Assembly (NCBI GenBank): GCA_001510075.1
Contig: LFEN01000034.1
Location: 354-64,353, forward strand
Origin: Alphaproteobacteria bacterium casp-alpha2
Lineage (GTDB): Bacteria; Pseudomonadota; Alphaproteobacteria; Rhodospirillales; Casp-alpha2
Length of the DNA: 64,000 nucleotides
Direction: 5' to 3'
Part shown: positions 1 to 64,000 of the stretch, piece after piece
Position numbering within the stretch: position 1 is the first letter of the stretch
Layout: every line of letters starts with the position of its first letter
Notes under the pieces: model-generated
Database searches by the model: none
Seen by the model: the letters and a program-made list of their open reading frames with translations, nothing else
What the model was told of the DNA's origin: nothing
Made by a program: the position numbers and the translations under genes

Positions 1-474
1 AAGACCGTGGATCTGTTGGAGCCCCGCTATTCGACCAGCGAGCCGGTCGTCGCCGACACCCTGGAAGATCTGATCGGCAAGCTTGATTTCGACGATCGGG
101 AACAGGCGCTCGAAACGCTCAACGCCTATAACGCCGCCGCCGGTGATCCCGGTGGTTTTGACCCAAGCCAAAAAGATGGGTTGTCCACTTCCGGTCTTGA
201 TATCGAAAAAACCAACTGGGCGACCCGCCTCGATGATCCGCCTTTTCACGCCTATTCCGTCACCGGCGGTATTACGTTCACGTTCGGCGGCCTCAAGATC
301 GACGCCGATGCCAAGGTGATCGGCGGCGGGGGGCAGCCGATCCCCGGTCTTTATACCTGCGGCGAGATGGTCGGCGGCCTGTTCCATGATAATTACGGTG
401 CCGGATCTGGTCTGGTATCGGGCGCCACCTTTGGCCGCATTGCCGGACGAAGCGCTGCCGCGGAGAAAGGATAA
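1..474 (+). CDS. FAD flavoprotein, C-terminal fragment (tricarballylate dehydrogenase TcuA-like / soluble fumarate-reductase-like); 5' end lies outside the window
   Basis: Frame 1 is open from base 1. The C-terminal motif GLYTCGEMVGGLFHDNYGAGSGLVSGATFGRIAGRSAA is typical of the TcuA/FccA-type FAD-binding C-terminus. Confidence 0.65.
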   Translation, partial: KTVDLLEPRYSTSEPVVADTLEDLIGKLDFDDREQALETLNAYNAAAGDPGGFDPSQKDGLSTSGLDIEKTNWATRLDDPPFHAYSVTGGITFTFGGLKIDADAKVIGGGGQPIPGLYTCGEMVGGLFHDNYGAGSGLVSGATFGRIAGRSAAAEKG

Positions 475-478
475 AACC

Positions 479-1645
479 ATGAAGCAGGTGAAAATTCCCG
501 CCGTCTTCATGCGTGGCGGCACGTCAAAGGCGATTGTCTTCAAACGCGACGATCTGCCCGACGACCGTGCGCTATGGGATGACATTTTCCTCGCCGCCAT
601 CGGCAGCCCCGATCCCAGCGGACGGCAATTGAACGGCATGGGCGGCGGCATATCGTCACTGTCGAAAGTCTGTGTCGTCGGGGTGTCGGATCGTGACGAT
701 GCCGATGTGGATTACACTTTTGCCCAGGTCAGCATTGATCGGGCTATTGTCGGTTATGCCGCCAACTGCGGCAACATGTCGTCGGCCATGGGTCCGTTTG
801 CCGTCGATGAAGGATTGGTCGAGGCGACGGGGAATGAGGTGACGGTGCGCGTCTACAACACCAATACGGACAAGGTCATTCATGCCCACTTTGCCCTTGA
901 TGATGGGCTCGCCGCCGTTGATGGGGATTTCGAGCTAATGGGGGTGGCCGAAACCGGCGCGCCGGTTCGTATGGAATTCCGCGACCCCGGCGGCGCCGGG
1001 ACGGGGAAATTGCTGCCGACGGGAAACGTCATTGACGTGATCGAAGTGGCGGGGCTTGGCCCGATCGAGGCGTCTTTGGTCGATGCCGCCAATCCTTGCG
1101 TCTTTGTAGAAGCGACAGCGCTTGGCCTCACCGCCAGCGAAAGCCCGATGGACATTGACGCCATGGAAGAAGTGATGGCGCACCTGGAAACCATTCGGGC
1201 CAGGGCAGCAGTGATGATGGGGATGGCTGCGACTCCCGAAGAAGCGACAGAAAAATCGCCGACGGTACCTTTTATCGGCATCGTCGCCCCGCCGAAGGAT
1301 GCCGAAACCCTGTCCGGCGAAAAGATATTCGAAGCGGACGGCGATTTGACCGCCAGGCTCGTTTCCACCGGCAACACCCACCGGGCGTTGCCGCTGACCG
1401 GCGCATTATGTTGTGCAGTGGCGTCGCGCATCGAAGGCACCATCGTTCACCGTCATGCCCGTCCCGTCGAAGACGAAAACCGGGATGTCCGGCTGATGCA
1501 GCCGTCGGGAATTATACCGGTCGCCTGCAAGGTTGGTGCGCCGCCGGAAGGCTGGAAAGCCGAATATGCCGCTGTCTACCGGACGCAACGCCGCCTGTTC
1601 GAAGGCCAAGTCCTGGTGCCGGCGTCGAGGGTTTCCACTCTTTGA
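479..1645 (+). CDS. PrpF-family isomerase (2-methylaconitate cis-trans isomerase / 4-oxalomesaconate tautomerase family)
   Basis: ATG at 479 gives MKQVKIPAVFMRGGTSKAIVF, the PrpF N-terminal signature, and a 388-aa length typical of the family. The track ORF start at 386 overlaps the upstream gene and was trimmed. Confidence 0.8.
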   Translation: MKQVKIPAVFMRGGTSKAIVFKRDDLPDDRALWDDIFLAAIGSPDPSGRQLNGMGGGISSLSKVCVVGVSDRDDADVDYTFAQVSIDRAIVGYAANCGNMSSAMGPFAVDEGLVEATGNEVTVRVYNTNTDKVIHAHFALDDGLAAVDGDFELMGVAETGAPVRMEFRDPGGAGTGKLLPTGNVIDVIEVAGLGPIEASLVDAANPCVFVEATALGLTASESPMDIDAMEEVMAHLETIRARAAVMMGMAATPEEATEKSPTVPFIGIVAPPKDAETLSGEKIFEADGDLTARLVSTGNTHRALPLTGALCCAVASRIEGTIVHRHARPVEDENRDVRLMQPSGIIPVACKVGAPPEGWKAEYAAVYRTQRRLFEGQVLVPASRVSTL

Positions 1646-2970
1646 TACGCCAGCAACTTAAAAACCTCCTCGGGGCGGGCTTCCTTGCCCTTTGCCTGGG
1701 GACAGTTGCCGCAGTTGCCGGGACGCCGCCCGATGCCCGGAACGACCCGGAAGCCTTCATGGAATTCGCCATTGCCCAGGCCTGCCGGTCGCCGCCCCCC
1801 GCCGGGGCTCAGGCCGGGGCCGAGCTAGCCCGCCGTTTCGGTGGCGCCCAACTGCTGGAGGCCCGTGTCTTCGATTTCCGTGGTCTGCCCGGCCGCGCCC
1901 AATTCCGGTTGCTGCTGGCGGACGGCGATGAGGTTCGGGTCAGCCGCTTGTTTCCCATGGGACGGCTTCGCAGGGTGACGGTGGATTATTACCGGGGGTT
2001 TCCCAAGGGCCCGCCCCGTCCCGTGATGTCGGCGGCGCTCAATGCCGGGTGCGGGGTGTTGCGGGCGGCGCGTATCGATTATGACCGCCAGGGCCGGGCG
2101 GAAACACTATTGAACCTGGGTCAGGACCTGAAACAGGTTCTTTCCCGTCAGCCCCTGAACCCGCCCGTTCCCGCAGGCCGGGATCCGGGCGGGATTTTGG
2201 TTGCGCACGTGGATACGGGCGTCAATTACCTTTTGGAAGGGGTCTCCGCAAGACTGGCCAGAGATACGCGGGGGATGCCTCTCGGGTTTGACTATTGGGA
2301 CATGGACAACCGTCCCTTCGATCTGGATACGGGGCGCTCGCCGTTTTTCCCGCTTCACCACGGCACCGCAGTGGCCAGCATCATCCTCCGCGAAGCGCCA
2401 AGGGCCCGCCTGGTTCCTTACCGGTACCCCCGTCCCGACATGTCCCGGCTGGAAGCCCTGGTCGCCGATGCCGACGATCAGGGCGTGGTAATCGTGAACA
2501 TGGCCATGGGCTCCAACAAACGAAGCGACTGGGAAGCACTGGCTCGTGCGGCGGGCGAGCGGGCGCATATACTGTTTGTCATTTCCGCTGGCAATGACGG
2601 ACGCGATATCGACGAAAGACCGGTCTTTCCGGCGGCCCTTGATTTGGAGAACTTCCTGGTCGTGACCTCGGCGGACAACTTCGGCCGTCTGGCGGAAGGA
2701 TCAAACTGGGGTCGGAGCCATGTAGACATCATGGTGCCTGGGGAACGTGTTCCCGTCACCGATCATCGGGGCGCGGACGGCAAGGCTTCCGGGTCCAGCT
2801 TTGCCGTGCCGCGCATCACCGCGCTGGCGGCGCGCCTTCTGGCCAAGCACCCGGACTGGAAGGCAAAGGAATTGAAGCGGGCCATCGTCGCCCGGGCCCG
2901 GCTGTCCCGGCATTATGAGGTGTTGCCGGTGCGGTACGGCTGGATTCCTGATCCAACGGACGATTTTTAA
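1642..2970 (+). CDS. Secreted subtilisin-like serine peptidase (S8 family)
   Basis: D/H/S triad motifs are present: HVDTGVNY, HGTAVASIIL, SGSSFAVPRITALAA. An in-frame TTG at 1642 overlaps the PrpF stop (TTGA) and yields a signal-peptide-like N-terminus, (M)IRQQLKNLLGAGFLALCLGTVAAVAG. The exact start is uncertain. Confidence 0.75.
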   Translation: MIRQQLKNLLGAGFLALCLGTVAAVAGTPPDARNDPEAFMEFAIAQACRSPPPAGAQAGAELARRFGGAQLLEARVFDFRGLPGRAQFRLLLADGDEVRVSRLFPMGRLRRVTVDYYRGFPKGPPRPVMSAALNAGCGVLRAARIDYDRQGRAETLLNLGQDLKQVLSRQPLNPPVPAGRDPGGILVAHVDTGVNYLLEGVSARLARDTRGMPLGFDYWDMDNRPFDLDTGRSPFFPLHHGTAVASIILREAPRARLVPYRYPRPDMSRLEALVADADDQGVVIVNMAMGSNKRSDWEALARAAGERAHILFVISAGNDGRDIDERPVFPAALDLENFLVVTSADNFGRLAEGSNWGRSHVDIMVPGERVPVTDHRGADGKASGSSFAVPRITALAARLLAKHPDWKAKELKRAIVARARLSRHYEVLPVRYGWIPDPTDDF

Positions 2971-2973
2971 AGC

Positions 2974-4116
2974 TTAGCGTTCCCTGGGCGCTCTTGGCCG
3001 GGGCAAAGGTCTGCGCCTGGGTGGCGTCGGGTTTTTTTCGATGAAATTGCGAGCCAGCGGCGCCAGCCGGGGGTGGTGTAGTTCCAGAAGCTTCAGCGAC
3101 TTTTCCGCCAGGGCTTTGTCCCCGCCCCAGGTCCCGGCCTGCACGCCCAGGCGCAATATCTCGGCGTCGGCGGGCAGGATGTCGACAAGCCGCTTGAGGT
3201 GCTTGACCTCGTCGGCGTAGCGCCCGGCCAGGTGCAGCGTGATCGCCATCGACACCATGGAATTGAGGGCATTGGGGTCCTGGCCCAATGCTCGGGCGAA
3301 CATGGAAACGGCGTCGTCAAATAGGCGCTGGCGTCCGAACACCTGTCCCGCCAAGTCCCAGAGCTGCCGGTTGTTGGTGGCCACGCATTGGTCTTTGATG
3401 AAAGAAACATGCCGGGGCTGGAGCGCGCGCCGGGTACCCCGGGCGGAGTCCAGGGCCTCGGAACACTTCCGGTAGGCTTCGCCGGTAGCCATGCTGGCGA
3501 TTTGATGGTCAGGCCCCGATAAGGCTTTCAGTTTGGCGATCTCGGATACCGGAATCGCCTCGTTGCGGCCCTCCCCGCCGGAGGCGATGATGGCGACCAG
3601 GCGGCCCTGGTCGTCGACCAGTGCGCCGCCTGAATTGCCGGGCTGGCTGTAGGCATCATGGTGCAGCCGGGCCAAGGGCTTTTCTTTCGCCGGCATCAAC
3701 CGGATCCGCCCCGGTGGATAAACCCGGATCTGCCCCCGCCCGGTGTCGGCGCCGATGGTATAAAGGGCCATCTCGCGCGAGGCTGTAGCCGTCGCCATGG
3801 ATTTTATAGCTTTTAGAGCCGGGACTTTCAGCAGGATCAAATCACCGGGATAGCTCGTCGGCACGACCTCGGCCGTCATTATTTTACCCGAAGGCGAAAA
3901 TACCTCGACGCGATTGCTGTCGGCGACGACGTGGCGATTGGTGACCAAAAGCTCGTTGGCGATGAGCACGGCGCTGGCTTCGGGATCAAAGGACGCGATC
4001 CTGAAAACCCGGCTCGCTTGCGCGCATACGGGTGGCGGGGCGGTGCAGGCCGGGGCTTGAGCCGCCGCCGGGGGCGACACCAGAAGAACCAGCAAAAGCA
4101 ACAACAGGCGGATCAT
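2974..4116 (-). CDS. Secreted trypsin-like (S1/DegP-type) serine protease with C-terminal TPR-like repeats
   Basis: ATG at 4116 gives the signal peptide MIRLLLLLLVLLVSPPAAAQA. Also present: TNRHVV (His), GNSGGALVD (Ser) and a helical TPR-like C-terminal half. The track ORF extension to 4449 overlaps azlD and was rejected. Confidence 0.75.
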   Translation of the reverse strand: MIRLLLLLLVLLVSPPAAAQAPACTAPPPVCAQASRVFRIASFDPEASAVLIANELLVTNRHVVADSNRVEVFSPSGKIMTAEVVPTSYPGDLILLKVPALKAIKSMATATASREMALYTIGADTGRGQIRVYPPGRIRLMPAKEKPLARLHHDAYSQPGNSGGALVDDQGRLVAIIASGGEGRNEAIPVSEIAKLKALSGPDHQIASMATGEAYRKCSEALDSARGTRRALQPRHVSFIKDQCVATNNRQLWDLAGQVFGRQRLFDDAVSMFARALGQDPNALNSMVSMAITLHLAGRYADEVKHLKRLVDILPADAEILRLGVQAGTWGGDKALAEKSLKLLELHHPRLAPLARNFIEKNPTPPRRRPLPRPRAPRER

Positions 4117-4124
4117 CGGCGTTC

Positions 4125-4466
4125 CTAGTAAATGCCGAAAGCATGCAGGGTGGTCAGGGTGAAAAAAATGCCGACGGCGGCGATCATGCCGGGCAGCATG
4201 CTGCGGCGAAAAGCGAAAAAAACCAGAAACCCGACGGCTAATGCCACCAGCCGGTCGACCAGCGGCGTTTCTGCCAGAATACCAACCGGCATCACCATAA
4301 TCCGGGACATCAGTCCGGCCAGCATGCCGTAGGCGACGCACGACGTCCATTGCGTGAAATCGTTGCTGGGCGTGATGCGGGCGACAATGGCAACGCCGAT
4401 ACCGCGCCAGACATAGGTCGCCGCGGTGACCAGCCCCAACAGCCACCAAAGGGCCATCTCATTCAT
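4125..4466 (-). CDS. azlD: Branched-chain amino acid exporter small subunit AzlD
   Basis: About 113-aa hydrophobic protein immediately downstream of azlC, overlapping it by 8 nt. Start chosen at [13 protein letters not shown]. Confidence 0.7.
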   Translation of the reverse strand: MNEMALWWLLGLVTAATYVWRGIGVAIVARITPSNDFTQWTSCVAYGMLAGLMSRIMVMPVGILAETPLVDRLVALAVGFLVFFAFRRSMLPGMIAAVGIFFTLTTLHAFGIY

Positions 4467-5142
4467 GTCCGGTCCCCATTTTTTTATCGAGGAAGAAAGC
4501 GGCAGTGCCGGCGATAAAGCCGACAAAGGGCAGGCCCCAGTCAGGTGACAGCAGATGAAACAGGGGACCCAAGACAGCGCCGATCATCAGCGCCATGATG
4601 CAGTTGCGCTGGCGGATGCTGGAAAACAGGAAAATGAAATACATCGGATTAAGGAAAATCAGGCTGACGGTGATATAGAACGGCAATGTCCCCGCCAAAT
4701 GATAGCCCACCGCCGTGCCGAGCACACCCGCCGCCATGGAGACGGCACCAAGCCCGATGTAATAGGGTCCGCGCTGGTGATCGCCCAGTTCCGGGGCGCG
4801 TCTCAGGGTCAACGCCCAGGTGTTGACGCTCATCATCGCCACCAGAATATAGCGCCAGCGCCAGATGCCGGGATCGGCCCGGAACAGCGGCATCATCGAC
4901 AGCGACATCGGCAGGAACCTGAGGTTGGCCATGGACGAGGCCAGTGCAATGGCCAGTACCGGCGCGCCGACGGCGAAAAGCTCGACAAACGCCACCTGCC
5001 CCGGCAGGCCCCAGACCGTCGCCGTCGAGGCGACGGCAACGCCAAAGGTGATGCCGATATCCTGGCTTAGCGAGCCGAAACCGATCATCGAGGCGCTGAC
5101 CACCCAGACGGGCATGCGAAAGGCGTCGGCGACGCCTCGCAT
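4459..5142 (-). CDS. azlC: AzlC-family branched-chain amino acid permease subunit
   Basis: 227-aa polytopic protein with AzlC-like sequence ([29 protein letters not shown]) and an azlD partner. Confidence 0.8.
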
Positions 5143-5262
5143 AAAGGCTTCACGGCGTTCGCCGGGGCTGGATGTTGCGGGCTCGGAAATAACGCGTCCT
5201 TTTCAGCCGGTTGTTCGGGGGCTACTTTATGCCTCAGCAGGGAGCAGGAAAAGGTAGAAGCC

Positions 5263-5703
5263 GTGAGTAGTATCAATAGGGAAAGCATTACCCTTGTTAC
5301 CGGGGTTATTGGCGCCGATACGCACATCGTCGGCAACCGGATACTGTCCATGGGCCTGGAGGAAGCCGGCTTCAAGGTCGTGACCTTGGGGGCGTTGACG
5401 CCAGCGGCGGAATTCGTCAAGGCGGCCATCGAAACAGCCGCCGACGGGATCATGGTGTCGTCACTCTATGGCCAGGGGGAACTGGATTGCCGGGGTTTTC
5501 GCGACCTTTGCATCGAAGCCGGCCTGGACGGTATTTTACTCTACATCGGCGGCAGCCTGGTCGTCGGCAAGCAGGAATGGTCCGAGGTCGAAGGGCGCTT
5601 TTTAGGCATGGGGTTTGATCGTGCTTTTGCCAACGCCACCCGTGTCGAGGACGTGGTCGAGGCGCTGGACAAAGATTTCGCAGCGCGGAAAAAGTCCGGT
5701 TAA
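5263..5703 (+). CDS. glmS: Glutamate (methylaspartate) mutase S-subunit homologue, B12-binding
   Basis: [12 protein letters not shown] contains the DxHxxG cobalamin-ligand motif. There is near-colinear similarity to clostridial GlmS/MutS ([27 protein letters not shown]). The start is GTG. Confidence 0.85.
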
Positions 5704-7091
5704 TGAGCGCCGCCCTTCTGATTGATTTTGGCTCGACCTTTACCAAGCTTCGCGCCATCGATTTGGCGGATGGAAATATCATCGGCTCGGGCCAAGGCCC
5801 GTCGACGGTCGAGACCGACGTCACCGAGGGGTTGAGCACCGCGCTCGCAGACCTTGAAGGCCATCTAGGCGCCCTGCCGAATTTCAAACACCGGCTGGCC
5901 TGTTCCAGCGCCGCCGGGGGGCTTGGCATGGTGACGGTCGGGCTGGTCCGGGAGTTGACCGCCGAAGCGGCAAAGCAGGCGGCGCTTGGCGCCGGTGCGA
6001 AGTTGACGGGGGCATTTTCCTACGGCCTGACAAAAGGCGATATCGCCGACATAGAACGCCTGGCCCCGGATATTATTTTATTGGCCGGCGGCACCGATGG
6101 CGGCAATGCAGAGGTGATCCTGGAAAATGCTGCCAAGTTGGCCGCTGCCGGGCTCACCTGTCCGGTGGTCATCGCCGGTAACCGCGAAGCGGCGGAAGAA
6201 GTAGCCGCCTTGCTGGAGGCCGCTGGTTCACCTGTTATCGTCACTGAAAACGTCATGCCGGAATTCGGTGTGCTGAATGTCGAGCCGGCCCGCGCCGCCA
6301 TTCGTCAGGTTTTTATCGACCGTATCGTTCACGCCAAGGGCATCGACAAGGCGGCGGCACTGTTCGACGCGGTGCTGATGCCGACCCCGGCGGCCGTGCT
6401 CGAAGGGGCCAGATTATTGTCGGCCGGGCATGGTGATATCGCCGGACTGGGGCCGCTGGTCGTCGTCGATGTCGGCGGCGCCACCACGGATGTGCATTCC
6501 GTCGCCGACGGTGCGCCGACGAAAGAAGGCGTCATCGCCCACGGCTTGCCGGAACCGCATCTCAAACGGACGGTCGAAGGCGACCTTGGTATGCGAATTA
6601 ACGCTGCCGCCATCGCCGAGGCGGCGGGATTGGAGCAATTGGCCGCTGGCGCCGGGTTGGCGGTTGCCCGTGCCGAAGAAATTCTGCAAATGCTGTCCGC
6701 CGACATAGAACGCCTTCCCGACGGTGAAGACGAACAGCGCTTCGACCAGACCCTGGCCGAAGCGGCCCTGAAAATTGCCATGACCCGTCATGCCGGCTCC
6801 CTTGCCATCGTGCAGACGGTGGCCGGGCCGGTCAGTGTCCAAACCGGCAAGGATTTGGGCCAAATCAAAACCCTGATCGGCACCGGCGGTGTGCTGGCGC
6901 ACGGCAAGAACCCGGCGGCGGCCTTGATGGCGACCCTGGCGGACCCTTTGGTTCCGCAATCGCTCAAGCCCCAGGCGCCGGATATTCGCCTCGACAAAGA
7001 CTATGTGCTTTTTGCCGTCGGCCTGTTGGCGGAACGTGAGCCAGAGGCTGCCTTGACGCTGGGTATCCGCCACATGCATTCTGTCACATGA
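5703..7091 (+). CDS. glmL: GlmL/MutL-type mutase accessory (chaperone-like ATPase) protein
   Basis: [22 protein letters not shown]-terminus and 462-aa length are as in clostridial MutL. The gene sits between the S and E subunits, with TAATG and ATGA overlaps. Confidence 0.8.
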   Translation: MSAALLIDFGSTFTKLRAIDLADGNIIGSGQGPSTVETDVTEGLSTALADLEGHLGALPNFKHRLACSSAAGGLGMVTVGLVRELTAEAAKQAALGAGAKLTGAFSYGLTKGDIADIERLAPDIILLAGGTDGGNAEVILENAAKLAAAGLTCPVVIAGNREAAEEVAALLEAAGSPVIVTENVMPEFGVLNVEPARAAIRQVFIDRIVHAKGIDKAAALFDAVLMPTPAAVLEGARLLSAGHGDIAGLGPLVVVDVGGATTDVHSVADGAPTKEGVIAHGLPEPHLKRTVEGDLGMRINAAAIAEAAGLEQLAAGAGLAVARAEEILQMLSADIERLPDGEDEQRFDQTLAEAALKIAMTRHAGSLAIVQTVAGPVSVQTGKDLGQIKTLIGTGGVLAHGKNPAAALMATLADPLVPQSLKPQAPDIRLDKDYVLFAVGLLAEREPEAALTLGIRHMHSVT

Positions 7092-8575
7092 ACTTAAATT
7101 CTGACGATACACCCATTTCGGCAGCGGCGATCCCGGCGGATGATTTTGCCCTCATGCGCACCGAAAACCTCGCCCGCTGGCCTACCGGGGCGGACGTGGA
7201 CCTGGACGAAGCCGTCGAATTTCACAAATCCTTGCCCCAGGAAAAGCAACTGGGGTGGGTCATGCGCCGGGCGGCGGAAGAAGGCCGCTGCCTGACACAA
7301 CCGCGCGGCGGTTTCGGGACCCTGGAGCTGCAACTGGAACTGATGCGCGCGCTGGATCAGGACGGCATGGCCGACATCGTGCCGACGACCACGGACAGCT
7401 ATACCCGCAACGAACAATGGGAACAGGCGGCCACGGGGATAGAGGAATCCAAGCGCCAGGGTCGTTCCATGCTGAACGGTTTTCCCATGGTCAATTACGG
7501 GCCGAAAGAAGCCCGCAAGCTGATCGAAGCCATCAACAAGCCGGCCATTGTGCTGTCGGGAACGGCGATGCCGCGCTTGACCTGCGAAGTCGGCTTTGCC
7601 GCCGGATTTTCCGGCTATCTCGGTTCCGGCATTGCCTACACCACGTCCTATACCAAGGATACCTCCATCGCCGAGGGCATCCGCAATTATCAATACCTTG
7701 ATCGTCTGGCGGCGCTTTATCAGGAAAAGGGCGTCGAATTACACAGGAGACAGCCCGGTTTTCTTACCGGCACCAATGTGCCGCCCTGCATTGCCATTGC
7801 CGTCGGCGTGTTGGACGCCTTGTTGGCGGCGGGCCAAGGGGTCAAAAACTACGGCCTGGAACTGGCCCAGACCCTGCACCTGATCCAGGACGCCGCGGCG
7901 ATAAAAGTTTGCGGCGAACTGGCGCAGGAATATCTGCTGGCGGCCGGCTTTGAGGATATGTTCACCCCGGTGACATCGTTGCACTGGATGGGCGCGTGGC
8001 CGCAGGATGATGCCCAGTCGGCGGCCCTGGTGTCTTATGGTGGCACACTGGCGGCGGTCGGGGGCGCGGTCAGTGTCACTACTAAAAGCACCCACGAGGC
8101 CTACGGTATCCCGACACCCGCGGCCAACGCCGAAGGGCTGCGCACGACCCGCATGGCGGTCTATCTGGCGCGCCACATCCGCCTCGATGACTTGCCGGAA
8201 TTTAAAGCCGAAGTCGACTTGTTGCGGCGCGAAACCCGCCCCATCATCGACAAGGCCCTGGAAATGGGCGACGGCGACGCTGCCCTGGGCGCCGTCCGGG
8301 CGTTGGAAGCGGGGGCGCTGGATATCCCCTGGTCGCCGAGCCGGTTCGTAAAGTCCCGGGTAATGCCGGCCCGCGACGCCGACGGATACCTTAGAATTTA
8401 TGACCCCGGCGACATGGTTTTTGCCAGTGATGTGGCCGAAATACATACCGAGCGCCTGAAAAAGCGCGCCGAAGTTGAAGGGGTGGCCTTTGATCGCAAT
8501 CTGGCGGTAAAAAGTGTCTATGAAATATCCGAACCGCTGGACAAACTGCTGCCGTTTCCCTGGGCGGCAGAGTAA
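7088..8575 (+). CDS. glmE: Glutamate mutase E-subunit homologue with divergent active-site residues
   Basis: Colinear with C. cochlearium GlmE as I recall it: QPRGG, TDSYTR, GRSMLNGFPMVNYG, LTGTNVPP, AGQGVKN, TKSTHEAYGIPT. See the finding on the substitutions at positions 149 and 171. Confidence 0.85.
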   Translation: MNLNSDDTPISAAAIPADDFALMRTENLARWPTGADVDLDEAVEFHKSLPQEKQLGWVMRRAAEEGRCLTQPRGGFGTLELQLELMRALDQDGMADIVPTTTDSYTRNEQWEQAATGIEESKRQGRSMLNGFPMVNYGPKEARKLIEAINKPAIVLSGTAMPRLTCEVGFAAGFSGYLGSGIAYTTSYTKDTSIAEGIRNYQYLDRLAALYQEKGVELHRRQPGFLTGTNVPPCIAIAVGVLDALLAAGQGVKNYGLELAQTLHLIQDAAAIKVCGELAQEYLLAAGFEDMFTPVTSLHWMGAWPQDDAQSAALVSYGGTLAAVGGAVSVTTKSTHEAYGIPTPAANAEGLRTTRMAVYLARHIRLDDLPEFKAEVDLLRRETRPIIDKALEMGDGDAALGAVRALEAGALDIPWSPSRFVKSRVMPARDADGYLRIYDPGDMVFASDVAEIHTERLKKRAEVEGVAFDRNLAVKSVYEISEPLDKLLPFPWAAE

Positions 8576-8611
8576 CGCTATAATCAATAAAACACATAGG
8601 AAGCCCTTACC

Positions 8612-10036
8612 ATGAGCCAAGCCGCGCCCGCTCCGCAATCCGAGAGCGAATCCGAAATAATCCAAGGTCTGATAGATCGCGCCCGCACGGCGATGAAAGC
8701 GATTGCCGACGCCGATCAAGCCCGTATCGACGAGGCGGTCACCGCCTTGGCATGGTCTATTTACGAGCCCGACCGGGCCAAGGAACTGGCGGAACTCGCC
8801 GTCAGGGATACCGGCCTCGGCAACGTCGAGAGCAAGATCATCAAGAACCAGCGCAAGACCTTCGGTTGTCTGCGCGACCTGATGCGGGTCAAGACCGTCG
8901 GCGTGATCGAGGAAATCCCGGCAAAAGGTCTGGTCAAATACGCCAAACCCGTCGGCGTCGTCGCCGCCGTGTCGCCATCGACCAATCCGGCGGCAACACC
9001 CGTCAACAAGGCGATGATGGCCTTGAAGGGCGGCAACGCGGTGATCATCGCGCCGAGCCCCGCCGGAATGGGGCCGACGACAAAAACCGTCGATTACATG
9101 CGCGCTGAATTGGAAAAAATCGGCCTGCCTGCCGATCTGGTGCAGGTACTGCCCAGTCCGGTCAACAAGGCGCTGACCCAGTCCTTGATGGAAGCCTGTG
9201 ATCTGGTTGTCGTTACCGGATCGCAAAACAATGTGCGCCGGGCCTATTCGTCGGGCACGCCGGCGATTGGCGTCGGCGCCGGCAATGTCTCGGTGATTAT
9301 CGATTCCACGGCAAATCTCAAAGACGCCGCGGAAAAAATCACCATGTCGAAAATTTTCGACAACTCGACATCGTGCTCGTCGGAAAATGCGGTGATTATT
9401 CTGGACGATGTTTATGACGACGCTATCGCGGCGCTCAAAGCTGCGGGCGGATATCTGGCGGATGCGGACGAAAAGCAGAAAATCCAGGATACGCTCTGGG
9501 TTGACGGGCATCTCAACCGCCATGTCATCGCCAAGGATGCCGACGTGCTGGCCAAACAAACCGGCCTTTCCGGCGAGGCGGAAAAGGCTAAATTTTTTAT
9601 GGTCGAGGATGAAAACCCCGGCCCCGGCCATCCTTTTGCCGATGAAAAACTGTCCCTGGTGTTGACGGTCTACCGGGCGTCCGATTTCGCCGACGCCATG
9701 GCCCAGGTCGATGCCATCATGGATGTCTGCGGGCGCGGCCATTCGGTCGGTATCCATACCGGGGACATGGACCATGCCCGCAAACTGGCCGAAGACCTTC
9801 AGGTCGTCCGTGTGCTGGTCAATCAGGCGCACACGTTCGGTAACGGCGGCAGCTTTACCAACGGCCTCGACTTCACCCTGACCATGGGTTGTGGCACCTG
9901 GGCCGGGAATTCCATTTCCGAAAACCTGAACTACAAGATGTTCATCAACACCACCCATCTGGTAACGGAAATCCCCGAGGACAAACCGTCCGAAGAAGAA
10001 TTGTTCGGCGATTACTGGGCGAAATACAGCAAATGA
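8612..10036 (+). CDS. CoA-acylating aldehyde dehydrogenase (AdhE-N / EutE / SauS-type, ALDH family 20-like)
   Basis: Motifs PVGVVAAVSPSTNPAATP, AYSSGTPAIGVGAGN, FDNSTSCSSENA (catalytic Cys) and GCGTWAGNSISENL match the acylating ACDH family. Confidence 0.8.
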   Translation: MSQAAPAPQSESESEIIQGLIDRARTAMKAIADADQARIDEAVTALAWSIYEPDRAKELAELAVRDTGLGNVESKIIKNQRKTFGCLRDLMRVKTVGVIEEIPAKGLVKYAKPVGVVAAVSPSTNPAATPVNKAMMALKGGNAVIIAPSPAGMGPTTKTVDYMRAELEKIGLPADLVQVLPSPVNKALTQSLMEACDLVVVTGSQNNVRRAYSSGTPAIGVGAGNVSVIIDSTANLKDAAEKITMSKIFDNSTSCSSENAVIILDDVYDDAIAALKAAGGYLADADEKQKIQDTLWVDGHLNRHVIAKDADVLAKQTGLSGEAEKAKFFMVEDENPGPGHPFADEKLSLVLTVYRASDFADAMAQVDAIMDVCGRGHSVGIHTGDMDHARKLAEDLQVVRVLVNQAHTFGNGGSFTNGLDFTLTMGCGTWAGNSISENLNYKMFINTTHLVTEIPEDKPSEEELFGDYWAKYSK

Positions 10037-11166
10037 ACTTCGAAGAATACGCGGGCAAGCCGCTATTGAAAGCGGCCGGCATTGCCGTGCCGGACGGAAA
10101 ACTAGCCACCATGTCTGACGAGGCGGCGGACGCCTTTGACGCCATCGGGCCATGTGTCGTCAAGGCGCAGGTGCCGACCGGCAAGCGCGGCAAGGCGGGC
10201 GGCATCAAGATCGCCGACAGCGCCGACGAGGCACGGGCGGCGGCGGAGGCTATCCTCGGCATGGATATCGCCGGCCACACGGTGGCCAGTGTGCTGGTCG
10301 AGGGGCGGTCTGAAATCAGGCGCGAGTATTATGCCGCCGTCATGAACTCCCCCGAGACAAAAGGTCCCATGGTCCTGTTTTCAGCCCTGGGCGGCATGGA
10401 TATCGAGGAAGCCGCGGCCCAGGACGCTGACGCCGTTCGCAGACACCCGGTCGATGTGCGCGACGGCTTTTCGGCGGCCGATGGCGAGCGGATGCTGGAT
10501 GGCCTCGACCTCGACGGCGCGCAAGTGGAGATCGCGGGTATTTTGGCAAAGCTCTATACGGCGTACCGGGAAAACGACGCCGAACTGCTGGAAATAAACC
10601 CTTTGGCGATGACCCACAAAGGCTTGATGGCGCTGGATTGCAAGTTCGTCATGGACGATTCTGCTATCAAGCGTCATCAGGAACTGGCCGCCACCGGCAC
10701 GCCGGAAAGGCTGACCGGGCTGGAATTGCGCGGCGAAGGAGCCGGCATCAAATACATCGAGTTGGACGGCGACGTCGGCGTGCTCGCCAACGGCGCCGGG
10801 CTGACGATGACGACCATGGACGTCGTCCGCCACCATGGCGGCAGGCCGGCAAATTTTTGCGAGATCGGCGGCGCCGCCTATACGAAGGCGCAGGCTGCCC
10901 TGGAAATGGTCCTCGACAAGCCGGGCGTCAAAAGCCTGGTGGTCAATTTCTGCGGCGCGTTTGCGCGCTGTGAAGTGATGATGGAAGGCCTTTTGAACGC
11001 CTGGGATGAAATAAAACCCGACATCCCGGTATTTTTTTCAATCGCCGGCACCGGTGATGAGGAAGCCATCGCCATGCTCAAGGATAGGCTCGGCATTGAC
11101 CCATTGCCCGACATGGACGCCGCCTGCAAGGCCGCCGTCGATGCAGCCAGGGAGGGGTCCAAATGA
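10033..11166 (+). CDS. ADP-forming acid-CoA ligase beta subunit (SucC-like ATP-grasp)
   Basis: ATG at 10033 overlaps the upstream stop (ATGA). MNFEEYAGKPLLKAAGIAVP, VVKAQVPTGKRGKAGGIK and LEINPL are succinyl-CoA-synthetase-beta-like. Confidence 0.8.
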   Translation: MNFEEYAGKPLLKAAGIAVPDGKLATMSDEAADAFDAIGPCVVKAQVPTGKRGKAGGIKIADSADEARAAAEAILGMDIAGHTVASVLVEGRSEIRREYYAAVMNSPETKGPMVLFSALGGMDIEEAAAQDADAVRRHPVDVRDGFSAADGERMLDGLDLDGAQVEIAGILAKLYTAYRENDAELLEINPLAMTHKGLMALDCKFVMDDSAIKRHQELAATGTPERLTGLELRGEGAGIKYIELDGDVGVLANGAGLTMTTMDVVRHHGGRPANFCEIGGAAYTKAQAALEMVLDKPGVKSLVVNFCGAFARCEVMMEGLLNAWDEIKPDIPVFFSIAGTGDEEAIAMLKDRLGIDPLPDMDAACKAAVDAAREGSK

Positions 11167-12038
11167 AGATCGTACGCGGTCATCACCGGGTCCTCATCCA
11201 GGGTATCACCGGCAAGCAGGGCACGTTCTGGACCGAACGCATGCAGGAATACGGCACCAACGTCGTCGGCGGGGTAAACCCTAAAAAAGCCGGCACCACC
11301 CATTGCGGCGTGCCGGTGTTTGCGTCCGCCGCCCTGGCCATGAAAGAAGTCGAATTTGACGTTTCCGTGTTGTTTATTCCACCCCTGGGCGTCAAGGACG
11401 CCGCCCTGGACGCCATCGAGGCCGGGGCCAAGAACCTCTGTATTTTGACCGAACATATCCCCGTGCAGGACGTCATGGTGTTTCTGGCCGCTGCCCAAGA
11501 CAAGGGCACCAGCATCACCGGACCTAACACGGCGGGCTCCGTCACCATCGGCGAATGCTTCACCGGGTTCATGCCGGCCTTTAACGAGCGCATCTTCAAA
11601 AAAGGCGCCGTCGGCGTGATGTCGCGATCGGGTAGCCTGGGCACGCTGATGTGCCAGAACATCGTCTCGGCAGGCTACGGCCAGTCGGCCTTCATCGGTA
11701 TCGGCGGCGACCCCATCATCGGCACGACGACTAGCCAAGCGCTGGAAGCGCTTGATAATTTTGAAGATACCGAGGCGGTGGTGATCGTCGGTGAAATCGG
11801 CGGCGCCATGGAAGAAGACGCTGCCCTTTACGCGAAAACCATGTCCAAACCCGTCATCGCCTTTATCGCCGGTGGTGCCGCCCCGCCGGGCAAGAAGATG
11901 GGCCACGCCGGGGCCATCGTCTTGGGCGACAAGGGAACCTACAAGTCCAAGAAAGAGGCGCTCGAAGGGGCCGGGGTTACGGTGCTCGATACGCCGTCCG
12001 ATGTCGGCAAGGTTCTGAAAGACCGTTTAAAGGCCTGA
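11163..12038 (+). CDS. ADP-forming acid-CoA ligase alpha subunit (SucD-like)
   Basis: VLIQGITGKQGTF (CoA/NDP fold), SRSGSLG and GHAGAIV (phosphohistidine loop) are present. ATGA overlap with the beta subunit. Confidence 0.85.
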   Translation: MKIVRGHHRVLIQGITGKQGTFWTERMQEYGTNVVGGVNPKKAGTTHCGVPVFASAALAMKEVEFDVSVLFIPPLGVKDAALDAIEAGAKNLCILTEHIPVQDVMVFLAAAQDKGTSITGPNTAGSVTIGECFTGFMPAFNERIFKKGAVGVMSRSGSLGTLMCQNIVSAGYGQSAFIGIGGDPIIGTTTSQALEALDNFEDTEAVVIVGEIGGAMEEDAALYAKTMSKPVIAFIAGGAAPPGKKMGHAGAIVLGDKGTYKSKKEALEGAGVTVLDTPSDVGKVLKDRLKA

Positions 12039-13358
12039 AATCAGCACCCAGGCAATGGCCAGTGGTGCGATATACCGGCAAATGATGCGCCACAGTCCCA
12101 CATAGCGGAAACCGTCGCCGATGCCGCCCTGGTTGCCGTCCATGACCTTGTCGAACACGACCCAGCCGACGAACAGGGAAATAAATATCCCGCCTGTCGG
12201 CAGCAGGATGTTCGACGCCAGATAATCCATGGCATCGAAGAAGCCCTTGCCGGCGACGGTGTAATCGTTCCAGATGCCGAGGGACAGGGACGACGGGATG
12301 CCGAGCAGGAAAATAGCAATCCCTGAACTCAACGCTGCTTTAGGCCGGGCGATGCCTTTTTCATCGACCAGATAGGCGACCACCACCTCGATTAGCGAAA
12401 TTGCCGATGTCAGCGCCGCCACCGCCAGAAGAACGAAGAACAAGACGCCGAAAAAAGCGCCGAAGGGAATCTTCGAGAACACGGCGGGCAGGGTAATGAA
12501 CGTCAGCCCCGGCCCCGCGCCGGGGTCGAAACCGAAGGCAAACACGGCAGGCAAAATCATGAACCCGGCCATCACCGCGATCAGGGTATCCAGCGATGTA
12601 ACCCAAAGCGCCGCGCCTGGAAGATTTGTCGTTCTAGCCAGATAAGAGCCGTAGGTGATCATGGTGCCCATGCCCAGTGATAGCGAGAAGAAAGCGTGGC
12701 CGAGGGCGGCGGTGATCATGGCGCCGTCGACCTTGGAAAAATCCGGACTAAGGAAAAAAGCAACGCCCTTGGCGGCACCCGGCAGGGTCAGCGAGCGTAC
12801 GCACAATACTACCAGCAGAATAAACAATACCGGCATCAACACCCGGCACGTACGTTCGATGCCGGTATCGATGCCACGGGCGACGACGGCGATGGTCGCC
12901 AGCATGAACAGGGCGTGGTAGATAATCGGTTCCACCGGGTCACCGATAAACGCCCCGAAAGCAGCCCCCAGCGCTTTTGCGTCCCCGGACGCCATCAACC
13001 CCGTCGCCGATTTGACGGCATAAGCGACGGTCCAGCCGCCGACGACGCTGTAAAATGACAGGATGATAAATCCGGTGAAAACACCCATGACGCCGATGGC
13101 TGTCCATGCGCCGCCCTTCAGGTGCCTGAAGGCGCCGACCGGATTGCGCTTGGTTCTTCGCCCAATGGCGAATTCCGCCAGCATAACGCTGAGCCCGATG
13201 GAGAGGATGAAGCCTAAGTAGATGATCAAAAAAGCGCCGCCGCCGTTTTGGCCGGCGAGATAGGGGAACTTCCAAATATTGCCGAGGCCGACGGCAGAAC
13301 CGGCGGCGGCGAGAATAAACCCTGCCCTGGTGGTGAATTGTCCGCGAACGCCTGACAT
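12027..13358 (-). CDS. Sodium-dependent transporter, neurotransmitter:sodium symporter (NSS/SNF) family
   Basis: The N-terminal signature GFILAAAGSAVGLGNIWKFPYLAGQNGGGAFL is diagnostic of the NSS family. 443 aa, polytopic. Confidence 0.9.
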   Translation of the reverse strand: MSGVRGQFTTRAGFILAAAGSAVGLGNIWKFPYLAGQNGGGAFLIIYLGFILSIGLSVMLAEFAIGRRTKRNPVGAFRHLKGGAWTAIGVMGVFTGFIILSFYSVVGGWTVAYAVKSATGLMASGDAKALGAAFGAFIGDPVEPIIYHALFMLATIAVVARGIDTGIERTCRVLMPVLFILLVVLCVRSLTLPGAAKGVAFFLSPDFSKVDGAMITAALGHAFFSLSLGMGTMITYGSYLARTTNLPGAALWVTSLDTLIAVMAGFMILPAVFAFGFDPGAGPGLTFITLPAVFSKIPFGAFFGVLFFVLLAVAALTSAISLIEVVVAYLVDEKGIARPKAALSSGIAIFLLGIPSSLSLGIWNDYTVAGKGFFDAMDYLASNILLPTGGIFISLFVGWVVFDKVMDGNQGGIGDGFRYVGLWRIICRYIAPLAIAWVLISGL

Positions 13359-13376
13359 GTTTGCCCCTCTTTGGCG

Positions 13377-14129
13377 CTAGAATACCGCCCTTCGGATCAG
13401 GTTTAAACCGATGATCAACAAAATCACCAACATCACCTTGCGGAATGTTTCCTGGTCGATGCGGTCGCGAATGACTTCGCCAATGCGGATGCCGACCATC
13501 CCCGGTACGCAAGCCGCGATGGAAAGCGGGATGATGTCGCCGGTAAATATGCCGTTGCGCCAATAGGCGATGGCCAGGGGGATGGCGAGACAAAACCATG
13601 CCAGCCCGACGGTGCGCACGAAGGCCTCCTTGGGCAGCTTCAGCATGACAAAATACATCATCATCGGCGGCCCCCAGATGGTGGTGATGCCGCCCAGCAA
13701 CCCGCCAAGGGCGCCGGCCATCGGTCCCAGCCATTTTTCCGTTTCAGGCGTGATCGGATGCACCCGAGGTTTGGCCAGATTAAGGGCGGAAAACGTGGCG
13801 ACGATGGCGCCTAAAATAGCAAACAGCACGGCGGTATCGATGATGACGACCAACTCGGCGCCGATGAACAGGCACACCAGGGCAACGACGATCATTAACC
13901 AGAACCGGCTGAGCGGCTGCAACAAGTTTCCCGCCCGCACCGCCTGCCACAGGTTGGTAACCAGGATCGGCGCCACCAAAAGGCCGAGCACGCTCAACGG
14001 CGGCAAAAAGTTCAGCAAGATAGCCATGCTTACGATCGGCAGACCAAGTGCGACAATGCCCTTGACGATGCCGCCGACGATCAGCGCCGCCGAGATGATC
14101 GCCAGCATATCCCATTCGTAGCCGAACAT
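13377..14129 (-). CDS. TauE/SafE-family (DUF81) anion exporter, sulfite-exporter-like
   Basis: 250-aa protein with about 8 TM segments and the internal duplicated Gly-rich helices typical of TauE/SafE. It lies 18 nt upstream of the NSS gene on the same strand. Confidence 0.75.
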   Translation of the reverse strand: MFGYEWDMLAIISAALIVGGIVKGIVALGLPIVSMAILLNFLPPLSVLGLLVAPILVTNLWQAVRAGNLLQPLSRFWLMIVVALVCLFIGAELVVIIDTAVLFAILGAIVATFSALNLAKPRVHPITPETEKWLGPMAGALGGLLGGITTIWGPPMMMYFVMLKLPKEAFVRTVGLAWFCLAIPLAIAYWRNGIFTGDIIPLSIAACVPGMVGIRIGEVIRDRIDQETFRKVMLVILLIIGLNLIRRAVF

Positions 14130-14181
14130 TTTTTGAAGAACTCCCCCGGCCTTTCCGGTCCCTCATCTTATCCACCGTGTT

Positions 14182-14195
14182 GGTGTTGGAACACC
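14182..14195. promoter_or_regulatory. Inverted repeat GGTGTT-GG-AACACC (preceded by tandem GTGTTG GTGTTG) in the promoter region of the FRD-like operon
   Basis: Read directly in the 92-nt intergenic region 14130-14221. No binding protein can be assigned. Confidence 0.3.
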
Positions 14196-14221
14196 GCTAA
14201 TTAACATCTTATACTCCTGCC

Positions 14222-14938
14222 ATGGAGGGGGTATTGAAAGTTTCGATCTGGCGCGGCGGCAAGGTTGGCCGCTTCGTTGCCTATGAGGTGCCGAGGCTGG
14301 AAAACCAGACGGTGCTGGATGTCGTCACCTATGTGCAGCGCAAACTGGACCCAAGTTTAAGCTACCGGTTTTCGTGCCGCGTCGGCATGTGCGGGTCCTG
14401 CGCCATGACGGTAAACGGCAAGCCCCGGTGGACGTGTCGCACGCATGTGTCAAAGGTCGCTGTTGGCGGGACGCTGGAAATTGCCCCCTTGGGCAATCTG
14501 GCCGTCATCAAGGATTTGTCCGTAGACATGCGGGTCTTCTTCGACAAGTGGGCCAAGGCCGGCGGCGCCTTCAAGGGCGACAAAACCAGGGACGATGACT
14601 TCGCTCTGATCAAGCCTGCGGACAAACAGCGCCAGAACGCCAACGCCGGTATCGAATGCATCGGTTGCGGGGTCTGTTACGCCGGCTGCGATGTCGTCCG
14701 ATGGAAACCCGATTACCTGGGCCCGGCGGCGCTCAATCGCGCCTGGACGCTGGTCAATGACGCCCGCGATACCCAGGGCCCGGTCCGGCTGCAACTCATC
14801 GCCGGGGAAAACGGCTGTCTCGGATGCCATTCCCAGCAAAGCTGCCAGGAACACTGCCCCAAACATCTGAGCCCGACGGCGTCTATCGCCGGCCTGAAAC
14901 GCGCCGTCAGTGTGGCGGCGCTGAAGGGCCGGTTATGA
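14222..14938 (+). CDS. Succinate dehydrogenase / fumarate reductase iron-sulfur subunit
   Basis: Three Cys clusters: CRVGMCGSCAMTVNGKPRWTC (2Fe-2S), CIGCGVCYAGC (4Fe-4S), CLGCHSQQSCQEHCP (3Fe-4S). Confidence 0.85.
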   Translation: MEGVLKVSIWRGGKVGRFVAYEVPRLENQTVLDVVTYVQRKLDPSLSYRFSCRVGMCGSCAMTVNGKPRWTCRTHVSKVAVGGTLEIAPLGNLAVIKDLSVDMRVFFDKWAKAGGAFKGDKTRDDDFALIKPADKQRQNANAGIECIGCGVCYAGCDVVRWKPDYLGPAALNRAWTLVNDARDTQGPVRLQLIAGENGCLGCHSQQSCQEHCPKHLSPTASIAGLKRAVSVAALKGRL

Positions 14939-15303
14939 ACGCCGATCTCGCCTATGCCGATAAGATGGATAGCCGGTTGTGGCTGATCCAGCGCATCACT
15001 GCGGTTGTGCTGGCCGTTGCCGTTGTTGTCCATCTGGCAACCATCATTGTTGCCGTTCAGGGTGGCCTGTCGGCGGCGGAAATCGTTTCCCGCGTCGGTG
15101 GAAGCTTGGGTTGGGCAATGTTTTATGGTGTGTTCGTGGTTGCCGCCGGTCTCCACGCACCGATCGGATTGCGCACCATTTTACGCGAAATGACGCCGCT
15201 GTCGCCGGGCGCGACCAATGGGCTGATGATAGCGTTTGGCACGGTGCTGATGGGGTTCGGTTTTCGGGCCGTCCTGGCCTTTTACGAGATGGGGGGCGGA
15301 TGA
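14935..15303 (+). CDS. Small hydrophobic membrane-anchor subunit of the FRD/SDH-like complex
   Basis: 122 aa with 3 predicted TM helices. ATGA overlaps at both ends. Assigned by position and hydrophobicity only. Confidence 0.55.
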   Translation: MNADLAYADKMDSRLWLIQRITAVVLAVAVVVHLATIIVAVQGGLSAAEIVSRVGGSLGWAMFYGVFVVAAGLHAPIGLRTILREMTPLSPGATNGLMIAFGTVLMGFGFRAVLAFYEMGGG

Positions 15304-15644
15304 CAATGACAAGTCATAGGAGCCATCCATCCTATTGGGCGTTTGTGCTGCACCGGGTATCGGGGCTGGTGCTGGCGGTGTTTCTGCCCTTTCATTTCAG
15401 CCTGCTGGTTCAGGCTACCGAGTATGCAGTGGGGTTTGACGGCTTCCTGAAATGGTCTGAACAGCCGATGGTGAAACTGGCCGAAACCGGGCTTATTGTA
15501 TTGCTCGCCCTGCACCTGACCGGCGGGGTGCGGCTGCTGGCGCTGGAGTTCCTTGCGTGGCGGGATTGGCAAAAGACCCTGGTTGCCGTTTGCGGGGGCT
15601 TGAGCCTCGCCATCGGGCTTTTGTTTCTGGTCAACGCCGTTTGA
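15300..15644 (+). CDS. Small hydrophobic membrane-anchor subunit (FrdC-like) of the FRD/SDH-like complex
   Basis: 114 aa with 3 TM helices. The N-terminus SYWAFVLHRVSGLVLAVFL resembles the FrdC pattern. Confidence 0.55.
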   Translation: MTMTSHRSHPSYWAFVLHRVSGLVLAVFLPFHFSLLVQATEYAVGFDGFLKWSEQPMVKLAETGLIVLLALHLTGGVRLLALEFLAWRDWQKTLVAVCGGLSLAIGLLFLVNAV

Positions 15645-15678
15645 CCGGGCTTAAATCATTGAGGAACGGAAATAGGCC

Positions 15679-16554
15679 ATGAAGATTGATCTGGAAGCCA
15701 TCGAAGAAACGGCCAAGCTGTTGTATATCCGCGCCCTCAAGGTGCTGCCGGATGACATCAAGGACGGGTTTCAAAGACTCGACGCCTCCGAGACCGACGC
15801 CACCGGCAAATCCATCCTGGCGACGATGATCAAAAATATCGACGTCGCCGAGGACACGGATAACCTGTTGTGCCAGGACACGGGCATTCCCATTTACAAC
15901 GTCACCATCGGGCGCGGCGTCGAAACCGACGGCATCGATCTGAAAGACGCCATCCGCAAAGGCTGTGCGCGCGCGACAACGGAATATCCGCTGCGCTCTT
16001 CCGTCGTTCATCCGGTGACCCGTGTTAACGAACACACGTCGTGCGGCCATCGGGTGCCGGTCATCAACATCGATTTTTCCGATCAGGCGGAAGAGCTGGT
16101 GATTGAAATGATCCCCAAGGGCTCTGGCTCGGAAAACGGCTCGTTCCTGAAAATGTGCATCCCGGCGGAAGGCTTGGGCGGCATCAAGACCTTCGTCATC
16201 GACAAGGTCATGGAGGCCGGCGGCAAGGTCTGCCCGCCGACCATCGTCGGCGTCGGCGTCGGCGGCACGGCGGACCTTTGCTCAAAATTGGCGAAGATCG
16301 CCGCAACGCGGCCCCTGGGGTCTGTTTGCGGCGACCCGGAAGGCGCCAAGCTGGAACAAGAACTGGGCCGGGCCGTCAACAGCCTCGGCATCGGGCCGCA
16401 GGGGCTGGGCGGCGATTCGACGTCTTTTGCGGTGCATGTGGAAATTGCGGCGACGCACATCACCATGAACCCGGTCGCCGTCAACATTCAATGCCACTCC
16501 GCCCGCCGTGCCCGGGCGACGTTTAAACCCGATGGCGTCGAGATTGGATTTTAA
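15679..16554 (+). CDS. Class-I Fe-S hydro-lyase alpha subunit (fumarate hydratase N-terminal domain / tartrate dehydratase TtdA type)
   Basis: 291 aa. Contains CQDTGIP, the Fe-S ligand motif of class-I fumarase/tartrate dehydratase, and is colinear with the N-terminal half of FumA. Confidence 0.85.
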   Translation: MKIDLEAIEETAKLLYIRALKVLPDDIKDGFQRLDASETDATGKSILATMIKNIDVAEDTDNLLCQDTGIPIYNVTIGRGVETDGIDLKDAIRKGCARATTEYPLRSSVVHPVTRVNEHTSCGHRVPVINIDFSDQAEELVIEMIPKGSGSENGSFLKMCIPAEGLGGIKTFVIDKVMEAGGKVCPPTIVGVGVGGTADLCSKLAKIAATRPLGSVCGDPEGAKLEQELGRAVNSLGIGPQGLGGDSTSFAVHVEIAATHITMNPVAVNIQCHSARRARATFKPDGVEIGF

Positions 16555-16555
16555 G

Positions 16556-17167
16556 ATGGCGGATTATAATTTTTCCATGCCGTGTACGGAAGACGACATC
16601 CGCAAACTTCGCATCGGCGATCACGTAACGCTTCAGGACACCTTGTTTGGTATCCGCGATGCGACACAAATCCATATGTTCGACAAAGGCCGGGAAACCC
16701 GACTGGACCTGAACGGCCACGCGGTCATCCACACGGCGCCGAATGTCAAAAAAGTGCCGGTCAGCAATTCCTGTCCGGCGGGCTATCAGTCGATCTGTAT
16801 CGGCACGACAACGTCGGCGCGGATGGAACGCTTCACCCGGCCACTGATGGAACGCAATGGTGTTCGCATCATCATCGGCAAGGGCGGGCTGGGGTCTGAC
16901 AGCGCCGCCGCCTTCAAGGAGCTGGGCGGTGTTTATCTCGCCATTATCGGCGGCACGGCGGCGCTGGAAACCACCTGGATCGACAGGATCCTCGATGCCG
17001 ATCTCGATGACCTCAACCCGGAAAGCCTGTGGCAGTTCGAAATTCATGACTTCGGCCCCCTGCTGGTGGCCATGGACGCTAATGGCGACAGCCTCTATGA
17101 CGCCGTTCGGGACACGGCCGAAGAGAGACGCGCGGCAGCGCTGGCAAGCATGGGCGTCGATACTTGA
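16556..17167 (+). CDS. Class-I Fe-S hydro-lyase beta subunit (FumA C-terminal domain / TtdB type)
   Basis: ATG lies 1 nt after the alpha-subunit stop. Contains GDHVTLQDTLFGIRDATQ and IIGKGG, which are beta-subunit motifs. Confidence 0.85.
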   Translation: MADYNFSMPCTEDDIRKLRIGDHVTLQDTLFGIRDATQIHMFDKGRETRLDLNGHAVIHTAPNVKKVPVSNSCPAGYQSICIGTTTSARMERFTRPLMERNGVRIIIGKGGLGSDSAAAFKELGGVYLAIIGGTAALETTWIDRILDADLDDLNPESLWQFEIHDFGPLLVAMDANGDSLYDAVRDTAEERRAAALASMGVDT

Positions 17168-18894
17168 GCACATTAGAGAGCATTGAGACCGATATCCTGA
17201 TCCTGGGCTCGGGCGGCGCCGGGCTGTTTGCGGCGCTGCATGCGTCGAACGCGGCGCCGGACCTGTCGATAACCGTCGCCGTCAAAGGATTGCTGGGCAA
17301 AAGCGGCTGCACGCGCATGGTCCAAGGCGGCTATAACGTCGCCCTGTCACCGGATGATTCCCTGGAACGGCATTTCATGGATACCATCGAGGGCGGCAAA
17401 TGGTTGAACCGCCAAGATCTCGCCTGGGCGCTGGTTGTCGGCGCGCAGGAACGCATCCGCGAATTGGAAAACGAGCTCGGCTGTTTCTTCGACCGCAACG
17501 AAGACGGCACCGTGCACCAAAAAGCCTTTGCCGGGCAGACCTTTGATCGCACCGTTCACAAAGGCGATTTGACCGGGATCGAGATCATCAGCCGCCTCGC
17601 CGAACAGGTGTGGTCGCGGGGGTTGGGGCGGCTGGAAGATCACCGCGCCGTCGAGATGATCCCGGCGAAAGACGGTTCCGGCCTGGCCGGCGTGTTGATG
17701 ATCGATATCCGTAGCGGCGGCTTTCTGTTCGTTCGCGCCAAGGCGGTGCTGCTGGCGACCGGCGGCGGGCCGACCATGTACCGGTTTCACACGCCGTCGG
17801 GAGAAAAGACCTGCGACGGCATGGCCATGGCATTGCGCGCCGGATTGTCGCTCAGGGATATGGAGATGGTGCAGTTCCACCCGACGGGGTTGCTGGCCGG
17901 GACCGATACGCGCATGACCGGCACCGTATTGGAGGAAGGCTTGCGCGGACACGGGGCCTATTTGCTCGACGGCAATGGCGAGCGGTTCATGGACCGTTAT
18001 GACGAGCGCGCCGAACGAGCCACGCGCGACATCGTCAGCCGCGCCATGTTCGAGGAAATGCGCACCGGCAAGGTCGGGCCGCTGGGGGGTTTGTACCTTT
18101 CGACAGCGCACCTGGACGAAGCCGACATCCGGCGCCACTTCCCCGGTATGGTCGAACGCTGCGCTGATTGCGGGTTTGATCTCGCCGGCGACAAGGTCGA
18201 GGTCGTGCCGACGGCGCATTACATGATGGGCGGCGTCGAGTTCGAAGCCGATTGCGGAACCGCGCTGGGCGGCTTGTTCGTTGCCGGCGAGGATACCGGC
18301 GGCGTGCACGGCGCCAACCGGCTGGGCGGCAACGGCGTCGCCAACTCCACGGTTTTTGGCGGCATCGCTGGCGATACAATGGGCCGATGGGTGCCGAAAG
18401 AAGGGGAATTGCGCGAGCCAGATGAAAACGCCCTCGACGCGGCCATCGCCCTTTGCCGGACGCCATTTGGCAAACCACCCGGTGATCTGGAAGCGGTGCG
18501 CGAGAAGCTCGCGACCATCATGTGGGACGATGTCGGCATTATCCGCGACAAAGCCTCGCTGGATCGCGCCGAAGGCGCGTTGCAGGACCTGGAAGCGGAA
18601 CTGGACAATATCGGCGTTGCCGATGACGACCTCGCCTATAACCTGACCTGGCACGACTGGATGAACCTGAAAAACCTGATTTTGGTATCGCGCGCCATTA
18701 CCGCGTCGGCAGCCGTGCGCGAAGATTCCAGGGGCGCGCATTACCGGTCCGATTTTCCGGCGGCGAGTGCGCTGGAAACATCGGCTTTTACCCGCGTTGT
18801 GATGGAAAATGGTATACTGGAAACATCCACCCGGCCGGTGGAATTCTCCCGTGTCAGGCCGGGGGAAACGTTGCTGGGTAAAAATTCCGGATAG
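17164..18894 (+). CDS. FRD/SDH-family flavoprotein subunit lacking the covalent-FAD histidine
   Basis: Contains ILILGSGGAG (FAD), QFHPTG, RATRD, HYMMGG and GANRLGGN. The TTG start overlaps the upstream stop (TTGA). See the finding on KSGCTRMVQGG. Confidence 0.85.
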   Translation: MSTLESIETDILILGSGGAGLFAALHASNAAPDLSITVAVKGLLGKSGCTRMVQGGYNVALSPDDSLERHFMDTIEGGKWLNRQDLAWALVVGAQERIRELENELGCFFDRNEDGTVHQKAFAGQTFDRTVHKGDLTGIEIISRLAEQVWSRGLGRLEDHRAVEMIPAKDGSGLAGVLMIDIRSGGFLFVRAKAVLLATGGGPTMYRFHTPSGEKTCDGMAMALRAGLSLRDMEMVQFHPTGLLAGTDTRMTGTVLEEGLRGHGAYLLDGNGERFMDRYDERAERATRDIVSRAMFEEMRTGKVGPLGGLYLSTAHLDEADIRRHFPGMVERCADCGFDLAGDKVEVVPTAHYMMGGVEFEADCGTALGGLFVAGEDTGGVHGANRLGGNGVANSTVFGGIAGDTMGRWVPKEGELREPDENALDAAIALCRTPFGKPPGDLEAVREKLATIMWDDVGIIRDKASLDRAEGALQDLEAELDNIGVADDDLAYNLTWHDWMNLKNLILVSRAITASAAVREDSRGAHYRSDFPAASALETSAFTRVVMENGILETSTRPVEFSRVRPGETLLGKNSG

Positions 18895-18913
18895 GCCCCC
18901 TTTTCGGAAAATT

Positions 18914-19804
18914 CTAAGACACCAAGGCAGCTCCTTCCTGGCCGTAATAGAAGCCGTTGGAAAACGGAGCAAAATCGACCAGCCTGTCGAGCCGCCGTTG
19001 GCCCTCGTCGGCAGTTTCGGTGCCATCTAGAACGTCCCGAAACACTTCCGCCACCTTGGCCATATCGATCATATGGGGCCACAGCCGGAAAGCGTCAATC
19101 CCCATGGCCTGCAACTCTTCCAGTTCGCTGATAAGGTTGAGCACCGAATGAGACAGCGTCTGAGGGCCGTTGACGGAGAGGAAACTTTTACCGTCAAGGG
19201 TCTGGACCTCCATGCCGTTAGGGTCTTGGATGCAGACGAATTGGCACCCGTCCTTGTGCAGTCCGTGGGAACGGGCATGGTAGCAGCGGGCTGAAATCGC
19301 CAACGGTGCGCGCCCAAAAGCTTGTACTTCTAATTCCCGGGTGGCGAAACTTGCCAGCGCCGACAAGGATCGGGACGGTAATTCCCAAGGAAGCGATACC
19401 CGTCTGGCGCCCTGATTTTCCAGGAATTCGAGCGAACCTTCGTTGTAGACATTGACGAAGGGGCCGATGACGTGATCGCGGCCCGCCAGCAAGGAAACGG
19501 CGGCCATGTCGTTGGCCTCGATGGTTAGTCCTCCGTTGCCGGCAAGGGCCCTGACCGAGTCCAGTTCCCGCTCGCTCATGATCAACGCCAGGGTCGAAAG
19601 GACTACCTCCTTGCCGCCGCGTTGGAGCCGCTCGATGACTTCCGGGAGAAAGGGCTCGAAAAAAGGCGTCCGTTTTGAGCAAACCACCTCGCCCAGGTAA
19701 ACGGTGTCGAACGGCGCTTCGTCGGCGATGTGGAAATAGAAATCGCGCTTGACCTCGGCATCCCAGTTAAACAGCACGGGACCAAGGGAAAGTTTTGCCG
19801 TCAT
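18914..19804 (-). CDS. ubiV: U32-family protein UbiV (O2-independent ubiquinone biosynthesis)
   Basis: 296 aa. LSLGPVLFNW...VYLGEVVCSKR is YhbV/UbiV-like, and the gene lies directly downstream of a UbiU-like U32 gene. Confidence 0.7.
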   Translation of the reverse strand: MTAKLSLGPVLFNWDAEVKRDFYFHIADEAPFDTVYLGEVVCSKRTPFFEPFLPEVIERLQRGGKEVVLSTLALIMSERELDSVRALAGNGGLTIEANDMAAVSLLAGRDHVIGPFVNVYNEGSLEFLENQGARRVSLPWELPSRSLSALASFATRELEVQAFGRAPLAISARCYHARSHGLHKDGCQFVCIQDPNGMEVQTLDGKSFLSVNGPQTLSHSVLNLISELEELQAMGIDAFRLWPHMIDMAKVAEVFRDVLDGTETADEGQRRLDRLVDFAPFSNGFYYGQEGAALVS

Positions 19805-19815
19805 GTTACCTCCGC

Positions 19816-20808
19816 TCAGTGCCAGGTTTTGTCGTAGGCGCCGGTGGTGTCCCGCTGACCTTCGGTCACACTATCCAGGCACCCGCTAACCACCGGCTCG
19901 CCCTGGGCCGTGGCATCGATTGCCTGGCGGAATGCCGACACCACACGGCTGACGTAGGCGCGACCGCGTTGGCGTCCTTCGATTTTCAGGGCGCTGACCC
20001 CGGCCGCGGCCAGTTCCGAAAGCATCGCCATGACATTGAGCGAGGCGGGTTCCTCGAAGAGATAGGAGGCGTCGCCTCGCGCCACGAAACGGCCCTTGCA
20101 CAGGGTCGGGTAACCGGCTGCTTCGTTCTCGGAGAATTCGTTAAGGGTGAAATCGCCGAGCCTGGAAACTAGCTTGCCGTCCCGTTTTTCGTAGCGGACA
20201 TGGCTTGCCGGAGAACACACGCCATCGGTATTTGGCGACCGACCGGTTACATAAGAGGAAAGAGAACACCGCCCCTCTGCCATCACACACATGCCGCCGA
20301 AGGCAAAAACCTCCGTTTCCACCGGAATCCGGGCGTTGAGGTCGGCGATTTCCTTGACCGTCAACACCCTGGGCAACACCACCCGCTTTACCCCGAAGGC
20401 ACGGTGGTAAAAATTGATGGCTTCAGCGTTGGAAGCCGATGCCTGGACCGACAAGTGACGACGCAGGCCGGGCTGCGTTTGCAGGGCGTAGTCTAGCAGC
20501 CCGATATCAGCGAGGATGACGGCATCCGCAGTCAATGCCGCCGCGTCGTCGATGGCCCGGCGCCAGGGGCCGGGGTTGCCGGCTTCGGCATACGTGTTGA
20601 TGGCGATGAAAACCCCGCATCCGCGTTGCCGGGCGTAGGCGATGCCTTCCTCCATTTCTCTGCGGCTGAAATTAAGGCCGGGAAAATTCCGGGCGTTGGT
20701 TTCGTCGGCGAAACCGGCATAAACCACGTCGGCGCCCGCATCAACCGCCGCCTTCAGGGCCGCCGGGTTGCCCGCAGGGCAGATGAGCTCCAGTCGCGAT
20801 GCCGTCAT
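19816..20808 (-). CDS. ubiU: U32-family protein UbiU (O2-independent ubiquinone biosynthesis)
   Basis: 330 aa. LELICPAGNPAALKAAVDAGADVVYAG and NTYAE are peptidase-U32 N-terminal motifs, and the order is ubiT-ubiU-ubiV. Confidence 0.7.
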   Translation of the reverse strand: MTASRLELICPAGNPAALKAAVDAGADVVYAGFADETNARNFPGLNFSRREMEEGIAYARQRGCGVFIAINTYAEAGNPGPWRRAIDDAAALTADAVILADIGLLDYALQTQPGLRRHLSVQASASNAEAINFYHRAFGVKRVVLPRVLTVKEIADLNARIPVETEVFAFGGMCVMAEGRCSLSSYVTGRSPNTDGVCSPASHVRYEKRDGKLVSRLGDFTLNEFSENEAAGYPTLCKGRFVARGDASYLFEEPASLNVMAMLSELAAAGVSALKIEGRQRGRAYVSRVVSAFRQAIDATAQGEPVVSGCLDSVTEGQRDTTGAYDKTWH

Positions 20809-20815
20809 CGGGTTT

Positions 20816-21319
20816 TTATCTCCGCTGCCTATCTATGAAGTTTCCCGGGTTCAACGGCCCCAAAACCGACAGCAGGTCGTCCAAGAGGACGATGCCGGCA
20901 CCATCGATGGCGTTGCGAAGCGTTACCACGGCTTCCATGTCGCCCTCAACGGCAAGGTCACGGGAAAAAAACAGGGCGTCACCGTCAAGCTGCCCCTCAA
21001 GCAATTGTATCAACAGCAGCAATGGCCCCTGGATCGTCGCCGTCGGCGTTATTCTCGCTTCCGCCTTGGCGACGGCGACAAGGCTTGGTGACGGCCCCGG
21101 GCGCAACAGAAAGCTGAAAGGAAAATCGACCGGGTCAATCAGGAACATACTGTCCGCCAGCCCATTCAGGCGCTCAAACAGGCCTGAATGGCGTCTGCTC
21201 ATAACTGCCATGGCGAGGTCAAGAAACGGTTGCAGCAATATTGGTGGCAGAGGGGCAAGCGCGGCGCCGGCCAATAGGACCGGCGTGAACGGCGGATAGC
21301 TGTTTGACGGACTCTGCAT
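20816..21319 (-). CDS. ubiT: SCP2-domain lipid-binding protein UbiT
   Basis: About 167 aa. The SCP2-like C-terminus (FFSRDLAVEGDMEAVVTLRNAID) and position upstream of ubiUV support the call. Start chosen at 21319; 21382 is possible. Confidence 0.6.
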   Translation of the reverse strand: MQSPSNSYPPFTPVLLAGAALAPLPPILLQPFLDLAMAVMSRRHSGLFERLNGLADSMFLIDPVDFPFSFLLRPGPSPSLVAVAKAEARITPTATIQGPLLLLIQLLEGQLDGDALFFSRDLAVEGDMEAVVTLRNAIDGAGIVLLDDLLSVLGPLNPGNFIDRQRR

Positions 21320-21398
21320 GGCGAGTAAACTCCCCCTTCCGGGGAAATCTTTCTTCCCCGGAACGTCGCCATGGTGGCACATCTCCTTCGGGGAGACC

Positions 21399-21412
21399 TT
21401 GATTTAAATCAA
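21399..21412. promoter_or_regulatory. Perfect FNR/CRP-family palindrome TTGAT-TTAA-ATCAA
   Basis: Read directly. It matches the TTGAT-N4-ATCAA consensus exactly and lies in the divergent region between ubiT (-) and the VOC gene (+). Confidence 0.55.
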
Positions 21413-21425
21413 TACCTGTGTTGGT

Positions 21426-21456
21426 GAGAAATTGGAGAAATTGGAGAAATGGGAGG
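21426..21456 (+). repeat. 9-bp tandem repeat GAGAAATTG x3 (third copy GAGAAATGG) plus partial copy
   Basis: Read directly. It sits immediately upstream of the ATG at 21462. Confidence 0.8.
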
Positions 21457-21461
21457 ATGCC

Positions 21462-21944
21462 ATGATCAAGGGCCTGCACCACAACGCTTACCGTTGCCGG
21501 GATTCGGAAGAAACGCGGAAATTCTATGAAGGTTTTCTCGGCCTGCCCTTGGTCGGGTCGCTGGAGATCGGCGAAACCAAGACCGGACGGGAAACCACGG
21601 TCCTGCATACTTTTTATCAAATGGACGACGGTTCCTGCCTGGCTTTCTTCGAAGCCCCGGCGCAACCCTTCGAGTTCAAGCAACAGCACGATTTCGATCT
21701 GCATATCGCGCTTGAGGTCGAGCCGGAATCTCTGGAAGAGATGTTCCAGAAAGGCCCGGAAGAAGGTATCGAGACCCGGGGCATCGCCGATCATGGCTTT
21801 GTCCGCTCGATCTATTTCCGCGACCCCAACGGCTATATCATCGAACTGACGGCGAAAACGCCGGACCACGACACCTATCTTGACCCGGAAACCAACGATG
21901 CCCGGCATATTCTCGAACGTTGGCAGGAAGCCAAAGAAAATTAA
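21462..21944 (+). CDS. VOC-family (glyoxalase/bleomycin-resistance/dioxygenase) protein
   Basis: MIKGLHHNAYRCRDSEETRKFYEGFLGLP is a typical VOC N-terminus. GGGAGGA lies 6 nt upstream of this ATG. The track start at 21432 is a TTG inside the tandem repeat. Confidence 0.7.
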   Translation: MIKGLHHNAYRCRDSEETRKFYEGFLGLPLVGSLEIGETKTGRETTVLHTFYQMDDGSCLAFFEAPAQPFEFKQQHDFDLHIALEVEPESLEEMFQKGPEEGIETRGIADHGFVRSIYFRDPNGYIIELTAKTPDHDTYLDPETNDARHILERWQEAKEN

Positions 21945-22486
21945 GGCAGCCGCGTTGCCCCTTCCGGCGGCTCGACCTGAAACGTGTTCAGGACCATGGA
22001 AATAATCGTGTAATAACCGGCCAAGGCCGTCAGCTCGAGCGTCGCTTCTTCGCCGAAGGTATTGCGGATGGCGCTGAAGGCGGCGTCGCTGACCCGGTGA
22101 TTGCCGTGAAGCTCTGAAATGAAGGTATAGACGGCTTTTTCGTCGGCGTCGGAAAAATCGGGCGTCCGTTCTTCGGCGATGGCGTCAGTGATGGCCGGGT
22201 CCAGTCCCTCTTTCGTTGCGAACGGCACATGGGCGTTCCATTCGTATTCCGCCTTCCAGAAACGCGCCGTGGTCAGGATGGCCAACTCGCGCAACTTGCC
22301 CGGCAGAACGGCATCGAAACGCAGATACGCGCCCAGTCCCTGCACATAATCGCATACACCGGGACTCAGCAGCATCGGCACGAACGGCCCGCGCACCCCG
22401 CCCCGGGGGCCGGCGATGATCTTGTCATGGACTTCTTTTTGCGCTTTCGTTAGTGCATCGGGGTCGAGGGGGGATAGGCGTTTCAT
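21941..22486 (-). CDS. Carboxymuconolactone decarboxylase (AhpD-like) family protein
   Basis: 181 aa with the family-typical N-terminus (LSPLDPDALTKAQKEVHDKIIAGPRGGVRGPF). Confidence 0.75.
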   Translation of the reverse strand: MKRLSPLDPDALTKAQKEVHDKIIAGPRGGVRGPFVPMLLSPGVCDYVQGLGAYLRFDAVLPGKLRELAILTTARFWKAEYEWNAHVPFATKEGLDPAITDAIAEERTPDFSDADEKAVYTFISELHGNHRVSDAAFSAIRNTFGEEATLELTALAGYYTIISMVLNTFQVEPPEGATRLP

Positions 22487-22511
22487 AAAATGATTCCTTT
22501 ATTCCAAGTAC

Positions 22512-23318
22512 TTAACCGACACGGCTGCCGCGCCCGCCGTCAACGGGCAGGGCGACCCCGGTAATGAACTTGGCTTCGTCGGAGGCCAGAAACAGCGACG
22601 CATAGGCGACATCCCAGGCGTCACCCATTTTACCCAACAGGGGGATTTTGGCGTCCCGCTCGGCGGCGACGTCTTCGCGTGGCCGGCCCCAGGCTTCGGC
22701 CCGGCGATCGACAGCCATGGGCGTGTCCATCAGGCCGGGCAGGATGACGTTGGCGCGAATGCCGAATTCGGCGTTCTGGATGGCGATTTGCGTGGTCAGG
22801 GCAATCATCGCCGACTTGCTCGCCTTGTAGGACACCCAGGGGTAATCCTCCCGCGCGGCCATCGATGAAATGCTGACGATGGCGCCGGATTTCTGTTTGC
22901 GCATCACCGGCAGCGTATGTTTGCAGGCATAGACCATGGAACGCAGGTTGACGGCGATAATGCGGTCGAAGGCATCAGATTCGATTTCGGTGATCGGTGC
23001 ATCGCCGCCTTCGACACTGATGCCGACGTTGTTGTGCAGAATGTTGATGCGCCCCCATTCGGCGACGCAGGCGTCAATCGCCGCTTTGACCTGGTCTTCG
23101 ATGGTGACGTCGCAGGTCACTGCTTTGGCCGCACCGCCTTCATCCCGGATCATGGTGGCGGTTTCCTCCGCCGAGTCCAGGTTGCGGTCAACGGCCATGA
23201 CTTTGGCGCCCTCGCGGGCATACAGCAGGGCCGTGGCGCGACCGTTGCCGGTGGCCGGTGTTTCTCCCGGCGCCTGTCCGGCGCCGAAAATGATAGCGAT
23301 CTTGTCCTTGAGCCGCAT
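22512..23318 (-). CDS. Short-chain dehydrogenase/reductase (SDR)
   Basis: Contains IIFGAGQAPGE (TGxxxGxG-like), NNVG, YKASKSA (YxxxK) and PGLMDTP. Confidence 0.9.
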   Translation of the reverse strand: MRLKDKIAIIFGAGQAPGETPATGNGRATALLYAREGAKVMAVDRNLDSAEETATMIRDEGGAAKAVTCDVTIEDQVKAAIDACVAEWGRINILHNNVGISVEGGDAPITEIESDAFDRIIAVNLRSMVYACKHTLPVMRKQKSGAIVSISSMAAREDYPWVSYKASKSAMIALTTQIAIQNAEFGIRANVILPGLMDTPMAVDRRAEAWGRPREDVAAERDAKIPLLGKMGDAWDVAYASLFLASDEAKFITGVALPVDGGRGSRVG

Positions 23319-23433
23319 GGCGTCCTCCCCCCGTTAAATTTATGAATCTAGGCGATAGCACGGAAGCGCTGGCGGAGAAACACCCGGTATTGGTAGAATG
23401 CCTGCGTCATAAAAATCCGGGAGGATAAGACCG

Positions 23434-23940
23434 ATGACCATCACCCTCGAAACCTTCGCCGCCGATTGCAAAGGCGTGCTCAGCGCCGATTCCGGGCCGG
23501 ACGGGTTGGAGCAAGTGCGGCAAAGGCTGATCGTCGCCCTAAAGGACCAGGACTTCCTGGCCGAGGCCCTGGGGGCGGGGGCGACGGAAGAAAGAAACAT
23601 GCTCTACGAGGACCCGGATATGGGTTTTTGCATCCTGTCGCATGTCTATGAAGGCGCCAAGACATCGGCGCCCCATGACCATGGCCCCAGTTGGGCCATT
23701 TATGGCCAGGCGGAAGGCTCGACGGAAATGTCGGACTGGAAAGTGCTGGAAAAACCGGACGGCGACACGCCCGGCAAGGTCGAACACATCCGCACCTATG
23801 CGCTGCAACCGGGCGACGCCCGCGCTTATCAGATCGGCGAAGTGCACTCGCCCAAGCGTATCGCTTCGACCAAGCTGATCCGCATCGAAGGCAAAAACAT
23901 GGATACGGTCAACCGGGACAAGTTCGACACCGTGGAATAG
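23434..23940 (+). CDS. Cupin-fold protein, cysteine-dioxygenase-like
   Basis: SAPHDHGPSWAIYGQAEG resembles the bacterial CDO-type HxH metal motif. 168 aa. This is a weak, motif-level call. Confidence 0.4.
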   Translation: MTITLETFAADCKGVLSADSGPDGLEQVRQRLIVALKDQDFLAEALGAGATEERNMLYEDPDMGFCILSHVYEGAKTSAPHDHGPSWAIYGQAEGSTEMSDWKVLEKPDGDTPGKVEHIRTYALQPGDARAYQIGEVHSPKRIASTKLIRIEGKNMDTVNRDKFDTVE

Positions 23941-24002
23941 AAACGCCGAGACCCCACGCATCCGGGGGAGAATGCGCGGGGCCGTTTATGCTCGACTGGG
24001 CA

Positions 24003-24542
24003 TCAGGCGGCCTTTTGATTGGCGTCCTTGATGTAGTCGAGCATGGTGTCGGCGTCCGAAACCTCGAACGGGTCGGTTTCGCAATTATCGGAAAAACCGT
24101 CTTCGGCAAACATCTTCTCGATAACGCCGTCGTTAACCAACATGGAATAGCGCCAGCTCCGTTTGCCGAAGCCGAGGTTTTCCTTATCCACCAGCATGCC
24201 CATCTCGCGGGTGAAATTGCCGTTACCGTCGGGCAGCAGGAAGACATTTTTGGCGCCCTGGGCTTGGCCCCATTGGTACATGACGAAGGCGTCGTTGACC
24301 GAAAGGCAGATCACGTCGTCCACCCCTTCGGCCCTGAACTGTTCGTAAAGTTCCTCGTAACGAGGCAGGTGGCTGGTCGAACACGTCGGCGTAAAGGCGC
24401 CGGGCAGAGCAAACAGCACGATTTTCTTGTTCTTGAAGATGTCGTTGCTGAGCACTTGTTTCCATTCGAAAGGGTTCGGGCCTTCGATGGCATCATTGCG
24501 GACGCGGGTCTGGAAAGTAGCTTGCGGTACGGTTTTCATCAT
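24003..24542 (-). CDS. Peroxiredoxin, Prx5-like (AhpC/TSA family)
   Basis: [22 protein letters not shown] contains the peroxidatic Cys motif PGAFTPTC. Confidence 0.9.
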
Positions 24543-24660
24543 CAGTCTCCTTTTAAAATTTTTCGGGCCCCTCTCGGGCCTTGTCGAGGGAGAATGTAGG
24601 GGCTATAAATTAATTGGTAAAACAAGTTAAATTTATTAAATTAAGTGGTAAAAACGATTA

Positions 24661-25596
24661 ATGTCTTTAATGAAGCGCCTGCCGTCGCTGACCCAGTTAC
24701 GCCACCTGGTGGCCGTGGCGGAGCACGGCCATTTCGGGCGCGCGGCGGAAGCCTGCTTCGTCACCCAATCGAGCCTCAGCGCCAGCATCAAGGAACTGGA
24801 AACGGGGTTAGGGAAAATTTTGATCGAGCGCACCCGGCGAAGCGTGATGGTGACGCCGCTTGGGGAATCCGTTGTCGCCCGCGCCCAAGACCTGCTCAGG
24901 GGCGCCGAAGATATCGTCGATCTGGTCGGGGCGGCGGATACGCCCTTGTCCGGCCCGTTGCGGCTCGGGACCATCCCGACCATCGGTCCGTTTGTGCTGC
25001 CCCGTGTTTTGGGCGATATCCGAAAGGCGCATCCGGCGCTCAAACTCTATTTGCGCGAAGACACCTCGGCGCGGCTGATCAATAGCCTGGGCAAGGGCGA
25101 CCTGGACCTGATTATGATCGCCTTTCCTTATGATGTCGGCGGCCTGGAAACCCTCGTATTTGCCGATGACCCGTTCTGGGTGGCCTTTTCCCAAGGTAAA
25201 GATTATGCGGCCAAGGAACGTCTGACGGGGGCGGACCTGGCAACAGAGGAAATGATTTTATTGGAGGAAGGCCATTGCCTGCGCGATCATGCATTGGAGA
25301 GCTTTGGCGGCAAACGGCGTCCGGCGCCGGCAGATTTCGGCGCTACCAGCCTGATGACGCTGGTGCAGATGGTGGAAAACGGATTGGGCATAACGATCCT
25401 GCCTAAAATGGCCATCGATGCCGGACTGGTCCGGGGTATGGCGGTACAGGTCAGGCCTTATGAAGGGAGCAGGGGGGCGCGAAAAATCGGCTTTGCGTGG
25501 CGGTCATCTTCTCCCCGGGCGGAAGAATTCCGGCTTCTCTCCGATTTCTTCCGCGATGAGCTGGCGACGCCATTGACGTCGAAGAAAAAGCCTTAG
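24661..25596 (+). CDS. oxyR: LysR-family transcriptional regulator, OxyR-like
   Basis: The HTH region LRHLVAVAEHGHFGRAAEACFVTQSSLSASIKELE is present. The gene is divergent from a peroxiredoxin across an AT-rich 118-nt region. GHCLRDH contains the OxyR-type redox Cys context. Confidence 0.75.
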   Translation: MSLMKRLPSLTQLRHLVAVAEHGHFGRAAEACFVTQSSLSASIKELETGLGKILIERTRRSVMVTPLGESVVARAQDLLRGAEDIVDLVGAADTPLSGPLRLGTIPTIGPFVLPRVLGDIRKAHPALKLYLREDTSARLINSLGKGDLDLIMIAFPYDVGGLETLVFADDPFWVAFSQGKDYAAKERLTGADLATEEMILLEEGHCLRDHALESFGGKRRPAPADFGATSLMTLVQMVENGLGITILPKMAIDAGLVRGMAVQVRPYEGSRGARKIGFAWRSSSPRAEEFRLLSDFFRDELATPLTSKKKP

Positions 25597-25606
25597 GCGC
25601 GCTAGC

Positions 25607-26536
25607 CTAACCGGCGTTGGCGGCGTTGGCGACAATGGCGGCAAGGATGGTGGCGGCGAAGCGCGCTTCGGGCGGGTCGGCGCGCGATGTCAGCACGATC
25701 GGCACCTTGGTCCCCAGGACCACGCCTGCGGCCAGGCCGCTCATGAAATAGACCATCATTTTGAACAGCCCGTTGCCGGTCTCGATATTGGGCACGACCA
25801 GAATATCCGCCTGCCCCGCGACCGGGCCGCCCATCCCCTTGATCTTCGCCGCCTCCGGCGAGATGGCGTTATCGAAGGCAAAGGGGCCGTCGATCAGACA
25901 ACCGGTAATGCCGAAGTCGCCCGCCTTTTCGATGATCTCCGCCGCCTCGACGCTGGACGGCATGGAATGATTGACTGTTTCAGCACCCGATAATAACGCC
26001 ACCTTCGGCGCCGGGTTGCCGAGGGCGTGGCTTAGCTCGACGGCGTTCTTGATAATATCGACCTTGGTTTTCAGGTCCGGTGCGATGTTGACGGAAGCGT
26101 CGGTGATCAGCAGCACCCGTTCGCGGCCGGGAATGGTCATGTGAAAAACGTGGCTGACGCGGCGCTCGCCCCTGAGCCCTGTATCGCGGTCCAACACGGC
26201 GCGCATAATCGTCTCGGTATGGACATAGCCTTTCATCACCGCATGCACCTGGCCTTCGGCGGCGAGAAAGACGGCGGCGTCAGATGCTTCCGCTTCGCCA
26301 TTGGTGTTGATGATTTCGATTTCCCGGATATCCCAGCCGATGACGTCGGATAGCGACTGGATGAGGTCGCTATCGCCGATCAGCACCGGGGTGATCAGCC
26401 CGGCGTCTGCGGCTTGGCGCACGCTTTCCAGGACGATTTCATTATCCGCCCCGGCGACGGCCATGCGGCTCCGGGGCAGGCCTTTCGCCTTTTCCAGCAG
26501 ATACGCAGGGACTTCAAAAGGCGCATCGCTCAGCAT
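25607..26536 (-). CDS. pta: Phosphate acetyltransferase (short Pta)
   Basis: 309-aa PTA_PTB fold (ADILVVPNIETGN). It lies 6 nt downstream of xsc, the arrangement seen in sulfoacetaldehyde clusters. Confidence 0.8.
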   Translation of the reverse strand: MLSDAPFEVPAYLLEKAKGLPRSRMAVAGADNEIVLESVRQAADAGLITPVLIGDSDLIQSLSDVIGWDIREIEIINTNGEAEASDAAVFLAAEGQVHAVMKGYVHTETIMRAVLDRDTGLRGERRVSHVFHMTIPGRERVLLITDASVNIAPDLKTKVDIIKNAVELSHALGNPAPKVALLSGAETVNHSMPSSVEAAEIIEKAGDFGITGCLIDGPFAFDNAISPEAAKIKGMGGPVAGQADILVVPNIETGNGLFKMMVYFMSGLAAGVVLGTKVPIVLTSRADPPEARFAATILAAIVANAANAG

Positions 26537-26542
26537 GGCAAT

Positions 26543-28318
26543 CTAGGTGGGCTGTTGCGGTTTCATGTCGTTAGGATCGATGCCGGCGACTTCTACGGGG
26601 GCCTTCATGGCATCGCGCCGGAACGGTTCGCCAAGTTCCTGGTTTAAAATGACCTCGATAAACGTCGTCACGCCCTTTTTCTGGGCCTCGCAGGATTCCT
26701 TTAAGGCCGCCGTGAGTTCCGCCTGGGTGGTTGCTTGCACGCCTTTCAGGCCACAGCCCTCGGCGACCTTGGCGTAACTCAATTCCGGGTTCAGTTCGGT
26801 GCCGACGAAGTTGTTCGAGTACCAGAGGATGGAATTGCGCTTCTCGGCGCCCCACTGGAAATTGCGGAAGATGACCATGGTAATCGCCGGCCAGTCTTCG
26901 CGGCCGACCGACGTCATCTCGTTCATGGAAATGCCAAACGCGCCATCACCGGCAAAGCCGACGACGGGCGTGTCGGGGTTGCCGATCTTGGCCCCGATAA
27001 TCGACGGGAAGCCATATCCGCAAGGGCCGAACAGGCCCGGTGACAGGTATTTGCGGCCTTCTTCGAAGGTCGGATAGGCATTGCCGATGGCGCAGTTGTT
27101 GCCGATATCGCTGGAAATAATGGCGTCTTTCGGCAGGCCGTCCTGGATGGCGCGCCAAGCCTGGCGGGGCGACATGTGGTCGGGTTCCCGCTCACGGCAA
27201 TCGGCGTTCCAGGAGGTGCCGGGATCGTCGTCTTCGTTGTCCATGCTGGCCAGGGTTTGCAGCCACGACGATTTGGTCTGGTGGATAAGCGCCTTGCGAT
27301 CATCGCGCCCGGCGTTACCGGCGTCGGACGACAGTTGCGCCAAAATCTGCTGCGCCACCATTTTGGCGTCGCCACAAATCCCCACCGACACCTTCTTGGT
27401 CAACCCAATGCGGTCGGAATTAATATCGACCTGAATGATTTTGGCGTTTTCAGGCCAATAATCGATGCCATAGCCCGGCAAGGTCGAGAACGGATTAAGC
27501 CGGGTGCCCAACGCCAATACCACGTCGGCCTTGGCAATCAGTTCCATGGCTGCCTTCGAGCCGTTGTAGCCCAACGGGCCGGCGGCCAGGGCATGAGAGC
27601 CGGGGAAGCTGTCGTTGTGCTGGTAGCCACTGCAAACCGGCGCATCGAGGCGTTCGGCCAGGGCCACGCAATCGGCAATGGCGCCGCCGATGACGACGCC
27701 GGCACCCGACAGGATCACCGGGAACTTGGCCCCGGATAATAATTTTGCCGCCTCGGCGATGGCCGCCGCGCCCCCGGATGGGCGTTCAAGACGAACGATT
27801 TGCGGCAGCTCGATGTCGATCACCTGGGTCCAGTAATCGCGCGGCACGTTAATTTGCGCCGGGGCCGAGCCACGGATGGCTTTTTCGATGACGCGATTGA
27901 GGACTTCGGCCATGCGCGACGCATCGCGGACTTCTTCCTGGTAGCAAACCATGTCCCGAAACAGGGCCATTTGCTCGACTTCCTGAAAGCCACCCTGGCC
28001 GATGGTCTTGTTGGCGGCTTGCGGCGTCACCAGCAACATCGGTGTGTGGTTCCAATACGCCGTCTTGATCGGCGTGACAAAGCCGGTAACGCCCGGCCCG
28101 TTTTGGGCGATGGCCATGGCGATTTTGCCGGTCGTGCGGGTATAGCCGTCACAAATCAGCCCGCCGTTGGTCTCATGCGCCACATCCCAGAATTTGATGC
28201 CGGCCTTCGGAAAAAGATCCGATATGGGCATGAAGGCCGATCCGATAATTCCGAAACCGTGTTCAATGCCATGCATTTGCAGCACTTTTACAAAGGCTTC
28301 CTCGGTGGTCATTTTCAT
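26543..28318 (-). CDS. xsc: Sulfoacetaldehyde acetyltransferase (ThDP-dependent)
   Basis: 591 aa. The N-terminus MKMTTEEAFVKVLQMHGIEHGFGIIGSAFMPISDLF and overall ThDP-enzyme architecture match Xsc. pta lies downstream and an aminotransferase is divergent. Confidence 0.85.
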   Translation of the reverse strand: MKMTTEEAFVKVLQMHGIEHGFGIIGSAFMPISDLFPKAGIKFWDVAHETNGGLICDGYTRTTGKIAMAIAQNGPGVTGFVTPIKTAYWNHTPMLLVTPQAANKTIGQGGFQEVEQMALFRDMVCYQEEVRDASRMAEVLNRVIEKAIRGSAPAQINVPRDYWTQVIDIELPQIVRLERPSGGAAAIAEAAKLLSGAKFPVILSGAGVVIGGAIADCVALAERLDAPVCSGYQHNDSFPGSHALAAGPLGYNGSKAAMELIAKADVVLALGTRLNPFSTLPGYGIDYWPENAKIIQVDINSDRIGLTKKVSVGICGDAKMVAQQILAQLSSDAGNAGRDDRKALIHQTKSSWLQTLASMDNEDDDPGTSWNADCREREPDHMSPRQAWRAIQDGLPKDAIISSDIGNNCAIGNAYPTFEEGRKYLSPGLFGPCGYGFPSIIGAKIGNPDTPVVGFAGDGAFGISMNEMTSVGREDWPAITMVIFRNFQWGAEKRNSILWYSNNFVGTELNPELSYAKVAEGCGLKGVQATTQAELTAALKESCEAQKKGVTTFIEVILNQELGEPFRRDAMKAPVEVAGIDPNDMKPQQPT

Positions 28319-28346
28319 CGGTGGTTCCTCACGATGTCATAAAAAT

Positions 28347-28377
28347 TGAGACAGAATATCTTGTAATGTGAGACAGA
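28347..28377. promoter_or_regulatory. Direct repeat TGAGACAGA (28347-28355, 28369-28377; 22-bp phasing) in the xsc/aminotransferase divergent promoter
   Basis: Read directly from the sequence. Confidence 0.4.
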
Positions 28378-28464
28378 GACTAGGAGGTTTGCCGGGTGCA
28401 GACAAGGCCGGAGCCTGTTATGATCTGCCAAATATACGATCTTTTTTACCCTGAGAGGAATGTC

Positions 28465-29775
28465 ATGCAATACACGGCAAATACCCTGGAAAATCACTGG
28501 ATGCCGTTTACGGCGAACCGCGCCTTCAAGGCCGATCCCCGGCTGATGGTCAAAGGCGAAGGCGTCTATTATTGGGATCAAAACGGCGGCAAAATTCTCG
28601 ATGGATCGTCGGGGATGTTCTGTAGCGCCGCCGGTCACTGCCGGCCCGAAATCGCCGAAGCGGTTTACAAGCAGCTCCAGGTTAACGATTTCGCGCCACC
28701 GTTCACGAACGGCCATCCGGGGTCGTTTGAGCTGGCGCAGAAGGTCTGCCGCTTGACGCCGGATGGCATGGATCATGTGTTTTTCACCAATTCCGGCTCG
28801 GAAGCCGTCGACACCGCCTTGAAGATCGCCATGGCCTATCACCGGGCGCGGGGCGAGGGGCAGCGCACGCGGTTCGTCTCGCGCGAGCGGGCCTACCATG
28901 GCGTCAACATCGGCGGCACGTCCCTGGGCGGCATGGTCAAGAACCGCGAGACCTTTTCCGGCGTTATGCCGGGCGTCGTTCACATGCGCCATACGTGGCT
29001 CGAAGAAAACAGATATAGCAAAGGCCAGCCCGAAGTTGGCGCTTACCTCGCTGATGATCTGCAACGGATTGCCGAGACCTATGGCGGCACCACCATTGCG
29101 GCGTGCTTTGTCGAACCCATCGCCGGGTCGACCGGGTGTCTGGTGCCGCCCAAGGGGTATCTGGAGCGGCTGCGCGAGATTTGCGACGCGCACGGTATCT
29201 TGCTGGTCTTCGACGAGGTCATCTGCGGCTTCGGGCGCACGGGCAAGGCGTTCGCTGCGCAATCGTTCAATGTCATGCCCGACATCATCACCATGGCCAA
29301 GGCGTTGACCAACGGCGCCATTCCCATGGCCGCCGTCGCCGTTCAGGATGAAATCTACGAGACCATCGTCGGGGCAGCCCCGGAAAACGCCATCGAGTTG
29401 TTCCACGGCTATACCTATTCCGGCCACCCGACGGCGTGCGCGGCGGGGCTGGCGGCGCTGGAGATTTATGAAAAAGAAAACCTCTTCGAGCGCGCCGCCG
29501 AACTGTCACCTTATTTTCTCGACCGGATATTTTCGCTGCAAGACATGGACGAAATTACCGATATCCGGGGCTACGGCTTGATCGCCGGCATCGACCTGGC
29601 CCCCGGCGATGCTCCCGGCCAGCGCGGCACGCAATTACAGAAGGATCTGTTCTGGAATGGCCTGCACGTGAAATTTACCGCCGACACCGGTATCATTGCG
29701 CCGCCGTTCATCGCCGAGAAACAACACATCGACCAAATGGTCGACATTCTTCGAAACATCATCGGCGGGAAATAG
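28465..29775 (+). CDS. Class-III aminotransferase, taurine:pyruvate (Tpa) / beta-alanine:pyruvate type
   Basis: Omega-aminotransferase motifs are present: HWMPFT, FTNSGSEAVDTALK, DEVICGFGRTG, TMAKALTNG (PLP Lys). The ATG at 28465 has GAGAGGA 5 nt upstream. Divergent from xsc. Confidence 0.8.
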   Translation: MQYTANTLENHWMPFTANRAFKADPRLMVKGEGVYYWDQNGGKILDGSSGMFCSAAGHCRPEIAEAVYKQLQVNDFAPPFTNGHPGSFELAQKVCRLTPDGMDHVFFTNSGSEAVDTALKIAMAYHRARGEGQRTRFVSRERAYHGVNIGGTSLGGMVKNRETFSGVMPGVVHMRHTWLEENRYSKGQPEVGAYLADDLQRIAETYGGTTIAACFVEPIAGSTGCLVPPKGYLERLREICDAHGILLVFDEVICGFGRTGKAFAAQSFNVMPDIITMAKALTNGAIPMAAVAVQDEIYETIVGAAPENAIELFHGYTYSGHPTACAAGLAALEIYEKENLFERAAELSPYFLDRIFSLQDMDEITDIRGYGLIAGIDLAPGDAPGQRGTQLQKDLFWNGLHVKFTADTGIIAPPFIAEKQHIDQMVDILRNIIGGK

Positions 29776-30221
29776 TGAAGGCGCTGCTGCAACGGGTCAG
29801 CGAAGCCAACGTCAGCCTGGACGGCGACCTGCTGGCGGCGATCAGCGCCGGCGTGGTGGTGTTTGTCTGCACGGAAAAGCAAGACAGCGACGAAGACGCC
29901 GATTTTTTCGCCCGCAAGATCGCCAACATGCGGCTGTTTGCCGACGCCGACGGCAAGACTAATCTATCCATCCTGGATGTCGGCGGCGAGGCGCTGGTGA
30001 TCAGCCAGTTCACGCTGGCCGCCAACTGGCGCAAGGGCAACCGACCGGGATTTTCCGCCGCCGCCGACCCGGACATGGCGGAACGTCACTATGAATACTT
30101 TTGCAAGCAGCTGGCGGTGGAAGGGGTGGCGGTGAAAACCGGCAGGTTCCGTTCCCACATGGCGGTCAGTCTGGTTAACGACGGGCCGTTTACGATCTGG
30201 ATGGACAGCGCCGAAAAGTAG
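29775..30221 (+). CDS. dtd: D-aminoacyl-tRNA deacylase
   Basis: (M)KALLQRVSEA...VISQFTL...GNRPGFS...VNDGPFTIW is a full-length Dtd signature. The GTG start overlaps the upstream stop. Confidence 0.9.
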   Translation: MKALLQRVSEANVSLDGDLLAAISAGVVVFVCTEKQDSDEDADFFARKIANMRLFADADGKTNLSILDVGGEALVISQFTLAANWRKGNRPGFSAAADPDMAERHYEYFCKQLAVEGVAVKTGRFRSHMAVSLVNDGPFTIWMDSAEK

Positions 30222-30223
30222 GC

Positions 30224-31132
30224 TTAACCGCCAAGCACCAGAACAACAATCCCGCCGCCGACCAACAGAATGCCGATGAATTCCAGGCGGTTGATTTTCT
30301 CTTTGAAAAACATGGCCGAGACGATGAAGGTGAAGATCAATTCGATCTGGCCCAGCGCCCGGACGTAAGCCGCGTTCTGCAGGGTAAAGGCGGAAAACCA
30401 GCCGACGGAGGCCAGAACACCGGCGATGCCAACTGACAGCGACGGCCGCCAGTGGACGAGCACGGCTTTCAACTGGTCGCGTTCCCGCAAGGCCAGATAG
30501 ACGCTCATGATGATCGTTTGCAGGACGACGGAAACGGCGAGGGTGAATGCTGCCTGCATGATGAAGCCGTCACCGCCCAACGATAATGCGCCGCCCCGGA
30601 AAAACACCACCGACGCGCCCAAAAACGCGCCGCACACCAGCCCGATCAGGGTCGGTTTTTCGGTCAGGCTAGTGAGCAGGGTTTTCGGAGTGATTTTTGT
30701 TTGCGCCACCGACATGGCGATGACGCCGAGAAAACTGATGAGGATGGCGACGCCAGCCCACAGCGTCAGCGCATCGCCTAAAATAAAAAATCCCAGGACC
30801 GCGACTTGTACGGTCTCGGTCTTTGAATAGGTCGTGCCGACGGCGAAATTGCGAAACGAAAACAGCCAGATCAGCAAAAATGTGAAAATGATTTGCGACA
30901 GCCCGCCGAGCAGGCAGTAGATGAGAAATTCCCCGCTGATGTTAGGGATATCGAACCCGCCCCATTGCTTGAGGCCCCAGACGTAGAGCACGGCGAAAGG
31001 CCAGGCATACAAAAACCGCACATACGTCGCCCCCGCCGTCGACAAGTGCGCCTTCAGGTGCTTCTGCAACGCCGAGCGCAGGTTTTGGAAAAAAGCCGCG
31101 GCGATGGTGATGGGAATCCAGAGTTCGAACAT
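30224..31132 (-). CDS. DMT-superfamily (EamA-like) transporter
   Basis: 302 aa with 10 TM helices and duplicated EamA-like halves. Confidence 0.75.
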   Translation of the reverse strand: MFELWIPITIAAAFFQNLRSALQKHLKAHLSTAGATYVRFLYAWPFAVLYVWGLKQWGGFDIPNISGEFLIYCLLGGLSQIIFTFLLIWLFSFRNFAVGTTYSKTETVQVAVLGFFILGDALTLWAGVAILISFLGVIAMSVAQTKITPKTLLTSLTEKPTLIGLVCGAFLGASVVFFRGGALSLGGDGFIMQAAFTLAVSVVLQTIIMSVYLALRERDQLKAVLVHWRPSLSVGIAGVLASVGWFSAFTLQNAAYVRALGQIELIFTFIVSAMFFKEKINRLEFIGILLVGGGIVVLVLGG

Positions 31133-31199
31133 TGCCGGTGATTATAACTGTTGCGTCAGCCCCGTCATCCACGTTCTATAGCCATCGGCATGCCATCGT

Positions 31200-33677
31200 A
31201 TGAGCCATCTTAAAGAGGAAGGGACCGTGGCCAAGACACTTCCAAAGAAAGCCCGGGTCGTCATTATCGGCGGCGGCGTCATCGGGTGCTCAATCGCCTA
31301 CCATCTGGGCAAGATCGGCTGGTCCGATGTGGTCTTGCTGGAACGCAAGAAACTCACATCCGGCACCACTTGGCATGCGGCCGGTTTGATCGGCCAACTG
31401 CGCGATAATCAGGACATGACCAAGCTGGCCCAATACACGGCCGAGCTTTACGCCGGTATCGAGGCGGAAACTGGCCAGGCCACGGGTTTCAAGCAACACG
31501 GCTCGCTGTCCCTTGCCACCAGCGAGGGCCGCATGGAAGACCTGAAACGCCGTGCCGATATGGCCAAGGTGTTCGACCTTCGGGTTGACGTGGTCGGGCC
31601 GGATGAATGCAAGGACCTGTACCCGCTGATCAATGTCGATGACGTTTTGGGTGGTATTTTCCTGCCCAGCGACGGCACCGCCAATCCGACGGATATTACC
31701 ATGGCGCTGGCCAAGGGGGCGCGGCAAAGCGGTGTTGAAATTTTCGAAGACACCAAGGTCAAAGCCATCAATCATTCCGGCGGGCGCATTACCGGCGTCG
31801 AAACGCAAGCCGGCGCCATCAAAGCCGATTATGTCGTTCTCGCCGCCGGTATGTGGACGCGCGAGATTGCCGCCACCCTGGGCGTTACCGTGCCGTTGCA
31901 TGCGTGCGAACATTTTTATGTCGTCACCGAACCTTTTGACGGCGTCACCCCGGACCTGCCGGTGCTGCGCGATTACGACGCCCAGGCCTATTACCGCGAA
32001 GACGCCGGAAAAATCCTGCTCGGCGCGTTTGAAACAAAAGCCAAGCCCTGGGGCATGGATGGCATTCCGGAAGATTTCTGTTTCGATCAATTGCCGGACG
32101 ACTTCGATCATTTTGAACCGATCCTGGAAAAGGCCCTTCACCGCATGCCAGCGCTGGAGCATGTCGGGATCCAGACTTTTTTCAACGGCCCGGAAAGCTT
32201 CACCCCCGACAACCGTTATTATCTGGGCCCGGCGCCGGGGATGGACGGCCTGTTCATCGCCGCCGGGATGAATTCCATCGGTATCCAGTCCGCCGGCGGC
32301 GTTGGCAAGGTGCTGGCCGAGTGGATGCGGGACGGCCACCCATCCATGGACCTGTGGACGGTCGATATTAGGCGCGCTTTGCCGTTCCAGGGCGATCCGG
32401 CTTATCTCTGCGATCGGGTGTCGGAAACGCTGGGAAGGCTCTATGCCGTCCACTGGCCGTTTTATCAGTTCCACACTGCCCGGGGCGTGCGCCGCTCGCC
32501 GTTCTACGAGTCCTTGAGCGAGCGGGGCGCGTGTCATGGCGAAGCCCAGGGCTGGGAGCGGCCCAACTGGTATGCGCCGGATGGTGTCCGGCCCGAATAC
32601 GTTTACAGCTATACCCGCCAGAACTGGTTCGCCCATTCCGCCGCCGAGCACAAGGCGGTGCGCGAAAACGTCGGGCTGTTTGACCAGACGTCGTTTGCCA
32701 AGTTCCGGGTTGAGGGCAAGGATGCGGAAAAAGTATTGGGCCGTATTTGCGCCAATGACATTGCCGTCGAGCCGGGGCGCGTCGTTTATACCCAGTGGCT
32801 GAATGAGCAGGGCGGCATCGAGGCCGATTTGACCGTAACGCGCGAGGCCGAAGACCGCTATCTGGTCGTCACCGGGGCAGCGTCCCAGGTCAAGGATAGG
32901 GAATGGCTTCGCTGCAACAGGACGGACGATGCAAATGTCAGCGTTTCCGATATCACCGACGACCTAGGCGTGTTGGGTGTCATGGGGCCGCAATCGCGGA
33001 GCTTGCTGGCCGGGATTTGCAGCGCGGATTTGTCGGGCGATGCCTTTCCGTATCAAACCTCTCAGGAGATCAATGTCGCTGGAATACTGCTTCGCGCGTC
33101 GCGCATTACCTATGTCGGTGAATTGGGGTGGGAGCTTTTTATCCCGTCGAACGCCGCCGCCGCCGTTTTGGATGCGATTTTGGCGGCGGGCGAAGGTCAC
33201 GGCTTAGCCCTTGCCGGCATGCACGCCATGCAATCGCTCCGCATTGAGAAGGCCTACCGGGCCTGGGGCCACGATATCGGCGATCAGGACACAAGCCTTG
33301 AAGCAGGGCTCGGTTTTGCCGTCGCCTGGGACAAGCCGGGCGGCTTCATCGGCCGCGAGGCATTGTTAAGGCAACGCGAAAAAGGCGTCACAAAACGCCT
33401 GGTCCAGTTCGCCCTCAATGACCCGGAACCGTTGCTTTACGGGCGCGAGCCCATCTATCGGGACGGTGACATTGCAGGGTATGTAACGTCGGCCATGTAC
33501 GGCCATACGCTGGGGACCGCCATCGGGCTTGGGTATGTGTCTAACGAGGGCCAGGTTGTCGATGTGAACTTCATTGCAACTGGTGCGTTTGAAATCGAGA
33601 TCGCCGGTGTCCGCCACCCTGCGGCAGCGTCACTGAAACCGCTCTTTGACCCGACGGGAGAAAGGCTAAGGTCTTAA
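31200..33677 (+). CDS. Dimethylglycine/sarcosine dehydrogenase-family enzyme (FAD DAO domain + GcvT folate-binding domain)
   Basis: VVIIGGGVIGCSIAYHL (FAD), HAAGL, and a C-terminal aminomethyltransferase-like half (FDQTSFAKFRVEGKDA). An alternative GTG start at 31227 has a better SD (AGAGGAAGGGA). Confidence 0.85.
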   Translation: MSHLKEEGTVAKTLPKKARVVIIGGGVIGCSIAYHLGKIGWSDVVLLERKKLTSGTTWHAAGLIGQLRDNQDMTKLAQYTAELYAGIEAETGQATGFKQHGSLSLATSEGRMEDLKRRADMAKVFDLRVDVVGPDECKDLYPLINVDDVLGGIFLPSDGTANPTDITMALAKGARQSGVEIFEDTKVKAINHSGGRITGVETQAGAIKADYVVLAAGMWTREIAATLGVTVPLHACEHFYVVTEPFDGVTPDLPVLRDYDAQAYYREDAGKILLGAFETKAKPWGMDGIPEDFCFDQLPDDFDHFEPILEKALHRMPALEHVGIQTFFNGPESFTPDNRYYLGPAPGMDGLFIAAGMNSIGIQSAGGVGKVLAEWMRDGHPSMDLWTVDIRRALPFQGDPAYLCDRVSETLGRLYAVHWPFYQFHTARGVRRSPFYESLSERGACHGEAQGWERPNWYAPDGVRPEYVYSYTRQNWFAHSAAEHKAVRENVGLFDQTSFAKFRVEGKDAEKVLGRICANDIAVEPGRVVYTQWLNEQGGIEADLTVTREAEDRYLVVTGAASQVKDREWLRCNRTDDANVSVSDITDDLGVLGVMGPQSRSLLAGICSADLSGDAFPYQTSQEINVAGILLRASRITYVGELGWELFIPSNAAAAVLDAILAAGEGHGLALAGMHAMQSLRIEKAYRAWGHDIGDQDTSLEAGLGFAVAWDKPGGFIGREALLRQREKGVTKRLVQFALNDPEPLLYGREPIYRDGDIAGYVTSAMYGHTLGTAIGLGYVSNEGQVVDVNFIATGAFEIEIAGVRHPAAASLKPLFDPTGERLRS

Positions 33678-33700
33678 TTCAATTAAGACTTTCTCTTTTC
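33671..33700 (+). terminator. Hairpin GTCTTAATT-C-AATTAAGAC followed by TTTCTCTTTT
   Basis: A 19-nt perfect palindrome overlaps the stop codon and is followed by a T-rich tail. Confidence 0.5.
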
Positions 33701-33771
33701 CCTTAACCCTGCTTTAACCCTATTTCAGGCAATAAGAGTAATAGGAATTCCGCTCGCATTGGTTTTTTCCG

Positions 33772-34992
33772 ATGCGCTCGGCGCGCACGATCGAAAGGTT
33801 AATCCAAGCCATGGTTCGGCACAAAGCACCTCCCGGCGCCGTCCTTTTGCTCCGGCTTCGCAGCATGGAAGGGAAACCCTCGCAGGGCAATTCTCTGATG
33901 TTGTTATCGCTCAGCGGTCTGCCGGTGAGCGACGAGGACGAGGAATTCTGGGACGGCCTGGACGAATCCCTGCTCGATTTCAGAACCCGCTATGACGGGG
34001 AGCTTTTCGAGCTATCCCTTTCTGATCGGGCGATCCTGGTCAGGATGTCTGAGCAGGGCGAAGTCGGCATGATCTCGGATATGAAGCTATCCGTCCTGCG
34101 CCTGATTCAGCAGCACTTCCCCGAAAACTTCGGCATGATCGACCAAACCCGGCTGCTGCGGAATATTAATCTTGGTTTCAAGCTCGCCAACGCCATCAAG
34201 TTTCTCGACCATTATGAAAGCCAGCCCGGCAAAACCGGGGAAAAGGCGATGTCGCTCCGTATGCTTCAGGAGGGCGACATCAAAATGGTGCTGGAAGTCA
34301 ATCGCAAGGTCGGTCCGGCCAAGTTCAAAGAGATTTTTGTCCAGCACCAGTCCATGGTCGGCATTAAGCCCGGCGGCACGCCGAAGGAAGTGATGAAGGA
34401 ATACTTCATCAGCATGGGCGCCCTGAAAAAACACGTTTTCCCCAGCGTTGAAATGAGGGGGGTCGGCAACCTGTTTAACCAGTTGACGATTACGCTGGAC
34501 CGGGTGCTGGTCAACGCCTTCGACGACATCAACCCGGGGCGCTCGGCGTGTTCCATCAACCTCAACGTTGAAAGCGTCTTCACCAAGGCCTTCGAGAAAT
34601 TTCTCGGGGATGAGAAACAATCGGCATCCAAAATCGTTTTTGAATTTCGCCAAGCCAATGTCCTGCAGCATTTTGACGAATTTGTTATTGCCGCAGATTT
34701 GATCAAGTCGCGTGGCGGTCTGATTGCTATCGATTCAATTTTCCCGGAGACCGTCGGCTTGGTGAATATCCCCCGCCTGGGCGCGAACTTCGCCAAGATT
34801 TTCTGGCGTCCCGGGGCCGAAGAAGTGTTGATGACGCAACGCGCGGAAATCAGCAAAATGCAGGATCAGGGCGTGATTTTTGTTATTGCCCGTCTCGACG
34901 ATGAAACCGGTGTTCAGGTCGGTCATGACCTTGGCATTAATGTTTTTCAGGGCTTCTACATCGACGACCTTTTGGCCGGAAAAACCGGCTAA
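33772..34992 (+). CDS. Degenerate EAL-domain protein with an uncharacterised N-terminal region
   Basis: The C-terminal roughly 190 aa is colinear with EAL motifs but altered: SINLN, IVFEFRQ (for ELTE), IAIDSIFPE (for DDFGTG), AKIF (for KID), ARLDD (for EGVE), QGFY (QGY retained). The start is uncertain. Confidence 0.5.
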   Translation: MRSARTIERLIQAMVRHKAPPGAVLLLRLRSMEGKPSQGNSLMLLSLSGLPVSDEDEEFWDGLDESLLDFRTRYDGELFELSLSDRAILVRMSEQGEVGMISDMKLSVLRLIQQHFPENFGMIDQTRLLRNINLGFKLANAIKFLDHYESQPGKTGEKAMSLRMLQEGDIKMVLEVNRKVGPAKFKEIFVQHQSMVGIKPGGTPKEVMKEYFISMGALKKHVFPSVEMRGVGNLFNQLTITLDRVLVNAFDDINPGRSACSINLNVESVFTKAFEKFLGDEKQSASKIVFEFRQANVLQHFDEFVIAADLIKSRGGLIAIDSIFPETVGLVNIPRLGANFAKIFWRPGAEEVLMTQRAEISKMQDQGVIFVIARLDDETGVQVGHDLGINVFQGFYIDDLLAGKTG

Positions 34993-35021
34993 CCTTACTT
35001 CACTCTCCAAATTTCAGACGG

Positions 35022-35050
35022 AAAAAAAGGGCCGCTCAATTGAACGGCCC
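35022..35050 (-). terminator. Rho-independent terminator read on the minus strand (GGGCCGTTCAATTGAGCGGCCC + U7)
   Basis: GGGCCG/CGGCCC stem at 35029-35050. A7 at 35022-28 on the plus strand equals a U-run after the stem on the minus strand. There is no T-run on the plus-strand side. Confidence 0.6.
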
Positions 35051-35103
35051 TAGTGCAGTCTCGCGTGGGGGAGAGTTCCGCGAATGACTGTTTTCGCCGC
35101 CCG

Positions 35104-35217
35104 TTATCTCAAGTGTCCGGGACGATGGCGGTAAACGGCGACAGGTTGGCGACGAAGGATGAGGCCAAACCCCAAGAGGTGAGCCACACCGCGCATCCAA
35201 AGATCAAACTGTCTCAT
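35104..35217 (-). CDS. Possible 37-aa small protein (MRQFDLWMRGVAHLLGFGLILRRQPVAVYRHRPGHLR)
   Basis: An ATG preceded by AAGGAAA (6-nt spacing), about 55 nt upstream of the minus-strand terminator. No homology can be assessed. It may instead be a non-coding RNA. Confidence 0.25.
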   Translation of the reverse strand: MRQFDLWMRGVAHLLGFGLILRRQPVAVYRHRPGHLR

Positions 35218-35343
35218 GGCCGTTTCCTTTTTTTATCGTTTGCGCCATCTTTGGCGTGAAACATTGAACACATTTAAAATGACAATTGCTTGGCGTAATT
35301 ATGGCATTGTTGTGATGTTCGAGAATTAATCAGGGGAATCAAC

Positions 35344-36588
35344 GTGTCCAAATCAAAAAATTCAACCGGGAAAAGCCGTTCGTTCGTTACCCACCTTGAA
35401 TGTTCCGAAACCGGGGAACATCATCCGGCGGGGGTTTTGCATGGACTGTCGAAAGCCGGCCACCCGTTAGTTGTGGAATATGACCTGGATGCGTTGTCGG
35501 CGTCAGTGACGAAGGACACAGTCGCCGCCCGCCCGCCCGATATGTGGCGCTACCGGGAATTCCTGCCCATGGGCGGTGATGTTGAAATCATCAGCTTGGG
35601 AGAAAATATATCGCCGCTGATCCCGGTGCCGAGGACGCAAAAAAGGCTCGGCGTCGGCGAACTGCTGATTAAGGATGAAGGCCGGCTTCCGACCGGCTCG
35701 TTCAAGGGCCGGGGTATGGCCGTCGCCGTCAGTATGGCCAAGTCTTTCGGGGTGACGCGCATCGCCATCCCGACGGCGGGAAATGCCGGTGCCGGGTTGG
35801 CGGCCTATGCCAGCCGGGCCGGGATTGAATCCTATGTTTTCACCCCCGCCGACACCCCGGCAGTGACGGCCAGCGAAATCGCCTTCCACGGGGCTAAGGC
35901 GTGGATGGTGGATGGCTTTGTCGGCGACTGCGCCAAGGTCGTCGCCGATGGCGTCGAAGAAATGGGCTGGTTCGATTTCACCACCCTGAAGGAGCCTTAC
36001 CGCGTCGAGGGCAAGAAAACCATGGGGCTGGAAATAGCCGAACAGCTTGACTGGCACCTGCCGGATGTAATTTTTTTCCCCACCGGGGGTGGGGTTTGTC
36101 TAATCGCCATGTGGAAAGTGTTCAAGGAACTAAAGGCTATCGGCTGGCTGCAAGGACCGATGCCGCGCATGGTGGCGGTGCAATCCACCGGGTGTGGCCC
36201 CATCGTCAAGGCGTTCGACGCTGGCCAGCGGGTGGTGACGGAGCCTTGGGAAAATGTCACCACGCAAATTCATGGCGTTCGGGTGCCCTATCCCCTGGGC
36301 GGCAAGATGGTGTTGGATGTGCTCTACGAATCGGACGGTTTCGGCACGGCTGTCGATGATGAGGCCGTCGCCAAAGAGCGCGCAAGGGTGTGCGCCGAAG
36401 AGGGCCTGCATCTATGCCCCGAAGGCGCCGCCTGCCTCGTTGCCGTCGATATGGAGCGTCAATCCGGGCGGCTTGGGCCCCAAGACCGGGTGCTGGTGTT
36501 CAATACCGCATCGGGCTTGAAATCGCCGATGCCACCGATGAACAATCTGCTGGCCAAGGGCAAGCCCGTCGATTACGGGAGCCTTTAG
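35344..36588 (+). CDS. Threonine-synthase-family PLP enzyme
   Basis: GSFKGRGMAVAVS (PLP Lys), TAGNAGAGLAAYA and PTGGGV are present. GTG start with AGGGGA 7 nt upstream. 414 aa. Confidence 0.75.
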   Translation: MSKSKNSTGKSRSFVTHLECSETGEHHPAGVLHGLSKAGHPLVVEYDLDALSASVTKDTVAARPPDMWRYREFLPMGGDVEIISLGENISPLIPVPRTQKRLGVGELLIKDEGRLPTGSFKGRGMAVAVSMAKSFGVTRIAIPTAGNAGAGLAAYASRAGIESYVFTPADTPAVTASEIAFHGAKAWMVDGFVGDCAKVVADGVEEMGWFDFTTLKEPYRVEGKKTMGLEIAEQLDWHLPDVIFFPTGGGVCLIAMWKVFKELKAIGWLQGPMPRMVAVQSTGCGPIVKAFDAGQRVVTEPWENVTTQIHGVRVPYPLGGKMVLDVLYESDGFGTAVDDEAVAKERARVCAEEGLHLCPEGAACLVAVDMERQSGRLGPQDRVLVFNTASGLKSPMPPMNNLLAKGKPVDYGSL

Positions 36589-37334
36589 ACGACCGTAGCG
36601 CGGATTTCACCGACGCCGTCGACGCCGCCTTCCATGACGTCGCCCTTGGTGACCGGGCCAACGCCGGCGGGCGTGCCGGTGAAAATCAGGTCGCCGGGTT
36701 TAAGATCGAACAAGCCCGACAGGTAGGAAATGGTTTCCGGGATCGACCAGATCAACTGATTGACGTTGCCGTCCTGGCGGTTTTCACCGTTGACGTTGAG
36801 CCAAATGCGGCCTTCGGAAATGTGTCCGGTTTCCGTCACCGGGCGGAGCGGCCCGATGGGCCCGGAAAGCTCAAACGCCTTACCCACATCCCAGGGCCTG
36901 CCGGCCTTTTTGGCTTCGCCTTGAAGGTCGCGCCGGGTCATATCGAGGCCGACGCCATAGCCCCAGACATGGTCCAGCGCCTTGTCTTCGGAGATATCCG
37001 TGCCGCCCTTAGATAAGGCCACCACCAGCTCCATTTCAAAATGCACGTTGTCGGATTTTGGCGGATAGGGGAACTCGGCCCCCCCGGCCCCCCCGTCGTC
37101 TGGTCCGGCGGGGAACAGGTTGTCCGGCGATTTCTGGAAAAAGAATGGTGGTTCGCGGTCCGGGTCGTGACCCATTTCGCGGGCGTGCTCAGCGTAATTC
37201 CGCCCGACGCAATACACCCGGTGGACCGGGAAAAGGTCATCCGACCCGGCGATGGCGGCGCAGGGACGGGGAAGTTCTGGAATGACAAAGGCCAACGGGC
37301 AGCTCCTTGGGTTGTGGGGTGAAGGGGATAACAT
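36585..37334 (-). CDS. Fumarylacetoacetate hydrolase (FAH) family protein
   Basis: Contains VYCVGRNYAEHAREMG, ELVVAL and GDLIFTGTPAGVG. The true start may be the TTG at about 37295 (LAFVIPELP). Confidence 0.85.
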   Translation of the reverse strand: MLSPSPHNPRSCPLAFVIPELPRPCAAIAGSDDLFPVHRVYCVGRNYAEHAREMGHDPDREPPFFFQKSPDNLFPAGPDDGGAGGAEFPYPPKSDNVHFEMELVVALSKGGTDISEDKALDHVWGYGVGLDMTRRDLQGEAKKAGRPWDVGKAFELSGPIGPLRPVTETGHISEGRIWLNVNGENRQDGNVNQLIWSIPETISYLSGLFDLKPGDLIFTGTPAGVGPVTKGDVMEGGVDGVGEIRATVV

Positions 37335-37605
37335 TCTCTCTATATGACGTTTGGAGAATATATTCTAGTTGTCTTGTTTCCCTTCGATGCAGTATCCCTT
37401 CTTCTGAGCTTGCGGTTGGTCTATGGGCAGGCCTGCCTGAACCGGGAGTTCAACTGCCTGTTCGGTCCCGAGGGGCATTCAGGGCCACCGGCGGTATCTC
37501 AATAAAAACGCTGAACCAACGGCGGACAGGGGCTTTCAATAACCTGGGATAGTGTCGTCCGTGGTTTTCCACGGGCTTGTTTATGCTCGCACAGGGAGAG
37601 TCTCC

Positions 37606-38001
37606 ATGACGGACCATGAATACGAAGACGAATGGCTGATCGAATTCGTTCATGATTACGATGACGGATTCCAGGTTAACAAACGCGGCCTCGATGCGAC
37701 GCCGTTGGTTATCAAGAAGTTCGATATCGGCACGCAGGAGGTGATGGCGTTCTCCAGCCATCAGCGCGCTAACAAGGCAATCACCGCCTTTCATTTCCAT
37801 CCGGATTTCCCCCAGGATGCCCGGCAAGATTACATGTGGCGCCATAACGAAGGCTATGACATTGCCGTTTCCGTCGGTTCACGCTTGGCGGCGCAGCGCG
37901 CGCAGATGCTGCGTGTGTTCGGAGAACGGGTTTCCGGTTTCGGCCGTGGCCTGGCGGTGACGGCGCAGGCGCTGGCGCTTTACCTGGTCGCTGGTAGATA
38001 G
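37606..38001 (+). CDS. Hypothetical protein (131 aa), no recognisable family
   Basis: ATG with GGGAGAG 6 nt upstream. Acidic N-terminus (MTDHEYEDEWLIEFVHDYDD) and a hydrophobic C-terminus. No motif recognised. Confidence 0.4.
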   Translation: MTDHEYEDEWLIEFVHDYDDGFQVNKRGLDATPLVIKKFDIGTQEVMAFSSHQRANKAITAFHFHPDFPQDARQDYMWRHNEGYDIAVSVGSRLAAQRAQMLRVFGERVSGFGRGLAVTAQALALYLVAGR

Positions 38002-38049
38002 CCAAGACGCGCTCTGGCCTTAGCGGTTCGGGGCGGGTATCGTTGTGCC

Positions 38050-39204
38050 ATGAGTTCAACAAGCCACCCCGAAATCCGCGACGCCGTTCGTGCGCTGTGC
38101 CAGGACTTCCCAGGCGTTTACTGGCGCGGACTTGATCGCGAACGCGCCTATCCAACCGATTTCGTCAAGACACTGACGGACGCCGGTTTTCTTGGCGTTT
38201 TAATCCCCGAAGTTTACGGCGGCAGCGGTCTCGGCATTTCAGAAGCTGCCGCCATCCTGGGTGAAATCCATCGCTCCGGAGGCAACGGCGGTGCATGCCA
38301 CGCGCAGATGTACATGATGGGCACCGTGCTGCGTCACGGCACTGATGAGCAGAAACAAGAAATCCTGCCTAAAATCGCCAAAGGCGAACTTCGCCTGCAG
38401 GCTTTCGGGGTAACGGAACCGACCAGCGGCACCGATACCAGCCGCATCCGCACCCGGGCCGTGCGCGATGGCGACGATTATATCATCAACGGACAAAAGG
38501 TGTGGACATCGCGGGCCGAGCATTCGGACCTGATGTTAGTGCTCGCCAGAACGTCGCCCAGGGATGAAGGCAAAAAGCCGCACGACGGCATTTCGGTTTT
38601 CATCATCGACATGCAGGAGGCAAAATCAAAGGGCCTGACCATCAAGCCTTTGCGGGCGATGATCAATCACGCGACGACGGAAGTATTTTTCGATGATTTG
38701 CGTGTGCCTGCACGTAATTTGGTGGGAGAAGAAGGCAAAGGGTTCCGCTATTTGCTGGATGGCCTGAACGCAGAACGGATCCTTATTTCCGCCGAAGCCA
38801 TCGGTGATGCGCGCTGGTTTATTGAGCGTGCGTCTGCCTATGCCAATGAGCGCGAAGTTTTTGATCGGCCCATCGGCAGCAACCAGGGAATCCAGTTCCC
38901 GATCGCCCGCGCCTTTGCCGCCACCGAGGCTGCCGATTTGATGGTCGACAAGGCGATCGGTTTGTTTGATGCGGGCGAGCCTTGCGGGCCGGAAGCCAAC
39001 ATGGCGAAGCTGTTGGCGGCGGATGCCTCGTGGCAGGCGGCGGACATGTGTTTGCAAACCCACGGCGGTTTCGGCTTTGCCGAGGAATATGATGTTGAGC
39101 GCAAATTCCGCGAAACCCGCCTCTATCAGGTCGCGCCGATCTCGACCAACCTGATTCTCAGCTATATCGCCGAACATGTTTTGGGCCTGCCACGGTCGTT
39201 TTAG
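38050..39204 (+). CDS. Acyl-CoA dehydrogenase
   Basis: 384 aa. Contains FGVTEPTSGTD, YIINGQKVWTS and a C-terminal catalytic-Glu region (GGFGFAEEYDVERKFRE). Confidence 0.9.
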   Translation: MSSTSHPEIRDAVRALCQDFPGVYWRGLDRERAYPTDFVKTLTDAGFLGVLIPEVYGGSGLGISEAAAILGEIHRSGGNGGACHAQMYMMGTVLRHGTDEQKQEILPKIAKGELRLQAFGVTEPTSGTDTSRIRTRAVRDGDDYIINGQKVWTSRAEHSDLMLVLARTSPRDEGKKPHDGISVFIIDMQEAKSKGLTIKPLRAMINHATTEVFFDDLRVPARNLVGEEGKGFRYLLDGLNAERILISAEAIGDARWFIERASAYANEREVFDRPIGSNQGIQFPIARAFAATEAADLMVDKAIGLFDAGEPCGPEANMAKLLAADASWQAADMCLQTHGGFGFAEEYDVERKFRETRLYQVAPISTNLILSYIAEHVLGLPRSF

Positions 39205-39241
39205 GGGTTTAGCCCTCGATGATTATCGGCCATGACCCGGG

Positions 39242-39652
39242 TTAAGGCGGATCCTGATTGTTTTTTGGTCTTTTGCGGGGCGGGTGGAAGACGAAGGTGG
39301 CGATAACCAGCGCGCCGAAGGCCGTATAGAGGACGGTAAACATCCACGTCGGGGCGGAAAAATACAACAATCGGTCCAGCCAGTACTGGATGAAGCTTTC
39401 GCCCAGCCCTTCCGCGCCCGCCCGGTGACGTAATTCGCTTTCCCATGTCGTCAGCGGACACAATTCCCCCAGCCACTGCTGGACGACGACGAAGCCGATC
39501 GCTGCCAAATGGGCAAGACGAAGCGTCCTGTTTTTGGTCCAGCCCCAAGCCAATACCCATCCGGCCAGAATCATCCCTTGTCCGCCAACGACGAACAGCA
39601 CGAACAGGGCGTGGACGATGCCGACAACGTCGGCCCATAAGCCATAGTCCAT
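39242..39652 (-). CDS. DUF2784-like small membrane protein
   Basis: 136 aa, 4 TM helices, conserved-looking GELCPLTTWE motif. Confidence 0.55.
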   Translation of the reverse strand: MDYGLWADVVGIVHALFVLFVVGGQGMILAGWVLAWGWTKNRTLRLAHLAAIGFVVVQQWLGELCPLTTWESELRHRAGAEGLGESFIQYWLDRLLYFSAPTWMFTVLYTAFGALVIATFVFHPPRKRPKNNQDPP

Positions 39653-39756
39653 AGGGCGCGCCTCCCGCCATATCTACTACAGGATAGCCCTTTTTTTCCG
39701 GCGGGTCCTATGCCAGCCTTGGCGGAACCTGAAATAACGTAACGACAGGAGCCCCC

Positions 39757-40620
39757 GTGACCCTTGATATGGACCATTTGCGCCAATGGATCGGCCGCAC
39801 CGAAGACGCCCGCGACGTGGTGACGGCATCGCCGGTGGCGTGCCTGGCGGCGACGCTGGACCGGGACGACCCGGCACCGCAAACGGGTGATCCGCTGCCG
39901 CCCGGGGGGCATTGGCTTTATTTTTTGGCCGCCACCCGGCAATCGGAGCTGGATCAAAACGGCCATGCCAAAAAAGGCAATTTCCTGCCGCCGGTGCCGT
40001 TCGAGCGGCGCATGTGGGCAGGCGGGCGTATCCGGTTTGTGACGCCGCTGCATATCGGCGACGAGATTACCCGCCAATCTGAAATTTTGGATGTCGCGCC
40101 CAAGGAAGGCAAAAACGGGCCCCTGGTGTTTGTGCTGGTGCGCCACCGGATAACCGGTCCTGGCGGTCTCGCCATCGAAGAGGAACACGATATTGTTTAT
40201 CGGGGAGACTCTCCGGCAAGCCAAGCGCCGCCGCCACCGGAAAAGCCTGCCGCCGCGCAAGCCAACCCCCTTTGGCAACGGGAAATAAACCCCGACATCG
40301 CCATGCTGTTCCGCTATTCGGCGCTGATATTCAACGCCCACCGTATCCATTACGACCGCGATTACACGACCTTGGAAGAAGGCTATCCGGGTTTGATCGT
40401 GCATGGGCCGCTGATTGCGACGCTGTTGATGGACCTGTGCCGCCGCGAAAACCCGAAAGCAAATTTAACGCGCTTTGATTATCGGGCGCGCGGGCCGATC
40501 TTCGATGCCGGACCTTTTACCATCGCCGGGACGCCCGCTGATAATGCGCGCGCCGCGTCCCTTGAGGCGCGCGACCACGAAGGCCGGGTGGCGATGACGG
40601 CCGAAGCGGAATTCGGTTGA
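39757..40620 (+). CDS. MaoC-like (double hot-dog) acyl-CoA hydratase/dehydratase
   Basis: N-terminal FAS1-like dehydratase half plus C-terminal MaoC half (NAHRIHYDRDY, GLIVHGPLIATLL). GTG start with AGGAG 6 nt upstream. Confidence 0.75.
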   Translation: MTLDMDHLRQWIGRTEDARDVVTASPVACLAATLDRDDPAPQTGDPLPPGGHWLYFLAATRQSELDQNGHAKKGNFLPPVPFERRMWAGGRIRFVTPLHIGDEITRQSEILDVAPKEGKNGPLVFVLVRHRITGPGGLAIEEEHDIVYRGDSPASQAPPPPEKPAAAQANPLWQREINPDIAMLFRYSALIFNAHRIHYDRDYTTLEEGYPGLIVHGPLIATLLMDLCRRENPKANLTRFDYRARGPIFDAGPFTIAGTPADNARAASLEARDHEGRVAMTAEAEFG

Positions 40621-41888
40621 TGACGGGGGCCGCTAAACTTCCCCCGAAACTCCCCCCGAAACTTCCCCCGAAACTTCCCTTGTCCGGTATTCGGGTGCTT
40701 GATGTCTCGACCTTTATCGCCGCCCCCTATGCGGCTGGTATCTTGGGTGAATTCGGGGCCGAGGTTATCAAGGTCGAACGCCCCGATGGCGGCGATCCCA
40801 TGCGCCAGTTCGGCACACCTACGCAGCGCAGCGATTCAACGCTCGCCTGGCTGTCGGAAGGCCGCAATAAAAAATCCGTCACCCTCGATCTGAAACACCC
40901 CGAAGGCCAGGAATTGTTCCGGCAATTGGCGGCGCAATCGGATGTTATTTGCGAAAACTTCCGCCCCGGCACACTGGAGAAATGGAACCTCGGCCCCGCC
41001 GATCTGGAGGCTGACAACGAGGGTTTGATCTGGTTTCGCGTCACCGGCTATGGTCAGACCGGCCCTTACAAGGACCGGCCCGGCTTTGCCCGCGTCGCGC
41101 ATGGCGTTGGTGGGCTGACGCACTTGTCCGGGTTTCCGGGCGAAACCCCGGTGACGCCGGGCTCGACATCGCTGGGCGACTATATTTCCGGCCTGTTTGG
41201 CGTTATCGGCGTGATGATGGCGTTGCGCCACCGCGATGCCACTGGCCAGGGACAGGTTATCGACCTTGCCTTATTTGAATCCGTATTCCGGATGCTGGAT
41301 GAAATAGCACCCCGCTACGCCCGCGAAGGCACCATCCGGGAGCCGGAAGGGGCCGGCACGGTAAACGCCTGCCCGCACGGCCATTTCCCGACTGGCGACG
41401 GCAAATGGATCGCCATCGCCTGCACCACGGACAAGATGTTCGAACGCCTTTGCAAGGCCATGGACCAAGACGCAGGCGCGGGCGCGGCGGCGGGCGCGGG
41501 CTTGCTCGAAGCCTATGGCCAACAGGCGACCCGGCTGGCTGCGCGCGACGTGGTCAATGACGCGGTCAACCGGTGGACTGCTTCGCTTGACCGTGACGCC
41601 CTGATGCAGGTGTGTCTTGATTGCGAGGTTCCGGCGGGCCCCATAAACACCATCGCCGACATTTTCGACGACCCCCATTTCAAAGCCCGAAACGTGCTGA
41701 CATCGATGATGTTGGAGGATCTCGGCGAGATAGTCGTGCCCTCGCCGTTGCCGAAGTTGTCAAAAACGCCGGGTCAAATCACCCATCTCGGCCCCCGGTT
41801 GGGCCAGCACAATGATGAGGTTTATGGCGGGTTGCTCGGGGTTTCAGCGGTTGCGTTGGAAAAGCTCAAGGCCGAAGGGGTAATCTGA
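40617..41888 (+). CDS. Family-III CoA-transferase (CaiB/BaiF)
   Basis: Contains LSGIRVLDVSTFIAAPYAAGILGEFGAEVIKVERP and ENFRPGTLEKWNLG. The start overlaps the MaoC stop (TTG 40617 or ATG 40620). Confidence 0.85.
   Translation: MMTGAAKLPPKLPPKLPPKLPLSGIRVLDVSTFIAAPYAAGILGEFGAEVIKVERPDGGDPMRQFGTPTQRSDSTLAWLSEGRNKKSVTLDLKHPEGQELFRQLAAQSDVICENFRPGTLEKWNLGPADLEADNEGLIWFRVTGYGQTGPYKDRPGFARVAHGVGGLTHLSGFPGETPVTPGSTSLGDYISGLFGVIGVMMALRHRDATGQGQVIDLALFESVFRMLDEIAPRYAREGTIREPEGAGTVNACPHGHFPTGDGKWIAIACTTDKMFERLCKAMDQDAGAGAAAGAGLLEAYGQQATRLAARDVVNDAVNRWTASLDRDALMQVCLDCEVPAGPINTIADIFDDPHFKARNVLTSMMLEDLGEIVVPSPLPKLSKTPGQITHLGPRLGQHNDEVYGGLLGVSAVALEKLKAEGVI
40635..40682 (+). repeat. 12-nt tandem repeat AAACTTCCCCCG x4 (encodes KLPP-KLPP-KLPP-KLPL)
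   Basis: Read directly. Copy 2 has one T-to-C change, and copy 4 diverges at its last bases. Confidence 0.9.
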
Positions 41889-41956
41889 ACGCTGTGCTGC
41901 AGAGAACTTTATGCTTTTGATGGCCGCTCGGGTTATCTGGGTCAGCCCCATAGATT

Positions 41957-42970
41957 TTATCGAACCGACGCCTGGATGGCGCCGGCGGCGATAGAGGTCG
42001 CGCCGAGCGTTTGACGGCCATGGCTTGAAACCCCGGTGCGCCAGTCGCGGAGTTGCTGGGCGCGCTTGGTGGCGAACCGGGTCTTGGGGTCGCCTTTGGT
42101 CATGCGGTCAATTTCCCGCTTTTTTTTCAGCTCCATTTCCGCTTGCCGCATGGCGACCAGGTGCTGGGTGCCGAGGCCCCGGGATTTGGCGTCGCGCCAT
42201 TTTTCAAGCTGTTGGCTCCTGAATTGGGCCAGGGCTTCGGCGCCCCGGAGGGTCGGGTCTTCGGCCTCGCGGCCGGCGTCAAGCCTGGCCCTGAAACGTT
42301 TGTTCAGGCGTCCCATTCGGGCATGGTCAACAGGGATATATATGTTGGCGACCTGGGCAACGCTACGCCCCCCCTGGCCGCGCCAGAAGGCGGCGACTTT
42401 TTCCTTATAGGGGCCGTTCCGTTCCGGCGTCGTTGAATGGTAGTAGCCGGCAGCGTCCGTCCAATTGCCGGCCACCTTGAACATGTTTTTAAGGTAGGCG
42501 GCGGCGTAGGTAGTGTTGGCCTTGGGGTCAAAAGCTTCCTTTAAATTTTCGAAAGCGTGGCCGTGGTAATAGAGGTTGACCTGCATACAGCCGACGTCAA
42601 TGTTTCGCACCCCTTGGGTCATCAGGATTTCGACTTCGGCAACGGCTTCGGCCTTGGTATCGAAAAAACGGCCTTCACCGCCGGAAGTCACGGTCCAGGG
42701 CCAGGCAACATTTTCCCGCCGCCCGGCATCCCAGCGCCCCGATTCGGCCAGCGAAATGGCTTTCAACAGGTGTTTGGGCACGCCCATCCGCTGTTCCGTG
42801 CGTGCCGTTTCCGTGGCGCATAAATTCCAAGCATTATCAAAGGCTTGTGTAGGATTAGCCGATGCCGGCGAGGACTCCGCCAGCAGCCAAAAGACGATGA
42901 AAAACCCCAATATTCGGAAAAACGCTTTCACACTATTTACTCCCAAACCCTTTATTCCCGTGTTTACCAA
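41957..42970 (-). CDS. Lytic transglycosylase (SLT domain) with a charged C-terminal extension
   Basis: Contains LLKAISLAESGRW (catalytic Glu-Ser), WPWTV and IDVGCMQVN, plus an N-terminal signal/anchor. Confidence 0.8.
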   Translation of the reverse strand: MVNTGIKGLGVNSVKAFFRILGFFIVFWLLAESSPASANPTQAFDNAWNLCATETARTEQRMGVPKHLLKAISLAESGRWDAGRRENVAWPWTVTSGGEGRFFDTKAEAVAEVEILMTQGVRNIDVGCMQVNLYYHGHAFENLKEAFDPKANTTYAAAYLKNMFKVAGNWTDAAGYYHSTTPERNGPYKEKVAAFWRGQGGRSVAQVANIYIPVDHARMGRLNKRFRARLDAGREAEDPTLRGAEALAQFRSQQLEKWRDAKSRGLGTQHLVAMRQAEMELKKKREIDRMTKGDPKTRFATKRAQQLRDWRTGVSSHGRQTLGATSIAAGAIQASVR

Positions 42971-43110
42971 CGCAATGTCTGTGCCAAGCAGGAGTGCTAA
43001 GCCGGGGAGGAAAAATTAAACAGGATAAAAATACGGTTATTTGTAAAAAAACTAATTAAATCAAAACAATATGGTTCGTGAAAAACATATTCAAAAAAGT
43101 AAGATTATAA

Positions 43111-43139
43111 TTGACGTAAGTATCATCGGTGTGTATATT
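43111..43139 (+). promoter_or_regulatory. Near-consensus sigma70-type promoter TTGACG-17 nt-TATATT
   Basis: Read directly: TTGACG at 43111-43116 and TATATT at 43134-43139, with a spacer of exactly 17 nt, in a 289-nt AT-rich gap. Confidence 0.6.
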
Positions 43140-43145
43140 CACCCT

Positions 43146-43247
43146 CGCAACAACGGAAAGCCCGGCAACGACTGGGGCACTTTTCGAGTTGCGTTTCTTG
43201 GATGTTTCCTCCCAAACACTCGGGCCGCCCTTTGAGCGGCCCTTTTT
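43146..43247 (+). ncRNA. Candidate trans-acting sRNA (about 100 nt) with an exposed CCUCCC motif
   Basis: It begins about 7 nt after the -10 element. 5' stem CGCAAC (43146-51) / GTTGCG (43188-93). A single-stranded stretch contains UUCCUCCCAAA (43206-16). Terminator GGGCCGC-N7-GCGGCCC + U5 at 43222-43247. No ORF and no downstream plus-strand gene. Confidence 0.55.
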
Positions 43248-43259
43248 CTTGTCTGGGGT

Positions 43260-43787
43260 TCAGGGCAAACTTTCGTCACCGTCGCCCAGGGGGCGCTGCA
43301 TGATGACCTGATCAAGCCAGCGTCCTAATTTGAAGCCGACCGACGGCAGGGTGCCGATTTTCTCGAAACCCAGCTTGGCATGCAGGCTGATGGAGGCATC
43401 GTTGGCGGAATCGCCGATGATGGCGATCATCTGGCGGAACCCTTTGTCCGTGCAGCACTCGATCAGGTCTTGCAGCAACAGCCTGCCGATGCCCTGGCGG
43501 TGGGTGCCGACATCGACATAGACCGAATTCTCGACCGTGTGAAGATACGCCGGGCGGGGCCGGTAAGGGCCAGCATAGGCATATCCCTTAACGGTGTTCC
43601 CGACCACCGCGACCCGGTAGGGATAGCCATGGCGTAGAACATCGTCGCGCCGGCGCGTTACCTCTGCCACATCGGGGGGCGTTAGCTCCCAACTGGCCAG
43701 CCCTTCGAGTACATGGTGCGCGTAAATTTCCCGGATTGCCGTCATATCCGCATCTTCAACGTCGCGGATCAGAATATCGCCGTTCAT
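43260..43787 (-). CDS. GNAT-family N-acetyltransferase, phosphinothricin/methionine-sulfoximine acetyltransferase-like
   Basis: IRDVEDADMTAIREIYAHHV...SWELTPP...YVDVGTHRQGIGRLLL...LHAKLGF follows the PAT-type pattern. Confidence 0.8.
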   Translation of the reverse strand: MNGDILIRDVEDADMTAIREIYAHHVLEGLASWELTPPDVAEVTRRRDDVLRHGYPYRVAVVGNTVKGYAYAGPYRPRPAYLHTVENSVYVDVGTHRQGIGRLLLQDLIECCTDKGFRQMIAIIGDSANDASISLHAKLGFEKIGTLPSVGFKLGRWLDQVIMQRPLGDGDESLP

Positions 43788-43797
43788 GGGCCTGTCT

Positions 43798-44808
43798 TCA
43801 TCTCACGCCAAGGGTTTCGGGGTCTATGGCGGCCAGGGTTTCGATCAGGCGGCCGATTTTTTGTTGCAAGCCGGGAAGCCCTTTGCCCCGTTCGATGCGT
43901 TGTTCGTCCATGTAAAGCCCCCGGTTGACCTCGACCTGGAGGACATGAAACCCGTTCCGGGGGCGTCCGTAATGGCGGGTTGTAAAACCCCCGGCATAAG
44001 GCTTGTTCCGGGTCACGGTGAGGCCGGACCCTTCCAGCGCCTGTTGGGCAATGGCGGTTATATCGGGCGCGCAGGCGGTGGCGAAACAATCGCCGAGCAC
44101 GATATCGGACGGGGCGCGTCCGCTTTTCGATCCGTTCATGCCGGCGCTGGACGGCATGGAATGACAATCCACCAGCAAACATCCGCCGAAACGCTCTTTG
44201 GTTTCTTCCATCAAGCCCTTTAGCGCCGCGTGGTAGGGGTTATAGAAGCCCTCGATGCGTTGCTCGGCATCTTCGAAGCTGAGCGGTTCGCGGTAGATAT
44301 CCTCGCCGTCGGTGACGATTCTGGCGATGGTGCCCAGGCCTGCGGCAATGCGGGGCGAAGAGGTGTTGACGTAATCGGGCAAGGGGCCTGCGAACATCGC
44401 CGGGTCCAACTCGAAGGCCTCGCGGTTGGCATCGATATAAGCCCTCGGAAACCGGGCGCACAGCAACGGCGCGCCGTGTTCGGGGGCGCCGGCGAAAACT
44501 TCATCGACGAAGGCGTCCTCGGAGCGGCGCAACTGGGTTTTACTCAAGCGTGACGCAGCGACAAATTCCGCCGGATAATCGCGCCCCGAATGGGGCGACG
44601 CAAACACCACAGGCGCTGTCTGGCGAGCCGGAGACACGAGCCGCCACGACGCAGACGGGTGCCCGGAAACCATGGCATCCGGTTCGTCCAGGTCCGCTTT
44701 CGCGTGCAGTTCCAGAACGGTGTCGTCGGGCGCGGTCAAGGCGGTCTCTCCCAAGAGTGCGTAAAGGGGAACCCTAAATGTATACCCGCCCATCGCCCGC
44801 CTTGCCAA
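43798..44808 (-). CDS. N-formylglutamate amidohydrolase family protein
   Basis: Contains PVVFASPHSGRDYP and LLVDCHSMPS, which are FGase motifs. The start is uncertain. Confidence 0.75.
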   Translation of the reverse strand: MARRAMGGYTFRVPLYALLGETALTAPDDTVLELHAKADLDEPDAMVSGHPSASWRLVSPARQTAPVVFASPHSGRDYPAEFVAASRLSKTQLRRSEDAFVDEVFAGAPEHGAPLLCARFPRAYIDANREAFELDPAMFAGPLPDYVNTSSPRIAAGLGTIARIVTDGEDIYREPLSFEDAEQRIEGFYNPYHAALKGLMEETKERFGGCLLVDCHSMPSSAGMNGSKSGRAPSDIVLGDCFATACAPDITAIAQQALEGSGLTVTRNKPYAGGFTTRHYGRPRNGFHVLQVEVNRGLYMDEQRIERGKGLPGLQQKIGRLIETLAAIDPETLGVR

Positions 44809-44851
44809 GAGCGGGCCGTAGGGGTAAAACGCCGTCCCCGGACTTTTTATC

Positions 44852-44926
44852 GGGCGCGTAGCTCAGCGGGAGAGCACCTCGTTGACATCGAGGGGGTCAC
44901 TGGTTCAATCCCAGTCGTGCCCACCA
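44852..44926 (+). tRNA. tRNA-Val (anticodon GAC), CCA encoded
   Basis: Manual cloverleaf: acceptor GGGCGCG/CGTGCCC, D arm GCTC-AGCGGGA-GAGC, anticodon arm CCTCG-TTGACAT-CGAGG, T arm ACTGG-TTCAATC-CCAGT, then ACCA. Confidence 0.95.
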
Positions 44927-44928
44927 TC

Positions 44929-44966
44929 AAAACCCTGGCCCTAAAGGCCGGGGTTTTGTTTTTGCT
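44929..44966 (+). terminator. Rho-independent terminator after tRNA-Val
   Basis: AAAACCCTGGCC-CTAA-AGGCCGGGGTTTT followed by GTTTTT. Confidence 0.7.
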
Positions 44967-44980
44967 GCGTCAGGGATTGC

Positions 44981-45646
44981 TTATTGATTGGCCGGGTTGT
45001 CCGGCTGTTTATCGGGGTGCGTGTCGGCGAAGGCGGCAAGGGCCATGCAGTTGTCGTAAATCCCTTTCACTGCCGGAAAAGGCTTTAAGCCGACGGCGAA
45101 TTTTTCGGCGACGAAACCATGCGCCACCAGGCATATATCGGCCATGCCTGGTGTATCTCCGTGGCAAAAGGCGCCGGTAGCGGGGTTGCCGGCGAGCATT
45201 TTCTCCAACGCCCCAAAACCACGTTGGTTCCAGTATTGAAGCCATTCATGGCCGGTCTTTTTTTGTAGGCCCAATTTTTCATCCAGATAATTCATGACCC
45301 GCGCCGTGCCGAGCGAATGGGTGTCGCTGACCATGACATGGGCCATCGCCCGTACGCGGGCGCGGCCAGGGGGATCCTTGGGCAGCAGGGCCGGTTCAGG
45401 GTGTGTTTCTTCCAGGTATTCCATGATCGGGATGGTCTGGGTCAGCACATGGCCGTTATCGACCAGCGTCGGCACCACGGCGGACGGGTTGAGCGCCAGG
45501 TATTCCGGTTTCTTGAGGTCCGATGCTCCCCCGGCTCCCCCCCGGCCCCCAACAACATAGACGGGCTCGTAGTCGATCCCCTTCAAGGCCAGGGCAATTC
45601 TGACCCGGTAGGCGGAGCCGGACGGAAAGAAGGTGTATAGTTGCAT
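44981..45646 (-). CDS. maiA: Maleylacetoacetate isomerase / zeta-class glutathione S-transferase
   Basis: MQLYTFFPSGSAYRVRIALALKGIDYE is a zeta-GST N-terminus (SSxxxRVRIAL type). Start set at 45646. Confidence 0.8.
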   Translation of the reverse strand: MQLYTFFPSGSAYRVRIALALKGIDYEPVYVVGGRGGAGGASDLKKPEYLALNPSAVVPTLVDNGHVLTQTIPIMEYLEETHPEPALLPKDPPGRARVRAMAHVMVSDTHSLGTARVMNYLDEKLGLQKKTGHEWLQYWNQRGFGALEKMLAGNPATGAFCHGDTPGMADICLVAHGFVAEKFAVGLKPFPAVKGIYDNCMALAAFADTHPDKQPDNPANQ

Positions 45647-45707
45647 GAAATCCCTCATATTATTTTTGTAGTAGATTAAAATTTAGGCCCGCTCAGGAGA
45701 TGCCATC

Positions 45708-46499
45708 ATGCCCGAAGGCAAGCACAAACCGAAAGCCCATTTCGAAGCCCGCGCCACGGCGGAGATGGATAAGCATCTGCTCAAGCCCGAATGGACGTTG
45801 CGCCAGAAACTGGCGCTCTCCGCCCGTATGCTGGCCAGAGAAGAGCACGGCTCGGCCCTGGCCGGCCAGGTCACCGCCCGCGGCGATGCGCCGGGCACCA
45901 TGTGGACGGGGCGCTTCGGCCTGGGCTTAGACGAGCTTCGGGCGGCGGATTTTCTGCTCGTCGATGATGACCTCAACGTGCTTGAGGGCGACGGCATGCC
46001 CAACCCGGCGAACCGCTTTCATCTCTGGGTCTATCGCGCGCGCGCCGACGTCAACTGCATTATCCACACCCATCCGCCGTATACGTCGGCATTATCCATG
46101 ATCGGCGTGCCGCTGCATGCGTCGCATATGGACACTGCCCTTCTCTACGATGATTGCGCCTGGCTCGAAACTTGGCCGGGGCCACCCATCGGTGATGGAG
46201 AAGGGGAGATGATCGCCAACGCTTTGGGTGACAAAAACGCCATTTTGCTGGCCCATCACGGGCAGCTGTCGGCATCGCCCCGTGTCGAGGAGACGGCCTT
46301 CCGGGCGTTGTTCTTCGAGCGCGCCGCCCGGCTTCAGTTGCTGGCCATGGCGGCGGGAACGATCCGGGATTTACCTGAAGACGCCGGCAAACACGCCCAC
46401 GATTACCGGCTCAAGCCGCAAACCGTGGATGCTACTTTTCACTACCATTCGAGGCTGGTGTTAAAAGATGAGCCCGAATGCCTCGAAGAAGACGCCTAA
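45708..46499 (+). CDS. Class-II aldolase/adducin-family protein
   Basis: IIHTHPPYTSALS (metal His motif) and LLAHHGQL are present. 263 aa. Confidence 0.8.
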   Translation: MPEGKHKPKAHFEARATAEMDKHLLKPEWTLRQKLALSARMLAREEHGSALAGQVTARGDAPGTMWTGRFGLGLDELRAADFLLVDDDLNVLEGDGMPNPANRFHLWVYRARADVNCIIHTHPPYTSALSMIGVPLHASHMDTALLYDDCAWLETWPGPPIGDGEGEMIANALGDKNAILLAHHGQLSASPRVEETAFRALFFERAARLQLLAMAAGTIRDLPEDAGKHAHDYRLKPQTVDATFHYHSRLVLKDEPECLEEDA

Positions 46500-47035
46500 T
46501 CGACCCGCGAAAAAACCTCGTGGAAGAAACTCGATAGATGCGCGGTCGGGGTGTGAGACTCAAAATAATAAGAACTCATCCCGTGACTAACCGTTTCGCC
46601 GTCATCGGAAAACGGCAGGCGCAATACCAATGCCCGCCCGAACAGGCCGCGGCTGGTCTCGAATTCTTTAACTTCGTAATGTGCCATCCGGCTTGAGGCG
46701 AGTCGCGCGCAACCGCCTTCGATATTAATGCCGAGCGATTTTGGCGGCACTTCGGCGGGGGTTTTGCCGGTGAAATCCGCGCCGAATACATCTGTCAGGC
46801 CGGTGCCCCAAAAACGGTACGTCGCCAACAGGGGGTCGGGCGTGATGTCGGTAATACTGGTCAGGGAGATGGCTTCCGCCGGCAATTCGGCAAAGATGGA
46901 CGATGACCACGGGGGCGCAAACCTGTCACCCCGTTTTTTCTGCCAGCAGTTGAAAATTTTAATGTGGTATTCCACCGGCGCTTCTTGCGGTGGAATGAAC
47001 TTGGAAATAATTTCAACGTCTTTCTTGCCGCCCAT
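46496..47035 (-). CDS. PAS_5 (DUF1457)-type small PAS-like protein
   Basis: CWQKKRGDRFAPPWSS...YRFWGTGLTDVFGADFTGKTPAE fits the alphaproteobacterial DUF1457 pattern. 179 aa. Confidence 0.55.
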   Translation of the reverse strand: MGGKKDVEIISKFIPPQEAPVEYHIKIFNCWQKKRGDRFAPPWSSSIFAELPAEAISLTSITDITPDPLLATYRFWGTGLTDVFGADFTGKTPAEVPPKSLGINIEGGCARLASSRMAHYEVKEFETSRGLFGRALVLRLPFSDDGETVSHGMSSYYFESHTPTAHLSSFFHEVFSRVD

Positions 47036-47308
47036 ACTGGCCCCCCCCCTATGCAGCTCCTAAAATTCTTGAGCTTTTTTTTATCCTTAGCGGTTCCTGC
47101 CGCCTTTTCACCTACATCTAGCAGCGCCAATAATAAATTTTGGGGCTGTCCTGTTAAAAGAGAATGAGTATGGAATTCGGCATAAGAACCGCAAATAAAC
47201 CCTGAAAAAGTACGGATAAAGGGAATCTCTCGAATCCGAATGCAACCGGAAGGAATCATGGGCGCAGGAAGGATCAATCTTGAACCGTGAAGACAGCGGG
47301 TTTGCGAA

Positions 47309-48292
47309 TCAGGTCAGCTCGGCCTTTGGCGTTTGCGGCTTTTTCAATTTGCGCTCGCGCCAGGTGATGAAGGCGGTGGCGGCGAAAATCATGGCGCCGC
47401 CAAGCCAGGTATAAACACCGGGAATCTCGCTGAAGGCCAAATAGGCGATCGCCGAAACCCAGATCAGGCGGGCAAATTCCATGGGCATGATGACTTGGGT
47501 CTCGCCGACCCGTAGCGCTTCGGCCATGGCCATCTGGCCGATGCCGCCGACAATGCCGATCCAGACCAGCCACAGAAACTGTTCCCCCGTCGGCCATTGC
47601 CACACCCACAACGCCGGCAGCAAGGACAGGGGCGCCATCACCAGCGACATATAGGTGGTGATGGTCAGGCTGGATTCCGTCTTGCCCAGTGACTTGATGA
47701 TGACCAGGCAAACACCCCAGACGACGGCGGCAAACAGCGCCAGGGCAGAGCCCAGGCTGACCGCTTCGAAGCCGGGGCGAATGACCACCATGGCGCCCAG
47801 GAAACCAAAGGCAATCGCCGACCAGCGCAACAGGCCAACCTTTTCGCCGAAGAAAAAAATGGCAAGGGCGGTGGCGAAAATCGGCGCGGTAAAGACCAGG
47901 GCGGTGACCTCCGCCAGCGGCGTAATCGACAGCGACATGAAAAACGCCAACATGCAAAAAATATTCAACACGCCCCGCGTTACCATCAGGCCCAGACGCT
48001 TTGTCTTCAACGGCGCCCAGCCCATTTTGAGGAACCAGGGCAGCAGGGGGATGAGCCCGAAGATGATGCGGAAAAAAGCGATTTCAAACGGATGTAACCC
48101 TGCCGACACATGCCGGATGGAGGCATGCATGGCCGACATGGAAAGGCCGCAGAGCAGCATCCAGAGAATGCCCCGGACGTTGTTCTGTTGCGGTGTTGTC
48201 GGCGCTGGCGCGGGCATGAGACCGGGGTCTTTCAATTTGTGTGCGGTTCTTGAACGGCTTATTCTTGAACACCTTAAAGAAGGAGCGGTCAA
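47309..48292 (-). CDS. DMT-superfamily (EamA-like) transporter
   Basis: 10-TM protein with duplicated EamA halves. The start is probably internal (MPAPAPTTPQQNNVRGILWML). Confidence 0.75.
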   Translation of the reverse strand: MTAPSLRCSRISRSRTAHKLKDPGLMPAPAPTTPQQNNVRGILWMLLCGLSMSAMHASIRHVSAGLHPFEIAFFRIIFGLIPLLPWFLKMGWAPLKTKRLGLMVTRGVLNIFCMLAFFMSLSITPLAEVTALVFTAPIFATALAIFFFGEKVGLLRWSAIAFGFLGAMVVIRPGFEAVSLGSALALFAAVVWGVCLVIIKSLGKTESSLTITTYMSLVMAPLSLLPALWVWQWPTGEQFLWLVWIGIVGGIGQMAMAEALRVGETQVIMPMEFARLIWVSAIAYLAFSEIPGVYTWLGGAMIFAATAFITWRERKLKKPQTPKAELT

Positions 48293-48324
48293 GGGATGTC
48301 AAATGAAGGGGAAATTTCCGGCCA

Positions 48325-49122
48325 TTGGTCCATGGGGGGCTGGCCCAGACCATCCTTGGCGCCCTGGAAGAGGCCAAAATCGATATAGAAAATCTGACAG
48401 CGCAAGACCTGGAGCCGCTCGACAACATGCATGGCGGCGGCGCAGGGGCGACCCGGGAAATGATGGCCGCGCTGTCCCCGGCTCCTGACCAGCACCTGCT
48501 GGATATCGGCTCCGGCATCGGTGGGCCGGCGCGCATGCTGGCGTCGGAAAAGGGCGTAAAAATAACCGGCATCGATTTAACGCCTGAATTCTGCGACGTC
48601 GCTGTCATGCTGACGGAAAAAACGGGACTTTCCGGTTTGCTCGACTTCAAGCAGGGGAGCGCCCTTGAATTGCCGTTTGACGACGAAAGCTTCGACGGCG
48701 CGTATACCCATAACGTGACCATGAACATCCCTGACAAGGCTACGTTCTACGCCGAGGCCTACCGGGTGGTGAAGCCGGGCGGGTTGTTCGTTTCCGCCGG
48801 GCTGGCGGAAGGCCCGAACGGGCCGCCGTTTTTCCCGGTTCCATGGGCAAAAGTGCCGCAAGACAGCTATTTGGTGACGCCCGACGAAACCTGCCGACTG
48901 ATAGAGGCGGCCGGTTTCGAGATCGTCGATATGATCGACAAAACCGAAGCCATGCTTGAGTTTTACGACCAGAAACGTAAGCAAATCGCCGCCGAAGGCC
49001 CGCCGGTCTTGAGCGTGCACATTATCCTGGGCGATGACGGCAAGTTGAGGCTCAAGAATTCCGCCCGAAGCGTCGAGGAAGGGCGAACGACGCCTGTCGA
49101 GATACTCTGTCGGCGGCATTGA
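48325..49122 (+). CDS. Class-I SAM-dependent methyltransferase
   Basis: LLDIGSGIGGPARMLA (motif I) and VKPGGLFV (motif II/III region) are present. The start is a TTG and is uncertain. Confidence 0.75.
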   Translation: MVHGGLAQTILGALEEAKIDIENLTAQDLEPLDNMHGGGAGATREMMAALSPAPDQHLLDIGSGIGGPARMLASEKGVKITGIDLTPEFCDVAVMLTEKTGLSGLLDFKQGSALELPFDDESFDGAYTHNVTMNIPDKATFYAEAYRVVKPGGLFVSAGLAEGPNGPPFFPVPWAKVPQDSYLVTPDETCRLIEAAGFEIVDMIDKTEAMLEFYDQKRKQIAAEGPPVLSVHIILGDDGKLRLKNSARSVEEGRTTPVEILCRRH

Positions 49123-49185
49123 CTTTCCCCGGGCCAGCCCCTAGTTTTCCGCCCGCTTGATAATTACCGACCAGGAGCCGAGGCC

Positions 49186-49311
49186 ATGAAGGTTATTAAT
49201 TCGCTGAAATCTGCGAAAAACCGCGACAGACATTGCGTTGTCGTGCGCCGTCGTGGCCGTGTGTACGTCATTAACAAGCGCAACAAGCGTTTCAAGGCGC
49301 GCCAAGGCTAG
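49186..49311 (+). CDS. rpmJ: 50S ribosomal protein L36 (Cys-less, alphaproteobacterial/YkgO type); not in the supplied ORF track
   Basis: Translates to [41 protein letters not shown] (41 aa). AGGAG lies 9 nt upstream and a terminator follows. Confidence 0.9.
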
Positions 49312-49355
49312 TAAAAGGCCCAACTTTTTGGGCTCAGGCTACCTGAATCTTATTT

Positions 49356-49390
49356 AAAACCGCGGCATCGTCCGCGGTTTTTTGTTTTTC
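49356..49390 (+). terminator. Rho-independent terminator after rpmJ
   Basis: AAAACCGCGG-CATCGT-CCGCGGTTTTTTGTTTTT. Confidence 0.8.
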
Positions 49391-49446
49391 AGGGCGTCCC
49401 CATATCCCATAGACTAGTTCAAGCTGTTTTGGGGAGATAAACACCG

Positions 49447-50934
49447 ATGCAAATGCCACAACCGGATGCGGACGTCATTGCGCGCCGCGCCGAGATCATC
49501 AAGGCCATGCAAGGGATTATTTCCGGCGAGGGGGTGATTGCCGACACCGATGAACTTCGCGCCTACGACCATGACGGCCTGATGGCCTACAAGGGATTGC
49601 CGCTGGTCGTGGTCCTGCCGGAAACCACCGAGCAGGTATCGGATATCCTCAAATACTGTCATGACAACAACGTCAAGATCGTACCCCGCGGCGCCGGCAC
49701 GGGTTTGTCCGGCGGGGCGTTGCCGTTGGCCGACGCCATCACGCTGGGGCTCGGCAAGTTCAAGAAAATCCTGGAAATTGATTTCGATAACCGCACCGTC
49801 ATTACCCAGCCGGGCGTGACCAATTTAGCGCTCACCCAGGCGGTCGAGCACGAAGGGTTCTATTACGCGCCCGACCCGTCGAGCCAGATCGCGTGTTCCA
49901 TCGGCGGCAACGTGGCGGAAAACGCCGGCGGCGTTCATTGTTTGAAATACGGGCTGACCACCAACAACGTGCTCGGCATTGAAATGGTGCTGATGTCGGG
50001 CGAGGTCGTGCGCTTCGGCGGTAAACACCTCGATTCCGGGGGCTATGACCTGTTGGGTGTGGCGAATGGATCGGAAGGCCTGTTGGGCGTCATCACCGAG
50101 GTCACGGTGAGGATTTTGAGGAAACCGGAAACCGCACGCGCCTTGCTCGTCGGGTTCCCGAGCAACGAAAGCGCCGGTGACTGCGTTGCCGCCATCATCA
50201 GCGCCGGCATTATCCCCGGCGGCATGGAGATGATGGACAAACCGGCCATTCACGCCACCGAGGACTTCGTCCATGCGGGATATCCGCTCGACGTACAGGC
50301 CTTGCTGATCGTCGAGTTGGACGGCCCGGAAGCCGAGGTCGAGCATTTGATCGAGCGGGTAGATGGCATCGCCAACCAGACCGGGGCGACGTATCTCAAA
50401 ATCAGCCAGTCGGACGCCGAGCGGGAAGTCTTTTGGTCCGGGCGCAAAAACGCTTTTCCCGCCGTCGGCCGCATTTCACCCGATTATCTCTGCATGGACG
50501 GCACCATCCCGCGTCATCGTTTGGCCGATGTCCTCAAAAGGGTCGAGGAATTGTCGCAAAAATATAACCTTCGCGTCGCCAACGTGTTTCATGCCGGTGA
50601 CGGCAACCTGCACCCGTTGATCCTGTTCGATGCCAACCAGCCGGGCGAGTTGGAGAATGCGGAAAACTTCGGCGCCGATATCCTGCGCTACTGCGTCGAG
50701 GTCGGCGGCGTGCTCACCGGCGAACACGGTGTCGGCATCGAAAAACGCGATCTGATGGGTGAAATGTTCACCGAAGACGACATGAACCACCAACAGCGCC
50801 TGAAATGCGCCTTCGACCCGGCAGGGCTTCTCAACCCGGGCAAGGTCTACCCGACTTTGCACCGTTGCGCCGAGTTGGGCCGCATGTACGTGCATCACGG
50901 CAAGTTGCCGTTCCCCGATATTCCGAGGTTTTAG
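49447..50934 (+). CDS. glcD: Glycolate oxidase FAD-linked subunit GlcD
   Basis: 495 aa with an FAD_binding_4 N-terminus (VVLPETTEQVSDILKYCHDNNVKIVPRGAGTGLSGGA). Followed by glcE and glcF. Confidence 0.9.
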   Translation: MQMPQPDADVIARRAEIIKAMQGIISGEGVIADTDELRAYDHDGLMAYKGLPLVVVLPETTEQVSDILKYCHDNNVKIVPRGAGTGLSGGALPLADAITLGLGKFKKILEIDFDNRTVITQPGVTNLALTQAVEHEGFYYAPDPSSQIACSIGGNVAENAGGVHCLKYGLTTNNVLGIEMVLMSGEVVRFGGKHLDSGGYDLLGVANGSEGLLGVITEVTVRILRKPETARALLVGFPSNESAGDCVAAIISAGIIPGGMEMMDKPAIHATEDFVHAGYPLDVQALLIVELDGPEAEVEHLIERVDGIANQTGATYLKISQSDAEREVFWSGRKNAFPAVGRISPDYLCMDGTIPRHRLADVLKRVEELSQKYNLRVANVFHAGDGNLHPLILFDANQPGELENAENFGADILRYCVEVGGVLTGEHGVGIEKRDLMGEMFTEDDMNHQQRLKCAFDPAGLLNPGKVYPTLHRCAELGRMYVHHGKLPFPDIPRF

Positions 50935-50939
50935 ATTGC

Positions 50940-52166
50940 ATGAGCCAAACCCTGAAACCCGAAACAGCGGAACACCTGCTGGAGGTCTTGAAATGGGCGG
51001 TGGCGGAGAAATCGTCGCTGGATGTGCGCGGCAACGGCACCAAGCAGGGCTTCGGGCGGCCGATGCGTACGACCCATACCCTGGACCTTTCAGGCCTGTC
51101 GGGCATCAAGGTTTATGAGCCGCACGAATTGTTTATGACCGCTTATTCCGGCACCCCCGTCGCCGACATCGAAGCGGCCTTGCGCCAGAACAACCAGCAG
51201 ATGGCGTTTGAACCGGCCGACCTGGGGCCTTTGTTGGGGATGGCGGAAGGGACAGGCACCATCGGCGGCGTCATCGCGTGTAACCTGGCCGGGCCCCGGC
51301 GTATCCAGGCGGGCGCGGCGCGCGATCATTTTCTCGGCTTCAACGCCGTCAGCGGTCGGGGTGAGGTGTTTAAATCCGGCGGCACCGTGGTCAAGAACGT
51401 CACCGGGTTCGATTTGTCGAAACTGATCGCCGGTTCCTTCGGAACGCTGGCGGTCATGACCGAAGCGACGTTCAAGGTTTTGCCGGCGGCGGAAAAAACC
51501 CGCACCGTCCTGGCGCTGGGGTTGACCGACACCCGGGCCATGAAGGCCATGAGCCAGGCCCTGGGCAGCGCCAACGACGTTTCCGGCGCCGCCCATTTGC
51601 CCGCTGCCCAGGCGGCGCGGTCCGGGGTTTCTTATGTTTCCGGCGCCGGCCAGGCGGTGACGGCGGTCCGCGTCGAAGGGCCCGGCCCGTCGGTGGAACA
51701 CCGCTGCCAAGCGATCCGGGGGCTGTGGGCGGACAAGGGCGCGCAACTGGAAGAATTGCATTCCCAGAACTCGGCCGCCCTGTGGAAAGAAATCCGCGAC
51801 GTCCGCTTGCTGGATGCAGCAGAAGGCAAACAGGTGTGGCGCGTTTCCGTGCCGCCCATGGAAGGCGCCGGCGTCGGCGGCGAGCTGCTCGGCGCTAGCG
51901 GCGGCGAGGTGTTCTACGACTGGGGCGGCGGCCTGATCTGGCTCGCCCATGATGGGTGTCCCGATGCCAACCATGATCAGGTTCGCGCCGCCGTCGCCAA
52001 GGCAGGGGGGCACGCGACCTTGATCCGCGCCGATGCCGATGTGCGCGGCCTTGTGCCGGTGTTCGAACCGCAACCGGGGCCGCTTGGCGATATCACCCGG
52101 CGCGTAAAGCAAGGCTTCGATCCCGAAGGCGTGCTCAATCCCGGGCGCATGGTCGAGGGGGTGTAA
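50940..52166 (+). CDS. glcE: Glycolate oxidase FAD-binding subunit GlcE
   Basis: ATG at 50940. Contains VRGNGTKQGFG and VKNVTGFDLSKL. 408 aa. Confidence 0.85.
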   Translation: MSQTLKPETAEHLLEVLKWAVAEKSSLDVRGNGTKQGFGRPMRTTHTLDLSGLSGIKVYEPHELFMTAYSGTPVADIEAALRQNNQQMAFEPADLGPLLGMAEGTGTIGGVIACNLAGPRRIQAGAARDHFLGFNAVSGRGEVFKSGGTVVKNVTGFDLSKLIAGSFGTLAVMTEATFKVLPAAEKTRTVLALGLTDTRAMKAMSQALGSANDVSGAAHLPAAQAARSGVSYVSGAGQAVTAVRVEGPGPSVEHRCQAIRGLWADKGAQLEELHSQNSAALWKEIRDVRLLDAAEGKQVWRVSVPPMEGAGVGGELLGASGGEVFYDWGGGLIWLAHDGCPDANHDQVRAAVAKAGGHATLIRADADVRGLVPVFEPQPGPLGDITRRVKQGFDPEGVLNPGRMVEGV

Positions 52167-52169
52167 GGT

Positions 52170-53471
52170 ATGAAAACCGACTTCACCATCGCCCAGCTTG
52201 CCGATCCGGAAATCGACGCTGCCAACACGATTTTGCGCAATTGCGTGCATTGTGGATTTTGCACCGCGACGTGTCCGACCTATGTGTTGCTGGGCGACGA
52301 ACTGGATAGCCCGCGTGGCCGCATCTACCTGATCAAGAACCTGCTCGAACAAAACAAACCGGCGACCAACAAGGTGGTCAAGCACATCGACCGCTGTCTC
52401 TCGTGCCTCAGTTGCATGACCACGTGTCCGGCGTCCGTCGATTACATGCATCTGGTCGACCGCGCCCGGGCGCATATCTTCGATAGCTTTTCCCGCCCCT
52501 GGGCCGATCAGATGCTGCGGGTGTTGTTGGCGTTGGTGGTGCCGAACCCCGGCGTCTTCCGTTGGGCGCTGATCGGGGCCAGGCTGGCCCGCCCGTTTCG
52601 GGCGCTGTTTCCGGGCAGGCTGAAAGGCCTGATCGGCATGGCGCCGAAAAAAATTGCCAAAGCTTCCCTGGTCGACCGGGCACAGGTCTTTGCCTGCGAG
52701 GGTAAACGGTGCCTGCGTGTCGCCCTGATGACCGGTTGCGCGCAACAAGTGCTGCGCCCCGCCATCAACGAAGCGACGGTGCGCCTGCTGACCCGCCATG
52801 GCTGCGAGGTCGTGGTGGCGTCGGGGGCCGGGTGCTGCGGCGCCCTGGTGCACCACATGGGCCGCGAGATCGAAGCCCGTATTCAGGCCAAGACCAACAT
52901 CGGCGCCTGGGAAAAGGTGATCGAAGACGGCGGCCTCGACGCCATTGTCATCAACGCGTCGGGCTGCGGCACGACGGTCAAGGATTATGGCTGGTTACTT
53001 AAAGATGAGCCCGACTGGGCCGAGCGGGCGAAAACAATTTCAGCCCTGACCCGTGATGTCAGCGAAGTCGTGACCGACCTCGACCTAAAGGAATTTATCG
53101 CTGATACCCGCCCCGTCGTCGCCTATCATTCGGCGTGCTCCATGCAGCACGGCCAGAAACTCACCGACGGGCCGAAAAATCTGCTTACCCAAGCCGGGTT
53201 CGAGGTCGTGTCGCCGGGCGAAGGGCACCTGTGTTGCGGATCGGCGGGAACCTACAACATTTTGCAGCCGGAAATCGCCACCCGTCTCCAGGAACGCAAA
53301 ATCGGCCATTTGAAAGCCACTGGCGCGGACGTCATCGCCACCGGCAATATCGGTTGTCTGGTGCAGATCGCCGGCGGTGACTGGGGAAAAACGAAAGCCC
53401 CCCCGGTGGTGCATACGGTGGAACTGCTGGATTGGGCGACCGGCGGGCCGAAGCCTTCTGGTTTGCCTTGA
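52170..53471 (+). CDS. glcF: Glycolate oxidase iron-sulfur subunit GlcF
   Basis: Contains CVHCGFCTATCP and CLSCLSCMTTCP (2x 4Fe-4S) plus CCG-domain repeats (CCGALV, CCGSAG). Confidence 0.9.
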   Translation: MKTDFTIAQLADPEIDAANTILRNCVHCGFCTATCPTYVLLGDELDSPRGRIYLIKNLLEQNKPATNKVVKHIDRCLSCLSCMTTCPASVDYMHLVDRARAHIFDSFSRPWADQMLRVLLALVVPNPGVFRWALIGARLARPFRALFPGRLKGLIGMAPKKIAKASLVDRAQVFACEGKRCLRVALMTGCAQQVLRPAINEATVRLLTRHGCEVVVASGAGCCGALVHHMGREIEARIQAKTNIGAWEKVIEDGGLDAIVINASGCGTTVKDYGWLLKDEPDWAERAKTISALTRDVSEVVTDLDLKEFIADTRPVVAYHSACSMQHGQKLTDGPKNLLTQAGFEVVSPGEGHLCCGSAGTYNILQPEIATRLQERKIGHLKATGADVIATGNIGCLVQIAGGDWGKTKAPPVVHTVELLDWATGGPKPSGLP

Positions 53472-53535
53472 TGGCGGCCTGTCCGGACATTAGTTTAGCT
53501 CAGCAAAACAATAACCTTCGCCGCCAAGGGACCCC

Positions 53536-54924
53536 ATGACGACCAAGGCCGCCCACATTAACGACGATCTGATCGAAGCCCTCAGGGGCATCGTCGGGGA
53601 TCGTTTGTCCTTGGCCGAGGCGGTGCGTGAACAGCATGGCAGGGACGAGTCCTACCACGATGCCTTTCCCCCCGATGTCGTCGTTTACCCGGAGACCACC
53701 GATGAGGTCAGCGACATCGTCAAGCTGTGCGCGGCCCGGGATGTCCCGGTCATTCCCTATGGCACCGGGACCTCGCTGGAAGGCCACGTGGCGGCCCTGA
53801 AAGGCGGCGTTTGCATTGATCTCATGCGCCTGGACCGGATTATCAGCGTCAATCCGGAAGACATGGACGTCACCGTCGAGGCCGGCGTCACCCGCAAGAA
53901 ACTGAATGAAGACCTGCGCGATACGGGATTGTTTTTCCCCATCGACCCCGGCGCCGACGCGTCCATCGGCGGCATGACGGCGACGCGGGCGTCGGGTACC
54001 AATGCCGTGCGCTATGGCACGATGCGCGAAAACGTCCTCGCCATGACCGTGGTTATGGCCGACGGACGCATTATCCGGACCAGCCGCCGGGCCCGGAAAT
54101 CGTCTGCGGGGTACGATTTGACAAGGCTGTTCGTCGGCTCGGAGGGGACGTTGGGCGTGATTACGGAAATCACGCTTCGCCTTTATGGTATTCCGGAAGC
54201 CGTATCGTCGGCCGTTTGCTCGTTCCCGGATCTGGAGGCGGCGATCGAGACGGTGATTTCGACCATTCATGCCGGCGTTCCCGTGGCCCGGATTGAACTG
54301 CTGGACGATGTGCAGATGGACGCCATCAACAAATATTCCAAGATGGACTTCCCGGTGTTGCCGACGTTGTTTTTTGAATTTCACGGTTCCAAAAACGGCG
54401 TCGTCGAGCAAGTGGAAACAGTTGAAGCCCTGGCCACCGATGTCGGCGCCAGCGATTTTCAATGGGCGGTCAAACAGGAAGACCGTAACCGGCTGTGGCA
54501 GGCCCGCCATGATTCCCTTTACGCCTGTATGGCCCTGAAACCAGGGTCAAAGGGCATGGCGACGGATGTCTGCGTGCCGATATCGCGCCTTGCCGAATGT
54601 ATTCTCGAAACCCGCAAAGATATTGAAGAGACGGGGTTGCTGGCGCCGATCGTGGGCCATGTGGGGGATGGTAATTTCCATGTCATTTTGCTGATCGATA
54701 CCGAGGACAAGGACGATCTTGAAATCTGCAAGGCCTTCAACGAACGCCTGGTGATGCGGGCGCTGGCCATGGACGGAACCTGCACCGGCGAGCACGGCAT
54801 CGGCTACGGCAAGATGGATTTTCTTGTCGCCGAGCACGGCGAAGCCGTCAGCGTCATGCGGGCGGTGAAAATGGCCCTGGATCCCCAAAACATCATGAAC
54901 CCCGGTAAAATCGTTCGCGTATGA
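53536..54924 (+). CDS. FAD-linked oxidase, D-lactate dehydrogenase (cytochrome)-like GlcD paralogue
   Basis: Contains VVYPETTDEVSDIVKLCAARDVPVIPYGTGTSLEG and a C-terminal GEHGIGYGK. Confidence 0.8.
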   Translation: MTTKAAHINDDLIEALRGIVGDRLSLAEAVREQHGRDESYHDAFPPDVVVYPETTDEVSDIVKLCAARDVPVIPYGTGTSLEGHVAALKGGVCIDLMRLDRIISVNPEDMDVTVEAGVTRKKLNEDLRDTGLFFPIDPGADASIGGMTATRASGTNAVRYGTMRENVLAMTVVMADGRIIRTSRRARKSSAGYDLTRLFVGSEGTLGVITEITLRLYGIPEAVSSAVCSFPDLEAAIETVISTIHAGVPVARIELLDDVQMDAINKYSKMDFPVLPTLFFEFHGSKNGVVEQVETVEALATDVGASDFQWAVKQEDRNRLWQARHDSLYACMALKPGSKGMATDVCVPISRLAECILETRKDIEETGLLAPIVGHVGDGNFHVILLIDTEDKDDLEICKAFNERLVMRALAMDGTCTGEHGIGYGKMDFLVAEHGEAVSVMRAVKMALDPQNIMNPGKIVRV

Positions 54925-56204
54925 ACCCTGACCCCCTGAATAATCCGGAAAAGGTCTTGCGTGACCTGTTCGGTGTCGCCGTCGCCGCCGCCGACCCGGC
55001 CAAGTGCGTGCCGGTGCATCTGGATGGACTGGTGCCGGACGACCCAAAAAAAACCGGGGGCCGCATCGTCGTCGTCGGCGCCGGCAAGGCGTCCGCCGCC
55101 ATGGCCCGCGCGGTGGAAGACTATTGGCCGGAGCGGGAACTTAGCGGGTTGGTGGTCACCCGATACGGCTGTGCCGTCCCCTGTGATCGCATTGAAATCG
55201 TCGAAGCCGCGCACCCGGTTCCCGACGCCGCCGGGTTGCGGGCAGCGGAACGGATTTTAGAAATCGCCAAAGATCTCGGTCCCGATGATCTGTTGTTGTG
55301 TCTGATTTCCGGCGGCGGTTCGGCGTTGCTGTCGTTGCCGGGCGAAGGCTTGGCGCTGGAGGACAAGCAGGCGGTGAATACGGCGCTGTTGCGTTCCGGG
55401 GCGACCATCGGCGACATGAACTGTGTACGCAAGCACCTGTCGGGGATCAAGGGTGGGCGGCTGGCCGCCGCCGCGGCCCCGGCCCGCGTCGTCAGCCTGT
55501 TGATTTCCGACGTTCCCGGTGACGACCCGGGCGTGATCGCGTCGGGACCGACCGTGCCGGATGAAACGACGTTGCAGGATGCCCGCGCCATCATCGAAAA
55601 ATTCGCTATCGAATTGCCCGACCGGGTTTCCGCCTATTTGCAAAACCCCGATGCGGAAACGCCGAAGCCGGGCGACGCCGTATTTGAGACGACGCAAACG
55701 CGGCTTGTCGCCCGCCCCCTGGAAAGCCTGGAGGCGGCAGCGGAAGCGGCAAATGAACTTGGCCTGCATACGATTATTCTGGGCGACGCGCTTGAGGGGG
55801 AAGCCCGCGACGTAGCCAGGGATCAGGCCGCCCTGGCGCGCGCCTCCACCGAATTGCCGTGCCTGTTGCTGTCCGGCGGCGAGTTGACGGTAACGATTAA
55901 GGGTGACGGGCGTGGCGGTCCCAATACGGAATTTCTGTTGGCTCTGGCCACTGCCCTCGACGGGGCGGAAACCATCCACGCCATAGCATGTGATACAGAC
56001 GGCATCGATGGCAGTGAAGATAACGCCGGCGCCGTGATCGGCCCCGAAACCGTTGCGCGCGCCAAGGCGGCGGGGCTGGACCTTGTAGGTATGCTGGAAA
56101 ATAACGATGCGTATTCGTTTTTCGAGGCCCTGGATGATCTCGTTGTTTGCGGCCCGACGTTGACGAACGTCAATGATTTCAGGGCCATATTGGTGCTTCG
56201 CTGA
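54921..56204 (+). CDS. Glycerate 2-kinase / hydroxypyruvate reductase (DUF4147-MOFRL, TtuD type)
   Basis: Contains VVGAGKASAAMA, LISGGGSALL and GGELTV...GGPNTEF...DTDGIDG. ATGA overlap with the upstream gene. Confidence 0.8.
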   Translation: MNPDPLNNPEKVLRDLFGVAVAAADPAKCVPVHLDGLVPDDPKKTGGRIVVVGAGKASAAMARAVEDYWPERELSGLVVTRYGCAVPCDRIEIVEAAHPVPDAAGLRAAERILEIAKDLGPDDLLLCLISGGGSALLSLPGEGLALEDKQAVNTALLRSGATIGDMNCVRKHLSGIKGGRLAAAAAPARVVSLLISDVPGDDPGVIASGPTVPDETTLQDARAIIEKFAIELPDRVSAYLQNPDAETPKPGDAVFETTQTRLVARPLESLEAAAEAANELGLHTIILGDALEGEARDVARDQAALARASTELPCLLLSGGELTVTIKGDGRGGPNTEFLLALATALDGAETIHAIACDTDGIDGSEDNAGAVIGPETVARAKAAGLDLVGMLENNDAYSFFEALDDLVVCGPTLTNVNDFRAILVLR

Positions 56205-56341
56205 CGCATCAACACAATAGGTGCCGCCTGGGATTTCCCTCGTTTGCGCTCTCAGGAAGTGGACACTAATATCTTGTAGAATATTCATTCGACCGGACGG
56301 CGGCAAAACCCAGTTACCTAACCCCTGGGAGCGAAGGCACC

Positions 56342-59300
56342 TTGAAAAAAATAATATTGATCGTGGGCGGCGTTCTGGCGCTGCTTATTGCCGTTGTTCT
56401 GATCGGTCCCGGTATGGTCGACTGGAACCGATACAAGGCGGAAATCCAGGCCCAGGCCATGGCCGCCACCGGTCGCAACCTTACCATCAAGGGCGACATC
56501 AAGATATCCGTTCTGCCGGCCCCGGCCCTGATCGCTCACGACGTTACCCTGGCCAACATGAAGGGTGCCACGTCGGTCAACATGGTCGGCTTGAAACTGC
56601 TGGAAGTCCGCATCAATTTGGCGCCGTTGCTGGCCGGGCGGGTCGAGGTCAAACGGGTCAAGCTGGTAGAGCCGGTAATCGAGTTGGAAGTTCTTGCCGA
56701 CGGGCGTAACAACTGGACGTTTCAGCCGGGCCAACCCGGTGGCGGAAATACCGCGCCGGTGCCCTTAGCGAAAGGACAGGCGGCAAGCGATGCCGAACCC
56801 GCCCCAAAAACCCCACAAGAGACCGTGCAAGGGGCCGGGCGCATCGCCGTGGATAATTTCACCATTGAAAACGGCACCCTGATTTACCGGGATGCCAAGA
56901 ACGCAACCTTGGAACGGGTTGACGATATCAACGCCACCATTTCCGCGGCGTCGCTTGCCGGACCTTTTGAAAGTTCGGGTGCGCTCAGGGCGCGGGCCAT
57001 CCCGCTCAGCTATGCCGTCCATGTCGGTGAAATCATTCATGACCGCACCGTGCCCTTTAATCTCAAGCTCGGGGCAAAATCATCGGGCGGGCAGGTTCAG
57101 GTGTCCGGCACGCTGGTCGGCTTGGCAGATACGCCTAAAATCAAGGGCAAGCTGAAAGGTGAGGGGAAATCCCTGGCCGGGTTGTTGCAACCGGCGGCCG
57201 GCGGGGCTGCGCTGCCGGGCCTGTTGGACCAGGAATTCGGCTTTGACGGCACTGTCATCGCTACCGCCAAGGGCGGAGAAATAAAGGGATTGAATCTTCG
57301 TCTCGGCAAAGCCCAGGCGACGGGCGAGCTCAGCGTGAAAATGGGCAAAGAAGTGCAGGTCGCGGCAAGCCTGACGGCAAGCCGCATCGATCTGGATAAA
57401 TGGCTGGCTTTGCCGCCGGTAGGGGCGGAAAGCCCGGACGCGTCTTCTAAAGTGGCCAAGGCGAAAACCTCGGGCGACGGACAAGCGCCCAACGCCGCCG
57501 CCGCCCCTGATAACGTCACGCAAGTGCCGGCGGCAGAATTTCAGTTGCCCAGGGGGATCAATGTCTCGTTGGCGCTCAAGGCTAACGCCGTCACCTACCG
57601 GGGGGGCGTTATCAGAGAAGTGGTGGCGAACGCCGATCTGGCTAATGGTGAAGCGACGCTTTCTCAGTTGTCGGCGGTGTTTCCGGGCGGCTCCAACATG
57701 GCCATATTCGGGTTTGTCACCGCCCAGGACGGCAAGCCCCGGTTCGAGGGCGAAGTGGAATCCTCGGTCGGTGACCTACGCGCCGTTCTCAGTTGGCTGG
57801 GCCAAAACCTGGATGGCGTTAAGCCCGACAGGCTCCGGAAACTAACCCTCGCCACCCGCGTCGTGGCGGTGCCGGAACAACTGCAATTGACCGGACTGGA
57901 CGTGCAATTCGATTCTTCGCGCCTGACCGGTGGCATCGCCCTGGCCTTGTCCAAGCGGCTCAGTTTCGGCGCCGATTTGACCATTGACCGCCTGGACCTG
58001 GATGCCTATCTGCCCCAATCCTCGGCAAAGAAAAAGGCGGCGCCAAAGAAAAACCAAAAAACCGCCAAACCGGAAGCCGGCAGCGGCGACGAGAAACCGG
58101 CGAAAGCGAAAGACCCTTTGTCGGCGCTCAAGCTGGCGAGCGAGATCGACGCCAACCTCAAAATGGCGGTCAAGTCCCTGGTATTCCGGGGCGCACGGAT
58201 CAAGGACGTGACGATTGACGGCACCCTTTATGACGGTGGGTTGGAAATCCGCAAGCTGGGCGTTGCCCATATGGCCGGCGCATCGCTAGGCCTCAGCGGC
58301 GCGATCAAGGATTTTGCCGGCAGCCCAGAGGCCACGAATCTGGCCTTTAAGGCCCAAGTCGGCGACATGGGCGCGTTGCTAAGCGTCGCCGGGCTCGATC
58401 CGGCTCTGGCGCCCAAGGGGTTGGGTCCGGTCAAAGTTGCGGGCCGCATTGACGGCAACCTGCTGGCGCCGACGCTCAATCTGACGGCCACCGGCGCCGG
58501 CGCTACGGCCAAAATCAAAGGCCAGCTCGACGGCCTCGCCGTTATTCCCACGGCCAAGGGATTGAATGTGCGGCTGGATACGGCTGACGCGACGCGATTG
58601 CTGAAACTGGCCGGGATCGATGCCAAGGGGGCGGCAAAACAACTGGGGCCGTTGTCGGTTAACGCGACGATCGACGGCAATTTGCTGACCCCGTCTTTGG
58701 CGCTTGACCTGAAGGCGGCGGGCGGCACGGTTTCCGTCAAGGGGCCGCTGAATATGCTGCCGGTGGGCGATCTGGCGGACCTGGCCGTGACGGCCAATGT
58801 GCCCGATCTGGCGCGCTTGGCGCGGGCCCTTGGGACCGGCTACCGGCCGTCCGGCAAAATCGGCGGCCTTGCCCTGCAGGCGCGGCTCAAAGGCGGTGCC
58901 AAAGGGATGACGATCACCGGCATTACGGCCCAGATGGGCCCAACATCCGGCACCGTTGATGTGAACGGCGATGTGGTCGTCGGGTTGCAAGGCCCGCGCC
59001 CCGTCATCAAGGCAAATTTAATGGCCGGGGCGATCATCCTCGACCCCTTCCTGCCGGCGCAGAAATCGGCCTCCTTGTGGAATGGATTGAAAATCCTGCC
59101 CGCTGCCTTCGGCGCAGGATTGCTCAGCAACGAAGATGGGCCGCTCGTCCGCGCCGCGACGCGGCGGGGTGGGGCGGCAGAACGCTGGTCCCGCGATCCC
59201 ATCGACCTGTCGGGGTTGTCAGGCGTGGATGCGGAAATCACCTTAAAATCGCCGCTGGTGCAGTTGGAAGATTACAAGCTCAGCAACGCCGACCTGGTGG

Positions 59301-60199
59301 CGAAGTTGGCAGCGGGCAAGATCATCGCCGAAAAGCTGACGGGCCAGGTGTTCGGCGGCGCATTTCATGCCACCGGGTCGGCGACGGCGACCAACCGCCC
59401 CCGTATAGAGACAACCATTGCCCTTGAAAACATGAGCATCGGCCAGGCGACACAGGCCTTCACCGGAAAGTCGGTGGCGTCGGGACGCTTGGGGCTAAAG
59501 ACCCGGTTGCAAAGTTCCGGCAAAAATATTTACGACATGATCCGCGGGCTTTCGGGCAGCGGGTCATTGCGGCTCAAGGGCGTCGATGTCAAGCAGGGCA
59601 ACACGGGAACGGCGCTGGCCGGCGCCTTGGGGCTGGTCTCGGCCCTGGGCCAGTTCAGCAATGTGCTGGGCGGGGGTGCGTCGAAAGGCAGCGGGCTCGT
59701 CGATATTTCGGGTTCCTTCGACATCACCGGCGGCATCGCCCGCACCCAGGATGCGAAAGTGGTTTCCAGTGCCGGCAACGGCAGTGCGGCGGGGGCCATT
59801 GATTTGCCCCGCTGGCTGATCGACGTCAAAGGTCAGGTGCAATTGGAACAAAACCTGTTGACCTCGTTCCTGGCGGCGAAAAGCAAACGCAATATCACGT
59901 CTTCGGTGCCGTTTACCGTCAAGGGCCGCCTCGATGCGCCGACGATTAATCTCGATACCAGCAAAATCACCGGCGGCGGCCTGCCTGTCCCCGGCGCCGA
60001 TCGATTGCTCAAGAAACTGCCGAAGGGCGTCGGCGGTGTCTTGCAGGGAATTTTGGGCGGCGGTGCGCAGCAACAACAGCAACAGGGAACCAGCACGGGT
60101 GGGTCAACCGGAAGCGAGCCTCCACCACCACCACAGGAACAACAGCAACAACAAATCGATCCCGTGGACCTGCTGAAAGGGTTGTTCAAGCGGCGCTAG
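56342..60199 (+). CDS. AsmA-family large envelope protein (1285 aa)
   Basis: N-terminal anchor KKIILIVGGVLALLIAVVLIGPGMVDWNRYK plus an AsmA-like N-domain. The body is long, repetitive and beta-rich. AsmA_2-like C-terminus. TTG start. Confidence 0.8.
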   Translation: MKKIILIVGGVLALLIAVVLIGPGMVDWNRYKAEIQAQAMAATGRNLTIKGDIKISVLPAPALIAHDVTLANMKGATSVNMVGLKLLEVRINLAPLLAGRVEVKRVKLVEPVIELEVLADGRNNWTFQPGQPGGGNTAPVPLAKGQAASDAEPAPKTPQETVQGAGRIAVDNFTIENGTLIYRDAKNATLERVDDINATISAASLAGPFESSGALRARAIPLSYAVHVGEIIHDRTVPFNLKLGAKSSGGQVQVSGTLVGLADTPKIKGKLKGEGKSLAGLLQPAAGGAALPGLLDQEFGFDGTVIATAKGGEIKGLNLRLGKAQATGELSVKMGKEVQVAASLTASRIDLDKWLALPPVGAESPDASSKVAKAKTSGDGQAPNAAAAPDNVTQVPAAEFQLPRGINVSLALKANAVTYRGGVIREVVANADLANGEATLSQLSAVFPGGSNMAIFGFVTAQDGKPRFEGEVESSVGDLRAVLSWLGQNLDGVKPDRLRKLTLATRVVAVPEQLQLTGLDVQFDSSRLTGGIALALSKRLSFGADLTIDRLDLDAYLPQSSAKKKAAPKKNQKTAKPEAGSGDEKPAKAKDPLSALKLASEIDANLKMAVKSLVFRGARIKDVTIDGTLYDGGLEIRKLGVAHMAGASLGLSGAIKDFAGSPEATNLAFKAQVGDMGALLSVAGLDPALAPKGLGPVKVAGRIDGNLLAPTLNLTATGAGATAKIKGQLDGLAVIPTAKGLNVRLDTADATRLLKLAGIDAKGAAKQLGPLSVNATIDGNLLTPSLALDLKAAGGTVSVKGPLNMLPVGDLADLAVTANVPDLARLARALGTGYRPSGKIGGLALQARLKGGAKGMTITGITAQMGPTSGTVDVNGDVVVGLQGPRPVIKANLMAGAIILDPFLPAQKSASLWNGLKILPAAFGAGLLSNEDGPLVRAATRRGGAAERWSRDPIDLSGLSGVDAEITLKSPLVQLEDYKLSNADLVAKLAAGKIIAEKLTGQVFGGAFHATGSATATNRPRIETTIALENMSIGQATQAFTGKSVASGRLGLKTRLQSSGKNIYDMIRGLSGSGSLRLKGVDVKQGNTGTALAGALGLVSALGQFSNVLGGGASKGSGLVDISGSFDITGGIARTQDAKVVSSAGNGSAAGAIDLPRWLIDVKGQVQLEQNLLTSFLAAKSKRNITSSVPFTVKGRLDAPTINLDTSKITGGGLPVPGADRLLKKLPKGVGGVLQGILGGGAQQQQQQGTSTGGSTGSEPPPPPQEQQQQQIDPVDLLKGLFKRR

Positions 60200-60438
60200 C
60201 TGTTTGAGGTATTGCTCAGCACATATACCCGGATGGCGCTCGACAGATTGGCCGGCGTGTCGTCGGCGCGGGCAGCGTCGATTTCCGTGATCAGGGCGTT
60301 CAGCGACAGTCCCTTTGCCTCAGTGATTTCTTTCAATGCTTCCCAGAAGGCTTCTTCCAGGGAAACACTGGTCGCGTGGCCGGCGATCAAAACCGATCGT
60401 TTGCGGATTTTAAAATCGGCCACGGGCTTAAATCCCAC
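60196..60438 (-). CDS. Ribbon-helix-helix (RHH_4-type) small protein
   Basis: 80 aa. RSVLIAGHATSVSLEEAFWEALKEI...LSSAIRVYVL matches the RHH_4 pattern. Confidence 0.6.
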   Translation of the reverse strand: MGFKPVADFKIRKRSVLIAGHATSVSLEEAFWEALKEITEAKGLSLNALITEIDAARADDTPANLSSAIRVYVLSNTSNS

Positions 60439-61066
60439 CCGCCAACATCAACACCGCCATGACGATCAATATCCCGCCCGACAGACGATTGATGGCGCGC
60501 GTGATGGCGGGGTTGGCGACGAGGCGGCGGATGGCGTCGGCGGCCAGCGCCATCGGTGACTGCCAGAGGACGTTGATGAAGATGAGGATGGCCGACAGCG
60601 TCAGCAGTTGGGCGACAACGTCGGGTCGGGAAAAATCGACAAAATTGGGAAAAAGCGCCAGGAACAACAAAATGACCTTGGGGTTCAAGAGATTGCACAG
60701 CGTTGCCTCTTTTAGGGCCTGTCCGATTACCGCCCCCGCTTTGCCGTCTTCGCCGGTTTCAACCCGAAGCCCGCCGCCGCCCCGGATGCTTTGAAAGCCT
60801 AACCACGCCAGATAGGCCGCGCCCAGCACGGTGATGGTCCTGAGCAGCACCGGCGACGAGGCGATGACGAGGGAAATCCCGGCGACGGCCAACAGGGTAT
60901 GAACGAGCAGACCCATTTGCACGCCTCCCACCGCCGCCAATCCGGCGCCGCGCCCGGCGTTGATGGAATGGCGCAGGATGACAAGCGTATCGGGCCCCGG
61001 CGAAATGATGATGGCCGTCGCGGCGATGACGAAGGGTCCGAGGACGGCGGGCTCGATAGGAAACAT
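60428..61066 (-). CDS. LysE/RhtB-family amino-acid exporter
   Basis: Start at MFPIEPAVLGPFVIAATAIIISPGPD (the PGP motif of the LysE family). 212 aa, 6 TM. The track extension to 61291 was rejected. Confidence 0.8.
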   Translation of the reverse strand: MFPIEPAVLGPFVIAATAIIISPGPDTLVILRHSINAGRGAGLAAVGGVQMGLLVHTLLAVAGISLVIASSPVLLRTITVLGAAYLAWLGFQSIRGGGGLRVETGEDGKAGAVIGQALKEATLCNLLNPKVILLFLALFPNFVDFSRPDVVAQLLTLSAILIFINVLWQSPMALAADAIRRLVANPAITRAINRLSGGILIVMAVLMLAGGI

Positions 61067-61098
61067 GAATGGGTTCCTTGCTGGTTGCCGCCCCGGTT

Positions 61099-61722
61099 TT
61101 AAAGCCCCTTTAGGAATCCCGCAATGGTTTGCATGGCGTCCTGCCAGTGGCCCTGCTCGGTCAAGCCCGACGCCTTGCGGGGCTTGAAGCCGTGATCGCC
61201 GTCTTCGAGCCAGTGAAAGCGGATGTTGGCGGACAACGTATAGGTTCCGGCGTCGTCCGCGCTGCCGAGCGTATCGCGCGTGCCCTGGCAAAAAAGTGCC
61301 GGCGTCTTGAGGTGTTCAAGATGCGCCAATCGCTCCCGGTTCACCGGCTTTCCCGGCCCGTGGAAGGGATAGCCAAGGCAGACCAATCCCCGAACGCCCA
61401 TGTCGTCGGCGACCATGGACGCGATGCGGCCGCCCATGGATTTGCCGCCGATGACCAGATTTTCCGGCCCCAGTTCCCCGATCACGGCCCTCCAGGTATC
61501 GAGCAAAATCGGCGCACGGTCGGGCGGTCGTTTGCGGCCGGTCTCGCGCCGCGTCACCATGTAGGGAAATTCAAACCGCGCCGCCCGGTATCCTGCCACC
61601 GCCAGCCCTTCGGCAAATGCGGTCATGAACGGGCTGTCCATCATCGCGCCCGCACCGTGGGCCAGCGCAATGGTCAGCGGCGCGTCGTCTGCCCCGTTGA
61701 ACAGAATTTCAGGCGTTGTCAT
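61099..61722 (-). CDS. Alpha/beta hydrolase (KANL3/Tex30-like dienelactone-hydrolase fold)
   Basis: Contains LAHGAGAMMDSPFM, IGGKSMGGR (nucleophile elbow GxSxG) and DHGF. Start set at MTTPEILF. Confidence 0.7.
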   Translation of the reverse strand: MTTPEILFNGADDAPLTIALAHGAGAMMDSPFMTAFAEGLAVAGYRAARFEFPYMVTRRETGRKRPPDRAPILLDTWRAVIGELGPENLVIGGKSMGGRIASMVADDMGVRGLVCLGYPFHGPGKPVNRERLAHLEHLKTPALFCQGTRDTLGSADDAGTYTLSANIRFHWLEDGDHGFKPRKASGLTEQGHWQDAMQTIAGFLKGL

Positions 61723-61732
61723 TATCCGGGCG

Positions 61733-63367
61733 TTAGCCGTTATGAATGGGGGCAGCGAATTTGGCGTAGAAGTCGTTGCCCTTGTCGTCGACAATGATGA
61801 AAGCAGGGAAGTTTACGACATCGATCTTCCAGATCGCTTCCATGCCCAGTTCCTCGTATTCGACGACCTCGACCTTTTTGATGCAGTCCTGGGCCAGGCG
61901 CGCCGCCGGGCCGCCGATGGAGCCGAGGTAAAAGCCGCCGTGTTTCTTGCAGGCTTCGCTCACGGCCTTCGAGCGGTTGCCCTTGGCCAGCATGATCATG
62001 GAACCGCCGGCTGCCTGGAATTGATCGACGTAGGAATCCATGCGCCCCGCCGTCGTCGGCCCGAAGGAACCCGACGCCATGCCTTTCGGTGTTTTCGCCG
62101 GGCCGGCGTAATAGACGGCGTGGTCCTTGAAATACTGCGGCAGGCCCTGGCCGGCGTCGAGGCGCTCTTTCAGTTTGGCGTGCGCGATGTCGCGGGCGAC
62201 GATCAGCGACCCGGTCAGGCTAAGCCGCGTTTTTACCGGGTGCCTGGACAGTTCCGCCAGGATTTCCGCCATCGGTCGTTGCAAGTCGATCTCGACGACA
62301 TCGCCGCCGAGATGATCGTCGGTGACATTCGGCAGGTATTTCGACGGGTCGGTTTCCAGTTGCTCCAGGAACACGCCCTCGGCGGTAATCTTGCCAAGAA
62401 TTTGTCTATCCGCCGAGCACGAAACGCCGATGCCGACGGGGCACGATGCGCCGTGCCGTGGCAGGCGGATGACGCGCACGTCGTGACAGAAATACTTGCC
62501 GCCGAACTGTGCGCCGATGCCGAAGCTCTGGGTCAGGGAATGAATTTTTTCTTCCCATTCCCGGTCGCGGAAGGCCTGGCCGTATTCGTTGCCTTTTTCC
62601 GGCAGGCCGTCGAGGTAATGGCAACTGGCGAGCTTCACCGTTTTCAGGTTCATCTCGGCGGAAGTGCCGCCGATGACCACGGCCAGATGATAGGGCGGGC
62701 AGGCCGCAGTGCCGAGCGTGCGGATCTTCTCGTCCATGAATTTGCTCAGGCTTTCCGGGTTCAGCAATGCCTTGGTTTCCTGATACAAAAAGCTCTTGTT
62801 GGCCGAGCCGCCGCCCTTGGCAATGAACAAAAACTTATAGGCGTCGCCTTCATCTGCGTAGATATCGATCTGCGCCGGCAGGTTGTTGGCGGTATTGGTT
62901 TCCAAAAACAGGTCGATCGGCGCCACCTGGCTGTAACGCAGGTTGGTTTCGGTGAAGGTTTTGAGCACGCCTTCGGAAATCGCCGCTTCGTCGCCGCCGC
63001 CGGTCGTCCACACGTTGCCGCCTTTCTTGCCCATGATGATGGCGGTGCCGGTGTCCTGGCACATGGGCAGCACACCGCCGGCGGCGATGTTGGCGTTCTT
63101 TAGCAAATCCATGGCGACAAAGCGGTCGTTGTCGGATGCTTCCGCATCGCCGAGGATCGCCGCCACCTGGGCCAGGTGTTCGGGCCTGAGCAAGTGGGAA
63201 ACGTCCTTGAAGGCTTCCGCCGTCAGCAGGGTCAGGGCTTTCGGGTCGACTTTGAGCACGCGCTGGCCGTCAAATTCCGCTACCTCGACGAAATCGGATG
63301 TCAGTTTGCGATAGGGAGTCTTTGCCTCGCCCAGTTCGAATATTTGGTGATGGATGTAATCGCTCAT
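61733..63367 (-). CDS. fumA: Class-I (Fe-S) fumarate hydratase, single-chain FumA/FumB type
   Basis: 544 aa. Contains CQDTGTAII and GPTTAGRMD. Both alpha and beta domains are in one chain. Confidence 0.9.
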
Positions 63368-63406
63368 GCGCCTTCTCCTCAAGAGAACGGTATCGGAAGG
63401 GCCGTT

Positions 63407-63937
63407 TTATTTTTTGCGGAAAGCATCCAGCGCGATGACTTCGCCCGTTCCCTTGGCCTTCTTTTTGCCTGGTGTCCCTGATGCCCCGGGGGGCATATTC
63501 GCGTCCTGCGCCGGGGTGGCGGTCCCGGCTTCAAAATTTTGCGCCTGGGTCGCGTCGAATTCCATATCGCCTTCCGGCTCGCCGCTCATTTTCAATTGCA
63601 GGCCGAAGTTTACGGACGGGTCGGCGAAGCTGAGCACGGCACCAAAAGGAATGCGCAGCCGTTCCGGGTTGCCGTTAAAGCGAAGGGTCACCCACATGGC
63701 GTCTTCGTTGACGACCAGCTCCTCGAACTGGTGCTGCAAAACGATGGTCAGCTCTTCCGGGTTTTCGGCCTTGAGGTAGGCCGGCACTTCGATGCCGTCG
63801 GCGTCGGTACGAAACGTGATGTAGAAGTGGTGTTCGCCGGGCAGGCCGTTCTCGGCGGCAAAATCCAGGGTGCGCCGGATGACGCTGCGTAGCGCATCCT
63901 CGATCCAAGTGTCATACCGAAGAGGATCGTCAGTCAT
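63407..63937 (-). CDS. sspB: ClpXP adaptor SspB (alphaproteobacterial type)
   Basis: The pattern LRYDTWIEDALRSVIRRTL...HHFYITFRT...VLQHQFEELVV..., followed by an acidic linker and a C-terminal basic tail (IALDAFRKK), is typical of the ClpX-binding tail. Confidence 0.75.
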   Translation of the reverse strand: MTDDPLRYDTWIEDALRSVIRRTLDFAAENGLPGEHHFYITFRTDADGIEVPAYLKAENPEELTIVLQHQFEELVVNEDAMWVTLRFNGNPERLRIPFGAVLSFADPSVNFGLQLKMSGEPEGDMEFDATQAQNFEAGTATPAQDANMPPGASGTPGKKKAKGTGEVIALDAFRKK

Positions 63938-64000
63938 GCGTATATTTCTACCCCCTAACCCCCGAATAGACCAGCACAGAAAGGCTCAAGACGGACGAAG

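Follow-up and report, generated by a model that had tools for sequence, protein, structure and literature searches.

Genes for a glutamate-mutase-like B12 enzyme with a remodelled substrate site, next to a sauS-sauC-sauD sulfoacetate module

Known systems and organization of the six genes

The closest described relative of the mutase discussed here is glutamate mutase (EC 5.4.99.1) of Clostridium cochlearium and C. tetanomorphum, which consists of GlmS and GlmE with the accessory protein GlmL (also MutS, MutE and MutL; PDB 1CCW, 1CB7, 1I9C and 6H9E). In this enzyme R66, R149 and E171 bind the glycyl moiety, and R100 and Y177 bind the acrylate moiety (PMC10947579). For sulfoacetate, the enzyme SauS and the ADP-forming ligase SauCD of Bilophila wadsworthia have been characterised, and the gene order sauS-sauC-sauD was described in the same organism (PMC10413351). 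No mutase has been reported with the published sauS clusters.

The window, i.e. the whole stretch of 64,000 nucleotides that was analysed, harbors six plus-strand ORFs (Table 1) which encode the S, L and E proteins of a GlmSLE-like mutase, the L protein being presumed to act as mutase chaperone or reactivase, followed by an aldehyde dehydrogenase (ALDH) and the two subunits of a SucCD-like ligase. Neighbouring genes overlap (TAATG at 5701-5705, where the glmL-like start overlaps the glmS stop; ATGA at 7088, 10033 and 11163, the one at 10033 coupling the SucC-like gene translationally to sauS), and the run has a single gap of 36 nt. Functional motifs are the base-off/His-on B12 motif DTHIVG (res. 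19-24 of the GlmS-like protein), the ALDH motif FDNSTSCSSENA (res. 249-260, with the catalytic-Cys motif CSSE at residue 255) and the phosphohistidine loop GHAGA (GHAGAIV, residue 247 of the SauD-type subunit). The original prediction had described these co-directional genes with their overlaps, gap and motifs as B12-binding S subunit, GlmL, E subunit, ALDH, SucC-like and SucD-like; ORF calls, sequence and motif positions agree with that description, and Pfam and NCBIfam profile scores uphold the family assignments of all six proteins. Comparison with three relatives gave dN/dS values of 0.08-0.20 for the six genes (0.10-0.13 for glmS-like, 0.08-0.09 for glmE-like), and such purifying selection indicates real genes and not chance ORFs. 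They probably form one operon built from two modules, glmSLE-like and sauS-sauC-sauD, the co-transcription of which we infer rather than observe.

Table 1. Features of the locus and its surroundings in the window (scores in bits where so marked).
Feature	Position	Strand	Evidence or remark
Presumed promoter region of the operon	5143..5262	.	Intergenic, between divergent azlC (4459-5142, minus) and glmS-like; role from gene layout; consensus sigma-70 site not found in a sequence scan
GlmS-like small subunit, B12-binding	5263..5703	+	PF02310; NF002612 188 bits, cutoff 110
GlmL/MutL-type accessory protein	5703..7091	+	PF13941 534 bits; NF040745 580 bits, cutoff 475
GlmE-like catalytic subunit, remodelled substrate site	7088..8575	+	Met_asp_mut_E 446, cutoff 390; gap-free alignment to 1CCW/1CB7 chain B
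Spacer glmE-like/sauS	8576..8611	+	36 nt; TATAAT 8579-8584; RBS AGGAAG 8598-8603; no plus-strand terminator-like site found in a sequence scan
SauS, CoA-acylating sulfoacetaldehyde dehydrogenase	8612..10036	+	NF047625 equivalog 790.6 bits, cutoff 600; Aldedh
SucC-like ligase subunit	10033..11166	+	PF08442 plus PF00549; 337, below SucC equivalog cutoff of 370
SauD-type alpha subunit, CoA-binding	11163..12038	+	PF02629 plus PF00549; 325, below SucD equivalog cutoff of 336
SNF-family Na+-dependent transporter	12027..13358	-	PF00209; NF037979 140 bits; convergent with sauD
TauE/SafE-family anion permease (sulfite or sulfoacetate export)	13377..14129	-	PF01925
SdhB-SdhC-SdhD-FumN-FumC-SdhA-like operon	14234..18894	+	Pfam; non-canonical succinate-dehydrogenase/hydratase module
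pta	25607..26536	-	PTA_PTB Pfam match
xsc	26543..28318	-	TIGR03457 950 bits (equivalog cutoff 676); NF005713 subfamily 1022 bits (cutoff 620)
AptA-type omega-aminotransferase	28465..29775	+	631, cutoff 500

Substrate site of the GlmE-like subunit

In NCBIfam, the three mutase proteins all score above the equivalog cutoffs of the S, L and E models of methylaspartate mutase, and members of the clade carry that name in every source. This would befit a true glutamate (methylaspartate) mutase whose active site is unusual and whose methylaspartase gene lies elsewhere in the genome. The GlmE-like protein shares only ca. 41% identity with the solved glutamate mutases (alignment to 1CCW/1CB7), and its clade is discrete, with at least 63% identity inside and no more than 42% to GlmE proteins outside it; one full-length representative of the 50% clusters was found at 63% identity and the next best matches were at or below 42%.

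Alignment columns were counted over 80 clade members, using C. cochlearium numbering. The residues R66, R100, Y177, Y181, K326 and E330 are retained in the protein of the window and in 80/80 members. The window protein carries the changes R149L, E171L, N170Y, H150S and E214R; those at 149, 171 and 214 occur in all 80 sequences, and tyrosine at 170 and S/T at 150 are invariant or nearly so throughout the clade. Every member accordingly keeps the contacts to the propionate half (R100, Y177) of glutamate, and those to the glycyl half and its amine (R149, E171) are both leucine. All 35 glutamate-signature representatives, which have E171, also keep R149 and E214 and show the motif RR[QES]R[HG]xEYYEFKE, mostly as RRQRH[FY]EYYEFKE, where the clade instead has RRIL[ST]YLYYRWKE. 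Since the amine contact E171 and the alpha-carboxylate contact R149 are leucine in 80/80 members, with arginine in place of E214, a normal glutamate mutase is very unlikely, as had been predicted. The conserved enolase-type partner of the clade, which is not a methylaspartase (see below), argues the same way. Judged by these residues, the enzyme probably rearranges a different, non-amino and likely sulfonated acid, in a reaction as yet undescribed; the original prediction knew of no such AdoCbl-dependent pathway, and the literature searched held neither enzyme nor pathway of this kind.

Linkage to sulfonate genes and an enolase-superfamily partner

With an ALDH that scores as SauS and a ligase that matches the described SauCD, the pair is the known module interconverting sulfoacetate and sulfoacetaldehyde. 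What is new in the locus is the GlmSLE-like mutase. The acid handled by ligase and ALDH had been proposed as substrate or product of the mutase. This part of the prediction fails: the ALDH scores as SauS (791 bits, cutoff 600), and sulfoacetate, a two-carbon compound with one non-carboxyl carbon, cannot undergo a glutamate-mutase-type 1,2-shift and cannot be either substrate or product of the mutase. The second half of the sulfoacetaldehyde route is represented by the pta, xsc and AptA-type genes. The SNF-family transporter, which is next to TauE in relatives as well, may import taurine or a different sulfonate. TauE proteins form a broad family, membership in which is no proof of sulfite handling. 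A SauXYZ-type TTT transporter was not found in the window.

The two modules could be unrelated neighbours, packed into an island of sulfonate and organic-acid catabolism that contains many unrelated catabolic genes. The spacer before sauS has an exact TATAAT box and its own ribosome-binding site, and a candidate -35 hexamer with 3/6 matches; an internal promoter here would be weak, and transcription of sauS could possibly start from it as well. Moreover, the isolate Thalassospiraceae LMO-SO8 has the enolase/Sdh module with no glmSLE within 10 kb. Against mere coincidence, the rare gene sauS lies within 10 kb of the mutase in 32/80 loci from three proteobacterial classes, and orientations, ligase types and intervening genes vary by locus, for which inherited synteny alone is insufficient; we consider unrelated neighbours improbable. 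The glmE-sauS adjacency is retained in at least 11 relatives. Gene orders vary among Alpha-, Beta- and Gammaproteobacteria, SauS is followed by a SauCD-type ligase in some loci and by an AMP-forming SauT-type ligase in others, and the equivalog cutoffs are also exceeded by proteins from diverse mutase loci, six of them SauS-like and two Xsc-like. The neighbourhood survey called for in the original prediction thus found the linkage in many genomes, and sulfonate chemistry, one of its two suggested substrate sources, is the best-supported context. That the mutase core can also occur without the sau module is seen in roughly half of the long loci, where SauS is absent within 10 kb.

Most relatives pair the mutase with an enolase-superfamily gene, found in 45/80 loci and mostly immediately upstream of glmS. 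Among the 35 loci of at least 15 kb, such a gene of the MLE type occurs in 27, SauS in 16, SauS plus ligase in 14, TctA in 16 and a Zn-ADH-like gene in 15; a TctA gene is also located ca. 13 kb upstream of glmS, outside the window. The enolase-type partner is an MR/MLE-branch protein that matches PF13378 only; among PDB entries it is closest to the L-Ala-D/L-Glu epimerase 1JPM (E=5e-27), and it scores below all NCBIfam named-family cutoffs. It adjoins TauE in many loci, directly upstream in the maps of the close relatives L010, L014, L017, L024, L087, L088 and L090. In the window, neither an enolase-superfamily nor a methylaspartase gene was found by Pfam tables (positions ca. 1-60900) or by a separate scan of the 549-aa ORF at 61733-63382. 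When 46 enolase-superfamily proteins associated with the clade were compared with the complete window by tblastn, the best match had E=0.016 over 28 aa; in the ca. 9.5 kb upstream of the window, such a gene was likewise not found. The predicted absence of this lyase from the 64 kb stands, but to describe the operon simply as lacking methylaspartase overlooks the MLE-type gene of most relatives. That gene is missing in the window, L007 and L008, and we conclude that the window and its two closest relatives have lost it at this site. If the enzyme is an obligatory lyase, the pathway is incomplete here or completed elsewhere in the genome.

Proposed role and comparison with known systems

Building on the observed gene identities, active-site changes, recurrent linkage and purifying selection, we favor an explanation with two modules, a radical mutase for a substrate other than glutamate, with a likely sulfonated migrating group X, and a sulfoacetate module; its probability is roughly one half. 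Read from sequence, the most likely candidate function of GlmSLE is the B12-dependent rearrangement of a 3-substituted propionate that bears no amine and is probably sulfonated. The enzyme would be an adenosylcobalamin radical mutase with intact cofactor machinery and an intact acrylate-forming pocket for -CH2-CH2-COO-, whereas the pocket for the migrating group would have lost the amine acceptor E171 and the carboxylate-binding R149 and gained R214. The 5′-deoxyadenosyl radical would take a hydrogen alpha to the carboxylate of -OOC-CH2-CH2-X, fragmentation would give bound acrylate and an X radical, and X would re-add at the neighbouring carbon. X would be anionic, without amine, and given the gene company most likely sulfonate-bearing; candidate reactions are 3-sulfopropanoate to or from 2-sulfopropanoate and 4-sulfobutanoate to or from 2-methyl-3-sulfopropanoate. 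We know of no established natural occurrence of 2-sulfopropanoate or 4-sulfobutanoate. By analogy with methylaspartase, the MLE-type enzyme may abstract the alpha proton, followed by elimination of sulfite, exported by TauE, or by racemisation. SauS, SauCD and Xsc would finish sulfonated C2 units: SauS-SauCD may convert sulfoacetate with ATP and CoA via sulfoacetyl-CoA to sulfoacetaldehyde, or operate in reverse, and Xsc and Pta would partner them via acetyl phosphate and sulfite to acetyl-CoA, with the TauE exporter nearby. What we infer are the class of substrate, the part played by the enolase-type enzyme and the connection of the modules; the exact substrate is a guess.

The Sdh/Fum-like module also travels with the mutase clade. 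Its SdhA-like and FumC-like proteins score under all NCBIfam cutoffs, and the active-site loop of SdhA has a Thr-to-Glu change. The Sdh-like, fumarase-like and 2-hydroxyacid dehydrogenase neighbours are equally compatible with a route for non-sulfonated C5 dicarboxylates. The mutase could accordingly interconvert 2-hydroxyglutarate and 3-methylmalate, or glutarate and methylsuccinate, and feed this module, with the fumarase-like protein as mesaconase, the enolase-type enzyme as dehydratase or epimerase, and sau/xsc nearby for co-regulation, e.g. of carbon assimilation during growth on C2 sulfonates, with no shared intermediates. Slow conversion of L-2-hydroxyglutarate to 3-methylmalate is known for glutamate mutase, and the mesaconase of clostridia is of the class I fumarase type, with two subunits. 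In L033 and L039, glmSLE lies between the fumarase-like subunit genes FumN and FumC, beside SdhA-like; gamma loci continue with genes for Ldh_2 and D-2-hydroxyacid dehydrogenase, and the TctABC tricarboxylate/dicarboxylate-type transporter and the loci devoid of SauS fit as well. Such a route does not account for SauS with either ligase type, Xsc and TauE recurring in at least five gene orders, nor for the loss of R149 if the migrating group still bears a carboxylate, and mesaconyl-CoA or citramalyl-CoA enzymes are not among the conserved neighbours. We regard it as rather unlikely.

Compared with clostridial glutamate mutase, the clade has the same S-L-E architecture, Pfam families and DxHxxG motif, an E subunit alignable without gaps, and very probably the same radical fragmentation-recombination logic. 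It differs in the substitutions described above, and occurs in Proteobacteria of sea and soil that are aerobic or facultative, beside sulfonate genes and unpaired with methylaspartate ammonia-lyase. The partner is likewise an enolase-superfamily protein but of another branch, and its recurrence suggests the same logic of mutase followed by alpha-proton abstraction. The sau module resembles that of B. wadsworthia in gene order and in its two-subunit ADP-forming phosphohistidine-loop ligase (SauCD likened by description; PMC10413351), other clade loci use an AMP-forming ligase after SauS like SauS/SauT of Cupriavidus necator H16, and the proximity of Xsc, Pta and TauE is shared with aerobic sulfoacetate degraders. 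Unlike published SauS clusters, the module directly follows a B12 mutase operon on the same strand. HpfXYZ also combines an acylating ALDH and a SucCD-like ligase with TauE, but acts on a sulfonated acid one carbon longer and is partnered by a glycyl-radical enzyme in strict anaerobes, whereas the ALDH of the window scores as SauS, not as generic ALDH, and has a B12 mutase as partner. HpfXYZ shows that such ALDH/ligase pairs exist for C3 sulfonates, compounds that could be substrates of the mutase.

The probable operon and its sulfoacetate module

The six-gene operon on which the original prediction was built matches the sequence in its coordinates, in its overlaps (TAATG at 5701-5705; ATGA at 7088, 10033 and 11163), in its single 36-nt spacer (8576-8611) and in the quoted motifs DTHIVG, FDNSTSCSSENA and GHAGAIV, and the folds agree with Pfam and NCBIfam. 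All six genes are under purifying selection (dN/dS 0.08-0.20 against three relatives), GlmE being the most constrained in this comparison; the closest relatives of the window belong to the marine Rhodospirillales ('MarineAlpha3' and Thalassospiraceae MAGs). Between the glmE-like gene and sauS no terminator-like structure was found on the + strand, and the spacer holds a ribosome-binding site (AGGAAG, 8 nt 5' of the ATG) and a perfect TATAAT (8579-8584) of which the matching -35 hexamer agrees at only 3 of 6 positions. The missing terminator and the weak -35 make read-through from the glmE-like gene into sauS likely, and the perfect TATAAT beside that weak -35 makes an extra internal promoter for sauS-sauCD possible.

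Features of the window and of the adjoining upstream locus L092 (coordinates marked L092 refer to that locus)
Feature	Coordinates	Strand	Assignment or remark
ORF 1, glmS-like	5263-5703	+	B12-binding MutS-type subunit (Pfam/NCBIfam)
ORF 2, glmL-like	5703-7091	+	GlmL/MutL (Pfam/NCBIfam)
ORF 3, glmE-like	7088-8575	+	Met_asp_mut_E (Pfam/NCBIfam)
ORF 4, sauS	8612-10036	+	aldehyde dehydrogenase (Pfam/NCBIfam)
ORF 5	10033-11166	+	SucC-like subunit (Pfam/NCBIfam)
ORF 6	11163-12038	+	SucD-like subunit (Pfam/NCBIfam)
SdhB-SdhC-SdhD-FumN-FumC-SdhA-like operon	14234-18894	+	hydratase genes embedded among dehydrogenase genes
LysR regulator	24661-25596		beside pta-xsc-aptA cluster
pta, xsc	25607-29775 region	- (both)	taurine/sulfoacetaldehyde cluster
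AptA-type omega-aminotransferase	25607-29775 region	+	same cluster as pta, xsc
DAO-FAO_M-GCV_T protein, 825 aa	31200-33677	+	dimethylglycine/sarcosine dehydrogenase type
Hydratase and 422-aa protein	39757-41888	+	MaoC-like double hot-dog (FAS1_DH_region/Htd2), then protein without Pfam match
Glycolate oxidase set	49447-56204	+	GlcD/GlcE/GlcF-like (FAD_binding_4, FAD_binding_4, CCG-domain Fe-S protein); second FAD-oxidase; MOFRL glycerate-kinase-like gene
ORF of 549 aa	61733-63382		scanned separately
S8 peptidase and trypsin-like protease	1642-4116		S8 peptidase secreted
PrpD-TcuA-PrpF set	1-1645 and L092 7128-11167		PrpD-family protein without specific model
TctA, ComD/ComE-like and following genes	L092 1-5676		outside the window, ~9-13.5 kb 5' of glmS

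The aldehyde dehydrogenase is identified as SauS by NCBIfam model NF047625 (790.6 bits, cutoff 600) and carries its catalytic cysteine in a CSSE motif at residue 255. Liu et al. (2023) described for Bilophila wadsworthia that SauS reduces sulfoacetyl-CoA to sulfoacetaldehyde; this NADP(H)-dependent interconversion has been established for no SauS other than those of B. wadsworthia and C. necator, and in aerobic proteobacteria the C-S bond of sulfoacetaldehyde is then cut by Xsc (PMC10413351). Directly after sauS follows a SucCD-type ligase composed of an ATP-grasp beta and a CoA-binding alpha subunit (Pfam), the latter with the phosphohistidine loop GHAGA at residue 247; ATGA overlaps couple sauS to the first ligase gene and the ligase subunits to each other. 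Both subunits score slightly under the NCBIfam cutoffs for housekeeping SucC and SucD, and no NCBIfam model for SauCD matched. We assign the ligase to the SauCD type (BwSauCD: E5Y8P8, E5Y8P7) on its domains, the GHAGA loop and its position after sauS.

A TauE/SafE permease and an SNF transporter are encoded directly 3' of sauD (Pfam). Elsewhere in the window lies a classical degradation cluster for taurine/sulfoacetaldehyde, with Xsc (TIGR03457, 950 bits, equivalog cutoff 676; NF005713, 1022 bits, subfamily cutoff 620), an adjoining Pta (PTA_PTB match) and the AptA-type aminotransferase (631 bits, cutoff 500); the set for the Xsc route (Xsc, Pta, TauE-type exporter) is complete. Judged by the SauS match together with Xsc, Pta, AptA, TauE and SNF, the dehydrogenase/ligase half of the operon belongs to a known kind, the sulfoacetate module. 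Two published descriptions of sauSCD clusters mention no mutase. The proposal that the mutase acts on the very acid handled by this ligase and dehydrogenase fails as stated: sulfoacetate has a single non-carboxyl carbon and so offers no C-C unit for a 1,2-shift of the glutamate-mutase type, which excludes it as substrate or product.

Active site and boundaries of the mutase clade

The GlmS-like protein possesses the DxHxxG base-off/His-on B12 motif (DTHIVG, residues 19-24; NF002612, 188 bits, cutoff 110), and the E subunit matches PF06368 with 459 bits. The latter aligns without gaps to the C. cochlearium structures 1CCW/1CB7 (window position = 1CCW position + 7), and active-site columns were read in the window protein and 79 homologues (n=80, one genome per species). 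Residues R66, R100, Y177, Y181, K326 and E330 (1CCW numbering) are unchanged in all 80, whereas R149 and E171 are both replaced by Leu and E214 by Arg, again in 80/80; N170 is Tyr in 79/80 and H150 is Ser or Thr. Crystallographic analysis showed that R66, R149 and E171 hold the migrating glycyl moiety, with E171 contacting the amine, and that R100 and Y177 hold the acrylate moiety (PMC10947579). Read against these roles, the kept residues leave the cofactor contacts and the part of the site that binds the -CH2-CH2-COO- half intact, and the replaced ones indicate that the amino-acid half of the glutamate site is rebuilt and has lost its amine acceptor. Further Ser/Thr gains lie near known substrate contacts (positions 150, 173, 178, 180 and 182); if they line the pocket, they are compatible with a tetrahedral oxyanion such as sulfonate. 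The variable GlmE positions 125, 150 and 182 showed no pattern when compared with which loci have SauS, the enolase-type gene or Sdh.

In its source, each clade member found bears the name 'methylaspartate mutase subunit E', and the NCBIfam equivalog models for methylaspartate mutase accept them as well. Because the binding residues R149 and E171 are lost, this label is most likely wrong.

A search without a profile, run over 1.84 billion representatives of sequence clusters, delimited the clade (signature RRIL[ST]YLYYRWKE) as discrete, with one full-length representative at 63% identity and all others at 42% or less. Among ~100 full-length representatives of 50%-identity clusters (protein handles P0121-P0270), the glutamate signature (typically RRQRH[FY]EYYEFKE) occurs in 35, and E171 is present in all 35. 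Dozens of other signatures occur in which R100, K326 and E330 are nearly universal; positions 66, 149, 170, 171 and 214 are highly variable, and in many members S and E are fused into one protein of ~640 aa. The GlmE superfamily probably comprises many substrate specificities yet to be described, and the restriction of the glutamate-binding signature to about one third of the representatives amounts to systematic mis-annotation. To our knowledge, the GlmS/GlmE family has had only one described reaction ever since its enzyme was discovered. The original prediction knew of no AdoCbl-dependent pathway with such links to a ligase and a dehydrogenase, and a literature search, outside which most subscription journals lay, likewise found none: no other substrates of GlmE homologues, no B12 mutase in sulfonate catabolism, no aerobic 3-sulfopropanoate pathway and no enolase-superfamily sulfo-lyase, an absence that is not proof.

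Gene neighbourhoods of the clade

A gene caller that scores codon log-odds, with the window as its training set, was applied to the 80 loci; all proteins were clustered and representatives were annotated. The commonest neighbour is an enolase-superfamily protein of ~365 aa (PF13378), mostly encoded immediately 5' of glmS and present in 45/80 loci and in 27 of the 35 loci of 15 kb or more. The corresponding numbers are 33 and 16 for TctA (TTT transporter), 32 and 16 for SauS, 22 and 14 for SauS with ligase, 27 and 15 for a quinone-oxidoreductase-like Zn-ADH, and 12 and 8 for the SdhA-like protein. Six SauS-like proteins, taken from diverse loci, score 744-808 bits (cutoff 600) and two divergent Xsc-like proteins 900-932 bits (cutoff 676). 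In some Burkholderiales-type loci SauCD is replaced by an AMP-forming ligase after SauS, the arrangement of C. necator SauT. Gene order varies: S-L-E-SauS-SauC-SauD lie on one strand in the window and in related loci L007-L015 and L017, SauSCD is divergent or convergent in L027-L032, L041, L043 and L075, the mutase genes are interleaved with transporter genes in L054, L061, L067 and L069, and in L033 and L039 glmSLE sits between both genes for the fumarase-like subunits. That mutase and sau genes have come to lie together repeatedly and in different layouts, in Alpha-, Beta- and Gammaproteobacteria, speaks for a functional link rather than inherited synteny. SauS is not encoded within 10 kb in about half of the 35 long loci. 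The mutase and the enolase-type gene make up the core unit, to which a TTT transporter and the Zn-ADH-like gene are often added; the sau module accompanies it frequently, not obligately.

A recurring link of glmSLE with dehydrogenase and ligase genes, which the original prediction had proposed to look for, is found (SauS with a ligase in 22 loci), and the enolase-superfamily partner in most relatives is of the MLE type, not methylaspartase. Of the earlier interpretation, it stands that the mutase is very probably not an ordinary one and that its link to the dehydrogenase and ligase recurs; these two, however, form a known pair, and sulfoacetate, their acid, cannot be that of the mutase.

The enolase-type protein scores under every NCBIfam cutoff, and its best solved relative is L-Ala-D/L-Glu epimerase (E=5e-27); by sequence it is an uncharacterised member of the MLE branch, not a methylaspartase. 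The earlier statement that the window holds no enolase-superfamily lyase is borne out by gene tables and tblastn. Neither such a gene nor a methylaspartase gene occurs in the Pfam tables of window positions ~1-60900 or of ~9.5 kb upstream, nor in the 549-aa ORF, a few short ORFs near the 3' end being left out; 46 enolase-superfamily proteins of related loci gave only chance matches against the whole window. In the nearest relatives that possess it (loci L010, L014, L087, L088 and L090) the enolase-type gene lies between TauE and a divergent SdhB-like gene, and in the window, L007 and L008 the two flanking genes abut, in the window ~100 nt apart with no remnant in between. The mutase is strongly constrained (dN/dS) even against L008, which also lacks the enolase-type gene. 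Either this gene is located elsewhere in the genome, or it would be auxiliary, for example a racemase. Two homologues of the L010 protein, P0283 and P0288, were rejected as the genome's own copy since they belong to another assembly, GCA_044232495.1.

Five loci (L087, L088, L089, L090 and L091) contain a recurrent module of the enolase-type gene, TauE and often SNF, with divergent SdhBCD, a second, embedded TauE-family gene, SdhA and, in some cases, FumN/FumC. In the isolate Thalassospiraceae bacterium LMO-SO8 (L089; CP134226.1, 777029-798114) it occurs without glmSLE within 10 kb, which marks it as a unit of its own.

Other genes were recorded in passing. TcuA, a tricarballylate dehydrogenase (525 bits against 369), lies in the same stretch as the PrpD-family protein and a PrpF-family isomerase that scores below cutoff; the set is kept in the nearest relatives only and suggests metabolism of tricarboxylates or methyl-branched acids. 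The protease pair keeps its position 5' of azlCD-glmS in many relatives and has no obvious metabolic link. The hydratase and the 422-aa protein, first named MaoC/CoA-transferase, are not among the conserved neighbours.

Marine Rhodospirillales are among the carriers, and one lineage turned up in 78 index blocks of the collected assemblies, Tara Oceans data included. Cultured carriers (Azospirillum oleiclasticum RWY-5-1-1, Azospirillum sp. ST 5-10 and Pelomicrobium sp. G1) exist, so the proposal below is directly testable.

Candidate reactions and comparison with glutamate mutase

The clade to which the mutase half of the operon belongs is well defined, widespread and mis-annotated. Very probably it carries out an AdoCbl-dependent rearrangement that has yet to be described and that is tied to the catabolism of organosulfonates; the whole case rests on comparative sequence evidence. 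The enzyme would take a hydrogen alpha to the carboxylate of -OOC-CH2-CH2-X, the substrate radical would fragment into bound acrylate and an X radical, and X would add back on the adjacent carbon to give -OOC-CH(CH3)-X. The migrating group would lack an amine and, as R66 is kept and R214 gained, is probably still anionic; the sulfonate-gene neighbours make a sulfonate-bearing X the first choice. Candidate reactions are 3-sulfopropanoate <-> 2-sulfopropanoate, in which X would be the sulfonate itself and depart as the sulfite radical anion, and 4-sulfobutanoate <-> 2-methyl-3-sulfopropanoate. Other substrates that each match some features were set aside as unsupported: DMSP, 2-sulfoglutarate and glutamate analogues of the N-acyl or betaine type.

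The main rival is a mutase for a non-sulfonated C5-dicarboxylate, such as one that interconverts 2-hydroxyglutarate and 3-methylmalate and supplies a mesaconase-like hydratase. This rival accounts for the Sdh-like, fumarase-like and hydroxyacid-dehydrogenase neighbours; it leaves the association with sau, xsc and tauE, and the loss of R149, unaccounted for. A full bacterial methylaspartate cycle was set aside; mesaconyl-CoA-type genes are not among the conserved neighbours. As to the dehydrogenase, the SdhA-like protein of the window scores under every NCBIfam cutoff (best TfrA, 503 against 718), and its active-site loop reads VLEEGLRGHG where SdhA/FrdA have (I/V)TEGxRG(E/D)GG; the change of the substrate-contacting Thr to Glu suggests that its substrate is probably not succinate.

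With a sulfonate-bearing substrate, the same neighbours could form a wider route: the Sdh-like enzyme would convert 3-sulfopropanoate to sulfoacrylate, the fumarase-like enzyme sulfoacrylate to sulfolactate, and Ldh_2 or a D-2-hydroxyacid dehydrogenase sulfolactate to sulfopyruvate, which a candidate ComDE-like decarboxylase ~11 kb 5' of glmS (score below cutoff) might turn into sulfoacetaldehyde for Xsc or SauS/SauCD. The best models for this two-subunit TPP enzyme are those of sulfopyruvate decarboxylase (112 against 148; 133 against 221); it follows TctA in L092 and precedes an AMP-forming acyl-CoA synthetase, an SDR and an acyl-CoA dehydrogenase, and the stretch may be a further sulfonate or 2-oxoacid module. 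The enolase-type enzyme might act as methylaspartase does, removing the proton at the alpha carbon and expelling sulfite from the beta carbon, with export by TauE, or it might racemise an alpha-sulfo acid.

We consider it quite unlikely that the enzyme is the first AdoCbl mutase shifting a sulfonate group, interconverting 3-sulfopropanoate and 2-sulfopropanoate via enzyme-bound acrylate and the sulfite radical anion. Were it so, SauCD/SauS/Xsc might process the alpha-sulfo product in the manner of sulfoacetate, or the Sdh-/fumarase-like route might take the beta-sulfo isomer, the enolase-type enzyme acting as racemase or sulfo-lyase; B12 radical chemistry would enter aerobic marine organosulfonate catabolism, and mutases for 3-substituted propionates would be numerous in the GlmE superfamily, a large reservoir of such enzymes.

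More generally, the clade is widespread in proteobacteria and combines a preserved radical machinery with a rebuilt site for the migrating group, which points to a B12-dependent rearrangement of a new kind. Its steady company of SauS, sulfoacetate-CoA ligases of both kinds, Xsc and TauE suggests a step of organosulfonate degradation not described before, with a bearing on marine sulfur and carbon cycling and on oceanic B12 demand.

Similar to glutamate mutase (EC 5.4.99.1), the clade has the B12 motif and the Met_asp_mut_E fold with the cofactor-ribose contacts K326 and E330. The 'arginine claw' R66, R100 and R149, by which glutamate mutase grips both carboxylates of glutamate, is incomplete, and E171, the hydrogen-bond partner of the substrate amino group, is absent throughout. 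Whereas glutamate mutase pairs with methylaspartate ammonia-lyase, the window is without one and the relatives possess an MLE-type gene instead. If a sulfonate group is indeed shifted, the pair of acrylate and sulfite radical anion would parallel the pair of acrylate and glycyl radical in glutamate mutase.

Follow-up and report, generated by a model that had tools for sequence, protein, structure and literature searches.

A glutamate-mutase-like AdoCbl enzyme clade with a rebuilt substrate pocket, often encoded beside sulfonate-catabolic genes

Few AdoCbl mutase reactions have been described. One is that of glutamate mutase (EC 5.4.99.1), known as GlmES or MutSE with GlmL or MutL from the glutamate-fermenting clostridia Clostridium cochlearium and C. 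tetanomorphum, whose family has so far been regarded as having a single function. In the clostridial enzyme, variants at E171 or in the arginine claw (R66, R100 and R149) are strongly impaired; a literature search for Glu171 in glutamate mutase returned no paper. In GlmES, the glycyl moiety of the substrate is held by R66, R149 and E171, and the acrylate half by R100 and Y177 (PMC10947579). Another group of described systems concerns short-chain sulfonates. Sulfoacetate is degraded in Cupriavidus necator and Bilophila wadsworthia via SauCD (or SauT), SauS and Xsc together with the TTT importer SauXYZ, and SauCD keeps 20% activity on 3-sulfopropanoate, although no active-site signature for SauCD is given (PMC10413351). 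In Enterococcus gilvus, HpfX is a 3-sulfopropionaldehyde dehydrogenase and HpfYZ a 3-sulfopropionate-CoA ligase, the two acting on 3-sulfopropanoyl-CoA and 3-sulfopropanoate, and a route from 3-sulfopropanoate through sulfoacrylate to sulfolactate has been reported for Roseovarius nubinhibens (PMC11489063).

The window analysed here, a stretch of 64,000 nucleotides, encodes a GlmE-like catalytic subunit within a glmS–glmL–glmE unit of the glutamate mutase type (Table 1). The stop of the GlmS-like gene overlaps the glmL start, and glmL and glmE overlap by 4 nt. The GlmE-like protein matches the family profiles PF06368 (459 bits) and TIGR01503 (446 bits; cutoff 390) and is 38% identical to clostridial GlmE. 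One gap-free phmmer alignment against PDB sequences joins its residues 18-480 to residues 11-473 of C. cochlearium GlmE (1cb7_B; E=6.1e-115) with a constant number offset of +7, by which the reference sequence and the register used in the initial annotation are found correct. The AlphaFold2 model (pLDDT 77, pTM 0.84) is matched by Foldseek to 6h9e_B and 1cb7_B with TM values of 0.89/0.91 over 476 columns, and because it matches these GlmE chains, the residue equivalences hold in 3D topology. The GlmS-like subunit has the base-off/His-on motif D19-x-H21-x-x-G24 (GADTHIVG). K326 and E330 of GlmE, which we take to be contacts to the adenosyl ribose, correspond to K333 and E337, present in 201 of the 201 members of the clade described below. 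The fold, the DxHxxG B12 motif, the GlmL chaperone and the adenosyl-contact residues are thus all intact as in glutamate mutase, and the enzyme very probably uses AdoCbl radical fragmentation-recombination of the glutamate mutase type. A long antisense ORF overlapping glmE and sauS (7739-10153, minus strand) was rejected as spurious, being typical of high-GC DNA.

Table 1. Coordinates of the mutase genes, pocket positions and neighbouring genes in the window
Feature	Position	Strand	Remarks
GlmS-like B12-binding (sigma) subunit, 146 aa	5263..5703	+	NF002612 188 bits (cutoff 110), PF02310
GlmL/MutL-like accessory (reactivating chaperone) protein, 462 aa	5703..7091	+	PF13941 534 bits; NF040745 580 bits (cutoff 475)
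GlmE-like catalytic subunit, 495 aa	7088..8575	+	
Segment flagged in the initial annotation, residues 149-182, INKPAIVLSGTAMPRLTCEVGFAAGFSGYLGSGI	7532..7633	+	holds L156, S157, Y177, L178
R221 codon AGA (E214 to R)	7748..7750	+	closes a beta-strand of the modelled barrel
CoA-acylating sulfoacetaldehyde dehydrogenase (SauS) equivalog, 474 aa	8612..10036	+	NF047625 790.6 bits (cutoff 600)
SucC-like beta subunit of ADP-forming acid-CoA ligase (SauC/HpfY-like), 377 aa	10033..11166	+	4-nt overlaps with sauS and sauD
SucD-like alpha subunit (SauD/HpfZ-like), 291 aa	11163..12038	+	motif SRSGSLGT
Sodium:solute symporter, SNF family; candidate importer	12027..13358	-	
TauE/SafE-family sulfite/sulfonate transporter	13377..14129	-	PF01925 97.6 bits
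SdhB-like Fe-S subunit and two Sdh_cyt membrane subunits, divergent SDH/FRD-like complex	14222..15644	+	
Two-subunit Fe-S hydratase, class I fumarase/tartrate dehydratase-type	15679..17167	+	PF05681, PF05683; alpha subunit NF004885 306 bits (cutoff 276)
SdhA/FrdA-like flavoprotein	17164..18894	+	below every curated SDH/FRD cutoff
Pta/Ptb-family phosphotransacylase, after Xsc	25607-26536	-	NF006045 348 bits
Xsc (sulfoacetaldehyde acetyltransferase)	26543-28318	-	NF005713 1020 bits, TIGR03457 950 bits

The substrate pocket, in contrast, differs from that of glutamate mutase at many positions. R66, R100, Y177 and Y181 are kept as R73 (in QPR), R107 (in DSYTR), Y184 and Y188, and N130 (window numbering) is also kept. 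By alignment and DNA reading, R149 is replaced by L156 (codon CTG, 7553-7555), H150 by S157 (TCG, 7556-7558) and E171 by L178 (CTC, 7619-7621), leaving the arginine claw incomplete, with the first two members present and Leu in place of R149. Except for N130, these retentions and replacements are as the initial annotation had listed them. The further changes, which lay beyond its list, are chiefly E214 to R (R221), together with N170 to Y (Y177), G173 to S (S180), P180 to S (S187), F297 to W (W304) and F408 to W (W415). In the model, R221 ends the barrel strand next after the strand ending in L178, and from this strand topology we infer that it may contact the substrate. Because the clade gains this invariant arginine at the E214 position and several Ser/Tyr hydroxyls, the pocket looks rebuilt for a bulkier or differently placed anion rather than for fewer charges; it probably still binds two anionic groups. 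The earlier suggestion of a non-amino substrate is plausible, whereas the accompanying loss of one carboxylate contact and the mono-anionic acid are probably wrong.

The clade to which the protein belongs was compiled as 201 members from 120 database proteins and 80 genome loci, and 32 GlmE representatives served as the canonical comparison set. L156 is found in 201/201 members, L178 in 200/201, and Ser or Thr at position 157 in 200/201; because of this near-invariance, the pattern is neither chance nor a private variant. E214 is invariant in the canonical representatives (32/32) and Arg in every clade member (201/201), and S180, S187, Y177, W304 and W415 are also fixed clade-wide. Members share at least 60.5% identity with one another and at most 42% with any outsider, the nearest relative outside being canonical GlmE. 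The hosts are aerobic or facultative Proteobacteria and members of other phyla, unlike the clostridial hosts of glutamate mutase. All clade source proteins are publicly named 'methylaspartate mutase', an annotation that is probably wrong; the whole clade has probably been misnamed because the protein passes the curated equivalog threshold for 'methylaspartate mutase subunit E'.

In the window, glmE is followed by sauS after a gap of 36 nt, in which no terminator-like site was found on the plus strand, and glmS-glmL-glmE-sauS-sauC-sauD form one same-strand array with overlaps of 1-4 nt within each trio and this single gap; the mutase genes are translationally coupled to the sauS-sauCD genes or lie close to them. 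Like the sulfoacetate pathway, the window has a SauS equivalog, a SucCD-type ADP-forming ligase and Xsc, along with Pta and TauE, and TTT transporters occur in related loci; where the window has the SNF symporter, other lineages have TTT or MFS transporters instead. The acylating aldehyde dehydrogenase and SucCD-like ligase families are also those of HpfX and HpfYZ, whose substrate is the sulfonate isostere of succinate, but the dehydrogenase scores as SauS and the HpfZ/HpfY signature (His160, GIN) is absent from the ligase (Thr, 'AFA'). The SauC-like subunit has 'GAFA' in place of 'GGIV' of SCS, and the SauD-like subunit has Thr at the position of SCS Tyr167 or HpfZ His160 (reference residues from PMC11489063). 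The ligase carries SucCD family domains, scores below the succinate- and malate-CoA ligase cutoffs, and differs in these signature residues both from SCS and from the 3-sulfopropanoate ligase HpfYZ. The SDH-like and fumarase-like genes fit the oxidation via sulfoacrylate proposed for R. nubinhibens; unlike the window, neither that pathway nor the Hpf pathway has a B12 enzyme. Because it falls below all curated SDH/FRD cutoffs, the SdhA/FrdA-like flavoprotein is a dedicated paralog, and assignment of the SDH-like and fumarase-like genes to the housekeeping TCA cycle was rejected on these scores and on TauE being embedded in the operon in related loci (L081, L085 and L086). Among the window ORFs scanned, there was no model match to methylaspartate ammonia-lyase (methylaspartase). 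A PrpF-family gene, of what is presumably the family of methylitaconate isomerase, lies upstream in a separate TcuA/PrpD-like unit that only the closest relatives share.

The 80 genome loci, in which genes were called with a GC3-based score, were compared for partners of the mutase. MR/MLE is the most constant one (45 of 80 loci, 26 of 35 large loci), followed by a TTT transporter (41), a SauS-like protein (27), a SucCD-like ligase (18), TauE (16), an SDH-like complex (14) and Xsc (7); ene-reductases recur as Qor-like proteins in 26 loci and OYE in three. The initial annotation had asked whether L149/L171 sequences form a distinct clade co-occurring with the ALDH and ligase genes; the clade is distinct, but by these counts the co-occurrence is frequent, not universal. 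In Azospirillum L074, MR/MLE, glmSLE, a Qor-like gene, xsc, tctB, tctA and sauS make up a single same-strand array. An Azospirillum molybdoenzyme is at most a tentative candidate for the sulfite dehydrogenase SoeA, reaching only 226 bits on a PhsA model, below the cutoff. In L081, L085 and L086, TauE lies within the SDH-like operon, and TauE and MR/MLE stand immediately 3' of glmE. Mutase, MR/MLE and Qor-like genes are thus interleaved with pathway genes in the loci of the clade, whereas none of the three is described for sulfoacetate clusters, and the word 'mutase' never occurs in PMC10413351. Literature searches for a link of glutamate or methylaspartate mutase or AdoCbl to sulfoacetate, sulfoacetaldehyde, Xsc or 3-sulfopropanoate gave no relevant paper. 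On the other hand, among the 35 related loci that are 15 kb or longer, 18 lack SauS, Xsc and TauE within 10 kb, and in one of these (L077) ComC-like (Ldh_2) and SuyB-like (GD_AH) genes adjoin glmE. Some loci have CoA-transferase, BKACE, AMP-ligase or enoyl-CoA hydratase genes instead. Linkage of the mutase to sulfonate genes is frequent, not universal. Clade loci differ from those of glutamate mutase in having MR/MLE-type and sulfonate-catabolic genes instead of methylaspartate ammonia-lyase: the enolase-superfamily partner matches MR_MLE_C only, with no methylaspartase match, and its closest solved relatives are dipeptide epimerases.

The enzyme of the window and its clade is in all likelihood not a glutamate mutase. 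A substrate other than L-glutamate, as first proposed in the initial annotation, is well supported by the replaced glycyl-specific contacts, the tight and separated clade, the lack of methylaspartase in the scanned ORFs and the sulfonate-catabolic neighbours, and this substrate is likely to be a sulfonate. Tentatively, and with slightly more doubt than belief, we favour a neofunctionalised AdoCbl mutase acting on a short-chain sulfonated acid with a propanoate backbone, our specific guess being 3-sulfopropanoate to 2-sulfopropanoate. That particular 1,2-sulfonate shift is conceivable but doubtful. We know of no enzyme-catalysed 1,2-sulfonate shift, and 2-sulfopropanoate is, to our knowledge, not a natural metabolite. 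It is likewise a speculative proposal, and somewhat unlikely, that the clade would be the first AdoCbl enzyme to move a sulfonate group. A radical 1,2 C-S shift, with acrylate plus a sulfite radical anion as intermediates, would turn 3-sulfopropanoate (or 3-sulfolactate) into a 2-sulfo isomer open to desulfonation without oxygen by Xsc-type or spontaneous chemistry.

In such a shift, the 5'-deoxyadenosyl radical would first take H from C2 of 3-sulfopropanoate. Cleavage of the C3-S bond would then leave acrylate bound to the enzyme at R107/Y184 and a sulfite radical anion held by R73/R221 and the new Ser/Tyr hydroxyls; finally, the sulfite radical would add back at C2 and the H would be returned. 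Xsc chemistry requires a 2-sulfo-aldehyde. With the sulfonate now adjoining the carboxyl carbon, Xsc together with the SauCD-like ligase and the SauS-like reductase could release sulfite without oxygen, and TauE could export it. If 3-sulfolactate were the substrate instead, the pyruvate-bisulfite adduct would form directly. Interconversion of 3-sulfopropanoate, sulfoacrylate and sulfolactate may be the task of the SDH-like complex and hydratase. The MR/MLE partner might racemise the 2-sulfo acid, like methylmalonyl-CoA epimerase beside methylmalonyl-CoA mutase. The latter is a functional analogy only: it too is a B12 mutase that interconverts a linear succinate-type acid and a 2-branched isomer, with an epimerase acting at the acidic 2-position, but it has a catalytic subunit of another family and a CoA-ester substrate, and its thioester carbon migrates, not a heteroatom group. 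The glycyl-radical sulfonate lyases IslA/IseG and HpsG offer a likeness in the oxygen-independent radical handling of a C-S bond adjoining the substrate radical; they differ in using a glycyl radical, not AdoCbl, in being strictly anaerobic and in catalysing elimination, not isomerisation.

Several observations speak against the sulfonate shift. SauCD, SauS, Xsc and TTT already constitute a complete sulfoacetate pathway, and SauS scores as a true equivalog; because that known pathway is complete without a mutase, the mutase could belong to a separate pathway merely sharing the operon. It would also seem redundant should the SDH-like route already break down 3-sulfopropanoate. The ligase residues resemble those of neither SCS nor HpfYZ, and the MR/MLE and Qor-like partners are absent from the 64-kb window by tblastn.

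An alternative that we consider unlikely is a carbon-skeleton mutase for a longer sulfonated acid, which would convert 2-sulfoglutarate to 3-methyl-2-sulfosuccinate, or 4-sulfobutanoate to 3-sulfoisobutyrate, with subsequent elimination of sulfite by MR/MLE. 2-Sulfoglutarate is glutamate with SO3- for NH3+, and the shift would place the sulfonate beta to a carboxylate carrying an alpha-H, so that sulfite elimination would parallel the elimination of ammonia by methylaspartase, likewise of the enolase superfamily; the enoate (mesaconate or methacrylate) would pass to the fumarase-like hydratase, the SDH/FRD-like complex or the Qor/OYE ene-reductases. E171 to L together with E214 to R makes an Arg site of an ammonium site with two Glu, which fits a migrating carbon that bears SO3- in place of NH3+ and for whose carboxylate R66 is retained, but the enlarged side chains (N170Y, G173S, F297W, F408W) suggest a smaller, not an equal-sized, substrate. 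The constancy of MR/MLE, often with TauE right beside the mutase, and the recurring ene-reductases agree with this chemistry, and tricarboxylate-type TTT transporters suit a trianion; the nearest solved relatives of the MR/MLE partner are nevertheless epimerases, not lyases, and the co-operonic SauS, SauCD and Xsc are left with no role. Class I fumarases are known mesaconases (PMC4682846), in line with this route. A CH2-SO3 radical, however, would be poorly stabilised for fragmentation-recombination, and 2-sulfoglutarate and 4-sulfobutanoate are not known as natural products.

It is also improbable that the clade acts on a non-sulfonated, non-amino C5 dicarboxylate, from glutarate to methylsuccinate, 2-methyleneglutarate to 3-methylitaconate or 2-hydroxyglutarate to 3-methylmalate, with the SDH-like complex and hydratase taking the product to mesaconate and citramalate and the sulfonate genes being regulatory or historical neighbours. 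Leu at 149 and 171 would suit a CH2 or =CH2 group, although the gained Arg221 and hydroxyls point to an additional or larger anion and away from a hydrocarbon group. The steps from methylsuccinate to mesaconate and citramalate call for an SDH-like complex and a hydratase of the class I fumarase type, roughly half of the large related loci are free of sulfonate markers within 10 kb, and the CoA-transferase, BKACE, AMP-ligase or enoyl-CoA hydratase genes of some loci fit as well. Against mere neighbourhood stand the tight same-strand packing of the mutase genes with sauS-sauCD in the window, Xsc inside the mutase array of L074, TauE inside the SDH-like operon of L081, L085 and L086, and the ComC-like and SuyB-like genes flanking glmE in the otherwise marker-free L077. 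The PrpF-family gene upstream would favour such a substrate, but it belongs to a separate unit limited to the closest relatives. That the enzyme is still a glutamate (methylaspartate) mutase, with other residues compensating for R149 and E171, is highly improbable, since, although the TIGR01503 cutoff is passed, GlmS and GlmL pass methylaspartate-mutase models, and both the nearest outside relative and the public names point that way, 200-201 of the 201 sequences have other residues at both glycyl-specific contacts and at E214, such E171 and claw variants are impaired in the clostridial enzyme, methylaspartase is missing from the scanned window ORFs and from the matches of the related-locus enolase-superfamily partner, and the gene context is that of sulfonate, not amino-acid, catabolism.

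A clade that extends across several phyla, with a rebuilt substrate pocket and wiring into sulfonate catabolism, amounts to what is almost certainly a new function in a known family. Because only 32 of 117 full-length PF06368 representatives carry the canonical substrate residues, much of this family may be functionally unexplored. The function is directly testable, since Azospirillum oleiclasticum and Pelomicrobium are available as cultured hosts and the candidate substrates are simple compounds. C3 sulfonates such as 3-sulfopropanoate arise from sulfoquinovose and DHPS. No bacterial degradation of such C3 sulfonates had been reported (PMC11489063). If our preferred reading, an AdoCbl mutase for a short-chain sulfonated acid, is true, an oxygen-independent, B12-dependent route would fill this gap and tie sulfonate turnover to cobalamin availability, and if the sulfonate shift itself is true, the clade would stand for a B12 reaction of a new class and for a widespread part of the organosulfur cycle that has so far gone unrecognised.

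The flagged bases 7532-7633 are internal to the ORF of the GlmE-like catalytic subunit. When all PDB chains were searched by sequence with its 495-aa product, the matches were exclusively glutamate mutase epsilon subunits, and residues 18-480 formed one gap-free alignment with residues 11-473 of C. cochlearium GlmE (E = 6e-115), so that window residue n corresponds to GlmE residue n-7. The substitutions read in the initial annotation, R149 to L (window L156), H150 to S (S157) and E171 to L (L178), as well as the retention of R66 (R73), R100 (R107), Y177 (Y184) and Y181 (Y188), were all borne out by this alignment and by a count along the DNA. A key change absent from that list is E214R (R221): E214 is invariant in the canonical enzymes, taken as the 32 representatives bearing the heptad R66 R100 R149 H150 E171 Y177 Y181, and Arg is invariant at the same position across the clade of relatives sharing the L149/L171 state. 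An AlphaFold2 model of the window protein (26 sequences as input, pLDDT 77, pTM 0.84) matched the GlmE chains 6h9e_B and 1cb7_B with TM of 0.89 and 0.91 over 476 columns, and its next-best structural matches were other B12 TIM-barrel enzymes (TM about 0.5). Because barrel strands in the model terminate at or just before R73, L156, L178 and R221, the strand of R221 being the next after that bearing residue 171, R221 would occupy an active-site position of the same kind as the other three, and it might contact the substrate.

Coordinates of the features discussed, in the window unless another locus is named
Feature	Position	Strand	Remark
Mutase S subunit	5263-5703		motif D19-x-H21-x-x-G24
GlmL chaperone	5703-7091		above its equivalog model cutoff
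GlmE-like subunit	7088-8575	+
Codon of L156	7553-7555	+	CTG
Codon of L178	7619-7621	+	CTC
Codon of R221	7748-7750	+	AGA
Antisense ORF over glmE and sauS	7739-10153	-	804 aa
CoA-acylating aldehyde dehydrogenase			NCBIfam SauS (sulfoacetaldehyde dehydrogenase) equivalog, 790.6 bits, cutoff 600
SucCD-type ADP-forming ligase, beta and alpha	10033-12038	+	below succinate- and malate-CoA ligase cutoffs
SNF-family symporter and TauE/SafE transporter	downstream of ligase genes
SDH/FRD-like complex, divergent	14222-18894, including hydratase	+	flavoprotein under every curated cutoff
Class-I-fumarase-type hydratase, two subunits	within 14222-18894	+	joined to SDH/FRD-like complex
Xsc and Pta-family phosphotransacylase	about 8 kb beyond SDH-like/hydratase genes		Xsc 1020 bits
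UbiV and UbiU equivalogs	18914-20808	-	directly beyond SDH-like operon
MmgE/PrpD-TcuA-PrpF unit	1-1645	+	extends upstream in related locus L082, 519-4558
FAD oxidoreductase-GcvT fusion	31200-33677	+	825 aa
Acyl-CoA dehydrogenase region	38050-39204 / 40617-41888	+
GlcDEF glycolate oxidase operon	49447-53471	+
L072 molybdopterin oxidoreductase	18467-21454	+	995 aa
L077 Ldh_2 and GD_AH genes	11522-13784	-

When 5.8 billion proteins were searched by word index, 1576 matched; the best 120 of these were analysed and share 73-97% identity with the window protein, and all source-named matches among those found are labelled methylaspartate mutase. Scanning a single genome per species gave 80 loci (69-89% identity) in Alpha-, Beta- and Gammaproteobacteria, Eremiobacterota and Acidobacteria, with Azospirillum oleiclasticum, Azospirillum sp. 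ST 5-10 and Pelomicrobium among the cultured hosts. Across 201 aligned clade sequences drawn from these proteins and loci, L156 is found in 201, L178 in 200 and S or T at position 157 in 200, and R73, R107, Y184, Y188, K333 and E337 (the last two being GlmE K326 and E330) are invariant. The L149/L171 sequences do form a distinct clade, a question raised in the initial annotation: when 1.84 billion cluster representatives were searched exhaustively with HMMER, identity within the clade was 60.5% or more (median 73%) and did not exceed 42% to any other sequence, which is a sharp gap, the nearest relative outside being canonical clostridial GlmE. Fixed differences from the 32 canonical representatives are R149L, E171L, G173S, P180S, W194Y and E214R, and further F216P, L223N, F297W and F408W. 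The changed pocket state has been fixed by selection.

In glutamate mutase, crystallography of 2022 assigned R66, R149 and E171 to holding the glycyl fragment and R100 and Y177 to gripping the acrylate fragment, with Y181 close to the product methylene radical (PMC10947579). The clade retains R66 and the entire acrylate half of the pocket, and the residues lost are exactly those specific for the CH(NH3+)COO- group. E171 and E214, the two glutamates facing the ammonium side, are Leu and Arg in the clade, and hydroxyls are gained (S/T157, Y177, S180, S187 in window numbering) together with bulkier aromatics. Read from these residues, the pocket may still grip a propanoate-type backbone via its carboxylate, and the migrating group would be anionic, would lack an amino group and would sit in a different place; it is probably smaller than in glutamate or richer in oxygen. 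The earlier proposal of a non-amino substrate other than glutamate is thus likely, the glycyl-specific residues being replaced, whereas one anionic contact fewer and a mono-anionic acid are argued against by the gained R221 and the new hydroxyls. With the radical machinery intact in the S subunit and GlmL, the window genes encode an intact AdoCbl mutase system that has lost the glutamate-specific half of its pocket.

The genes glmS, glmL and glmE are translationally coupled, with overlaps of 1 and 4 nt, and three more coupled genes, for the ALDH and then the ligase beta and alpha subunits, follow after a 36-nt gap, where no terminator-like site was found on the + strand. No methylaspartate ammonia-lyase was found among the window ORFs scanned. 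The ligase has Thr at the SCS Tyr167 position (motif SRSGSLGT, invariant in 13 relatives) and 'GAFA' in place of 'GGIV', and so departs from SCS as well as from HpfYZ, the ligase for 3-sulfopropionate (His, GIN). The SDH/FRD-like complex and the hydratase are candidates for a 3-sulfopropanoate dehydrogenase and a sulfoacrylate hydratase. UbiV and UbiU, which serve O2-independent ubiquinone biosynthesis and are adjoined by an SCP2-domain protein, hint at a microoxic or anaerobic lifestyle. The antisense ORF, which lacks a GC3 coding signal, is a high-G+C artefact and a trap for gene calling by longest ORF. A separate three-gene unit, conserved in the closest relatives only, encodes a protein of the MmgE/PrpD family, an FAD tricarballylate dehydrogenase (TcuA equivalog; 525 bits, cutoff 369) and an isomerase of the PrpF family that scores below the PrpF cutoff. 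An acyl-CoA dehydrogenase shows sub-threshold likeness to acryloyl-CoA reductase and scores 211 bits against 3-sulfinopropanoyl-CoA desulfinase (cutoff 600), and it and a nearby CaiB-family CoA-transferase are possibly tied to C3 organosulfur or acrylate metabolism. The FAD-GcvT fusion (dimethylglycine/sarcosine-dehydrogenase-like, with a GcvT-type aminomethyltransferase domain) and GlcDEF are ordinary marine alphaproteobacterial catabolic genes.

For the 80 loci, GC3-scored ORFs were clustered and the cluster representatives annotated. Within 10 kb, an MR/MLE-type enolase-superfamily protein is encoded at 45 loci (26 of the 35 large loci, which span 15 kb or more), a tripartite tricarboxylate (TTT) transporter at 41 (18/35), a SauS-like ALDH at 27 (14/35), a Qor-like NADPH reductase at 26 (14/35), a SucCD-like ligase at 18 (12/35), TauE at 16 (8/35), an SDH-like complex at 14 (9/35) and Xsc at 7 (2/35); the co-occurrence with ALDH and ligase genes that the initial annotation asked about is frequent, though not universal. 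The MR/MLE gene usually lies immediately 5' of glmS; its product is not a methylaspartase by Pfam, and the relatives of solved structure nearest to it are dipeptide epimerases. In Azospirillum sp. (locus L074), a single same-strand array comprises MR/MLE, glmSLE, Qor-like, xsc, tctB, tctA and sauS genes, and locus L072 repeats this array minus xsc, with sauS-sauCD at its end followed by a molybdoenzyme that could be a SoeA-type sulfite dehydrogenase. The best model for this molybdoenzyme is thiosulfate reductase PhsA (226 bits, below cutoff). At three loci (L081, on a 4.1-Mb contig, L085 and L086), iclR-glmSLE is followed by TauE and MR/MLE genes, and a second TauE gene lies inside the SDH-like operon between sdhD and sdhA. 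In a Burkholderiales MAG (L077), ComC-like Ldh_2 and SuyB-like GD_AH genes, of the families of ComC-type sulfolactate dehydrogenase and of altronate dehydratase/SuyB, lie next to glmE and follow the mutase genes, which suggests a sulfolactate end-module replacing SauS and Xsc. None of SauS, Xsc and TauE was found within 10 kb at 18 of the 35 large loci, and some marker-less loci instead have CoA-transferase, BKACE or AMP-ligase/enoyl-CoA hydratase genes. In many lineages, though not in all, the mutase shares an operon with genes of sulfonate catabolism.

From the pocket residues and this gene neighbourhood, the linkage of which is incomplete, we infer a sulfonated short-chain carboxylate as substrate. 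Because the accessory enzymes (SucCD-like ligase, SauS, SDH-like complex and fumarase-like hydratase) are sulfonate-world counterparts of succinate enzymes and 3-sulfopropanoate is the sulfonate isostere of succinate, a sulfonate analogue of succinyl/methylmalonyl interconversion is proposed. SauS resembles acylating succinate-semialdehyde dehydrogenase, and 3-sulfopropanoate arises from anaerobic DHPS and sulfoquinovose fermentation and from homotaurine metabolism. According to PMC11489063, bacterial degradation of this compound had gone unreported, the one exception being a route through sulfoacrylate and sulfolactate described at thesis level. Tentatively, the mutase might convert 3-sulfopropanoate to 2-sulfopropanoate with glutamate-mutase chemistry, in which H abstraction from C2 would be followed by beta-scission to bound acrylate and a sulfite radical anion and by re-addition of the sulfite radical at C2. 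Beta-sulfonyl radicals fragment readily in general radical chemistry, and the known oxygen-independent desulfonation by Xsc requires a carbonyl next to the sulfonate-bearing carbon. After such a shift, the ligase, reductase and Xsc encoded alongside would be able to break down the C3 sulfonate to propionyl phosphate and sulfite, and racemisation of the acidic 2-position would fall to the MR/MLE partner. If 3-sulfolactate were the substrate, the same shift would give a pyruvate-bisulfite adduct that breaks down spontaneously.

A carbon-skeleton mutase for a longer sulfonated acid, e.g. 2-sulfoglutarate, with MR/MLE as a sulfite-lyase analogous to methylaspartase, would account elegantly for E171L/E214R and for the constant MR/MLE partnership, but is rather improbable, as it leaves SauS, SauCD and Xsc without a role and requires a natural substrate that is not known. 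A mutase acting on a non-sulfonated C5 dicarboxylate (glutarate, 2-methyleneglutarate or 2-hydroxyglutarate) likewise seems unlikely: it suits the substitutions to Leu, the pairing of SDH with fumarase and those loci where sulfonate markers are missing, but neither the gained Arg nor the fusion of operons with sauS, xsc and TauE genes. A genuine glutamate mutase, as databases state, is permitted by the curated HMM threshold but highly implausible with R149, E171 and E214 lost and fixed so, and methylaspartase missing among the scanned window ORFs.

The window protein belongs to the GlmE structural family in fold, subunit organisation and cofactor handling, but by function-defining features it falls outside glutamate mutase, its arginine claw being incomplete, E171 replaced and the methylaspartase context absent. 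The established sulfoacetate pathway consists of SauCD, SauS, Xsc and a TTT importer (PMC10413351), and the homologous pair HpfX/HpfYZ acts on 3-sulfopropanoyl-CoA and 3-sulfopropanoate (PMC11489063); a mutase is mentioned in neither of these papers, and no paper tying the GlmE family to sulfonates was found in the searchable literature. The canonical heptad is present in only 32 of the 117 full-length 50%-identity representatives of PF06368 nearest the window protein (from P0121-P0270). The remaining representatives show dozens of residue combinations, and many are fusions of 630-690 aa. Judged by such residues, the majority of proteins in the 'methylaspartate mutase E' family may be something other than glutamate mutases, and PF06368 looks under-explored as a whole. 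The function of the mutase is probably new and ecologically widespread; the sulfonate shift, if true, would be a reaction new to B12 enzymology.

Follow-up and report, generated by a model that had tools for sequence, protein, structure and literature searches.

An orphan transcription unit in an alphaproteobacterial contig is very probably an alphaR8-family (MmgR/SuhB/SisA) small RNA gene

An AT-rich interval between two genes of the minus strand carries a complete set of transcription signals on the plus strand, which raises the question of whether this orphan unit specifies a small regulatory RNA (sRNA) and, if so, of which family. The unit occupies positions 43111–43250 (+) of the window, the whole 64-kb stretch of DNA that was analyzed, and comprises a promoter, a 48-nt 5' stem-loop, an exposed UUUCCUCCCA and an intrinsic terminator. 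All of the elements listed for this promoter-to-terminator unit in the preliminary description were recovered where it had placed them. The sRNA segment has a GC content of 0.35–0.36, compared with about 0.6 in the flanks, and is bordered by minus-strand open reading frames (ORFs) at 41957–42970 (SLT domain) and 43260–43787 (GNAT). We estimate at roughly 0.9 the probability that the unit is an sRNA gene of the alphaR8 family (MmgR/SuhB/SisA; RF00519), acting in trans on Shine-Dalgarno (SD) regions. The locus is already known in kind, being an unannotated but standard representative of a family that has been curated and studied by experiment.

The family was named by comparing the whole window with Rfam at its gathering thresholds, which returned two matches, a tRNA and RF00519 (“suhB - Makes More Granules Regulator RNA (mmgR)”). 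The latter, at 43184–43257 (+), scored 43.9 bits, 2.9 bits above the gathering score of 41, and covered model positions 1–77 of 77 (E = 7e-8 locally). This is the family that the preliminary description had been unable to name. A permissive scan of 42900–43400 gave nothing else at E ≤ 1 but Trp_leader, and this match (24.4 bits, gathering score 41) was discarded as spurious, being driven by the terminator.

The alphaR8 family (RF00519) occurs in all Alphaproteobacteria but Rickettsiales, with one copy in most species beside a putative N-formylglutamate amidohydrolase (FGase) gene, and its members share a Rho-independent terminator and a single-stranded internal 10-mer, 5'-UUUCCUCCCU-3', after a weak hairpin (PMC12559287). 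The traits used here were drawn from this and three further studies (PMC7143759, PMC8401924, PMC12542648). At the locus we found the score above the gathering threshold, the 10-mer, the terminator, the linkage to FGase and an alphaproteobacterial host, the nearest FGase loci belonging to metagenome-assembled genomes (MAGs) of Rhodospirillales, Thalassospiraceae and Kiloniellales. The Rfam score together with these hallmarks supports the earlier proposal of a trans-acting anti-SD sRNA.

The chief use of this result is annotation, as an orphan unit can now be labelled an alphaR8 (MmgR/SuhB/SisA) sRNA gene. By analogy with its relatives, the RNA is likely to regulate the storage and use of carbon at the post-transcriptional level. 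A family controlling polyhydroxybutyrate (PHB) accumulation and the feast-to-famine switch thereby gains an uncultured marine member of Rhodospirillales type. Three modest leads also emerge: a long 5' stem-loop form, an operator that lies over the -10/+1 region in most relatives and is lost here, and a conserved divergent sigma-54 promoter.

The synteny marker of the family was present at the locus. The FGase family gene (43798–44808, −; Pfam PF05013, E = 2.5e-74) is convergent with the sRNA and separated from it by a single gene, which is likewise convergent and encodes a GNAT acetyltransferase (43260–43787, −) that is ArsN1- or phosphinothricin-acetyltransferase-like according to Pfam, its NCBIfam matches falling below the cut-offs. 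The next plus-strand feature after the sRNA unit is tRNA-Val(GAC), beyond FGase, at 44852. The 1.6 kb of plus strand 3' of the sRNA are antisense to GNAT and FGase, and the statement that no plus-strand gene lies downstream was thus borne out.

For comparison, 80 FGase loci, mostly from MAGs of the three groups mentioned, were fetched with the FGase protein from contigs representing one genome per species. The best of them, L001, belongs to “Rhodospirillales bacterium BS1bin.8” (87% amino-acid identity). In 44 of the 80 loci the word TTTCCTCCC had a single occurrence, in every case downstream of FGase and on the strand opposite to it; two of these 44 matches (L001 and L028) lie inside coding sequence and not in an sRNA. 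Among the first 20 loci, Rfam called suhB at the position of this word in 6. Searching metagenome contigs for exact occurrences of TTGGATGTTTCCTCCCAA yielded 68 more loci, about 50 of them with the full sRNA. A covariance model, R1, was built together with an alignment (A2) of 28 non-redundant sequences of the window's clade. It gave a single match in the window (43144–43250; 83 bits, E = 1.7e-18), which was among its top scores. It also matched 44 of the 80 FGase loci, in each case syntenically and on the strand opposite to FGase. In 32 of these 44 loci a GNAT gene separates the sRNA from FGase, in the other 12 the sRNA follows FGase directly, and a homologue of the SLT-like gene lies past the sRNA in 22.

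The sRNA gene was absent from locus L003, and in L001, the closest relative, the equivalent of window positions 42968–43257 is cleanly deleted along with the greater part of the SLT-like gene. Some lineages can therefore do without the sRNA. Two further candidates within the window were rejected: a second TTTCCTCCC at 43005–43013 (−) has no terminator, R1 match or positional conservation and is no sibling sRNA, and a second nhmmer match at 35019–35057 (−) is only a look-alike terminator.

Folding of the RNA from 43140 to 43250 gave a minimum free energy of -38.9 kcal/mol (z = -2.5 against shuffled sequences). Its 5' part is a three-tier hairpin, SL1 (43146–43193, +; -20.9 kcal/mol alone), in which the basal arms CGCAAC (43146–43151) and GUUGCG (43188–43193) enclose two inner helices; in the partition function the probability of these arms being unpaired was 0.02–0.03. 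SL1 lies outside the 77-position Rfam model save for its 3' arm. It is followed by a U-rich linker, UUUCUUGGAUG (43194–43204), which according to the Rfam alignment is the equivalent of the weak hairpin P1. In many relatives P1 reads GCCC-UUCUU-GGGC; in the window its left side is taken by the 3' arm of SL1 and, as read from the model alignment, 2 of its 4 pairs are non-canonical; the hairpin is unformed. Upstream of the 10-mer the window RNA has instead the much stronger, covarying 48-nt SL1, an equivalent architecture achieved with a different element.

The seed itself, the family 10-mer UUUCCUCCCA, lies at 43205–43214 and shares 9 of its 10 positions with the published UUUCCUCCCU. It ends in A and not in U, and this terminal A is common to the whole clade to which the window belongs, within which TTGGATG is invariant. 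The 10-mer was invariant across all 42 and all 28 aligned homologues. The stretch UUUCCUCCCAAA (43205–43216) is essentially open in the fold, and its CUCCC core was unpaired with probabilities of 0.75–0.93, in agreement with the exposed CCUCCC motif described earlier, which forms part of the family 10-mer. Seven nucleotides past the 10-mer begins the intrinsic terminator (43222–43250, +), found by the terminator scan and by covariation. It is composed of GGGCCGC, the loop CCUUUGA, GCGGCCC and then UUUUUCUU, i.e. a 7-bp all-GC stem at 43222–43242 followed by T5 at 43243–43247.

A first alignment (A1), made with MAFFT from 42 full-length homologues, was set aside, since RNAalifold recovered from it the terminator only, owing to the variable length of apical SL1; it was therefore replaced by the clade alignment and the covariance model. 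When the 42 homologues were folded singly, nearly all of them formed a hairpin of 27–50 nt ending 10–21 nt before the seed. In the clade alignment, 4 of the 8 pairs of the basal helix of SL1 were changed on both sides, pair 14–56 being exchanged among AU (14), GC (9) and GU (4). Compensatory versions of this helix can be read directly in the relatives: CGCAAC/GTTGCG in the window and L006, GCAAC/GTTGC in L004 and ACACAGT/GCTGTGT in L014. In an alignment made with the model (A3; 44 distinct genomes), changes on both sides were seen for 8/8 pairs of the basal helix (80% of cells paired), 9/9 of the terminator (98.5%) and 17/17 of the whole structure (90.8%), counts that lean towards the tested structure because this alignment was fitted to the covariance model. 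As a control, pairing fell to 32–52% once the partners were slid by 1–3 columns, and the observed values were reached in 0 of 500 shuffles.

The putative sigma-70-type promoter (43111–43139, +) consists of a -35 box TTGACG (43111–43116), a 17-nt spacer and a -10 box TATATT (43134–43139), with 10 of 12 consensus matches. In the promoter scan such a match alone was no better than chance, with 1 site against 1.0 expected in shuffled sequences. Its position is conserved: promoter-like sites (at least 8 of 12 consensus matches) were found at the equivalent place in 26 of 62 non-redundant homologues, as opposed to 2 of 62 at a control position. L004, L005, L006 and L014 share the arrangement TTGAC(G/C)-17-TA(T/C)(A/C)(T/C)T. 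The promoter of the clade stands 4–7 nt before SL1, and in the window SL1 begins at 43146, after a -10 box whose last base is 43139. Directly 5' of the -35 box, an AT-rich block, AACATATTCAAAAAAGTAAGATTATAA (43084–43110, +), is a conserved feature of the sRNA clade to which the window belongs. Visual inspection showed it in the upstream regions of L004, L005, L006, L014, L081, L084, L088, L089, L092, L095, L098, L111, L113 and L145, and it may serve as an UP element or as the site of a regulator.

The most likely start of the predicted transcript (43146–43250, +; RF00519 and model R1) is 43146 ± 2, and its end falls within the U run 43243–43250, which would give an RNA of about 102–105 nt. The conserved position of the promoter and the covarying 5' stem fit a start near 43146 and are consistent with the length of about 100 nt initially proposed.

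The region around the start also carries a putative operator in the relatives. A dyad YGCNNNGCR (typically TGCAGTGCG/A) lies over -10/+1 in 35 of 42 homologues, its right half being the 5' arm of SL1, and it fits the PhaR/AniA box of Sinorhizobium meliloti. The core of that box, YGCRNYGCR, binds PhaR at the mmgR promoter in EMSA (PMC12542648), and through it mmgR is repressed by AniA and activated by NtrC (PMC8401924). The PhaR/AniA–NtrC dyad is a trait of mmgR and not of the whole family, since sisA–D of Caulobacter have no common promoter motif. It lies between -35 and -10 in S. meliloti, whereas in the lineage of the window it lies over -10/+1. In the window the dyad is absent in its full form, having degenerated to the right half CGCAAC, and L014 keeps none of it. 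As only the right half-site is retained, PhaR-type repression has probably been lost or replaced in the window copy.

On the other side of the intergenic region, a sigma-54-type -24/-12 element, TGGCACAGACATTGC (42972–42986, −), was the sole match of its kind in the window (0.19 expected) and is kept opposite the sRNA in 54 of 88 sRNA loci. We infer that it drives the divergent SLT-like gene and that the intergenic region is common to it and the sRNA promoter. A promoter in this position would begin the mRNA downstream of the TTG at 42970, for which reason the SLT-like gene (−) probably starts at GTG 42931 and spans 41957–42931. The AT-rich gap between two minus-strand ORFs that had been described is real, but its length would then be about 328 nt and not 289 nt. 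The SD region of the SLT-like gene, GGGUUUGGGAGUAAA (SD at 42939–42947), can pair with the seed at 13 of 15 positions. The match is suggestive only, as the seed-complement 8-mer TTTGGGAG is not enriched in the window (2 matches, 2.6 expected) and the match is statistically indistinguishable from an ordinary strong SD.

These features could be combined into a more specific reading, which we regard as doubtful, namely that alphaR8 exists in Rhodospirillales-like lineages as a distinct long form and is joined with a sigma-54-dependent SLT-like gene in a conserved divergent module. In such a long form, the covarying stem would be built from the transcribed right half of the PhaR-type operator, one sequence thus serving as both DNA operator and RNA stem, and the window copy would be a variant with the stem kept and the operator lost. 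In the module, the sRNA could directly repress its SLT-like neighbor through pairing at the SD.

The loss of the operator half-site can also be taken as a sign of decay, in which case the locus would be a non-functional alphaR8 relic, homologous to the family and no longer expressed or regulated. The disrupted P1 hairpin with its marginal Rfam score, and the absence of the entire intergenic segment from the closest relative, L001, point the same way. Nevertheless, the promoter keeps its 10 of 12 matches, the terminator is perfect and SL1 is intact, with compensatory differences from L014 (CGCAAC/GTTGCG against CACAG/CTGTG). Furthermore, the 16-nt block TTGGATGTTTCCTCCC is identical to that of dozens of homologues, and the R1 score of 83 bits is among the top matches. 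We consider a relic improbable and keep the reading as an alphaR8 sRNA gene.

If there were no sRNA at all, the hairpin would be the terminator of the GNAT/FGase operon and the promoter hexamers would be chance occurrences in AT-rich DNA, as the promoter scan (1 site, 1.0 by chance) would allow. The hairpin does lie 18 nt beyond the stop codon of GNAT, and it could work bidirectionally. However, on the minus strand it is followed by GAGUGUUUGG, a poor U tract, and the scan calls no terminator there; conservation and covariation link the hairpin with the seed, the linker and SL1, the unit is unchanged whether the convergent neighbor is GNAT or FGase, and the Rfam family is matched. This explanation is very improbable.

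An equally slight chance attaches to a small protein gene, for which two plus-strand ORFs that overlap the unit mechanically, of 54 aa (43071–43235) and 60 aa (43129–43311), would be the candidates. Their existence qualifies the initial view that the unit has no ORF of meaningful length, which otherwise stood: neither the frame nor the length of these ORFs is kept among 27 homologues. A test for open frames around the seed gave no consistent frame, although it discriminates poorly, because the GC-rich flanks have few stop codons. The conservation is instead RNA-like, with an invariant 16-mer without wobble, compensatory stems and indels in the loops whose lengths are not divisible by three. 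The last alternative, a cis-acting leader or riboswitch-like element controlling a downstream gene, recalls the “suhB motif” that Corbino et al. reportedly first catalogued in 2005 as a candidate cis-regulatory element, and its probability is close to nil, given the strong terminator that closes the unit, the 1.6 kb antisense to GNAT/FGase with tRNA-Val at 44852 next, and the experimentally demonstrated action in trans of family members.

For the alphaR8 sRNA, a mechanism can be proposed by analogy with the characterized relatives, whose regulon concerns carbon flow (PHB storage, phasins, phbB, transporters and catabolic regulators). The RNA of about 102–105 nt would be bound by Hfq, probably through its 3' U-tail and the U-rich linker, and the 5' stem-loop would protect and structure the 5' end while leaving the seed exposed. 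The CCUCCC seed would pair with the SD regions of several mRNAs, which may block translation initiation and often destabilize the mRNA. Neither the duplex scan nor the 8-mer count allowed a target to be assigned within the 64-kb window: RNAduplex run over the whole window with the seed region found only GC-rich imperfect duplexes (best non-self about -23 kcal/mol), none of them distinct at translation starts.

MmgR, SuhB and SisA are all associated with Hfq, direct target pairing having yet to be identified for MmgR. MmgR is an Hfq-dependent, trans-acting RNA that limits PHB, and deletion of its core raises PHB and phasin (PMC8401924). The window RNA resembles MmgR of S. meliloti in its Rfam family, 10-mer seed region, terminator and organization as an independent sigma-70-type unit. 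It differs from it in its predicted length, about 102–105 nt with a 48-nt 5' stem-loop compared with 77 nt, and in the last base of the seed, A in place of U. SisA represses a large regulon via the 10-mer with Hfq and is titrated by the sponge CrfA (PMC12559287). In Caulobacter crescentus, sisA likewise has FGase upstream and an anti-SD 10-mer after a hairpin and before a terminator, whereas in the window a GNAT gene stands between FGase and the sRNA, which is present in a single copy, with no CrfA-like sponge in the 64 kb. SuhB, with Hfq, represses thnR and phbB by pairing with the SD regions of both, as well as a TonB-dependent receptor, and its deletion raises PHB. This MmgR homologue from Sphingopyxis granuli TFA is under a LysR-type regulator, and the host order and the neighboring genes are different from those of the window.

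Exposed CUCCC-type motifs directed against ribosome-binding sites are also a feature of AbcR/alphaR15, NfeR1/alphaR14 and CcsR, in which they lie in hairpin loops, often in several copies per RNA. None of these families matched the locus at E ≤ 1 in the permissive Rfam scan of 42900–43400. The window RNA differs from them in having a single motif, located in a linker.

The sRNA was found to lie within a conserved block of genes. A tRNA-Val(GAC) gene (44852-44926, plus strand) was located immediately upstream of the FGase gene and divergent from it, and, of the first 20 related loci, 17 carried a tRNA at the corresponding site, which indicated a conserved arrangement tRNA - FGase - (GNAT) - sRNA - SLT-like gene. 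The GNAT gene (43260-43787, minus strand) was most similar to the ArsN1-type arsinothricin/phosphinothricin N-acetyltransferases, although its 142.7 bits fell short of the 210-bit cut-off. The FGase (43798-44808, minus strand) was hutG-like; since its 107.5 bits fell far below the equivalog cut-off of 278.75, the protein is probably not a HutG of histidine utilisation.

The sRNA was absent from some of the relatives. In the closest relative, L001 ("Rhodospirillales bacterium BS1bin.8"), whose flanks share 88-90% nucleotide identity with the window, positions 3560-3815 corresponded to window 41893-43257, and two clean deletions were observed. One removed window 42968-43257, that is, the entire sRNA gene and its promoter, and the other window 41893-42725, comprising most of the SLT-like gene. 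In the Thalassospiraceae locus L003, no sRNA was found in the intergenic region, and the SLT-like gene and GNAT were retained.

The SLT-like gene is immediately preceded by a -24/-12 promoter element of the sigma-54 type, TGGCACAGACATTGC (42972-42986, minus strand), which was the single match in the whole window against 0.19 expected. This element, as the motif TGGCAY-N5-TTGC, was also present opposite the sRNA in 54 of the 88 sRNA loci, at 172-361 nt from the seed. From the position of this element, the SLT-like mRNA would start near 42960, and translation would consequently begin at the GTG at 42931 (SD GGGAG) and not at the TTG at 42970.

The 8-mer TTTGGGAG, complementary to the seed, occurred in the window only within 42936-42950 (minus strand), in the SD region of the SLT-like gene, and antisense to the sRNA itself; these two matches against 2.6 expected did not represent a significant enrichment, and the former site was only partly preserved in relatives. 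An exact complement of the seed 9-mer, GGGAGGAAA, was found at 43005-43013 (plus strand), some 190 nt upstream and within the intergenic region that also contains the sRNA. This site lies upstream of both promoters and is thus absent from both predicted transcripts; its position was not conserved in relatives, and in the related locus L014 GGGAGGAA was closer to the promoter than GGGAGGAAA is in the window. The complementarity at 43005-43013 is probably due to chance.

A strong intrinsic terminator resembling that of the sRNA, GGGCCGTTCAATTGAGCGGCCC followed by T7, was matched by the nhmmer profile at 35019-35057 (minus strand); it was without the CCUCCC seed and was rejected as a sibling sRNA.

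Regarding the sRNA promoter, 35 of 42 homologues (L006, L029, L057 and L093, for example) had a dyad resembling the PhaR/AniA box, YGCNNNGCR (in most cases TGCAGTGCG/A), at the equivalent of window 43134-43160. It overlapped -10/+1, and its right half formed the 5' arm of the RNA stem-loop SL1. This dyad was absent from the window and from L014. The equivalent box of S. meliloti, in contrast to the -10/+1 dyad of these homologues, is described as lying between the -35 and -10 elements (PMC12542648, PMC8401924). Just upstream of the -35 box, an AT-rich block, AACATATTCAAAAAAGTAAGATTATAA (43084-43110, plus strand), was kept in the sRNA clade of the window and was partly palindromic in two related loci (L004 and L005). 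Its possible roles are those of an UP element or of a site for a regulator, and its distance from the divergent sigma-54 promoter would also suit an enhancer.
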